Source: Haliotis cracherodii
Lineage: Eukaryota
Length of the DNA: 64,000 nt
Assembly: GCF_022045235.1 (NCBI RefSeq)
Contig: NW_027266268.1
Location: forward strand, 6,820,001-6,884,000
Reading direction: 5' to 3'
A program made the translations under genes and the position numbers. The notes beneath the pieces are model-generated. The model ran no database searches. It was not told the DNA's origin and worked only from the letters and a program-made list of their open reading frames with translations. Below, in pieces: positions 1 to 64,000 of this stretch; position 1 is the first letter of the stretch; each line of letters starts with the position of its first letter.

Positions 1-1294
1 TTTGTTCCGTGTGCAGCAGACTAAATGAGGCGATGTGCTACGGAGACGTGAAAAAGCACACTGCGCGACAGATTTAGGAACAGTTGATTGCACTGAGGAC
101 AGACATGAATTATCGACAGTCTCGTAGTAATCCTGGGCTGAATCTGTCCTGAGATCTCTGCGCTTGACACACAGAGTACCAGCAGACGTCACACTTTCTG
201 AACATCCACGTTCTTTAAGACAGCTCAGCCTATGAATCATGAACAGGATATTAACTCAGCATTAGTGGCTTGTAAATAAATGTGACAAATGCCTTTTTAT
301 CATCATAGAAAATCAGCAGAGACCATTGTATGATTCTGACCATATCATAAACATGTGTTCATAATTCACCATTAATTAGTTTTACTACAGGCGTGTGATT
401 TGGATTAAAATATTTGGAAACATACTAATTTATTATGTACAATCAAACATTGTTGTCTCTTACTTTGATGCGTCGAACTTATGGTTGTCTCGAAGTAAAC
501 CTTGGTCCCTGCGTACTCCTTCTTTATTTATCATTTTCGGGGATAACTTGAAGTATTTAGGCTTAAAAAAATAAAAGAACTGGTTCTCAGGAAATGTTTT
601 TTGAAAATATAGTGCGGGTGGGCGGTGTCTATTTTTGTTGTTGTTGTTCAAACAAGTATGTAACCAATAAACTGTTGTTTAATCAATAAGCAATTGTGTA
701 CAAACAACCTGGAAAAGGGCCTCCCTACATAAATGTATTCCTTGATGAGTAAAATACTGGAATACAGTATTTGACCGCTGTTTGACTTGGAATATTTGAG
801 GATTTTATATTTATTTTTTAAAAAACATGGAAATAAAAACAAAACGTGTGGCCAACTTTATGATGATGCAGACAGTGCCTGAGAACCAAGACTATTCTTT
901 TTTTTTTGCCTTACTTAGGATTACACAATAACATATAATATATAAAACTGAAATGTCTTTTTATTACATTTTTTTCAAAGCTACTAAACCAAGAAATGAA
1001 CACGATCTTGCCTGAGGAGTAGTATAGGAGACTGCAGATACCCACTTGTCTTTTTGTTTAAAGAAAAATATTGCTTTGATGAAAGAATACAGAAAGACTC
1101 GTAGACCGTCTTTCTTTTTTGTTTCATTTTTTTGGGTTGAGTTGTGATTTCTTCTAACCAGGCTACAACAAGATCTTGGTTAGTGTTGAGAAAAAAAAAA
1201 ACAATCGTGAACAAATTAAGAAGAACTTCTATATGATGAAATACATGTACCATATTTATAGCATGAGAACATCATATGTAATGAATGCTTTGAT

Positions 1295-1525
1295 CAATTT
1301 TGTTTGTTCGGTGTTAAATGCCGCACTCTTCAATATTTAGCTGCATGACAGCAGTTAGGACCAGACAAACCAGTGATTGATATTATTAGGAAAGATCAGT
1401 GTGTCGGGGTATGTGGACACGCAAACAACCAAGTCCAAAAGCCTGACCACCCGATCCTTACAGTCACATAGCAGAACAAGCATTGGTTGCTGGGGACCAA
1501 TTCTAACCCGGAATCCCCACAGTGT
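1295..1525 (-). mobile_element. Degenerate copy of SINE-like family A
   Basis: Reverse-complement similarity to 8933-9183 and 26941-27203. Confidence 0.7.
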
Positions 1526-2044
1526 CCTTCATAAAAGAAATATCTTGTGTTATCTTGAGATAATAGCCTTTCAAATAGGGGGAAAATGTGTTATGTCTAA
1601 ACTTAAAACAGGGATTGATGAAGGTGGCAACGTCTGTAAAGTGACATGCAGCCAGTTTGTCCAAAATTGTTTGAAGTTGAAAATTGTCATTAGTGTCAGA
1701 TTGACAAGGGAAATGTGTACTTGATTTGAATGGCTTGTGTTCTCTGCTCCGGTGGACATGGTAGAATGTTGTTTTGGATGTGATGGTTTCCACTTTGAGA
1801 GCATTGTGGAGATTTTCATGATGACAAATGAACTGACAATGAACCTTTTTACTGTGAGAGGAATCCGATAAGACTATTAGTCTTTAGATGACTGACTTGA
1901 TGGCATATGAAGGATGCAGTTATTCCATTGTGGAGACGAAGATGGTATCAGTTTGGTAGGATTTGTGTCGGCATTGATAATATTTTCTCAATTATAAAAT
2001 CACTGGCATCAATTGTTTCAAGATCAGATGTTCAGATTTAATCT

Positions 2045-3339
2045 GAATCTCTTTTTCATCTGTCAAAGTTCTGAATTCTGAAAGACTCATGTATAGAAGG
2101 AAATAAACTGATTAACATTCCACATGCTTTACCCATTTTGTGAACACTCGGTGTCATCGCTGATTGTCAGTGATCCAATCACATAATTTTCCCCTCTATT
2201 TTCCCTTTAAGCCTATCAGAATCTCTTTTCCATCTGTCAAAGCTCTGAATTCTGAAAGAGTCATGTATAGAGGGAAATAAACTGATTAACATTCCACATG
2301 CTTTACCCATTTTGTGAACACTCGGTGTCATCGCTGATTGTCAGTGATCCATTCACATAAATTTCACCTCTATTTTCCCTTTAAGCCTATCAGAATCTCT
2401 TTTCCATCTGTCAAAGTTGTGATTTCTGAAAGAGTCATGTATAGAGGGAAATAAACTGATTAACATTCCACATGCTTTACCCATATTGTGAACACTCGGT
2501 GTCATCGCTGATTGTCAGTGATCCATTCACATAATTTTCCCCTCTATTTTACCTTTAAGCCTATCAGAATCTCTTTTCCACCTGTCAAAGTTGTGATTCC
2601 TGAAAGACTCATGTATAGAGGGAAAAACTGATTAACATTCCACATGCTTTACCCATATTGTGAACACTCGGTGTCATCGCTGATTGTCAGTGATCCATTC
2701 ACATAATTTTCACCTCTATTTTCCCTTTAAGCCTATCAGAATCTCTTTTCTATCTGTCAAAGATGTGATTCCTGAAAGACTCATGTATAGAGGGAAATAA
2801 ACTGATTAACATTCCACATGCTTTACCCATTTTGTGAACACTCGGTGTCATCGCTGATTGTCAGTGATCCATTCACATAAATTTCACCTCTATTTTCCCT
2901 TTAAGCCTATCAGAATCTCTTTTCCATCTGTCAAAGCTCTGAATTCTGAAAGAGTCATGTATAGAGGGAAATAAACTGATTAACATTCCACATGCTTTAC
3001 CCATTTTGTGAACACTCGGTGTCATCGCTGATTGTCAGTGATCCATTCACATAAATTTCACCTCTATTTTCCCTTTAAGCCTATCAGAATCTCTTTTCCA
3101 TCTGTCAAAGTTGTGATTTCTGAAAGAGTCATGTATAGAGGGAAATAAACTGATTAACATTCCACATGATTTACCCATTTTGTGAACACCTGGTGTCATC
3201 GCTGATTTTCAGAGGGAAATAAACTGTTAAACATTCCACATGCTTTACCCATTTTGTGAACACCCGAGGTCATCGCTGATTGTCAGTGATCCATTCACAT
3301 AATTTTCACCACTATTTTCCCTTTAAGCCTAGCAGAATT
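2045..3339. repeat. 174-bp tandem repeat, about 7.4 copies
   Basis: cagaatctct recurs at 2217, 2391, 2565, 2737, 2911, 3085; last unit rearranged. Confidence 0.95.
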
Positions 3340-4391
3340 TGTTTCGTCGGATAATCAAGACTGATGATTCTCTGGCATTTATTTTTATATTTATGTGTTA
3401 AAAAGCCATAAAGTTTAAATGTTGTTTGATAATGCTTCTCATGTTCACAATGAAAGTAGTTAAAATAGCTAATAAATGTTTTTATCTTATATAAATGTAG
3501 TTATGCTTAAATGTTCGACAACGTTACCTGTCAAAATAGTTGATAATGGTTTAAATTGTTAAGATATTGTAGTGGATATTGCGTGGATATGCAAATAAAC
3601 TAAATGGCATCTTTGCAAATAATAAGTGAATTTGTTTTTGAAGAATAATTGGTATCATGACTATGTATATCACAACATTAATAAGTTAATTTATTTTCAA
3701 TATATTTAAGACTTTTTCATCATATACCCGGTAATCAAATGTAGCATTTGTGATGAGAATTCGGACAGTTACAAGTTATTGTAACATAATATTTTACTTG
3801 TGATGCGTCGAACATATTTTTTTCTGAATTTGAACCACAGAAATATGTAGGGTGGACCCTACAGACTGCTTTAACCACTAAGCTACCCAACCAACCCATG
3901 CACTGCATGGAGACAAGTATAAAATGAAAATTACCTAACTATATGTTATGTTTTTTATACTTGACAAGAATGATTTCACACAGTCTTCCAAAATGCACAG
4001 AATTTTTGTTTCTGTCTTGTCTAACATTTCATTTTTTGCAAATAAATCCTGCAGGGCCACACATAGACATATTTAAAATAGATTGTTTGTTAATTTAAGT
4101 GTTTGTTTGAGCATGTATATTAATGACTAAAGCAATGAGAAAATATTGTCCTACTTCATATTGTTTTCATGATTAGTAGATGATTAGATAAAAGGAATGA
4201 CTCTTTTGTCAATATTACATGAATAGTATAAGAAACAATTCTATTCATCACAAAATAATTAAATAAAATGAAATGATTGGCCTCAGTTAAGTTCTACTTA
4301 CCAATAGTATAATATCACAAATACAAGGAATGAGTCATGTATCAATGTTAAATAATGTAAGCAACTTTTTTTATTCATCTCAAAACAGGTA

Positions 4392-4759
4392 CCATGTTTG
4401 ATGTAATAAGCTCTCAGGGCGCTCTCAAAATTAGAAATAGGGGGCTCTTATTAGAATATAATTTTGGTGAGAAAAACAACAGTTGAAAGATTGTAAATTT
4501 TGTGGTTTATGCTGACAGCCTGAAATGATACAAAAGAAAAGTGCATAGTCTGTGCATAGTACACACGACAGATATATTTTCCAGAATTGAATTGCCCATA
4601 ATTAAGGGTGCATATAACACATGAGTGCGTATTATACACGAATAGATAAGTCTTGTGTACATTGATCAATCGGAAGGGGTGCTAATTGGTATTGTTCACT
4701 AGCCAATATGTTAGCAAATATCGCATATAAGAGCAGGGCGCTTATTACGACGAATACGG
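4392..4759 (+). mobile_element. MITE family M1 (CCGTATTCGACGTAATAAGCGCCC TIR, TA TSD; Tc1/mariner-pogo type)
   Basis: TIRs flanked by TA; five copies in window. Confidence 0.88.
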
Positions 4760-7427
4760 TACATATAATAAGAAAAGATTATCCAAGTTGAATTCATAAG
4801 TGGTATAATATGACTAGATAACAAAAATGTCTTTTGTATTTATTTGTGTAAGATTATGTAGTAGGTAAATGTACAACTCAAAAGATTATTTAATATTACT
4901 ATATTGTTACTCTGTCCTGCCATGACAGATAAACTGTAGAAACATGAATGAAATGGCTGCTCTTTAACTTCTTTTGAGTAGTATATGATAGAAAAGCTTA
5001 ACTTCTTTTAAGTTGCATTGTCATTTGTATAATATCACAAATACAAGGAATGATTCTTTTTATCAATGTTAAACAAATATAAGGATTACTACGATCACTA
5101 AAACAGGGAGACGTTGGGACCTGGCTTTGACAAGTACAAGGAATGACTCCTTATCTCAATGTTAAACAAATATAAGGATAACTACTGTCGCTAAAACAGG
5201 GAAACATTAGCATCAGGCTATGACAAGAGAAGGATCTATTCTGACAGAAATCAACTTGGTAGAGCGTGGTTGTAAACAGAAACAGATGAGTCTTTGTGAA
5301 GGGGGAGGCTCAAGCTGATCCATTCATAGTAAGATTTGTCCTCCCAGGCAGCTGTTGGGCTATTGACAGCTGAGCACAGAGGCAACGTGAGGCGCGATAT
5401 TGCGTGTGTCACTCGGCCAAATGAGCGACTAAGCGTAGTGCAGAGAACAGAGGGATATGCATGAGAAAGGAATAGTGGACATGTTGTGTGGTCATTTAGA
5501 CGATCATGTCAGGCCTCATTGTTGGGCAGAAGCAACCGATTGACCATGTGTCCACTGGACCGTGATACAACGTTGTGGTGCTGTGATTGAGAAGTGAAGC
5601 GGGTGTGAGGCTCGTTATGAAAAGATCGTACTGATAACCTTTCGGAACTCGGTGTTCAGTTGACTGTAACATTGTAAACAAGGAACTAACTTGACCACAG
5701 TGAAGTCAGGACAGCAGTGGTCTGCAGGTTCAGTGTTGGATCATAATTTGTGTGTGTGAGTTTACCAAAAGTGGAAATATTCCGAGATAATGTGAACAGA
5801 TTGAGACAAGGCAGCTGTCACAGTGAGGGATCCCTAGGGCTCCATCGTGACTGTTTTATGGCTGCTTGAGACCCCTAAGGAGTAGTTTCACTGGACTATT
5901 CAGACAGCTCACTTCATTGAGAATTGGAACCAAGACTGTAGGGAAACTTTACTATCTGATCAGGTTTGATAAAAATATTTTCCAAGACAATTAGTTTTGA
6001 TAACATTTCAGTGGAGATTCTGAAACAACAACTGTTAAATTTTAGATTTACAAGCATTGAACATTGTCATTGGAATAGGGTGTCTATAGTTGTGAAATTA
6101 TTGTTTGGTGAGTCCTGTCCTCATGTGACTGAGTGGTTGCAGATTTCTGATAAAGGATGATGCCAGCTTGATGTATAATTCAGTCTAAACCATTTACATA
6201 GTAGCTGCAGCCTAGGTACTGCAGGCTTGTTGAAGTGCAGTGGATGCTGAATGTGGTTTACTTCATCCGTGGACTAGAAGGAGGATCAGTAAGTGTTTCT
6301 ATGACAGTCGTTTCTCTGTTTCTTCAAGACAAAATGGACCTGTCGACCAAGATACACAAGATCTTCTCCCTGATCTGGCGATTCCTATTCATAAACGGAA
6401 CCTGACACTTTCACTATTGCTGTAGATGACTGCAGTCCAGGTGGCAGTGAGCAGCTGGTGTCGGTATGCAGGAAAATATCATTAATACGCGAAACTAAAG
6501 AGCTGTTTTATACTATCTGTAAAAAAATCAATGAACTTTATTTTATGCAGCTGATGTACAAGACGTTGGTAGATAACAAGTATATTTACTATGTGTTTAA
6601 CATCAGATTCTGGAGAGATGCTTGACAGCCGTGTCGCGTTTCTAACAACCGTTTCACCTTTCTGACAATCATTTCCCCTCCTGACATTCCTAGTGACATT
6701 GTAATGAAATAGATGTGTCATTTGTGGTATCGAAATCACCAGGAACTAGCCATATTGGGTGACTTAATTGTTGCTAACACGAACATTTTTTGTAAACCGT
6801 CTTTGGTGTGAGCTGCGTGTTGATGAGGCTGATATTTGACGAGGCCGTCTGATATACACTGCTGATTGTTCGGAACAGCTTGCAATGAATATTTGATGAC
6901 ATCGATATCTATTAGTCCTCCGGTTCTCTTGTCAGAGAGTCTGTTTAAGAGATTTAAGTCAGCAGTGGAACTTTATGAATGAATACAAGTGTTGATGATA
7001 CTGTGTGAGGAATACATTTGTTACAATACCATCTTGGTTACATAAGCTTTAAGACTGGATTGTAGATGCTTTTATATGTCTGAGATTCAGGAAGATTCCT
7101 AAGTGGACTTGTCTGTGTACGAAGTTCCTGATCTGGTAACTCCACACTATGTAATGAAAAATGTCACGATGTGACAGTCTGTGTGACAGTGTGATGTCAC
7201 GACTAGTGCCACACATGACCCCAGGGCTAGGTACTATCATACAGTATTAGCACCAGTGATTCGGGTGGCTGGATGGTTTTCAGGACAGTGTTGGTCAATG
7301 TGGATTGTGTGGCAGAGTTGGGACAACTGTGTAGGCTACTGAGAGGTTGTCGGCTACTGAGGTTGTCGGCAATGTTCCCATGGTTGGAGTAGTGTTGTAT
7401 GAAGATGTTGACCACATTCATATCGTC

Positions 7428-7491
7428 ATGGATACTGGAGGATATAGATGGCTGATACTTGTTGCCGTGGCAACTTTACTTCTCTTTACAG
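7428..7491 (+). CDS. Putative first coding exon, signal peptide MDTGGYRWLILVAVATLLLFT(G)
   Basis: gtcATGG start context, in-frame TAG upstream at 7332, hydrophobic core after R, strong donor ACAG|gtaagt, phase 1 matches the exon at 32045; alternative in-frame ATG at 7380. Confidence 0.7.
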
Positions 7492-7705
7492 GTAAGTTTC
7501 ACTGTTTTAAAAACTGTTTTAATGAAGGCTGTCAGTTTGTTAGATTGCGATCGAGTGAGTCTGAGAGAGGTGATTCATTAGTGTGAGATTGAATCCGGTT
7601 TTCAAAGGAAACACTATGATGCCTCAAAAGCAGCAATTTTGGCATCATCATAGAATTATCTGACCTGTACAGACATATCATTCATTTATAGCTCGAGCTT
7701 CAATC

Positions 7706-8020
7706 TATACTACTCAAAAGAAGTTAAGGAACACCTGATTTTCTTCCAAATGACTATAGTTAATCTGTTATGGTGGGCAGTCGGGTAACCTAGTGGTTAA
7801 AGCGTTCGCTCATCACACGGAAGACCCGGGTTTGATTCCCGACATGAGTACAATGTGTAAATCCCATTTCTGGTGTCCCCCACCATGACATTGCTGGAAT
7901 ATTGGTAAAAGCAGCGTAAAACCATACTCACTCACTCACTCCAAATCTGTCAAGGCCATGACAGATTAACTAAAGACATATGAACAAATTAGGTGTTCTT
8001 TTACTTCTTTGAGTAGTATA
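7706..8020. mobile_element. Tc1-like MITE (tatactactcaaaagaagt TIR) interrupted by a SINE
   Basis: About 65-bp inverted arms at 7706-7772 and 7955-8020; related pieces at 4918-4985 and 54172-54272. Confidence 0.75.
7775..7941 (+). mobile_element. tRNA-derived SINE family B
   Basis: Box A/B-like head, (CACT)n tail, aatctgt duplicated on both sides. Confidence 0.85.
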
Positions 8021-8932
8021 CAACAGTTGCCACTAAGTGAGCTGGGAGATGGTAGCTGCATGGTATGATGGGAGACGTATAGAATCTGTCGTCATATGGG
8101 GATTGCAGGGTTAAACTACATCTCCAGAACGCTATGAAAGACTAAGATGGATCTGTGGTCTGGCTCTGTGTCCCCTGATAGTGAGGTGCTGTATCTTGAT
8201 CACCTGGATTGCTGCTCAGATTTTCAGTCTCTGGTATTCTTTGGCCAGACTCAATTATTTACAGGCTAGGGTTATGTAGCTTGACTACCTTGCACATTTC
8301 TTTGAAGTTAAACAACATTCACTTGCTCCTTCCACTCCACACCACCCCATAAACCTTATTGCCAATTGATTATCTCTACAAATAGGTGCTTATTAATATG
8401 TAAGCAAGATTTGATTCAAGGCTTGTAAAAGTTTCTTTGGAACTCTTACATGTAATTCTACTTTTGAGCTCGTACACAGAACATTAGTTCCTTTAACGGG
8501 TTGCATGTGTCAACATATTTGTTCCCTGTCTAATGTTTGTTACTCCCTGATGGAACTTCTACCATCCATACTATAAAACTGGCTAAAAGAGGGCCTTCCT
8601 TGATGGGGCAGTCTAAAACATGAGACATGGTTTTTGAGGCGACGGAAAAAGAAGATATAACATTATATGTGAAAGAACAAATACTGTATCTGTGAAAGTT
8701 ACCACTGGAATTTTCTCTTTTTGATAAAAATGCCATTTTAATCAGCAAATTTATGTGAGAAGAAATTTTGGTTCTGACAATTCTAATAATTATTTCTTAT
8801 ATCTGGACAAGCTTTGAACATGTTGACGGTGTTTCCTGCCGAAGAAAGGAAATTTTGATGGGAACTGCATAAGCAACCTGGGAGAAATAATGCATGCATG
8901 CCAAGTTTCAGGTGTTTTTTCTAAGAAAATGG

Positions 8933-9183
8933 GACTCGTGAAGATTCCGGGGTAGAATAGGTCTTCAGCAACCCATGCTTGCCGTAAAAGGTGACTATGC
9001 TTGTCATAAAAGGCGACTAACAGGTTTGTGTCGTCAGGCTCGCTGACTTGGTTGATGCATGTCATCGATCCCAATTCCGTGGATCGATGCTCATGATATC
9101 AATCACTGGATTGTCTGGTCCAGACTCGATTATTTATGGAATATTCCTAAGTGCGGCGTTAAACAACAAACCAACCAACCAAT
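8933..9183 (+). mobile_element. SINE-like family A (no tRNA head seen), (CAAC)n tail
   Basis: 12-bp TSD ctaagaaaatgg; other copies at 9350-9500, 22418-22640, 26510-26750, 26941-27203, 52309-52564. Confidence 0.88.
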
Positions 9184-10189
9184 CTAAGAAAATGGCAACA
9201 CACCATTTGTCTGTTGGCAGATATGAAAAAACGAGGTAAAGAATCATTAAATGCCTCTATTTTTTAATTCTCAGTGATACCAGTTTGTTGTGGAGTTCCA
9301 TTAATTTGTTCATTTTGTTTTTGAATAAAACTTGTAAATGCTGCACATGGCATCTTTTTAAGAGGCGAGTAACGGGATCGACTTGGTTGATGCATGTTAT
9401 CTGGTCCAGACTCAATTACTTATAGACCTCCGTCATATAGCTGGAATATTGCTGAGTGCAGCGTTAAACAACAACAAACAAACAAATAAACAAACAAACA
9501 AGGCATCTTCTGCTTTTACTTCGTTTCGTCTGGCAATAAAGAACTTTGGACTGGAATATTATGGTCCTTTGCTTATGTTTTTTGGTTCTGGTCCGAAATA
9601 AATCTTAGGATGAATAAAAACATGTTCACAAAATATTCCCAAAGAAGAATTGACTATCATTTGTCCATATGGTCATCCCTTTCACTTGTCCTCAGCCCTG
9701 ACTAGCTTCGCCCCACCCAGTCAGTCAGTGCTGTCAGTCAGGTCAACCACACATGGACATTAAACCAGCAGACTCTCTCGGCCCAGGGCTAAGCCCCCTT
9801 GTAACAAGGCCTGAACTAGGTGTCTGAGTAGATTCCCATTACTGGTCGCCTGGACTGAATGTGGTGAAAAAAATCCCGTTTAACAGAAAAATCCGCGGAT
9901 AATTGGTCGAGGAAGGATCAATGTCTGACAGGGACAAACTGCAGTCTGGGAGCAAAGAATTGAACAATGTGAATTTATAATTGTTGGTCTTTCATTTCTA
10001 TAATGATAGGGGTTTGATTTCCTTGACCAGAACTATACCCAGCACCCAATGCTTGTCAGCAGTACCCAATGCATATCTACCTATTGGGAAATTCTGTGTC
10101 CTCGCGTGACTTTTCCATTTTGTTCTCTCATAGAAACCATAGGGTAGAATAGATCCTCCTTTGTCTTGTTTGTTTTCTTTTGGAAACAC

Positions 10190-11030
10190 AGGGTGAATAG
10201 GTCCTTGGTGACCATGCTTGTCTCCTTTTTGAAACAGAGGAAGAATAGACCGTGGTGACAATGCTTGTCTCCTTTTGGAAACAGAGGAATGGGCCTTGGG
10301 GACCATGCTTGTCTCCTTTTTGAAACAGAGGAATGGGCCGTGGTGACAATGCTTGTCTCCTTTTGGTAACAGAGGAAGAATAGACCATGATGACCATGCT
10401 TGTCTACTTTTGGAAACAGAGGAAGAATAGACCATGATGACCATGCTTGTCTCCTTTTGGTAACAGAGGAAGAATAGATCATGGTGACCATGCTTGTTTC
10501 CTTTTGGAAACAGAGAAATGGGCCTTGGTGACAATGCTTGTATCCTTTTGGAAAAAGAGGAATGGGCCTTGGTGACCATGCTTGTCTCCTTTTTGGAAAC
10601 AGAGGAATGGGCCTTGGTGACCATGCTTGTCTCCTTTTGGAAACAGAGGAATGGGCCGTGGTGACCATGCTTGTCTCCTTTTGGTAACAGGAAGAATAAG
10701 GCCTTGGTGACCATGCTTGTCTCCCTTTGGTAACAGGAAGAATAAGGCCTTGGTGACCATGGCTGTCTCCTTTTGGTAACAGGAAGAATAAGGCTCTGGT
10801 GACCATGCTTGTCTCCTTCAGAAGCATCCTCCCACATTAAGCTGACACGCCATGATATAACTGGAATACTGTAAAAAGCGGCGTTAAACCAAACTCACTC
10901 ACTCCTTTTAGAAACATAGGAAGAATAGTTCCTTGGTGACCATGCTTGTCTCCTTTTGGTAAAAGGAAGAATAGGCCTTGGTGACCATGCTTGTCCCCCT
11001 TTGGAAACAGGAAGAATAGACCTTGGTCCC
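10190..11030. repeat. 43-46 bp minisatellite (ggtgaccatgcttgtctccttttggaaacagaggaatgggcctt), interrupted by a SINE C tail fragment at about 10826-10903
   Basis: Direct reading; explains the repetitive ORFs. Confidence 0.93.
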
Positions 11031-11499
11031 ATTTTTTTAAACAATGTAGATCAGCCTCCGTAATGGTTGTAATATAGTGTTCACTGTGGTGTAAAACAAC
11101 ATCAACTCACTGCCGGATCACAGAGCAAATGTGACTTGACCTTTCGATATATGGTCTGTTCAGTGACTGACATGAGGCCATTATTACAGAGAGCAAGTCA
11201 AGGGAGAAACTTCTCATCCCAGAAGATGTTGGGGATATTTCATTAGATTTTCCATCAGCCTCTGATTTGTTTCACTTCAGTAAGTAACTGATGTGTCAGG
11301 AACTGAAATTTGATATTAAATGCGTTTGAGAGAAAAACATATTTGAACCATTCAAGTGCAAACTATTCTTTTGAATTTCAGTATATGTTATGTCCCTTTG
11401 TGCTGCCATACTTGCTCAGGGTATCAGTGGATGGTAGAAGTTACTGACCGGAAATATTATGACTGTTATCATGTCTCTTCATAGATATGATTAGTTCTA

Positions 11500-12030
11500 G
11501 AGTAAAAATGATTAGTTCTGGGGTAAATATGATGATCGTTAGGTAAATATGATAATCGTGAGGTAAATATGATGATCGTGGGGTAAATATGATGATCGTG
11601 AGGTAAATATGATGATCGTGAGGTAAATATGATGATCATGAGGTAAATATGATGATCGTCAGGTAAATAGGATTAGTTCTGGGGTAAATATGATCATGAG
11701 GTAAATATGATGATTGTGAGGTAAATATGATGATTGTGAGGTTAAAAGGATTAGTTCTGGGGTAAATATGATCATGAGGTAAATATTATGATCGTGAAGT
11801 AAATATGATGATCATGAGGTAAATATGATGATTGTGAGGTATTTTTGATAATCTTGAGGTAAATATGATGGTAAAAATGATCATGATGTACACATTTTGA
11901 TCATGAAGTAAATATGATAATTGTAAAGTAGATAATGATGACCAAGATATAAAATATTGATGTTTGTGAGGTTTGATTGTGAAGTAAATAGGATGACCAT
12001 GAGGTAAATATGATGATCGTGAGGTAAATA
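11500..12030. repeat. 20-bp minisatellite (gaggtaaatatgatgatcgt), decaying 3'
   Basis: Direct reading. Confidence 0.9.
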
Positions 12031-12367
12031 CAGATGTTTGTGACATAAATATGCTGTTTCTGTTCTTAATATGATGAAGGTAAAGTAAATAATATGATCA
12101 TGACACCCTGACTGTCCAGTATTGAACGTAGTAGTCACTTCACAAGTCACAGAGAAATCTCGAAGTTTGTGATTGTTGTCATTGATTGTTGTTACACTTT
12201 CGTCTACTTGAGTGGGATCACCTGTGCTGCACCCTGTGTGTGTTGTGTTAGTACTACCATCTGTCACCTCCGCCCCATATGCATGCCATTGATCTGATAG
12301 AGCCACAGTCAGGATAGTGTACTGTCCAAGCCACATGCGGTTGAACTGTTTCTCCAGTCTTTCTCTA

Positions 12368-13041
12368 CCATCCATCCATCCATCCATCCTTTGAATCACC
12401 CATCATCCAACCACCATCCATCATCAATCCATCCAACCACCATCCATCCATCTTCTACCGCCATCCTCCATCCATCCATCCATCCTTTGATTGATTCATT
12501 AGTCTTCTGAACACCATCAATCCATATACCCATCCAACCACCATCCATCCATCTTCTACCGCCATCCTCCATCCATCCATCCATCCTTTGATTGATTCAT
12601 TAGTCTTCTGAACACCATCAATCCATATACCCATCTAACCACCATCCATCCATCAATCCACCATCCATCCATCCATCCATCCATCCATCTGTCCTCCGAA
12701 CACCGTGCATCTATCCATTGAGAGAGTGGAATCTTTGGAGTTCTATGCAAGTGGCTATGTAATGTGATGTTAAACCCCATTTCACCTCACCATCATCTAA
12801 CTACCTTCTATCCACCATCCATGCACCATCCCTGCATCCATTGAATCATTCACCCATCCATCAATCCCCCCCCACATCCATCATTCACCCATCCATCCAT
12901 CCCCCCCTCATCCATCATTCACCCATCCATCCATCCGCCACATCCCCCCCCCACACACACACACATCCATCATTCACCCATCCATCCATTCACCCCATCC
13001 ATTGAAACATCCATCATTCACCCATACATCCATCCATCCAT
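12368..13041. repeat. (CCAT)n-based compound microsatellite with an internal duplication of about 105 bp
   Basis: Direct reading. Confidence 0.9.
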
Positions 13042-13446
13042 TCAGCCCAGCAAGCCACTGTTCTTATCTTGCAGCACTATTTAACACCTGTCTGCTATGT
13101 CAGGATTTACGGTATTTTAGCTAAGCAAGAATCTATGTGTTTTGTTATTTCAGCAAATATGAAGCAGGCATTCACATACAAGACAAGCAAGCCTGGTAGC
13201 AGCTGGCTGTATATACATTAAATGACATAGCACCACTGCAATCAATTAGCCTGTATACCTGGTCTGTGTCTATGCACTGATAGGCCTGTGCCAGCATTTG
13301 GGATTAATTGTGCTACAGGTTTATAATCTCCTGTCATTGAGCTAGGTAGGCTTTGAGAGTGTTCTGAGAGGTGATGCAGAGACAGGGAGAGTTATATTTA
13401 TAATATATATATTATTTTGGGGGCATTAATGGCAGAACAGGCCCGC

Positions 13447-27203: not shown

Positions 27204-28779
27204 CTGGTTGGCTTGGAGGTCGGCTAATGTGTCAGAGTCGGGTATCCATGTGAAACAGTATGGTATCTCAGTTGGATAACACTGTAGAAGCCGCTGATGT
27301 CAATCACAGGATTGTCTGGTCCAGACTCGATTATTTACAGAACTCTGTCATATAGCTGGAATATTGCTGAGTGCAGCAACAACCACCCAACCTAGGTAAC
27401 CAAGCCGACCAGTCCTTGTTTTGTCCCCTTCATGCAAACTGTGACAACATCTACCACCTTGTGTGATGCAGCCGGGAATCGGACCACAAACCTCTCGCTA
27501 ACTTCATATTTTAAACTGAAAAAAAAAGTTATCAACAAAAGTATTTTGAAACAGTGAAAAATCTGGGACATTTCTGGGCTTTCAAAGCCATTTAATGTAA
27601 TTTTTTAACCAATCATACAGAGGCACACAATCACATTTGTTTTAGTTGAACTATAAGTTCATTGAGGGTGCGAGGTATTGTCAGTATACTGAGGTTCACT
27701 CTTTCCATGATACATATCACAATGTCATTTTTTTATGCTCGGTATATCAGGTTATTTCAAAGAGAAATTTTTGTCAAGTGTTTAATGTTTGAACTTGCCA
27801 AATACCCGGAGCGTGCATCCGGAGAATGCTTTCGAGTGTATTTATTGAATTAGTAAACATTTTGTTGTTCCAGCATCTTGTTTTGTTCCATTTGTTTTGT
27901 TCCAATTCATACAATGATGTTTCAAATTTCTTCTGAATTCAAAATTTAGAATTATACACTATATTCTGATATGTATGGCAATACAGCCTTGTGCATTGTT
28001 AAATATTGTGTGATACACTTCAAACTTCCAATACCCATCTCGAAAGTTCATCAAGATGAACAGTGACATTGTTGCACCTTGTTTTGACGTGGACACTGAT
28101 ACCAGTATTCCACAACAAGCACCACAAATTGCTTGACACAGGAAGTAGCCGGCGTTCAGCTAATGAACAACCTGACAATTTTGGTGTCACTCTCCCTCAG
28201 CCTGTATTCCTTCTGTGCAGTCTGAGTTTAAACTCAGCAATTAAATATGATCTCACACGGATGAGACGACTAAGGGAGTCAAATATTTAATCTCACCATG
28301 AGTTGGCTAAATACACTCAGTTAGTCATCCGGCCGCTAGTATTGTTGGAGCACCAAGTGGGATTCTCTTGATTCCAGGAATTGGCCACATCATAGTGCTA
28401 ATTATACAGAGTTAGGAGGGGCACTTTACAGCTTGTTTGTATTTCTGATGAATTTATCAGTCAGGTCATTCTGTTTTTGTTTTCTTGCCTGTTCGTTTCG
28501 TCACTGTGGTTTAGTACTATATCTTATGTGAGAGTTGGTACAGAATATTAAAAAAAATCATGATGTCATTAAAGCCTCCAATCACAAACATTTGAACAAG
28601 AAAACTGTGCAACATACACAAGACAAATTGCGATATTACCAATTAGAAAGAAATAAAAAAACAGATATTTGTGTTCCCTAGTCCACCACAAGTCCAAGTG
28701 AACTTTGAGCTTATTTCTGTCAAAACAAATATCAAATGTACCTTCTTTTTCAAAAGGAACAATTTGAGAAATTCAAATA

Positions 28780-29126
28780 CCATATTCGACGTAATAAGCG
28801 CCCAGAGCACTCCAAATTAGAAATAGGGGCTCTTTTTAGAATGTAATTTTTGTGAGGAGAAGTTGAAAGAATGTAAATTTCATGGTTTATGCTGACAGCC
28901 TGAAATGATACCAAAGAAAAGTCTGTGCGTATTATACACAACAGACATGTTTTCCAGAATTGAATTGCCCATAATTAAGGGTGCATATATAACCCACGAG
29001 TGTGTAGTATACACGAATAAATAAGTCTTGAGTACATTGATCAATCAGAAGGGGTGCTAATTGGGATCGTTCACTAGCCGATACATTAGCAAATATCGCC
29101 ATGGGGGCTTATTACGTCGAATACGG
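28780..29126 (+). mobile_element. MITE family M1
   Basis: TIRs with TA TSD; matches 4392-4759. Confidence 0.9.
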
Positions 29127-31245
29127 TAACTGTTTTCCACCTTAACAACATGCTTCTACATCAGTCTGTATGCTTTTCATTTACCAAACTACCACTGTGC
29201 ACCTTCATATGAGATTAATGTTCAGCATTCACTGCTAATATACCTGAAAACTGTGCTGTGCAGCAAATTGTCGCAGCTTACCTGTCAACTGCAATCTAGT
29301 TTACCTAGTCAACACCGCCTGGCGATCAGGGCAAGTAATCGGGGTCCGAGACTCCTGCTTGTGTGGCTTGAGTGGGGTGGTCACCATGGCACTCGATCGC
29401 GAGCTGGTGCACTTGAATTTTTATTCCAGCCAACCAGGTCAACCTGGCGATCAGGGCAAGTAATCGGGGTCCGAGACTCCTGCTTGTGTGACCTGTCTTC
29501 GGGAATTTTTTTACAATGAGAATCTCTCTCCGCCAAATCTTAATTAAATCTTTATATCTACGTCTTGTGTCTGTTGTTAGTCATTATAAATCTTTCTTAT
29601 CATTTGAAGAATTACAGTGCATTGGTGTTGTTTTGGCTGAAAATGAACCACATATTCTAAAGATTTAAAAAAAAATTAATTAAAATTCAATAAAATTAAT
29701 AAAATTCAAATTTTGCCAAGCAATTGCTCATGACAAAGGTCACAGTGACATGAGTGATTGTTTTCATTCCCCAAGTAGAGAGGGCCAGTAGTTTGAAAGA
29801 AAGGCAAAAACCTGAGGTGTCACTTTCTTTGTACCTTTGACCACAATGTTCGTTGCAATGGTATGAATGTACCCTGGTCCATTATTATTTTCAGTTTGAA
29901 GTTGTGAATGAATATATACTCCACCTCCCGCCAAAAAACACATGACAAGATTCCCCAGTATATATATCTACCACAGTTGAAATGGAAGGAAAGCCTGAGA
30001 TATAATTCTCTTTATTACCAGAAAAAATGGCTTCCTGAATATCCTGGAATGTCTTGACAAGTGTTTAAGTTGTGTAGGAGACTAGAAGACTAGTAATCCG
30101 GATATATATAATTATAATTAGTGTTTTCTTATCAATATTTATGTGATCACAGTTTGTTTTGTTTGAGTGTCTCAACGCACTTTTGAAATTATGTCTGAAG
30201 GTTTCAGAATGATGACTAAAAATACATCCAACAAAATTTTGAGATATTTAAAAAAAAATTTCATCATCAAGTATTGAAATTGAAATCATAAGCGTAATAA
30301 TTTCTGATTTAAAATTCAAAGCATTAAAGGCTGAGAATTTCCCAAAAGCTGAAATCCATCAATCTGCTTCCATTTAATTATTTTCCCATAAATTATATCA
30401 TCCCATGGTGGGTATTCCAATTCTTTAATTTTCACATTTATGAAATACGAGGCTGTTACTTTTATATGGGTCAGTTTCCCAAAATAAAAGCTGTGCCTTG
30501 ATTACCATAATCTGAACAAGCGAACCTCATCCTTTGTCTCGGCATACTCAGACCAGCAATCATTCTCGACCATAACGTTGGAATTTTTTCTCTCCAAAAT
30601 TTATTGAAAGTTACAAAAGTCATTATGTGATGACGAAGCACTGTTAAGGAATAATGACAAATGACATCTAGCTAGGAATCTGCAATAGCTGTCCATGGAG
30701 ATTCGTATTTCACACGAGGTCTCTTTATTCTGGTTTCGTTTCGCCATCAATCATGCATTGTTCGGAAATGTACGCTGAGTCGAATCTCTCCCTCTCACTG
30801 TCTCACACCATGGGGGGGCTTTCAGGAATGGTGGTCTGACACAAATTGCCATTTGCGGAACTCCATTGATCCCACTCTGAGAATGCCACCCTGTTGTTAG
30901 TTTGAATGTTGATATTTTAAGGTCTTAATTGTCAATCTTTCCAAGTAATGCATGGTCTTCAGGATTGGTTTCTTTGTGAGGAGGCCTAAGTCCTCTGTTT
31001 GCTATACCCTGGGTACCACCAGAAGGATAAAGGGAAATCAGAGACTATTAAATAGTGTTGTAAGAATTAATATGTTTAATATAATTGTTTTAATATATTA
31101 CATTGAATATATTATGATGTTTGTGTGATATTAAATCTACACATGGTTGTGGAATATTAATTATACTTAAAAAAATAAATAGTTTGGATCATTGGTGAGT
31201 GAGTGAGTGAGTGAGTGAGTGAGCATCATGGCTTCATAGTGAGTG

Positions 31246-31411
31246 TGGGGCGGTGGTGTAGCCTAGTGGTTAAAGCGTTTGTTCGTCATGCCGAAGACCA
31301 GGGTTTGATTCCCACATGGGTACAATTTTGTGAAGCCCATTTCTGGTGTCCCCAGCTGTGATATTGCTGGAATTTTGCTAAAAGCAGCGTAAACCCATAC
31401 TCACTCACTCA
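31246..31411 (+). mobile_element. tRNA-derived SINE family B
   Basis: Matches 25994-26154; atagtga flanks both ends. Confidence 0.9.
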
Positions 31412-31641
31412 TAGTGAATGTTGTTTTGTGTCAGCTAAGTTCCAGCTATGTCACAGCATCCTGTAAATAATCAAAACTGGCACAACTAAACCTGTGGTTG
31501 GTCATGAGCTACATTGTCTGTGCTCTGGGTGTTGCAGGACACACTACCAGTCAGGCACACATTGTAAGCGTCCATCCCTGTAGTGGACAGCTCTGACAAA
31601 CAACACAGTGTTTTGGTGAGTGCAGCATTCAACAACAAATA

Positions 31642-31981
31642 TCGTATTCGACGTAATAAGCGCCCACGACGATATTTGCTAATATAGTGGCTAGTGAACA
31701 ATCCCAAGTAACACCCCTTCCAATTTATCAATGTACACAAGACTTATTTATTCGTGTATAATACGCATTCGTGTGTTATATGCACCCTTAATTATGGGCA
31801 ATTAAATTCTGGAAAATATATCTGTCATGTATAATGTGCACAGACTTTTCTTTTGTATCATTTCAGGCTGTCAGCATAAACCACGAAATTTATGATCTTT
31901 CAACTTCAAAATTTTATTCTAATAAGAACCCCATATTTCTAATTTTGAGAGCGCCCTGGGCGCTTATTACGTCAGACATGG
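31642..31981 (-). mobile_element. MITE family M1, inverted
   Basis: Reverse complement of 4392-4759; TA flanks. Confidence 0.9.
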
Positions 31982-32044
31982 TAAGCTCACCCTTTCTTAC
32001 TCCCCAGATCTGTTCTCAATTTGAGTGTACCCGTTTCATTTCAG

Positions 32045-32378
32045 GGTCCAATTGCCAGAGCAACATAGATGACTGTAAGTCTGGCCCTTGTCAACATGGT
32101 GGCACGTGCATGGACGAAGTCAACGCCTTCCGCTGCCAATGTCTGAGCGGGTACACTGGATCTATATGTGAGAGCGAGGTTGATGAATGTGGGTATGGGT
32201 TCTGCCAAAATGGAGCCACCTGCACGGATGCTTTCAACGACTATAGCTGCACATGCTCGGGAGGATGGACAGGGAAGAACTGCAGTGCGGACATTGACGA
32301 ATGTGCAACAGCACCGTGTGCTAATGGTGCAACTTGCATCAACCTCGTCAATCAGTATCGGTGTGCGTGCACTCCCGG
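32045..32378 (+). CDS. Exon 2, EGF 1-3 (GSNCQSNIDDCKSGPC...CACTPG)
   Basis: tttcatttcag| acceptor, GG|gtaggt donor, phase 1-2. Confidence 0.95.
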
Positions 32379-32630
32379 GTAGGTGGTCTGAAACCTGTGT
32401 TCGTGTCAATTTCAATTGACAGATGCATCCACTGACTTCTAATAGACTTGGTTTTTCCTGTTAAAGAAGGTTCCCTTGGGAAACTTTTAAAACTTTGATC
32501 ATCTAAATTGTTATTTTGAAGTGAAACACTGTTTGATTTCATTGCTTTCGTTTAATGTCATGGATGTAATGATGCAGATAGTTGTGTTACAAGCAGCATC
32601 TGCTCAGACCAAAGACCAGCCTTGGATCAG

Positions 32631-32736
32631 GGCCCGGTTCTACGAAGCGATCTTAGTGCTACGATTGTTGTAAATCTATGTTTAAGTAATGAAGTTACAA
32701 TCCTCTTAGCATTACGATTGTTTTGTGGAACAGGCC
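32631..32736. mobile_element. Short palindromic MITE (GGCCC termini; PIF/Harbinger-like)
   Basis: Fold-back structure; relatives at 37620-37730 and 42616-42722. Confidence 0.75.
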
Positions 32737-32972
32737 CTTGAATCCTTTTTATGTCCTCAACAACCTCTTTGATCGAGACGTTTTTGTGTTCCCAGTGAAA
32801 ATGTCCACATAAATGAATTTCCAAAGGGACAGTTCATTGTTTATCAAGTAATATGAGTTGCGGGTGTGAATAGCGGGTTACTGGGTTTTACAAGTGTACA
32901 GTTGACAAGGAAGAAAGTGCCATGATAGATTAACTTTAGTCATATTAAAGATTCTGGCGTTCTTGAACTTCA

Positions 32973-33135
32973 GGGCAGTGGGGATAGCCTAGTGGTTAAA
33001 GCATTCGCTCGTCACGCCGAAGACTCGGGTTCGATTCCCAACATGGGTACAATGTGTAAAGCCCATTTCTGGTGTCCCCTGCCGTGATATTGCTGGAATA
33101 TTGCTAAAAGCTGCGTAAAACCATACTCACTCACT
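32973..33135 (+). mobile_element. tRNA-derived SINE family B
   Basis: Box A/B, TSD cttgaacttc. Confidence 0.92.
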
Positions 33136-34187
33136 CTTGAACTTCTTTGGAGTCGCATTTAAGTGACCTGTTGTTGCATGATGTATCTCAGTGTAGATCA
33201 GTTCACATATGTATTAGATGTGAAAACAAGTTTCTTAGGGACAGGTCATTTATTACAGGGGTATGACCCTCCCCTAATGCTGTCATATTTTTCGATGACC
33301 CAATGTCCTTGTAAATTTTCTTCATGAACATCCTTGAAAAAATATAACGCAAAAGCACTGTATATTTATTTTTTTTAATGTCAATTTTTGACATGACCTT
33401 CCCTTCCATCTCTGTATACATGAGGACAAGAAACCTTTTTGAATAACAGCATATTAATTATTTGTAATGACGGTACAGGTCTACGTCTTACCACTGACAA
33501 CAATAAGGAAGTTGTTGCCATAAATATTTCATCACTTCGTCTTCTTACATCTTCTAAATGCCAGTCAACGGCTTCATCTGTATATCATAAACAAACCATA
33601 CCACAAAATCCATCTTACTTGGATACCATGATTCACCACGACTTAAAAGCTCTCCAGCCATCTAAAATGTACAGTAGTCTAACACAATCACTGCTCGGAG
33701 ACCCATCAACTGTTCACCCCTATAATCTGATTTGTGTCACTTGAAAGTTTTTTGAAAAAAAAAATCAATAATTATTTCAACGTGAATAATTTGTAGAAAG
33801 TCCTTCATGTTATTGATTTTCTTTGTTTGGGTTCTAATTCAATTAGTCTGTTTCAGGATGTAGATTTTTTTATAATGTTAACTTCAGGCCATCAAAACAG
33901 AGATCTCCACACAAAGACACAGGGCTGTGATAAGGTTACACAGAACATGAAGGCTGTCAGGGCTCATTATCATCAAATGAGAAACAAGGGAACATTTTAC
34001 ATTAAGCTTTTGTTTATGTTAATTTACAGGTGCAGGATTGAAGTTTCAATAGTGTTTTTAGTTGTCTCAGAATTGTATCAGAATCCTAGTGGATGTGGAA
34101 AAGCAATATCAGTCTGCAACTTTAGTCACTAGACCGAAGCCTGAGTCTAGTAAAATTCTGTTGGACTGGTAAGCTCAGGTAATAATA

Positions 34188-34188
<1 letters not shown>

Positions 34189-34256
<68 letters not shown>
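34189..34256. repeat. (TA)n microsatellite
   Basis: Direct reading. Confidence 0.98.
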
Positions 34257-34260
<4 letters not shown>

Positions 34261-34411
34261 TATAAAATAACACTAAATTCTGCTGAAATGATGCTAAGAG
34301 ACAAACGTTTTTGGCACAGACTGCAACTTCCCTTTTGCCCGGCACTAGAGAGATGGCACTCCCAACACAGGTTGGGGCTATAAATAGATTCAGATAAGCC
34401 TAGTAGGAGGA

Positions 34412-34670
34412 GGGGGCGCTGGTGGCCCAGTCATCTAAGGCGCCACAATTCGCCGTGCAGAGTTGCATCCCTTGGGCATGCCAGAAACCTATGATTGTGG
34501 GTTCGAATCCCGGTTCGCCCCAATTATGTTTCTAGGTTTGTCAGCACCATATCCTTGCTCGTGGGTTTCACTGAGGTTTTAACGTCTGAGACCTGCATCA
34601 CTTCGGGCTTTCCTCTGACATTAAGCTGGAATAATGTTAAAAGCAGCGTTAAACCCAACTCACTCACTCA
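34412..34670 (+). mobile_element. tRNA-derived SINE family C (long A-B box spacer, V-domain-like ctttcctc segment)
   Basis: Box B ggttcgaatcc, (CACT)n tail, imperfect TSD ctag(ta)ggagga; partial copies at 21090-21275, 22048-22195, 24530-24720(-), 36425-36570, 41575-41815, 56985-57080(-). Confidence 0.85.
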
Positions 34671-35319
34671 CTAGGGAGGAAGTCCATTAGACTGAGTGTT
34701 CAATGGAACCTCCATTGTCTCAAAGTCAGGATCTATAAAAGTTGAGTTAAATGTTGTTTTAATTAGGGAAATAGGCTCTTTGATTGGCTTAACTTTAAAA
34801 CATTTCAATGACGAATTGATTGAATTATTCATGGTTTTAGAGTACAAATAAAAGAAGAAAAAAGCTGGAAAAATTGATGATGCAAAGAAGACTTTAAATG
34901 TCGTTTCATTGTTAGATCCGAATGACAAGTCGACCACACAATATCTGACTTGGAGGGTGATATGTGGAAATCAATACCATAACCACGAGATGAGAATTGA
35001 GTGCTGTCAAACAACATTTGCTGTTTTTAAATTGATTTTTTAAATTTGGTAGCATCACTGTAAAATCTGGGGAGAATGTACTAAATGTCACATGACCTGT
35101 AGTTCGAGGCGGAATGCCAATAACATTAAAAAATGGAATATATGTCTGAAAAAAACTATTTTTTTTATTCTGCTTACTTCAAATGTACATATTCACCAAA
35201 ATAATATTGTGGAAGAGTGATCAAACCATTTAATAAACACTACACACCTGACAACATGTTAAAATAACTTCTTAAAAAACAATTATCCATAACAGTTTTA
35301 TGGACTTGATAATGTGTTT

Positions 35320-35827
35320 GAACAGTGAGTGTTATATTTTCTGTTGTAATTGAGTATTTAATGTATGAAAATATTAACATTCGAAACCTCTGGCATCCAA
35401 ATGAAATTTTCAGGTATCAAATGCTCAATAATGCCTGCAAATCTGAGAACACATGATGTGTATATCCTCAGCTAGAGCTGCACTGTCTATGAACAGTGAG
35501 TGTTGTATTTTCTGTTGTTATTGAGTATTTAAAGCTTGAAAATATTAACATTTGAAACCTCTGGCATCCAAATGAAATTTTCAGGTATCAAATGCTCAAT
35601 AACGCCTGCAAATCTGAGAACACATATTGTGTATATCCTCAGCTAGATCTGCACTGTCTATGAACAGTGAGTGTTATATTTTCTGTTGTTGTTGAATATT
35701 TAATACATGAAAATATTAACATTTGAAACCTCTGGCATCCAAATGAAATTTTCAGGTATCAAATGCTCAATAACGCCTGCAAATCTGAGAACACATATTG
35801 TGTATATCCTCAGCTAGATCTGCACTG
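35320..35827. repeat. 171-bp tandem repeat, 3 copies
   Basis: gaacagtgag at 35320, 35491, 35662. Confidence 0.95.
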
Positions 35828-35901
35828 AAGATTATAGTACCAATTATCCCTTTAAAACAACAGTGGCTTGAGTTAAGTACATACCTGCAGAAAATACTAT
35901 A

Positions 35902-36071
35902 CAGTAAACTACGTTTATAACGAACATGTTTATAATGAACTGCCGGATATAATGAACAGTCTGTTTTATTCCTGGTCAGTATATATGCTGTATATATGCT
36001 TATAACAAATTACTGTTATAACGAACTAAAATTAGTGGTCCCTTTGAGTTCGTTATAACTGTAGTTGACTG
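35902..36071. mobile_element. MITE with CAGT...ACTG termini and TA TSD (pogo/Tigger-like)
   Basis: cagtaaactacgtttataacgaac / gttcgttataactgtagttgactg; right-end fragment at 57221-57257. Confidence 0.85.
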
Positions 36072-36110
36072 TATTAAATTCATGTTGATGCTCTGCCTTC
36101 CCTTCAACAG

Positions 36111-36346
36111 GTACACAGGGCTGAGATGCGTGGAGGATATTGACGAGTGTGAGGGGACACCGTGTCTGAACGGAGGTACCTGTGTAGATGCAGTCAATGA
36201 CTATACCTGTGCGTGCCCCCCTGCCTGGACAGGTAAAAGGTGTGATGTGGAGGTTAACGAATGTGATTCCTCACCTTGTCGGAACAATGCTTCCTGTGTG
36301 GATCAGATTGGATTTTACCGATGTACCTGTGAGGCTGGATATACAG
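36111..36346 (+). CDS. Exon 3, EGF 4-5
   Basis: ccttcaacag| acceptor, ACAG|gtgagt donor, phase 2-1, YTGLRCVEDIDECEGTPC. Confidence 0.95.
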
Positions 36347-36794
36347 GTGAGTTCTAACACACAGTAGCACAATGTAATAGTTGGAATGGGGACACTGACG
36401 GCTTAGTCAGGTATTTTGCTGTTTTTAGGTTAATCAGCAACATACCCGTGATCATGGGTTTCACCAAAATTGTAAACTTCTGAAGACCTGCATCACTTCG
36501 GGCTTTCCTCCCACATTAAGTTGTTATGCCATGGTATTACTACATTTCAAAACAGGATTAATCCAAACTCCACTCCTCTCCTCTCCCCTCCACTCCACTC
36601 CACTCCACTCCACTCCACTCCACTGAGCTGCGCGATATGGTGGTAACGTTCAACATTCTACAGCAGTCCCCAGACCGACCAGTCAGACATTCTCCTGCAG
36701 TCATTTGAGACTGCCACAGCTCTAAGATTGCTTGTGGATTGGTGCCAGGTGTTAGACCAAGAGATCTTCAGTTTGGCCACCTCTAGCACATGAA

Positions 36795-37475
36795 CTACTG
36801 GAGAATGTCTGACTGGCTGGTCCAGTGACTGCATGAGAATGTCTGACTGGCTGGTCCAGTGACTACAGGACTGCAGTAGAATGTCTGCCTGGCAGGTCCA
36901 GGGAATGCAGGAAAATGTCTGCCTGGCAGGTCCAGAGACTGCAGGACTGCAGGAAAATGTCTGCCTGGCATGTCCAGAGACTGCAGGACTGCAGGAAAAT
37001 GTCTGCCTGGCAGGTCCAGGGACTGCAGTAGAATGTCTGCCTGGTTGGCCCAGGGAAGTAGAATGTCCAGTGACTGCATGAGAATGTCTGACTGGCCGGT
37101 CCAGAGACTGCAGGACTGCAGGATAATGTCTGACTGGCCAGTCCAGGGAATGCGTGAGAAAGTCTGCCTGGCCGGTCCAGGGAATGCAGTAGAATGTCTG
37201 CCTGGCATGTCCAGAGACTGCAGGACTGCAGTAGAATGTCTGCCTGGCATGTCCAGAGACTGCAGGACTGCAGGAGAATGTCTGCCTGGCCGATCTAGGG
37301 GCTGCAGTAGAATGTCTGCCTGGTCGGTCTAGGGTCTGCAGTAGAATGTCTGCCTGGCCGATCTAGGGGCTGCAGTAGAATGTCTGCCTGACCGGTCTAT
37401 TGTCTGCAGTAGAATGTCTGCCTGGCTGGTCCAGAGACTGAGGGACTGCAGTAGAATGTCTGCCTGGCCAGTCAA
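36795..37475. repeat. 33-41 bp minisatellite (gactgcagtagaatgtctgcctggcaggtccag)
   Basis: Direct reading. Confidence 0.92.
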
Positions 37476-40380
37476 GTGACTTCTCCATCAGTTAACAGCC
37501 AGGAGGAAACACGGACATGAGGACATCGAGAGGGAAATAGCCTATTACTGTGCGCTGCAGGCCACGCTGACCTCTGATGACCCTGGTATTGACCACATTA
37601 CTGCATCAATTCTACCCCAGCTTTGCTCCATTTCACAAAGCAATCATAGCACTGTGATTGTCATATTTCCCATACTTTAACATAGACGTACGACTGTCGT
37701 AGTGCTACAACTGCTTCATGAAATTGGCCCTAGGTTCTCAGGACTCTCTGATACACAGAAGCTCTTCCTTCCATGATGACCCTTTTGTACTGCATCAAGT
37801 CTGTTCCTAGGTCCTTCCATGATGTGCACAACTTTTCTCATTCCTAGTTTTACAGGTGAACAAAGTCTTAAGTATTGCATCCAATCCAAGTCGGTAATAC
37901 AGGGTTAGGGTGAAATGACTCTCAGATTCCGCTTGACAAATGCTAACGAAATCACAGATGTCTCACTCGCTAGTTGTAAATCTCTCTGTTCCAATTACCT
38001 TGGAGTGAGTGAGTGAGTGAGTGAATGAGTTAGTACTTAAATGTTTCATTGGCAATATTTCAGCTATTGTCATTGTCTGTCTTGAAATTAGATACATTTG
38101 TCACATATATACCTAAATAGGTTAAAGATATGAATGTTTATTAGGATGAACAATATCGAAATAAAATGTTTTTCGCATATGAACTACAAATCTGCACAGC
38201 CGCCTGTTATCATCCCGTGAGAAGCCTTGGAATCATGTTCATGATAATAAATCTCTCCATAGCTGGTAGGCTTCAGAATAATGTCGCTAATCAGCACCAC
38301 GTTCTTGCGTCCTCCAGTTCACACCCAGTGCCTTAGGGGTCACACTTCTTGTCACACAATAACCTGAAGGTGATATCTATAGTCTTCACTTTGCTTGTAG
38401 AATACTTGTGTTTGTAGCAGCATCAGCTTCATATGAGAAGTATGTGGGTTTGTAAGAAGGCGTTGTCAGGAGATGTTACATGGTCAGTTTTTGGTGTAAT
38501 GATGCTAATCAGTCCCTTCTTGAGCCATGCTTTCCGTTTTTCTTCATCGATTGCAAATTGCGACATATTTATTCGCCTCAAAGTTTAAACATGGTAAGGG
38601 AAGATTATGTACCAACGAAATTAACACTCAAACTTTGTTCTTCTGGGTAGTACCGAAGTGTTTTGCGAGAATTATCTGATGAGTGCGTTTTCACACCACT
38701 TTTAGCCACTTCTATCAATATCATTGTGGGGACACTAGAAATGGGCTTTACACATTGAACCCATGTGTGGAATCAAACCTGGGTCTTCGGTGTGAAGAGT
38801 GATTGCTTTAACCACTCTACCACCCTACCGCTCAGCTCACTAAGGGTGGTTACGGGGTTTGACCTGGCTGATTAAGAGTCATTAAACTCAGATTGTGTGG
38901 ACCTGGTTTGGCTGGTCTAGAGTCAGTTCTGTCATGGCTGTCTTGGTGCACATAGGTCACAAGGCTGATGACGTTAATCACACTCATCCAACTCACCCAA
39001 CTCACCCACCCAACACTGTGCCTACTTATATGAAATACATCCCGAACTGACATGACAAGATATGTCATTTCCAAAAGACAAATATGTTGAAGTACCCATA
39101 ATGAATCGTGACATTTAATCCATTTAGTCAGCAAACATTCACCAGGACTGTCCAGCATCCCCCAATACGTCTCCGATAGCGATAAACCTTTCTATTAACC
39201 CCTTCCTGGCTGCGGAGTAACTGACTGGAGCTAGCAACGTGCATACTGGCATGTCTTGGAGGAGATGTAAAGCCACTATATACAAATTATGTGGAAAAAC
39301 TTTGGAAAAATGTTCCTATGCAGAGTAGTCAATTTCAATTATTTCTAGCTTGCCTTGAATATAACTAGACAATAGGATTATGGGAAGACAGCTACAGTCA
39401 AACACTGTTGTGTCAAACTTTGATGTGTCAAACTTACGGTTGTCTCAAAGTAAAAGCTTGGTCTTTGCATATTCCTTCTTTATTATAATTCCTAAAGATT
39501 TAAGAGTTTGTTTAATCTCGTGTTATATTTTATATGAGCTTGTGATGCAAGTTGAATATGTGAGCTGTTTGTAATTTGGGATGTTTATATAATATTCTTA
39601 TTGCTCAGTCTTCATGCCAATCAGGAAATGTTTGCCAACTTCATGTTTTGGTTGAGTCGATCCTCGGATAACTCAAAGTATTTACTGGAAGTCACTTCCA
39701 CTTTAACACAAATGTGTGTGACTGTATTTCAAATGCCGCTCCTGAGATAACGGTTCCTGGATGTCTTGAGAGAGAGGTTGGCAGTGAGAGAGGGTCAGCC
39801 TCACTGATAATGACCAGATATTGACCAGACCCGGCCTTACATGGTAAGGAGGTCACTCTAAGGTCCCAACTGATTTGGTTTAAACAATTAACGAAGATAC
39901 CCAACACGAGGCATGCAGGCGGACTCTCAATCAATGTCCTCAAGATGAGTTCATCACAACTCTCCTGCCTGGTAGTGAAGCTTTAAACTTGGGTTAACCC
40001 TTTTCGCATTGTGAACTGGCCACAGTGTGGTCAGTCTGAATAGACCTGGTGTGTCCTGTCATTGTGTGGTCTGTCTGTGTGATTGGTAGTGTGGATACAC
40101 AATTTAGATTACTGAAAGTAATTTAACCCTTTCAACTGCAATGATAATCGATATATCGTGATGTGCTGCTTTAATTTGATTAACCCTTATGAACCTGGAG
40201 TGAGGAAGGTGAAGGGTTTGCATGGTTTGTTCCATGTGAAAGATTACTACTCAACCCGATACTTTCATATTGCCATTGTTAATCTGCTGATTGTTAATCT
40301 ATGAATGAAACGGGTGGTCCTTAATTTCTTTTAGCTTGTATAATTTACACCACTTGACATGTACTGGTACTGAAAATTAC

Positions 40381-40672
40381 GGGGGTCGTGGGTTGCCCAG
40401 TCTTCTAAGGCGCAGCAATTTCGCTGTGCAGAGTTGCACCCCCTGGGCACACCAGAAACCTATGATTGTGGGTTCGAATCCCGGTTTGCCCCAATTATGT
40501 TTCTAGGTTTGTCAGCACCATACCCGTGCTCATGGGTTTCACCGAAGTGGTAAACGTCTGAGACCTGCATCACTTGGGGCTTTCCTCTGACATTAAGCTG
40601 ACACGCTGCGATATAACTGGAATACTGTTAAAAGCGGTGTCAAACCCAACTCACTCACTCACTCACTCACTC
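40381..40672 (+). mobile_element. SINE family C, full length
   Basis: TSD actgaaa(a/g)ttac, box B, shared 3' tail. Confidence 0.9.
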
Positions 40673-42496
40673 ACTGAAAGTTACCAACATAAGTTTAATC
40701 CCTGTTGTAAATTCATTTCTCAGAGGCAGGGAAATTCTCGTAAATAACGGACGGTTTACATAAAATAGTGTCAAAGTCGAGTTGAAGACAATATGCTTTT
40801 AAGACATGCTATTGTTTGTAATTTCATTTTAACTTATATTTCAAGGTTTTTTTAAAAAGAATTCACTCCAAATGAATTAATAACCCTTTCAACCTTTTTT
40901 GTATTATTTACTGTTGTCAGTTTTATTTTGGTGTATTGACCAATCCTGATGAAATATCAATTCTATATCTGAAACACTGACTATACCAGGCTGAACTTGA
41001 ATTACCAGATAAATATAAATCATAGATTTTTCTCGTATCACCACTTCAGTGAAACACATGCATGAGCAAGGGTAGATGAAACATGAAGCAACTTTAGGAT
41101 GCAGTTCTGCACTTTGACGTGCGCCGCATTTAGACCACGGATTCATCCTTCATCTAACAGAAAAATATCGATGTATAACGTTCAGTTAGAGATAAGTGAC
41201 CTTGGACGACCGGTTATGAAAGTCTCTTTCATTTGCTGACATTCTAATCAGTGTGGCATGTCAGTCTAAACTTCAAGCTGTCTGGTTGTGATGGGTCTGA
41301 CAGTAAGGAGCTCGCCTGTGATGGGACAAGACACTCACAGTCGGCTGTGAGAGCACAGTGGTGTAGTGTGGAGTCGATGCTTGTTCAGCAATAGGAAGTG
41401 GACACATGTCGACACCAATTAATGTCCTGTGACTGTAGCTTTGTAGAAGCTGGTGGGGTAGGGGGAGGGGGAGTGGGGGAGAGATCATGGCTGGTGTTTC
41501 ATTGCTTGTTCAGCAAACAGTCGACGTCTGACAACACTAAGTTGTACTTATATGCATTATACCATAGTATAACACTGTGCAGAGTTGTGTCCCTTAGGCA
41601 TGCCAGGAAACTATAGTTGTGGATTTGAATGCTGGTTGACCCCCAGTTATGATTCTAGGTTTGTCAGGACCATACTCGTACTGATGGATTTCACCAAAGT
41701 GGTAAACGTCTGAGACCTGCATCACTTCAGGCTTTCCTCCCACGTCAAGCTGACACGCTGTGATATAACTGGAATACTGTTCGAAGTGGTGTTGAACCAA
41801 ACTCAAAACTCTCAAACATTATGGTATAGGTAGCAACCAATGAAAAACTATTGAGTTAAATATTATACATTTTGTGATTCTTGCCAAACTGCAACATATA
41901 AATGCATATATCATTTCCAAGAACTGCGAACAGAAAGTTTATCCTGTCATATATTTGATGAGAATTATGATATAATTTTTAGGCCACCTGAAAATGTGAC
42001 AATGATATATGTGCTACATTTTCCTTGTGTCATTATGACTGGAAGTTCCTTAGATGTTAAAGACGATTATTTGTTATGTGGAGTTGACCGTTTAATTTGT
42101 GCGTGATGTCTGTCGTGTATCTCCACCGGGCATGGCGGCCAGCACCCCATGGACGACAGTGATAGGGCAGCTGGTCGTCAGACGGAGACAAATCCTATTC
42201 CCTATCCACAATAATGATGAGATTATTATTAAAGGAGCAAAAGGACCCTTGAGAGTCTGAAATGTCGTTGAATCGATCCATTAAAACCCCCCAGTGTCAG
42301 TTATAGGAATGAAGAGGCAGACCTCGGATAGGAGACTCCTGAGTGGTGTGTCACCATCTTTACCATGTCCCACAGTGACAGCATATCTCTAGTAGACTTC
42401 GATTTACACATTCGTAAGGTAACACCCTATTGTCAAGCTTGCTTGAATTTAGTTTCTTTAATATAAGGGAATGTTTTATATGTGTGTGTTACTCAG

Positions 42497-42750
42497 GTTG
42501 AGTGAGTGAGTGAATATGGTTTTACGCCACTTTTAGCAATATTCCAGCAAGATCACGGCGGGGGACACGAGAAATGGGCTTCACACATTGTACCCTTGTG
42601 GGGAATCAAACCCTGGGCCCACTTGCACAAAGCGATCTTAGCGCTAAGATGATCATAACTCCCATACTTTAACATAGGCTTACAATAGTCGTAGCACTAA
42701 GATTGCTTTGTGCAAGTGGGCCCTGATCTTTGGCATGGTGAGCAAACTCA
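42497..42750 (-). mobile_element. SINE family B interrupted by a palindromic MITE (42616-42722, CTG TSD)
   Basis: SINE sequence resumes after the duplicated ctg; near-perfect TIR ggcccacttgcacaaagc. Confidence 0.88.
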
Positions 42751-43505
42751 CAGACTTTTTTTTTGTTCAGTTTCTTTCTAAGTTGGATATTGGCATATTT
42801 GCAAGACTGCAAGACTAAAAAATGCCAATTTCTAACACTAGAGTCTCTGTGGAATATTCCCTCCAAGATCAACACAGGACATACATATATATATATATCC
42901 GTGTCAAGATGCTATAACTGGAGATAAGTGTTCTTGGGCTGTAGAAGGAAATGTGATTATCCTACATGTCTGAGCTGCTGCAGTTGTTAAGGGGAAAAAC
43001 ACAAGTTCGCCAATAGGGTTAGGTGTCTCAGCAAAAACATGAAGTGGTTGAAAATGCCAAATGCAAAAAGGATTTTAGTTTCTTGAGGATCCATGTCTTG
43101 AGTGTCATGTGACCTGATGGTGTTGGCGATGTGAAATAGATGGACTGTCTCAGAGAGCAGTGTCCAGGGAATTTGTGTGAACTGTTCTTGAGTTTATCTC
43201 TTGGTGATAGCATATAATTATTTTTTTTAAAATGAAAATTAAGTTTCATGTCTGAAGAAAGGAGCATATGGGTCCTTACAATGCCATAACTTATTGAGCC
43301 TGTTCTGTGGGTGTTACATGTTAGTGTGAGGCTGTTGTGGTTTTTATTTCACCAGTAGCACCTGCTGCCTCAAAAAATGGAGAATTACTTCAGACCTACT
43401 ACTTTATGATCAAAGAAAGTTTCCACATTGAGATGTGACCGATACCTTCTTGTTTTTTAAGAAAAGTACAATAATTTACAGACGTCTACAGAGCCGATTC
43501 ATATA

Positions 43506-44128
43506 CATCTTCCCTAGGCAGAGAGTTAACTGACTGTAGCAGGGCCTGGAGTCATTCTACAGATGACCTTACCTTGTCAGCTTGCTGACGGGGTTAACCT
43601 CTTTGGTCATGTGGACAAGGCGTCCAACCTCGATCAGAAGGTCCGTGGTTCGAATCCCATCACAGGACTCGGAAATTTTATGACCGACACATGACTGTAA
43701 AAGTCCAGTTTCCAACCTTGCCGAACTAGCCTGGTATTATGGAGTTACCTTTTGGCTGGACTATCAAGTCTATTCATATTCGAATCCAATCAAAATCGCG
43801 CAACGAAATCGGAATCTGGTTCATAAACTATCATGCAGATTTCAGTACGTGATTTCATGCATTTCGCGATGTAAGACCCGTTTTATCATAATGTAGACCT
43901 TGATTATCGATCAGATGATCTTCACAAGGCACCGCTGTTTTGCCTTTGAAGCAAATGCAAGTGATACGAGAGGTGGAATCTGACTGGTCCATAGGAGATG
44001 CTTAGAAGGGACATAACTCGCAATAGCCATTGGTGGCGCTACGATTGAGCCCAGGAATTCCAGCCTAGTTCAGCAAGGGTAGAAACTGGACTTTTAAAGT
44101 CAGCTAACTCTCTTGCCTCGGGAAGATG
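43506..44128 (+). mobile_element. Non-autonomous TIR element (catcttccc...gggaagatg, TIR about 60 bp) carrying a 157-bp insert
   Basis: Inverted ends; insert-free second copy at 54341-54846. Confidence 0.85.
43535..43691 (+). mobile_element. Putative solo LTR with an internal tRNA-like promoter (Helenus-like TRIM)
   Basis: TGT...ACA termini, TGAC duplication, box A-like tggtcatgtgg, box B ggttcgaatcc. Confidence 0.65.
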
Positions 44129-44603
44129 ATCCCCCTGTGAAAGTTATATAAATATATATATTGTATACAGTTATCCCCACATGGATACAATGTATGAAGT
44201 CCTTTTCTGGAATGCCCCTAGTTATATTGCTGGAAACTTGCTAATGTGTGGTGTATAGAGTGTCTGCCTGGAGAGTGTGAGGTCGGTGATCCAATTCACT
44301 GGCCTTGTCATGCCAAAAGACACTTAAGGATGTGTCTCAGAGGTGTCTCCATGTTAATCTGTGGCATAGTATCTCAGTGGGCTTGGACAATTGAGCGTAC
44401 AAATGTGCATGCATATCGCTATTATAAGTAAAATAATCTTGAAACTGAAGACAGGACGCCTTATTATATTAAACCCAATTTTTCCTTGAATCACCTTAAA
44501 AAGGCATAAACCATACTCACTCACTCACTCACTCACTCACTCACTCACTCACTCATGTATTAATATTTGAAAGAAGTTTCTCACAAATGAAAATAATTTT
44601 CAG

Positions 44604-44945
44604 GATCTGACTGTGAGACGGACATAGATGACTGCCAGGTGGCGCCGTGTAAAAATGGTGGCACTTGTCAAGATGGCATCAACAGCTTCACCTGTGTCTG
44701 CGCTAGCGGTTTCACGGGTGCGACATGTTCTGTGGACATCGACGACTGTGTGTCAGGCCTGTGTTTATTTGGCTCTACGTGCGTGGACCTGGTCAATAGC
44801 TACACCTGTTTGTGCGCGGCCGGATACACAGGAAGATCATGTGACCACGATATTGACGAATGTGCGTCTGGACCCTGCTACAATGGTGGCACGTGTGCAG
44901 ATGGACGAGCTTCATACTCCTGTCAGTGTCCTTTGGGATTCACAG
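44604..44945 (+). CDS. Exon 4, EGF 6-8
   Basis: ttttcag| acceptor, ACAG|gtagga donor, phase 1-1, GSDCETDIDDCQVAPC. Confidence 0.95.
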
Positions 44946-45404
44946 GTAGGAGAATGTCAAATGTAATTTGTGTGAGGTCACAAGATAAAACACTCTATCC
45001 TATATTGATAAACATATATTGATTAGAAATATTCTTATATATATTTAGAAAATTTTGATAATATGGCTCCAATAAAAACAAACCCGTTTTTTATGTCACC
45101 TCGTTTGAAAGTTTTTATATACTAATTTCAAAAAGTTTACCCAAACATTCTGTGAGAGCTTCATACTCCTGTCAGTGTCCTTTGGGATTCACAGGTAGGA
45201 GAATGTCAAATGTAATTTGTGTGAGGTCACAAGATAAAACACTCTATCCTATATTGATAAACATATATTGATTAGAAATATTCTTATATATATTTAGAAA
45301 ATTTTGATAATATGGCTCCAATAAAAACAAACCCGTTTTTTATGTCACCTCGTTTGAAAGTTTTTATATACTAATTTCAAAAAGTTTACCCAAACATTCT
45401 GTGA
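44907..45404 (+). repeat. Exact 249-bp tandem duplication spanning the exon 4 donor
   Basis: 44907-45155 equals 45156-45404. Confidence 0.95.
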
Positions 45405-46061
45405 TAAACATTATACAAAATACCTCCAGCCCTATCTATGATCAATGTTGCGTGATGTTGGTTTTCTGCTAATCATCATTAGTTCTAATTAGATTTTCTT
45501 TAATAGCTTAAATGTTTTACCACAGCCTTGATTGATTATTTTACAAAGCTTAATGATAATGAAAGATGGTTTTATGAAGATTTTATGAGAGCTTCAAGGT
45601 AGACCACCAATTTGCACGCCAGATAAGATTTGAATGATCTAAATAATACTCAAAATCCTTTTATGAAACGTGATGTAAAGTTTAAGATGCTGTAATTTCA
45701 TGGCCCATCAGCAGAATGGCTCTTTTGCCTAATGTCTGCACTGTCTCAGTTAATTATTTGAATTTTATCCCGAAAATGAGTCTCGAGGCATTAAAAATTT
45801 CAGATTTTTTTTTTTAAGAAAATGATTTAGGCATGTGTGTTTATTAACTTTTTGATGGATGAGATTCACATGAAAGCATAAATGTCTGTTGGGATTATGT
45901 ATGGGATATATCGTGATTTTCTTTGTCTGGAGATACTTTGAGGCAATAAAATGATGTGAGGTTGGGTTGGTGGGGGATGTAAGTGGGGATGAGAATCTAA
46001 ATGAATTTAATAATTAAAACCTTTCATTTAAGGAGTTTTCACTGTGTATGTTTCTGACCAG

Positions 46062-46201
46062 GGCGCCGGTGTGAGGTGGACATTGATGACTGTCGTGGGC
46101 CGGTGCGGCATCTGTGCGTGAATGGTGCCACTTGTGATGACCGTGTCAACAACTACACCTGCATCTGTGGCCCCGGCTGGGAGGGACGCTACTGTCAACA
46201 G
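46062..46201 (+). CDS. Exon 5, EGF 9
   Basis: ctgaccag| acceptor, CAG|gtacct donor, phase 1-0, GRRCEVDIDDCRGPVRHLCVNGATC. Confidence 0.93.
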
Positions 46202-46204
46202 GTA

Positions 46205-46402
46205 CCTTATTTCCTCTATTAGAGGCCGGCTTCTATTAATATCACAATTTCACTATGACCACGAATGTCCTGAATCGTCACGATATGTAAATTGTAGGAA
46301 TTGATCGACCAGGCGTCTATTAGAGGCCCGGCTTCTATTTTTTGCACTGAACAATTGACCCTCCTTCTATAAGAGGCCAGGTGTCTAATAGAGGAAATAC
46401 GG
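46205..46402. mobile_element. MITE (ccgtatttcctctattaga TIR, TA TSD) inserted in the exon 5 donor
   Basis: TA at 46203-46204 and 46403-46404; inverted ends. Confidence 0.88.
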
Positions 46403-46660
46403 TATACATTTTGGTGTCACAATAATATTTGTCAAGTCAGTTGGAATTGAATTGAGGGTAAACAAATAAGATCGAATGCTAGGGTCATTTCAAAATTTTA
46501 AAACGTTCTAAAAGGGTGGAGTTTATGTACCAAATTTAAGAATTTAAGAATTCATACATTCTTGTTCACACAGATATTGATAATCTCCTCTGTGTATCCA
46601 TTAATCCATTTACTAAATGTGAGAATTGTCTCTCCATGTTCTGGTGTTCTGGTGTTCTAG

Positions 46661-46868
46661 GAGACTGATGAGTGCAAACCACGACCATGTGCTAATGGTG
46701 GTTTGTGTGTCGACGGCTTCAACAACTTTACCTGTAAATGCCCCAACAACTTCAAGGGAATCACGTGCAGCGACGATGTTGATGAGTGCAAGGGAGACAA
46801 CTCACCATGCCTCAACATGGGCAGATGTAACAACACGTTTGGTTCTTACACCTGCGACTGTGGGGAAG
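46661..46868 (+). CDS. Exon 6, EGF 10-11
   Basis: gttctag| acceptor, AAG|gtaggc donor, phase 0-1, ETDECKPRPC. Confidence 0.95.
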
Positions 46869-47612
46869 GTAGGCATCACTTGATGTATACTCAATGTTTG
46901 CTTTTCACTGTTTTTGAAGTTGGAGTAAATCTCCCTGTAGGTCTTCTGGTGTAGACCTGGTTGATTGAGTCTCATCGTACCCTAAATGCGTGGACATTGT
47001 ATCCTAAAGGCATGGAACGTTGCTCATAGTATTAATGACTGGATTGACTGGTCCAGACCCAATGACCTATAAATTTTCCATCTTTAGTGCCATCATCTAC
47101 TGGAAGCTTGTTTTTTTGGTCTTATTTTCTTGGAAGACAAAGGGAGATAATTTTGGCACTGTGGGGTAGCCTGGTGGTTAAAGCTTTTGCTCGTCTTATC
47201 AAAGACCCAGGTTCGATTCCGCACATGGGTACAATTTCTGGTGTCCTTCACCATGATATTGCTGGAATATTACTAAAAGCGGCGTAAAACTATACTCACT
47301 CATTCAGTTAATTTCGGGAAAGATAATATTATGCACGGAATTTCGCTAGGTCTCATAGACTGAACAAATTGGTGAAATATTAATGACAAATTTTAGTTTT
47401 AATAAGTTTTATAGCTGTTTTTTTTTAGTAACACATTAATTTCAGATTATTATAGTGTTTTTTTTCATATTTTGAAGAAAAATGGTATGCAGGTCTGTCA
47501 TCCAACAAATAGAAACTTAATGGCTATAGTTGGATCTCATTTAAGGACATTTGTTTATGTTGATTAGACCAAAGATCTATATATGTCTTTGATAAGACAC
47601 ATTACATTACAG

Positions 47613-47819
47613 GGTACTCTGGAAGCCATTGTGAGTCCGATATCAACGAATGTCAAGGTCTTCCATGTCACTTCAATGGGACGTGTGTGAACCTGATTGG
47701 TGGATATCGATGTGACTGTGTGGAGGGCTTCATGGGAAAGAACTGTGAGGCAGTCATACGACAGTGTCAGTTCGGCAACCCGTGTGGGGACAACGCTGTA
47801 TGTGTGGAGAAGCCTTCTG
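47613..47819 (+). CDS. Exon 7, EGF 12 and start of 13
   Basis: attacag| acceptor, G|gtaggt donor, phase 1-1, GYSGSHCESDINECQGLPC (not in ORF track). Confidence 0.93.
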
Positions 47820-49191
47820 GTAGGTTCAGAACATTGTCTTGATACATCCTAGACACCAAAAGATCTCTTCATGACAAAGAATATTATGGATAAGAACTTC
47901 TTTGTTATACATGCACAACTTTCCAGGGCTACCTCTTGCCCCTTCAGACCGCCTCCGTGGTCCGGTGGTAGAGCATCTGCCCCGAGAACGGAAGGTCGGG
48001 GGTTTTCACCTCATCTTTTGCCCCTTCATCAGGTGAAGGATAATATCCTGTGTCATGGTTACATCCAACTTCTAAGTGCCTGTAACAACTCAAAAAGTAT
48101 CCCTTGGTATTTTCTTGTGTGCTGCAGTCTGAATGGTCGAACATTGGTAAATGTGATCACTGAAATCTTTAAGACTTGCAAATGATTACTTTTCTGGATT
48201 ACATTCCATTTTCTTGATTAAAATTCATAATTTAATAAACATGCCATTCAGCTTGGCAAAACGGATACCACATTGATTATTGTTTGATCAGTATTTATCA
48301 GAATAACTTGGATTCGGTTGTTTCTTTCCACGTTCTGCTAACCTTGCGTTTTCAGTTGCTGTGATAGAATATGACTTCATCTGGTGCATTTTGATGTCGC
48401 ATATAGCATCCCAGCATGATGTCATGCCTAAACACAACTTAATTGTTAGCGTTCACGTACAGAGATATTGCCATACGTATGCTATTTTCAACATTAATAA
48501 GCAATATCATAAGTAATATGCAGGTTCCAAATGAAACTTCTGGCATCAAGTACTCAATAACAACTGTAAATCTAAAAACGCTTCATGTAAATCTCCATAA
48601 AGTGCCAGAATGTTGAGCGTTGTGCAAAAAATAGCTTATTCAGCTCTGCTCGTCTTATTGCACGAGGGTAGTTTCTGCTTCAGTGACCAATTCATTAGTG
48701 CACTCAGGTCAGGAAGCGCTGTTTTTCGGGGAATACTTCTGCCTTGTTTCTGCAGGGTGATTGGCTTCATACGACCAAGGCATTTGTATTGTAATCTAGG
48801 ATTTGATAAACGCTGGCTTCTAATCCAATTAAGCTGCCTATAAGTAATTTGTAACTCATCCTTAAGAAAAACACAGAAGCTTTCTCTTCAATTTGGCTCT
48901 AATGAACACATGACCGAAGTGAGTTTATTCTACGCAGCGCTTGGGTTGTTTTCTTCGCTGTCGAAGCTCTATAGGTATTGGTGTGACATCACGTACACTC
49001 AGAAATAATTTCATGCATGAATCAAAAACATCCAGAACCATCAACGTTCTGGCCCTATAATGTGCCCTGATGGCATGGATCACACAATAGCTGGTTCACT
49101 CCCCATACACTCTCTCCAAAAGGTTTCAACACCATTTATTATTTCACTGGATATTTGTATATTGAAGACATTAATCTACTTTCCGTTTTAG

Positions 49192-49332
49192 GCGGATACA
49201 CGTGTTTTTGTAAACCTGGTTACCATGGCAACAGATGCGAAACTGAGATCAACGAGTGTTCCTCAACTCCTTGTCGTAACGGAGGCACTTGCCGTGACGG
49301 CATCAACTTCTATAACTGTTCCTGTGTGGAAG
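49192..49332 (+). CDS. Exon 8, end of EGF 13 and EGF 14
   Basis: ccgttttag| acceptor, AAG|gtatgc donor, phase 1-1. Confidence 0.95.
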
Positions 49333-49532
49333 GTATGCATCTTTTAGCTCAAGATATTAACAGCAATCATAGAGACTGAGCTGCATGCTCTGAACCATTT
49401 AGTGTATATACTACTCAACTTTCGATAGGGATAATCAGATATATCATTCTATTTAAATATACACATGACATGTGAGGATGAGATTTGTGTATCATGGAGA
49501 GAAAAAAATATATCCCTATCAAAAATGGAGTA

Positions 49533-49905
49533 CCGTATTCGACATAATAAGTGCTCAGGGCACTCTCAAAATTAGAAATAGGGGGCTCTTATTAGAAAGG
49601 TAAATTTCGTGGTTCATGCGGACAGCCTGAAATGTTTATATACGACAGATATATTTTTCAAGAATTTAATTGCCCATAATTAAGGGTTCATATACCACAC
49701 GAGTGCGTATTATACGCGAATAAAAAAGTCTTTTACATTTAATTCTGGAAAAATATATCTGTCGTACATAAACATTTCATTCTGTCACTATTAAACACAA
49801 AATTTATCTTTCAACTCTGTTTTTTTTCACCAACATAATATTCTAATAAGAGTCCCCTATTTCTAATTTTGAGAGCGCCCTGGGCGCTTATTACGTCGAA
49901 TACGG
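49533..49905. mobile_element. MITE family M1, rearranged copy made of two left arms
   Basis: Left-end sequence occurs forward from 49533 and inverted up to 49905. Confidence 0.85.
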
Positions 49906-50082
49906 TCATGGTGAAATGGCAGATTGAGAATTCAATTTAAAATGGAATTAATAAATGTTTGGGGTGGCTTGTTCTGTATTGGATTTTGTATGCCATTGTT
50001 GTGTGTTTGAAAAAGTTATGTTTCAAGGTTTTATTATTTCTGAAACTGTTCAAGTCACTGATTATCTTCCCTTGTTTCCTAG

Positions 50083-50296
50083 GTTACGAAGGGAAGAACT
50101 GTGAAGTGGACATCAATGAATGTGCAAGTCAGCCATGTTTGAATAAGGGCGTGTGTTATGAACCTGCTCTCAACACCTTCGGCTGTAAGTGTCGGCCAGG
50201 CTTCACTGGCATCAGTTGTGATGTGAACGTAGATGACTGCATCTCCAACCCATGCCAGCACTACCAGGTGTGTGTGGATAGAGTCAACCACTACAG
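50083..50296 (+). CDS. Exon 9, EGF 15-16
   Basis: tttcctag| acceptor, AG|gtaggt donor, phase 1-2. Confidence 0.95.
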
Positions 50297-50945
50297 GTAG
50301 GTACTCGATCCGTCTCATCACCAACCTCACTACAGACAGGTAGACAGGATCAGTGTGGCAATAAGACTAAGATATCTTCGTTCATTGCCTAATTACCAGA
50401 ATTGTAGCAGTACACAAGCATGTGGCTGGTGCCATGTGTTTGCACTCAGCAGATTGTTAGTGAGAGTTATCTCCCCTGTCTGTGTTTGGCTGAGGCCCAT
50501 TTAAGGATGGGGCCCGTTTAGGGTTAAGCTATACCACAATCATTGTAGAAAAAAGAGTAGGTGGTCCATTACTCACCACAATTTGATGTAGAGAATCGTG
50601 TCCCTTTCTTGTGCCAGGATCTTTGATTATGACCCCTCGTCTGTCAGCACTATGCCAATGCTCACAGTTGCTCCAAAGTGATAATCCTCTTTGACGTGCA
50701 TCATTTTTTTCCGACACTGAAATGACACATTCTAACACAGCTGAAAAAGGGGTGTGAAACCAAACTCATTGCCTCCTGTACACACCCCTACTGCCACACC
50801 TATAAGGAGTCTGCGGCACATATTGCTTCAGGCTACCAAGGTCACATGAATAAACACAGACTTAACTTTATTTTTCTTCCATCATTTGAGATTGAACTAA
50901 TTATGTGGATGTTTAAATTAATGACATTCAAATATTGTGTTCCAG

Positions 50946-51412
50946 CTGCGAGTGCGCCCCAGGCATGACAGGAGATGTGTGTAACGTCCATATTGATGAT
51001 TGCCATAGCAACCCATGTAACAACCACGGCACCTGCATTGACGTCGGCAACATGTACGTCTGTCAGTGTCCATACCCATATACAGGCAGGAACTGTGACA
51101 CTGATGTAGATCCCTGCTTCCCTAACCCTTGTCTCCATGGCGGCACCTGTTTCCTTGACAACAGCATTGTCGAGGGCTACAGATGTACCTGTACGGGTGG
51201 TTTCATTGGCAAGCGTTGTCAAGGGGATGTGTATGACTGCCGGTCCAACCCCTGTCAGAGCGGTGGTACATGTGTTGAGAACACGGATGGACATGCAGGC
51301 TTCAAATGTCGGTGTTCGAGAGAGTTTGCAGGGACGTACTGTGAACTTGAATCCAACGACTGCATGTCCACGCCATGTCAGAACGGAGGAAGTTGCACAC
51401 CAAACCAAAATG
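50946..51412 (+). CDS. Exon 10, EGF 17-20
   Basis: gttccag| acceptor, G|gtaatt donor, phase 2-1. Confidence 0.95.
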
Positions 51413-51487
51413 GTAATTATGTTTTCTAAATAATCATAATAATAATAATTATATTCTAACTCTGCTCTACTTGATACAAGTGACACA

Positions 51488-51790
51488 GACTGCCTCCATG
51501 GTCTTGTTGATAGAGTGTCTGCCCAGAGATCAGAAGATTGGTGGTTGATCCCCAGACCATCACACTAAAAGATGTTAAAAGATGGTACTTATAACCCTGC
51601 CTGGTGCCAGGCATTTAGGGCGTAGAAAATCTGAACCAGTCGGTTTAGAGTATACTGTGTCTGAGTGGGGTATTCATTTTAAACTGTGGCATGGTATAGC
51701 AGTGGGCTAGCACTATAAAACCTCATTAGTCTGGACTAGTAGAAGCACACACACAGACATGCAAACAGACACGCAAACAGACACACACCC
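51488..51790 (+). mobile_element. Old tRNA-derived SINE, Meta-domain-like
   Basis: Degenerate tRNA head, aaagatgttaaaagatggtactt...ccctgcctgg segment, (CA)-rich tail; relatives at 44245-44480 and 60830-61050(-). Confidence 0.65.
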
Positions 51791-51967
51791 ATGCACAGAC
51801 ACAAACATACATGCACACACATATACGCTTATCACTATTTAAGTGCAATAATCTTGAACATGACATTAAATCGCATTGATGAAAATCAAACATTAAAATA
51901 ATGGAATCGCACACCCTAATGGTAGACTTCTTCTGAACAATCTTCTTCTTCATATCTACATGAACAG

Positions 51968-52228
51968 GCTACACGTGTCAATGCCCTTTAACATACACGG
52001 GTCAGGACTGTCGCCAAGACGTCGACGAGTGTGACCAATCAGCAACTCTGTGTCAGAATGGTGGTCGCTGCTTCAATCTGATTGGTGGATATAGCTGTGT
52101 GTGCAGCCCCTATTGGACAGGCCCCAACTGCCAGGTGGACATCAAGGAGTGTCAGCTGAGTCCCTGCCGGAACAATGCAACCTGCATGGAGGTGGTGGGT
52201 GGGAGCCCCCGGTGTGTCTGTCCTCCAG
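51968..52228 (+). CDS. Exon 11, EGF 21-22
   Basis: gaacag| acceptor, CAG|gtgagt donor, phase 1-1. Confidence 0.95.
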
Positions 52229-52308
52229 GTGAGTTTGGTGTGGGTCCTAGTCTGTGGTTTGAATCTGTGGTTGCAATGAGGTGGTGGATTTGAGCATTAG
52301 TGAGTTTG

Positions 52309-52564
52309 TTTGTTGTTTAACGCCACACTCAGCAATATTAAAACTGTATGACAGCGGTCTGTAAATAATCGAGTCTGGACCAGACAATGCAGTGATTAAT
52401 ATCATGAGCATCGATCCGGGCAATTGGGAGAGATGACATGCATAAACCAAGTCAGCGAGCCTGACCATCCGATCCCGTTAGTCGCCTCTTACGACAAGCA
52501 TAGTCGCCTTTAATGGCAAGCATGGGTTGCTGAAAACTTATTCTACCCCGGATCTTCATGAGCC
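52309..52564 (-). mobile_element. SINE-like family A, full length
   Basis: 11-bp TSD tagtgagtttg. Confidence 0.92.
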
Positions 52565-52777
52565 TAGTGAGTTTGATGTGAATTCAAGTACACTGCTTGG
52601 TTATCAAGCAAGTAATTTTTGTTTGTCTTCATATTTCTTGCTTGGGATAAATCATCTTAAAATGTTTTGGAAATAGATCTTTCATCTTATGAACTCATGA
52701 ATTTTCAGCTATGTTAGATGTATATTATTTAATAGTATTCCAACTGTGTGTCATTGTGTGCTTTGTTAATGATTCAG

Positions 52778-52900
52778 GTTTGACTGGTGCTACTTGTGAG
52801 TCAAGGGACTACGGGTGTGAGATCTCACCGTGTCGGTCTGGGGGGACTTGTGTGCAGCAGGGGGATGCCTACATCTGTCAGTGTTACCCCGGATACACAG
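52778..52900 (+). CDS. Exon 12, EGF 23
   Basis: gattcag| acceptor, ACAG|gtaagt donor, phase 1-1. Confidence 0.95.
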
Positions 52901-53213
52901 GTAAGTGTTGGGGGGTGAGAGTGTGGGGATAACACCTTCAGGTAAGACTGTTCAAGGAGAGGGGGAAATAACAGGGTGTTGCCTATGTCTGGCAGACTCT
53001 AACGTAAATGCCTTCCACTTAACTTTGGTGTGAGAATGGTGTTAATATCCTGCAGTCCAATATTCACTTCACAACATTCTCACTTCTGGAATTTTTAGGC
53101 ATAAGATGAAATTGTGCATTTAAACTGTAGAAAACCCTTGAAACATGTTACCCTCTTTGAAATATCAAAACATTTGTTTTTAATTTAACAATTTGTTTGT
53201 CTTGTTTTATCAG

Positions 53214-53444
53214 GTGCAAACTGTCAGACCAACATAGACGAGTGCAGTTATTTCCCCTGCAAGAATGGTGGCACATGCACCGATGCTAGCAATGGCTTCC
53301 GCTGTCAGTGTGCTCCCAACTTCGCCGGGCTGACCTGTACGGAGCTGATCAGCCCCTGTGACCCCAACCCCTGCCAGCATGGGGGCACCTGTCAGGAGGC
53401 GGGGCAGGGGGTCTTCCAGTGCTCATGTCCGCAGGGCTACACAG
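53214..53444 (+). CDS. Exon 13, EGF 24-25
   Basis: ttttatcag| acceptor, ACAG|gtgagg donor, phase 1-1, GANCQTNIDECSYFPC. Confidence 0.95.
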
Positions 53445-53978
53445 GTGAGGGAAGCTAATCTGCATCAGAGCTGGAGATGAGCTGTGTATTTGCATAAAAT
53501 AGGCATTATAGAAACTGAAATACGCAGACAAAAAAAATGCTAGCGTATCAAATATGCAGCAGAAACTATAACCGCACTATTGAAATAAAATTAATGTGTA
53601 TATTACGAGGGGCGTTCAATAAGTTTTGCAACTTCAATATAAGACCAAGTCGCAGAATATCTTTTGCACTTTTATTTTTCAATATATTAAACCTCCATTC
53701 ACCTCAATTCACCTCAATACACTTACTGGGTGGGTGATTTAACTGTACAGCGCAGACTTAGCCCCCAGTAAAAAACATCAACTCAGTAAAAACAAGTGCA
53801 CCTACATCAACGATTTGTAAGAACACCTGAATGAGTGGTACACCTGCATCTGTAGCACACATGTGTCATTAGAAATATTGCTGAAGTACTTCAGCGAAGA
53901 TTTATGTATTCCCAAGAGAATGGAAAGCTGCTTGTGAGTGTGATGCACTGTCTAATCAAGTGACTTGTTACCCTCCAG

Positions 53979-54095
53979 GCACTCATTGTGAGACAGACAT
54001 TGATGAGTGTGAGTTGGCCAGACCCTGCCAGAACAATGCCACCTGTGTCAACCTCGTCAACAACTTCAGGTGTGAATGTATGCCAGGATATACAG
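53979..54095 (+). CDS. Exon 14, EGF 26
   Basis: cctccag| acceptor, ACAG|gtagga donor, phase 1-1, GTHCETDIDECELARPC. Confidence 0.95.
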
Positions 54096-54340
54096 GTAGG
54101 ATTGGCTAAGACTGGCTGTGTTAGTGTGCATTCATACACCGGACATGCAGTTGCTCAGTCCATCAGTATCCTTACTACTAAAATAAGTTAAGAATCACCG
54201 GAGTCTTTCATATTACTACAGTACAATAGTTTTTTGGGTGATTGGGTGATCCTTAACTTTTTTTAGTTGTATAGTTTGTCTGCACTGAAGCTGGGCATAT
54301 ATTTATTATCCAGGCATACTAGATACAGCTTCAGTAATTC

Positions 54341-54846
54341 CATTTCCCAAGGCAAGGGAGTTGACTGACAATAAAAGCCCAGTTTCCACCCTTGCTGAAC
54401 TAGGCTGAAATAATGGAGTTATCTTTTGGCTGGACTAACGAGTCTATGCATAGTCCAATCAAAATCACATAATGAAGTTGACGTTCGGTTTTAAACTGCC
54501 CTACAGATTTCGGTCGATTGCAGGTTTTACAAAATTAACAGATATTTCCCAAATCTTTTCATGTTTTTGATCAAGGTGCTCACCTGATTTGATGCATTTT
54601 GGGAAGTAAAATATGTTTTTTCATAATATAGATTTTGATTATCGATGAGGTTGTCTTGACTGGGCATCGTCATTTTGTTTACACAATTGCAAGTGTATTG
54701 AGAGGTGGAATCTGATTGGTCAATAGGAGGGATATAGAGGTGACATAACTCATAATAGCCACTGGTGGCTCTACAATCGAGCCAAGAAATTCCGGCCTGG
54801 AAACTGGACTTTTCTAGTCAGTAAACACCCTGGCCTCAGGAAGATG
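54341..54846 (+). mobile_element. Second copy of the TIR element at 43506-44128
   Basis: Colinear similarity with the same termini. Confidence 0.82.
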
Positions 54847-55014
54847 CAACAATGCTGAGTAACATCAGGTTGTTATTGCATGATTTGACAGCTTCTGATT
54901 CTGTTAATTGCCCGTTTTATACTTTATTTCCATTTTCACAAGTATTACGTCCATAACAGCTACAGTTGATATTTTACGAGTGCTTCACCTCTTACTGTTC
55001 CTCCACTTCTCAAG

Positions 55015-55128
55015 GTATCGCCTGTAGCGTGGACATCGATGAGTGTGCTGGCTCACCCTGTGGTATGGGAAGCAGCTGTGTGGACCTCGTTAACAAATAC
55101 AGGTGTGACTGTCGCCCAGGTATGACAG
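55015..55128 (+). CDS. Exon 15, EGF 27
   Basis: cttctcaag| acceptor, ACAG|gtaagt donor, phase 1-1. Confidence 0.93.
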
Positions 55129-55232
55129 GTAAGTACATACACATAACTGTCTCTTAAAAATTTTACTAGCTCGTCATTTAGAAATTAAGCTGAAAACAAA
55201 ACACAAGTGACGAAGTTTTGATATCTCTGCAG

Positions 55233-55528
55233 GTTTGAACTGTACGACGGACATCAAAGAATGTGAGTCCACCCCTTGTCTCCACGGTGGTCAGTGCTCA
55301 GAGCCACAGATCGGCCAGTTCTCGTGTGTCTGTCCGAGTGGGGTGTCAGGGGCCACCTGTGAGATGGTCAATACGGCCAGTTTTGATGGTTTGAGTTATG
55401 TCCAACTGCAGCCAGACTTTTCGGCGACCGGGAGGCGCCGGCGTCGGAGGGAAGTGGTCAACGTGACAGGGATGAGGTTCACCTTTACGACAACTGTGCC
55501 CACTGGCCTCATCATGGTGGTGATGGGG
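55233..55528 (+). CDS. Exon 16, EGF 28 and start of LamG1 (contains RRRRRR)
   Basis: ctctgcag| acceptor, GGG|gtgagt donor, phase 1-0, ASFDGLSYVQL LamG first strand. Confidence 0.93.
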
Positions 55529-56195
55529 GTGAGTCCAGATTCTGTCTCACGGTCCGCAGTTTTATTTCATTTATGTATTTGTTGTTTGACAGTGCACTCA
55601 GTAATATTACAGCAATCGATCTGGACCAGACTATCCAGTGATAGATATTATGAGCAGCAATCCATGTCAATGGGGCACTATCAACCAAGTCACTAAGTCT
55701 AACCCCCCCGATCCATTAACTTGCCTTGTACAACTAACATTGGTTCTTGGGAACCTGTTCTAAGCCAGAATCCCAAAGGGGTCTCAATATTAGATGTAGA
55801 GGATATATGGCTAATCTTGTCAAATAACATGTCTATATCTAAGGTGACCTGATAAATTTGTATTTTCATGACTGGTGTGACACATCCACAAGTATAATAT
55901 AACAATGTCACAAGGTGAGGCTATCATGTGATTTCACAAGAAAAAACAAATGTTCTATTTATCTGGACAATCCTCTTCTCTCCATTTTTAAACTTTACAC
56001 ACTTTGTAACCTTATAACACTTTGAAACCTCCAAAGAAGATAAAGAACACCCGATTTCTTCACAAGAGTATGGTTAATCTGTCATGGCTGGTGGGTATTG
56101 CCTCACACAACCTTCATGTTGTAGGTATTCTTGAACTTGTTTTGAATAGTATATGAAAAGTAATTTTCATGTCTGTTCTCTGAACAATTGACCAG

Positions 56196-56546
56196 GCGGA
56201 CCAAGAAGGTCGACCCCAACACTTCAGCCTGGAATTGTACCAAACTGCATTCTGGGTAACTGAGAATCGTGGTCTGGAGACGTCACAGAAGAGCATCCCG
56301 CTTGGCCAGGCCATCAGCGGCATCTACAGCCACACCGTGGACATCATCATCATGCCCAGCTTCACCAGCGTCACCCTGGACCCCAACAACTGCAACAACA
56401 TACCTTCCTGCTATGTGTCCTTCACCTACAACCAGAGCATGGCCTTCACCTTTGAACGGCAGATGTACCTCGGAGGGATACCTAGCGTGACTCCATACAT
56501 CCGCAGCAAACTCAAGACAGTGCAGGGATTTGCTGGTTGTCTGGGG
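56196..56546 (+). CDS. Exon 17, LamG1 core
   Basis: gaccag| acceptor, GGG|gtaagt donor, phase 0-0, MYLGGIP...GFAGCLG. Confidence 0.9.
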
Positions 56547-57294
56547 GTAAGTACAGATGTGTTTTGTTTGAATGGGCTCCTGTCTACCAAGCGAGTTGAC
56601 AGGCTTTGGCCGAGCTCTCATATGACGCGAATAGACGACAATAGACATAGCATTCGTCAGCATTTAATGATAGCAAAACGTGTCCATAATTAACATCAGC
56701 AGAACAGTTTTTTATCATTTTAATCAGCCGAACGTTCAAGGTGAAGAAGTGTCTCTTGAAATAATTTTGTAATTTAAGAAGAATATGCAAGTGCACTAGT
56801 CTTTTACCAGGGGAGGGTGTGTGTGTGACCCTCCCCTGTGATAATATTTTGCAAAAGCATTTTATATTTTATCATAAAATGTCCATTGATCATGCCCACC
56901 ATAAATATGTTTCTTATTTTTTATGACGCTCCTCTAGAGACTTTCATATTCTTTAGTGACACCCTCCACCCATTCAATAAATGTGCACCCCACGAGCACA
57001 GGTGTGGTGCTGACAAACCTAGAAACAATTTGGGCAAACCAGGATTTGAAACCATGATCACAGGATTCTGGTTTGCCTAAGGGAGGAAACTCCTCAGATG
57101 ACTGGCCTTGTCGTTGAATAAGATGTGTTTGAACCAGTACTGTTTGTGGAGCATCTTCCAGTTGATCAGTGTGTTTGAATTCTGTTTGAAGCAGCATTCA
57201 ACCTAATTGAACTAATATAAGTGGTCCCATTGAGTTCGTTATAACCGTAGTTTACTGTAGATCTTAACATTCCCATATTTCTGATTGCTTCCAG

Positions 57295-57645
57295 AACCTG
57301 ATGATCAACAGCAAGACCATGAGCCTGCTTCCCCCAGGGAACTCCTCCTCCTCCTCCTCCCCCTCCCCCACCATCTCCAGCCAGTTCATGAAGCGCCCCA
57401 CCCCGGGATGTTCGGCCCACGAGCCATGCAGCACCAACCTGTGTCGCAACGGTGGGACCTGTGTTGATCTGTGGACCAGGAAGTACTGCCAGTGTCGGCC
57501 GGGATTTGCCGGGGAGACATGCGAGTTCCAGAACATGGCACACTTCTCTGCGGGCTCCATGCTGCACTACAGTGGCCTGGTGGAGATCAGGGAACTCTCC
57601 TTCTGGCTCAGCGCCACCAACTCTTCAGGGATGCTGCTGTACACT
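57295..57645 (+). CDS. Exon 18, end of LamG1, Ser/Pro linker, EGF 29, start of LamG2
   Basis: cttccag| acceptor, ACT|gtaaga donor, phase 0-0. Confidence 0.92.
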
Positions 57646-57744
57646 GTAAGACAATCCTAGCAGTATCACATGATTGTTGGGGAGAGCAATGGTAATCTGA
57701 TGAGGCTCTGAACAGGTCAGCTTGCTGGGGGGCAACTTGGACCA

Positions 57745-58199
57745 AAAATGTTGAGTGTTCTTGTGCTGGAGATGACAAATGCAGACACTCTTAAGTATGG
57801 AGTGCTTATCTGCTGTATAGGATTAATTTGCCCCAAATGTTGAGTGTTCTTGTGCTGTAGGTGACAAGTGCTGCCCCTAAATATGGAGTACTTGTGTGCT
57901 GTATAGGATTAATTTGCCCCAAAATGTTGAGTGTTCGTGTGCTGTAGGTGGCTAGTATTGCCCTGAATTCTAGAAGTCTTGAAATCAACGTGTGCTGAAG
58001 GCAAATAATGTTCTGAGTGTTGTTTGCTGCAGGTGATTAAATGTTACTCCAAAATGTTGAGTGTATGCTTTAGGTGACCAATGTTGTCCTGAAATCTTGA
58101 GTGTTTGCTGTAGGTGACTAATGCAGGCCCTTACTAAGGAGTCTTAGGTGCTATATGAGACTAATATTGCCCTACATGTCAGTTGTTTGTGTGCTGTAG
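57745..58199 (+). repeat. Degenerate repeat (period about 43 bp) of the exon 19 acceptor and exon start
   Basis: gctgtag|gtgac-like units with AG ending at 57860, 57947, 58032, 58073, 58113; true site ends at 58199. Confidence 0.8.
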
Positions 58200-58362
58200 G
58201 TGACTAATGATGCCCTGGCCATGATGATTGACCGTGGGCAGATCCGGCTGCACATTGTGTCTGGGAACACAGACACTGTCAGCCGAGTGGGCCAGAATGT
58301 GAACAATGGAGACTGGTACAAGGTCAGCCTTGTCCTCACTGGTGGGAGATACAGAATTCAAG
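58200..58362 (+). CDS. Exon 19, LamG2
   Basis: gtgctgtag| acceptor, AAG|gtaagt donor, phase 0-1, VNNGDWYKV. Confidence 0.9.
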
Positions 58363-58694
58363 GTAAGTGGCTCTCCAGAAATGGTTACCACTGTTAATGC
58401 TGACATTTACATTACTATTATTTTGTCAGGAACCTGTTGAACACATTATCTTGTTTTGATGGCAGCTGCCCTGTATAAAAGCTTTATTTGAATGACAATT
58501 AACTGCAATAAAGCTTCAACAATCTGTAATTTTTCATTTAATCAAATAAAGAATTTACATATTTGAAATGAAATTATTTATTTACCATCTGTAACTACAC
58601 AATCTGCAAGTACACTCACTCACGCACAATCGGCAACTACACTCTCTTATCATCTGTGTCTATTGCACTGATATTCCTCTTGGTCCTCCGTCAG

Positions 58695-58848
58695 TGTCGA
58701 CGCCAGACACAGGTGTGTTTGGGTCAGGTAGCGGCACGGTCAGCAGCTACATCCTTGTCACCATGCCGCTGTTCATCGGGAAGCTGCATGACCACCCCGC
58801 CATCGACAAGTGGAGACTTAGACCCAGCAAACTACCCACCTTCGAGGG
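58695..58848 (+). CDS. Exon 20, LamG2
   Basis: ccgtcag| acceptor, GG|gtacgt donor, phase 1-2, PLFIGKL. Confidence 0.88.
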
Positions 58849-58904
58849 GTACGTGACAGTAGATCTAAACAATTAGTGTAATTGGGGTCAATTATAACCT
58901 GCTC

Positions 58905-59142
58905 AGGAAAATACTATGTGGAAAATAGTATTTAATGTTAGGAAAATGATATGTTATATGAGGAAAATAATATGTAATATGAGGAAAATAATATGTAATA
59001 TGAGGAAAATAATATGTAATATAGAGGAAAATAATATGTAATATGAGGAAAATAGATTGTAATATGAGGGAAATATTATTTAATGTCAGGACAGTAGATT
59101 GTAACATGAGGAAAATAGTATGTAATATGATGGAAATAGTAT
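58905..59142. repeat. 21-bp AT-rich minisatellite (atatgaggaaaataatatgta)
   Basis: Direct reading. Confidence 0.9.
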
Positions 59143-59294
59143 TTGATTTAATTTAATATTTAAGATCAGTGAAAAAATCATCTTTAAATTGTTTTTCTTC
59201 ATCATATTTATCGGACCACCAACCAAATAATACTGTGTATCTGGTCATGGTGCTTGTGGGGTCATGTATGAAGAAATTCATTTTTCTTGTCCAG

Positions 59295-59521
59295 GTTTGA
59301 AGGCTGCCTGCGGGACCTGACAATCAACTACAACCCTATTGACCTCAAGTCCAATGTTGCTTCCATATTTGGCAACGATCCTCCTCCCCCCACCCCTGGA
59401 TGTAGGCGGGAGGAAACGTGTAGCCCCTCCCCCTGCCAGAATGAGGGCATGTGTGTTTCAGGGTGGGAGGGGCACACCTGTCAGTGTCCGGCCAACTACC
59501 ACGGACAGAATTGTACAGATG
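59295..59521 (+). CDS. Exon 21, end of LamG2 and EGF 30
   Basis: ttgtccag| acceptor, G|gtaggt donor, phase 2-1, FEGCLRDLTIN...CSPSPCQNEGMC. Confidence 0.93.
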
Positions 59522-59570
59522 GTAGGTACAGCATGCTATGCCTGGTGACTACTTCAGCAAAATCAAAGTA

Positions 59571-59911
59571 CCGTATTCGACGCAATAAGCGCCCATGGCG
59601 CTCTCAAAATTAGAAATAGGGGGCTCTTATAAGAATATTATTTTGGTAACAAAAAGTTCAAAGATTGTAAATTTCGTGGTTTATGCTGACAGCCTGAAAT
59701 GTTTATACGACAGATATATTTTTCCAGAATTTAATTGCCCATAATTAAGGCTGCATATAACACACGAGTGCGTAATATACACTAATAAACAAGTCATGTG
59801 TACATTGATCAATCAGAAGGGGTGCTAATTGGGATTGTTCACCAACCACTATATTAGCAAATATCGCTGTGGGTGCCTATTAGAGCGGGGCGCTTAATAC
59901 GTCGAACACGG
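59571..59911 (+). mobile_element. MITE family M1
   Basis: TIRs with TA TSD. Confidence 0.9.
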
Positions 59912-61193
59912 TATGCTCAACGTCACTATTGAGGGGTCATGCAGATAATAAGGGATAAAAGTATTAAAAAATGGTGCATTTTCAGCTTATAAGAGTGCAG
60001 TTCAGTTGCATCTGCAATAAGCAGGGATGAGAATCTGCAGATCCGCAAATTGTAGTGACCACAAATTTGTTAAAATCTGATGGCTTCCCCCATAAACAGC
60101 TGCAAATTATGGACCACGCTCCATTGCAAAGATGTTGCAGCTGAAAAGGAAAATATCCATTCTCATCCCTCAATAGACCATTTTATACCCATGCTGACTG
60201 TTACTTCTCATGTATTGCACGTGCATGGGCTAAACCACTGATTGTGATCACGCGTGTATTTTGGGTAGCTTTTTCCATAACCCTCAATCTTGCACTTTTC
60301 GCTGTTTTTAATAGTCATCCATTTTTCAAGTTTCAAAAAGCATCCAATCTGTGTGACATTGGCATTTACTACATGTTCTTCAACTGTTAATCACATTATC
60401 AACCTACTCAGACCTATTGACACTTGTTGGCATATGTTCATGTATGTCACCCTGTATACCCAGGTGACACTTCATTAATGGTTCTGAGTATTATTACTGT
60501 GGTCGGTATGCTGTTATTTCTAAGAAGCCAGAATTCCAATACTTGTGGTCAAGTTGATAATGGTCAAGATGAACACTACTGTTTTTCAAGGGTAAGTGAG
60601 TAGGATTTTGTGCCACGTATAGCATTATTCAAGCCTGATCATGGTGGGGCTTTCAAGAATGAACTTCACACATTGCAACCAAGTAGGGAATCGAACCTGG
60701 GTTTTCCATGTGACAGGGTAATACTTTAATCACTTGGCTACTCAACTGCCAGATATGGCTCAACTTTAGGATATGAGGTGAGGTAAGGTGAAATAGGGTT
60801 TAATGTCGCATTCAAGATTATTGCATTTATATAGCAACATGCATGCAAGTGTGTGTCCGTGTGTGTGTCTATTTGTACTAGTCTTGACTAATGTCAGTTT
60901 TATAGTGCTAACCCACTGAGATACCCTGCTGCAGTTTAACATGGGTATCCCACTCAGACACAGTATACTGGCTCCGAGCTGACCAGTCCTTGTTTAATCA
61001 CTTTTATGCTTAGTGCCACAGAAGGTTACAAGAATTACCATTTTTTAACATTTATTCAATATAGTGCATCAAGTGAAATTACATTCTACAGACTGATTGG
61101 ATACCAAGTTCTGTCACCATGACGATATGGTCTGTATAGAATAAGACTGTTTGAAGACGAGACAGTACTATGACTATGATCTCTCTGCTCCAG

Positions 61194-61415
61194 TATCCTC
61201 GTCGACCTTCAACGGTAACGCCAGCTACATCCACGTCACCATCAACAGGTCCATGTTTCCATTTGGAGATACAGGCAGCTTCGATTTCAAGACCAGACAG
61301 GCTACGGCCACGCTCGTCTACCATGAGCTTTTTTACAGCAATGGGTTGCTTAGCAACCTCATAGAGTACCGCACTTACAAGGAGAAACTCCAGATTAGCA
61401 TCACAGGAACAGGGA
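61194..61415 (+). CDS. Exon 22, start of LamG3
   Basis: ctgctccag| acceptor, A|gtgagt donor, phase 1-1, TFNGNASYI...FDFKTRQ. Confidence 0.9.
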
Positions 61416-61855
61416 GTGAGTTTGAAAATCTTACAACTTCATATAATTCTGAGTAAACTTCTATCCTAGATAAAATGGAAATATTCCAGTCAGCATTGCA
61501 AAGCTTATGTACAGGAACAAAATAAAATAATGAAATAAGTCAAGAGAAATTAGATTTTATTATTGTATAATGCAAGGTTTTCTGCCACATTTCTGTATAA
61601 TTGTCCTGGAAGCAGTCACTTGTCACTCATATTGACTCCATGTTGGGTTGGATAATTTACTGTATTGACTTGAGTCGCTGTACCTGAAAGTGGTATTCTC
61701 CAAACCTAAGCCTCCGACTTCGTCCTCAGTCAGTGTTGTGTTTTGTCCATCAAAACAGGTATTGACCTCATGTATAGTCTGTATTTGTATTTTATAGCAC
61801 TGACACTGTTATTTCATTGCACGCCTCAGTACAACTGGAAGTCAGTGTTTAAAAT

Positions 61856-62019
61856 AGTGAGTGAGTATGGTTTTACGCCCCTTTTAGCAATATTCCAGCA
61901 ATATCACGGCGGGGGACACCAGAAATGGGCTTCACACATTGTACCCATGCTGGGAATTGAACCCGGGTCTTCGGCGTGACGAGTAAACGCTTAAACCACT
62001 AGGCTACCCGACTGCCCCT
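61856..62019 (-). mobile_element. tRNA-derived SINE family B, full length
   Basis: TSD gtgtttaaaata; near-consensus sequence. Confidence 0.92.
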
Positions 62020-62609
62020 GTGTTTAAAATATAAAAAGATGCCCGGCTGCCATCAGGACCCACAGACTTAGGATGCCGGAGGCCCTGACTGAACTCTTCA
62101 GGCCCCCATTTTAAAAACTGAAGCTTATTGTGATAAATATACATGTTAACTTACTGCAGGCCATAAGGACCCATACAAATTTGAAACTATGGGCCCGACA
62201 CAAGATCTCCCTGCTACGGGCCTATGGGCAGGCGCTTATTTCGAACACTGCTTGTAGTTATTGGAAACATTGGGAATGTAAAGAATATTTGAGTCAAACG
62301 GTTGACATTAGACCAAAGTGCTGGTAAGGATTCTGTTGGGACCAACGAGTTACATCTTCATAAATGGTGGCACGTGGTCCTGTGTTCAGTGCACAGATCA
62401 CAATTCAGGCGAAGCTAATCAATGTTGTCATGGAGAGTAGTTGGATGGGTGACTCGACCTTCTAGCGCCTCACAGCTAGCTTGGTTTGTATACTCCCCAG
62501 GGAGCTGAGAATCAAAATCAGGTGCACACTGATCCATTCACCAGGGTAATATTGTAGCCTTTTCAGTATGCTTTAGGGTGTGGATTTCAATTACATTTTC
62601 TTTTTTCAG

Positions 62610-62807
62610 GATTTTCAGAACCTGTGACGTTTTCCACTACTGTTGCTGATGGCATCTGGCACAGCGTGTATTGGCGAAGACAAGACAACCAGCTGAGGAT
62701 TACTATGGATACAGAGACAAGGATGATACAGACCAACTTTAACCCGTACGACAACAGACTTAACACCACAATCATGCTGTACCTGGGAGCCAAGCCGTTC
62801 AGACCAG
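62610..62807 (+). CDS. Exon 23, LamG3
   Basis: ttttttcag| acceptor, CAG|gtgagg donor, phase 1-1, VADGIWHSV...LYLGAKP. Confidence 0.9.
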
Positions 62808-63648
62808 GTGAGGTACTCTGGCCTACAGGGTTAACACCAGTATCATGGTGTACCTGGGAGCCAAGCTGTTCAGACCAGGTGAGGTACTCCGGCCTACAGG
62901 GTTAACACCAGTATCATGGTGTACCTGGGAGGCAAGCTGTTCAGACCAGGTTAGGTACTCTGGCCTACAGGGTTAACACCACTACTGTAGTGTACCTGGG
63001 AGGCAAGCTGTTCAGACCAGGTGAGGTACTCTGGCCTACAGGGTTAACACCAGTATCATGGTGTACCTGGGAGGCAAGCTGTTCAGACCAGGTGAGGTAC
63101 TCTGGCCTACAGGGTTAACACCAGTATCATGGTGTACCTGGGAGGCAAGCTGTTCAGACCAGGTGAGGTACTCTGGCCTACAGGGTTAACACCAGTATCA
63201 TGGTGTACCTGGGAGCCAAGCCGTTCAGACCAGGTGAGGTACTCTGGCCTACAGGGTTAACACCAGTATCATGGTGTACCTGGGAGGCAAGCCGTTCAGA
63301 CCAGGTGAGGTACTCTGGCCTACAGGGTTAACACCAGTATCATGGTGTACCTGGGAGGCAAGCCGTTCAGACCAGGTGAGGTACTCTGGCCTACAGGGAG
63401 CCAAGCCGTTCAGACCAGGTGAGGTACTCTGGCCTACAGGGAGCCAAGCCGTTCAGACCAGGTGAGGTAATCTGGCCTACAGGGAGCCAAGCCGTTCAGA
63501 CCAGGTGAGGTACTCTGGCCTACAGGGAGCCAAGCTGTTCAGACCAGGTGAGGTTTTCTGGCCTACAGGGTTAACACCACTATCATGGTGTACCTTGGAG
63601 CCAAGCCGATCAGACCAGGTCAGGCATCGCCCGCTGGCCTACAGGGTT
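62760..63648 (+). repeat. 71-bp (and 43-bp deletion-variant) tandem repeat of the exon 23 3' end plus donor, 14 units
   Basis: accag|gt with GT starting at 62808, 62879, 62950, 63021, 63092, 63163, 63234, 63305, 63376, 63419, 63462, 63505, 63548, 63619. Confidence 0.96.
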
Positions 63649-64000
63649 ACATGTCATCAGGTTACATACACACTTCTCATTGTGAAGAGTTTGTGACCTT
63701 GTTCAGGTCCAAAGTACAGGTAAGCACCTGATTGGTGTTAAGATGGGTTGTGGTTAGGTACAGAGGCCTAAATGTCCGTTCAAGATCATACATTAATAAG
63801 CTTTCTCTTTCCCTTCAGCTGCATTACTATCACAACTCTCCTAAGCCAGTCTATCAGAGCAGGCTTTCATAAGCGCATTTGTATGCAAACGGGTGGAAAG
63901 TCTGGTCACGTGATAAGCTTGTGGCAGTGGTATAAAGCCAAGTCATCCTTGCACCTGAGTGTGTTCAATTAGTTAGCTTTATTAAATTGTTGACATGTTC

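What the first reader, a model, noticed from the sequence alone, without database searches (positions are those of the whole stretch)
44907..63648. Recurrent splice-junction-seeded tandem repeats in one gene
Seen: three independent arrays each straddle an exon boundary and extend into the intron with the coding copy left intact: exon 4 donor x2 (identical), exon 23 donor x14 (slightly diverged) and exon 19 acceptor x6 or more (degenerate). They look like young, intermediate and old stages. Every extension to a decoy that I traced gives a frameshift or stop. Inference: either exon edges are amplification hotspots in this genome, or decoy arrays act as a copy-number-tunable control of productive splicing through NMD or truncated secreted ectodomains. 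The neutral alternative is a high background duplication rate filtered by selection.
Basis: partly seen in the sequence, partly recalled or inferred. Interest (0 to 1): 0.7.

Follow-up and report, generated by a model that had tools for sequence, protein, structure and literature searches.

The report
Splice-junction "mirage" repeats in mollusc Crumbs
Three splice junctions of a mollusc Crumbs-like polarity gene have been copied head-to-tail into the neighbouring introns, a known repeat type seen at about 1 in 40 junctions of control genes here and likely a tolerated by-product of DNA duplication rather than a splicing switch.

Summary
The three arrays are real. They lie in a 26-exon, 2,625-aa Crumbs-like gene: exon 4 donor 249 bp x2, exon 19 acceptor ~43 bp x~10 (degenerate), exon 23 donor 71/43 bp x14. 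Every decoy tested gives a premature stop. This anatomy is known: amphioxus 'mirages', human F7 IVS7; the scan has found it repeatedly in this genome and others. In 30 control genes 45 of 1,804 junctions carry such copies, so three in one gene is ordinary (P about 0.13). Edge enrichment is real but modest: 107 of 398 minisatellites span or abut a junction, against 47 (gene-wide null) or 78 (within-intron null). Donor-spanning arrays are enriched (28 vs 10.6/17.5); acceptor-spanning ones are not (10 vs 10.6/17.6), while arrays stopping just short of the AG pile up (46 vs 13/21). That fits a splicing-fidelity filter. The exon 4 duplicate is not fixed. One RNA contig of a relative uses the real sites; rare decoy use was not testable. 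Regulatory decoys are unsupported.

The parts
7428..64000 (+). Crumbs-like gene, exons 1-23 in the window (exons 24-26 follow in L009 at 168-2102, 2914-3441, 4616-4869): signal peptide, EGF repeats, three laminin G domains, EGF repeats, transmembrane segment, tail ending ERLI; 2,625 aa
   Evidence: 8,000-nt RNA-like contig of organism B
44604..44945 (+). Exon 4 (three EGF repeats), real donor after 44945
44907..45404 (+). Perfect 249-bp tandem duplication across the exon 4 donor; decoy donor after 45194, use would stop at aa 351; single-copy form seen in runs X1, X3 and X7
57742..58219 (+). Degenerate ~43-bp array across the exon 19 acceptor; strongest decoy exon starts at 57861, 57948, 58033, 58074, 58114; real exon starts 58200 (last copy)
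58200..58362 (+). Exon 19 (second laminin G domain)
62610..62807 (+). Exon 23 (third laminin G domain), real donor after 62807
62760..63396 (+). Exon 23 donor array, 71-bp part: nine units including the real one (48-50 nt exon end plus 21 nt intron start)
63397..63568 (+). Exon 23 donor array, four 43-bp units (the 71-bp unit lacking 28 nt of its exon-derived part)
63569..63650 (+). Most diverged, terminal unit of the exon 23 array (donor CAG|GTCAGG); shares with the exon of organisms B and C a T where this exon has A (62770)

Best explanation
The three arrays are tandem copies of the gene's own exon-intron junctions ('mirage' minisatellites) that likely arose by ordinary local duplication and are likely tolerated because the spliceosome would keep using the copy that stays attached to the full exon. 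Shown: the anatomy, the intact coding copy, premature stops at all decoys tested, a background of about 1 such junction in 40, a 1.4-2.3x excess of minisatellites at exon edges, and a donor/acceptor asymmetry. Inferred: (1) a short tandem duplication lands on a junction (3-nt TTA microhomology at the exon 23 unit ends, none at exon 4, both read by eye); (2) slippage or unequal exchange expands and homogenises it; (3) donor copies are mostly harmless because the most upstream donor is the real one, whereas copies that place an AG upstream of the real acceptor are purged more often; (4) edge-anchored arrays persist and grow more than interior ones, probably because deletions cannot remove them without touching the splice signal; (5) any leaky decoy transcripts would be nonsense-mediated decay substrates, which is clean-up and not regulation.
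For: 45 of 1,804 control junctions positive, P(>=3 of 50) = 0.13, one myosin gene has 6 of 30. Donor-spanning 28, acceptor-spanning 10 (binomial p = 0.005); spanning:abutting is 28:23 at donors and 10:46 at acceptors (Fisher p = 1e-4). Edge enrichment rises with copy number: 1.3x (<3 copies), 2.5x (3-10), 3.2x (>=10). Decoy GT identity (0.93, 0.95) equals that of flanking positions (0.87-0.98) over 31 donor arrays. The exon 4 duplicate is missing from the spanning contigs of two other organism A runs and organism B. Organism B carries the exon 19 and exon 23 arrays in DNA, yet its 8,000-nt RNA-like contig has exons 19+20 at the real length (317 nt) and joins exon 23 to 24 at the real donor, skipping 1,360 nt. 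Same behaviour is published for F7 IVS7 (PMC1557585) and amphioxus mirages (PMC3087553, PMC3902484).
Against: RNA evidence is assembled contigs at depth 5-10 from related organisms, which drop rare forms. Two short RNA-like contigs lie in the exon 23 array (X14: 79 nt, depth 3, reading through the donor; X12: 73 nt, depth 2.8), and could be decoy-extended exon as well as pre-mRNA or DNA. GT identity exceeds the whole-window mean in 21 of 26 untied arrays (Wilcoxon p = 0.016), although not the adjacent positions. Human 6-16 and CBS do use their nearest pseudo-donors (PMC1557585 introduction). The small class of near-perfect 2-copy duplications is also 1.6-2x enriched at edges (8 of 35), and homogeneous arrays are no less enriched than diverged ones, which leaves room for a seeding bias. 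Step 4 was not tested. P-values treat arrays as independent although they cluster by gene.
Confidence: 0.78

Rival explanations
1. Exon edges are true mutational hotspots for tandem duplication in this genome (for example through low-complexity polypyrimidine tracts, recombination or transcription-linked breaks); selection then only trims the acceptor-spanning class. This changes the origin, not the neutrality, of the three arrays.
For: Sharp peak within -5..+10 nt of junctions: 40 vs 13.5 (gene-wide) and 22.7 (within-intron), falling to about 1x by 50-200 nt. Replicated in 322 further introns. Survives a partial interspersed-repeat mask in the dynein set (59 vs 31.2). Arrays per intron are nearly flat (0.32-0.46) for collapsed intron lengths up to 1.3 kb. 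Near-perfect 2-copy duplications 8 vs 3.9/5.0.
Against: All arrays with <3 copies: 23 vs 17.4/21.2. Spanning arrays pooled are at 1.1x under the within-intron null (p = 0.26). Standing arrays mix birth and survival.
Confidence: 0.3
2. The decoy arrays are a copy-number-tunable control of productive Crumbs splicing, through nonsense-mediated decay or a secreted ectodomain cut at aa ~1,750 (exon 23) or ~1,400 (exon 19).
For: Exon 23 decoys score as high as the real donor (92nd percentile) and five exon 19 decoys are strong. The exon 23 and exon 19 arrays are shared with organism B, and an array-derived read-through contig appears in organism C. Human CRB1-C is a putative secreted Crumbs form (PMC7335077), and tandem-repeat length can shift splicing in humans (PMC10078293).
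Against: Equivalent arrays sit in dynein and myosin motor domains, where no such product makes sense. No decoy joint was listed in two RNA-like runs. Decoy GT not specially kept. Exon 4 duplicate not fixed. All stops lie far upstream of later junctions, so transcripts would likely be degraded. Truncations fall inside laminin G domains.
Confidence: 0.05
3. The edge enrichment is mostly an artefact of the null model: young transposon sequence fills intron interiors and has had little time to seed arrays, and a few repeat-rich genes with array-filled introns drive the counts.
For: Enrichment drops from 2.3x to 1.4x when intron identity is held fixed. Counts are uneven: 10 of 30 genes have no junction copy, one has 6. 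The 25-nt cut-off was chosen after seeing the first dynein set.
Against: Within-intron excess remains (108 vs 78.3, 0 of 50,000 simulations; replication set 49 vs 34.9, p = 0.001). The donor/acceptor asymmetry needs no null for intron interiors.
Confidence: 0.25
4. The exon 4 duplicate alone is an assembly error rather than a private allele.
For: Perfect 249-bp copy with no microhomology; not seen in contigs of X1, X3 or X7.
Against: Two-copy junction duplications of 96-100% identity occur in control genes too (C56a 25734, C67_u 24776, C23b_u 36181). Contigs drop rare alleles.
Confidence: 0.15

Closest known systems
Amphioxus 'mirage' minisatellites (Adh3, globins BflGb6/BflGb9, troponin C, PGBD5); PMC3087553 and PMC3902484, passages read; the original Adh3 paper (PMC117041) was not held
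   Same: Tandem copies of an exon-intron boundary, at donor or acceptor side, many keeping GT/AG; coding copy intact; edge units more diverged; regular splicing reported as undisturbed.
   Different: Mollusc host; the 249-bp unit is longer than the 10-160 bp reported; here a background rate and a donor/acceptor asymmetry were measured. Somatic instability not tested.
Human F7 intron 7 37-bp VNTR, with 6-16, CBS intron 13, lamin B2 and PDGF intron 4 (PMC1557585; abstract, introduction and passages read)
   Same: First monomer spans the donor; identical pseudo-donors follow; the most upstream site is used in F7.
   Different: Exon 23 unit carries ~48 exonic nt (F7: 4) and an internal acceptor-like AG; two unit lengths; this gene also has an acceptor-side array. 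6-16 and CBS use their two nearest pseudo-sites, which was not testable here.
Internal tandem repeats at exon-intron boundaries of human segmental-duplication genes (PMC2812944; passages read)
   Same: Variable repeats at exon-intron boundaries.
   Different: There they create new introns or alternative splicing in young paralogues; here no new intron or in-frame product is seen.
Crumbs proteins: mollusc 'protein crumbs homolog 1-like' P0003 (Dreissena), P0006 (Mercenaria); P0015 (Pecten), P0047 (Patella)
   Same: EGF and laminin G ectodomain, transmembrane segment, G-x-Y-x-P motif; ERLI end in P0003, P0006, P0015; 48-55% identity over exon 24.
   Different: No tree was built; database names of the closest hits are mixed (crumbs, notch-like, fibropellin); P0047 ends EILI.

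Membership tests
Mirage minisatellites | Head-to-tail units that span an exon-intron boundary, coding copy at the exon-side end | tested here: met
Mirage minisatellites | Occur at 5' and 3' boundaries; many copies keep GT or AG | tested here: met
   13 of 13 exon 23 decoys keep GT; 5 strong AG decoys at exon 19
Mirage minisatellites | Unit length about 10-160 bp | tested here: inconclusive
   43 and 71 bp fit; the 249-bp two-copy duplication is longer (range from PMC3087553)
Mirage minisatellites | Regular splicing undisturbed | tested here: inconclusive
   Real sites used in one contig of organism B; rare forms invisible in contigs
Mirage minisatellites | Allelic length variation | tested here: inconclusive
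   Exon 4 differs between the window and three runs; copy number of the longer arrays cannot be read from short contigs
Mirage minisatellites | Homogenised interior units, diverged boundary units | tested here: met
   inner units share changes; terminal unit is the most diverged
Mirage minisatellites | Somatic instability (Adh3) | not testable with these tools
   no raw reads from single animals
F7 IVS7-type donor VNTR | Real donor followed by identical pseudo-donors | tested here: met
   11 of 13 decoys have the same 9-mer
F7 IVS7-type donor VNTR | Only the most upstream donor is used; pseudo-sites functional when it is mutated | tested here: inconclusive
   Upstream donor used in X12; X14 joint has only 22 nt on the exon side and cannot tell copies apart; mutation test not possible
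Crumbs | EGF plus laminin G ectodomain | tested here: met
   Pfam EGF and Laminin_G_2 hits above cut-off (10 exons scanned)
Crumbs | Single transmembrane segment, short tail with FERM-binding G-x-Y motif and C-terminal ERLI (motif meanings recalled) | tested here: met
   translation; same tail in named mollusc hits
Crumbs | Orthology by phylogeny | not tested
   no tree built
Regulated unproductive splicing (AS-NMD) | Measurable, regulated use of the unproductive site | tested here: inconclusive
   no decoy joint listed in 2 RNA-like runs of low depth
Regulated unproductive splicing (AS-NMD) | Decoy signal conserved above neutral flanks | tested here: not met
   GT no better kept than adjacent bases; exon 4 decoy not fixed

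The most novel reading that the evidence does not exclude
Exon edges in this genome breed minisatellites, and at Crumbs exon 23 the 13 strong decoy donors act as an allele-variable dial that diverts transcripts to decay or to a secreted ectodomain ending at aa ~1,750, so repeat copy number would tune epithelial-polarity signalling.
Probability: 0.05. Interest if true: 0.75.

Novelty: new member of a known kind. Interest (0 to 1): 0.33.

Why it matters
The three arrays are ordinary examples of a known repeat type. The useful result is the measurement around them: about 1 junction in 40 carries such copies, minisatellites crowd exon edges, and arrays that copy a donor are about three times as common as arrays that copy an acceptor AG, while many stop just short of the AG. 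If that holds genome-wide, this genome offers hundreds to thousands of natural splice-site competition experiments and a population-genetic read-out of 5' versus 3' site choice. Six literature searches turned up no genome-wide count of this kind and no mollusc case; the library is open-access only, so this is weak evidence of absence. These arrays can also mislead gene prediction and short-read splice mapping.

Tried and rejected
No run on record as RNA holds the stretch; the RNA labels of X12 and X14 are guesses, although their contigs are spliced. The first lay was swamped by interspersed repeats, so its joint table said nothing about this gene. Copy number of the exon 23 array could not be read from contig depth. 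The exon 4 junction in organism B RNA says nothing about decoy choice, because B lacks the duplicate. TRF alone misses the exon 19 junction overlap (finds only 57745-57950), so a separate junction-copy scan was written. A whole-window GT-retention test looked positive (p = 0.016) but is explained by window edges falling outside short units; per-position values show no GT peak. Testing enrichment within the Crumbs gene alone is uninformative (2 vs 0.9 spanning, p = 0.23). The exon 23 unit has no match elsewhere in the genome (lower bound), so a transposon origin was rejected. The 21-bp array at 58915 is not junction-seeded. Alignment A2 mixed non-homologous segments and was discarded. Dropped before counting: 1 of 17 dynein loci (not fetched), myosin m1a (4 exons aligned), the C12 myosin cluster and the C9 locus (not fetched), one m27 array overlapping a doubtful first exon (dropped in the TRF counts, still among the 45 positives). 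The pooled transposon-masked null and a microhomology-density test were written but not run. PMC12783039 (earthworm metallothionein) was not relevant.
Full report
Host gene. The window is G000:C5:6820001-6884000 in a 1.18-Gb animal genome. Exons read from the sequence close into one 2,625-aa ORF over 26 exons, 23 in the window and three in the next stretch. Pfam finds EGF and laminin G domains. The tail reads G-R-Y-K-P...ERLI, as in mollusc proteins named crumbs homolog 1-like; that these motifs define Crumbs is recalled. The best-identity named hits are limpet and bivalve (48-55%). Earlier scan notes call this genome abalone; no tool of mine checked that label. An 8,000-nt RNA-like contig of related organism B matches the model: 910 nt between exons 4 and 10 and 317 nt for exons 19+20, both as predicted, and a 1,360-nt skip from exon 23 to 24.

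The three arrays. Exon 4 donor: an exact 249-bp tandem duplication, 44907-45404. Exon 23 donor: nine 71-bp units, four 43-bp units and a diverged last unit, 14 donors in all, 11 of the 13 decoys with the real 9-mer. Exon 19 acceptor: about ten ~43-bp degenerate units, five with strong AG signals upstream of the real one. Every decoy tested ends in a premature stop: aa 351, aa 1,401-1,428, aa 1,750-1,753.

Age and polymorphism. In two other organism A runs and in organism B, one contig runs through the exon 4 region with a single copy (the same contig covers 44836, ending 71 nt later, and resumes at 45156 in X1 and X3). The duplicate is therefore not fixed. The exon 19 array region (57905-58990) is covered by a B contig, and the exon 23 array appears in A and B DNA, with a variant unit shared by A, B and a short contig of C. 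So both predate the A/B split. The high identity of exon 23 units reflects homogenisation as much as youth; the terminal unit keeps a base that B and C have in the exon. Only 'exon 4 is youngest' is established.

Is three in a gene unusual? I wrote a profile-based spliced aligner. With six distant mollusc proteins it placed both ends of 18 of 18 predicted Crumbs introns on true sites, skipping one exon; its splice matrix came from the same gene, so the check is partly circular. I annotated 16 of 17 dynein heavy chain loci (581 introns, plus 133 upstream in five of them) and 14 myosin loci (189 introns); junction calls were stable between passes. A junction-copy scan was positive at 45 of 1,804 junctions (32 of 902 donors, 13 of 902 acceptors), with 0-1 hits per 902 in swap controls; a few positives are single distant matches. 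Expected in a 50-junction gene: 1.25; P(>=3) = 0.13. One myosin gene has 6 of 30. The recurrence in Crumbs is ordinary for this genome.

Are exon edges hotspots? Arrays (TRF, period >=10) were collapsed to one founder unit and compared with uniform placement across all introns (gene-wide) or within their own intron. Pooled, 398 arrays in 903 introns: spanning or within 25 nt of a junction 107 vs 47.2 and 77.9; donor-spanning 28 vs 10.6 and 17.5; acceptor-spanning 10 vs 10.6 and 17.6; donor-abutting 23 vs 13.0 and 21.4; acceptor-abutting 46 vs 13.0 and 21.4. With the later-dropped m27 array included, the edge total reached 0 of 50,000 simulations under both nulls, whereas spanning arrays alone gave p = 0.0002 and 0.26. 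The cut-offs were set on the first dynein set; the untouched replication set gave 49 vs 17.3 and 34.9 (p = 0.001). A partial interspersed-repeat mask on the first set left 59 vs 31.2; the pooled version could not be run. Arrays cluster by gene, so these p-values are too small by an unknown factor, two gene families are not the genome, and missed exons make the counts conservative. Enrichment is 1.3x for <3 copies and 3.2x for >=10 copies, which points to survival and growth rather than birth; near-perfect two-copy cases (8 of 35, 1.6-2x) and the lack of a rise with divergence point the other way.

The asymmetry. Donor-spanning arrays outnumber acceptor-spanning ones 28 to 10 (p = 0.005), and spanning:abutting is 28:23 at donors against 10:46 at acceptors (Fisher p = 1e-4). 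Many acceptor-side arrays copy the pyrimidine tract and stop 1-25 nt short of the AG. I infer a selection filter: the real donor is the first one met, as in the 5'-3' scanning shown for F7, while a copied AG lies upstream of the real one and competes; PMC1557585 notes that scanning is widely accepted for 3' sites. A mutational bias in pyrimidine tracts could produce the abutting excess without selection and was not tested. The filter is leaky: exon 19 keeps five strong upstream AGs, and B still enters at the real one.

Regulation. Against: equal arrays in motor-domain genes; decoy GT identity (0.93, 0.95) like its neighbours (0.87-0.98) over 31 arrays; an unfixed exon 4 decoy; no decoy joint in X12 or X14. 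Open: both RNA-like runs are shallow contigs of other species; the X14 joint cannot tell identical copies apart; and two short contigs (depth 3 and 2.8) lie in the array. Pre-mRNA or DNA summed over 14 copies would explain these, but so would a decoy-extended exon. A putative secreted CRB1-C exists in humans (PMC7335077), so the idea is not absurd, only unsupported.

Prior knowledge. Tandem duplications of exon-intron boundaries are published as 'mirages' in amphioxus Adh3, globin, troponin C and PGBD5 genes, without aberrant mRNAs (PMC3087553; PMC3902484; passages only), and as donor-spanning minisatellites in human F7, 6-16, CBS, lamin B2 and PDGF (PMC1557585, part 1 of 6 and passages). PMC2812944, PMC10078293, PMC7335077 and PMC12783039 were read as passages. 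The Adh3 paper was not held. No supplements were opened. This scan has reported the same thing at six other loci of this genome and in at least seven notes from other genomes; those notes are unchecked and count only as leads.

Verdict. Real feature, new member of a known kind, most likely neutral and tolerated (0.78). The measured edge enrichment and donor/acceptor asymmetry are the part worth a genome-wide follow-up. Interest 0.33.

Noticed in passing
window 62808-63568: Each exon 23 unit also has an acceptor-like AG 21 nt after its donor (41st-80th percentile of control acceptors), so the array holds 50-nt and 22-nt pseudo-exons, both frameshifting; none seen in RNA contigs.
   Followed up: partly
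window 55433-55450: RRRRRR in the first laminin G region, a furin-type cleavage motif (recalled); the ectodomain might be shed by proteolysis without any decoy splicing.
   Followed up: no
window 57342-57369: CTC microsatellite encoding a poly-Ser/Pro linker in exon 18; the organism B contig has a 6-nt gap in this exon.
   Followed up: no
L009:168-2102: Exon 24 is 1,935 nt of uninterrupted EGF repeats, while the other 25 exons are 64-528 nt.
   Followed up: no
window 7492-32044: Intron 1 is 24.5 kb and holds 16 minisatellite clusters, including 17 bp x138 at 16292-18644.
   Followed up: no
window 58915-59142: 21-bp AT-rich array starting 66 nt after the exon 20 donor; not derived from the junction.
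   Followed up: yes
G000:C12:64580000-64960000 (L126-L140): About 15 tandem myosin-head genes spaced 15-40 kb apart, on both strands; the segments aligned resemble muscle myosin II.
   Followed up: no
G000:C67:725001-755000 (L207-L209): Myosin gene with junction copies at 6 of 30 junctions and several introns built almost wholly of arrays (collapsed length 51-194 bp); a stronger case than Crumbs.
   Followed up: partly
30 control genes: Arrays per intron stay at 0.32-0.46 for collapsed intron lengths from under 150 bp to 1.3 kb, so array number follows intron count more than intron length.
   Followed up: partly
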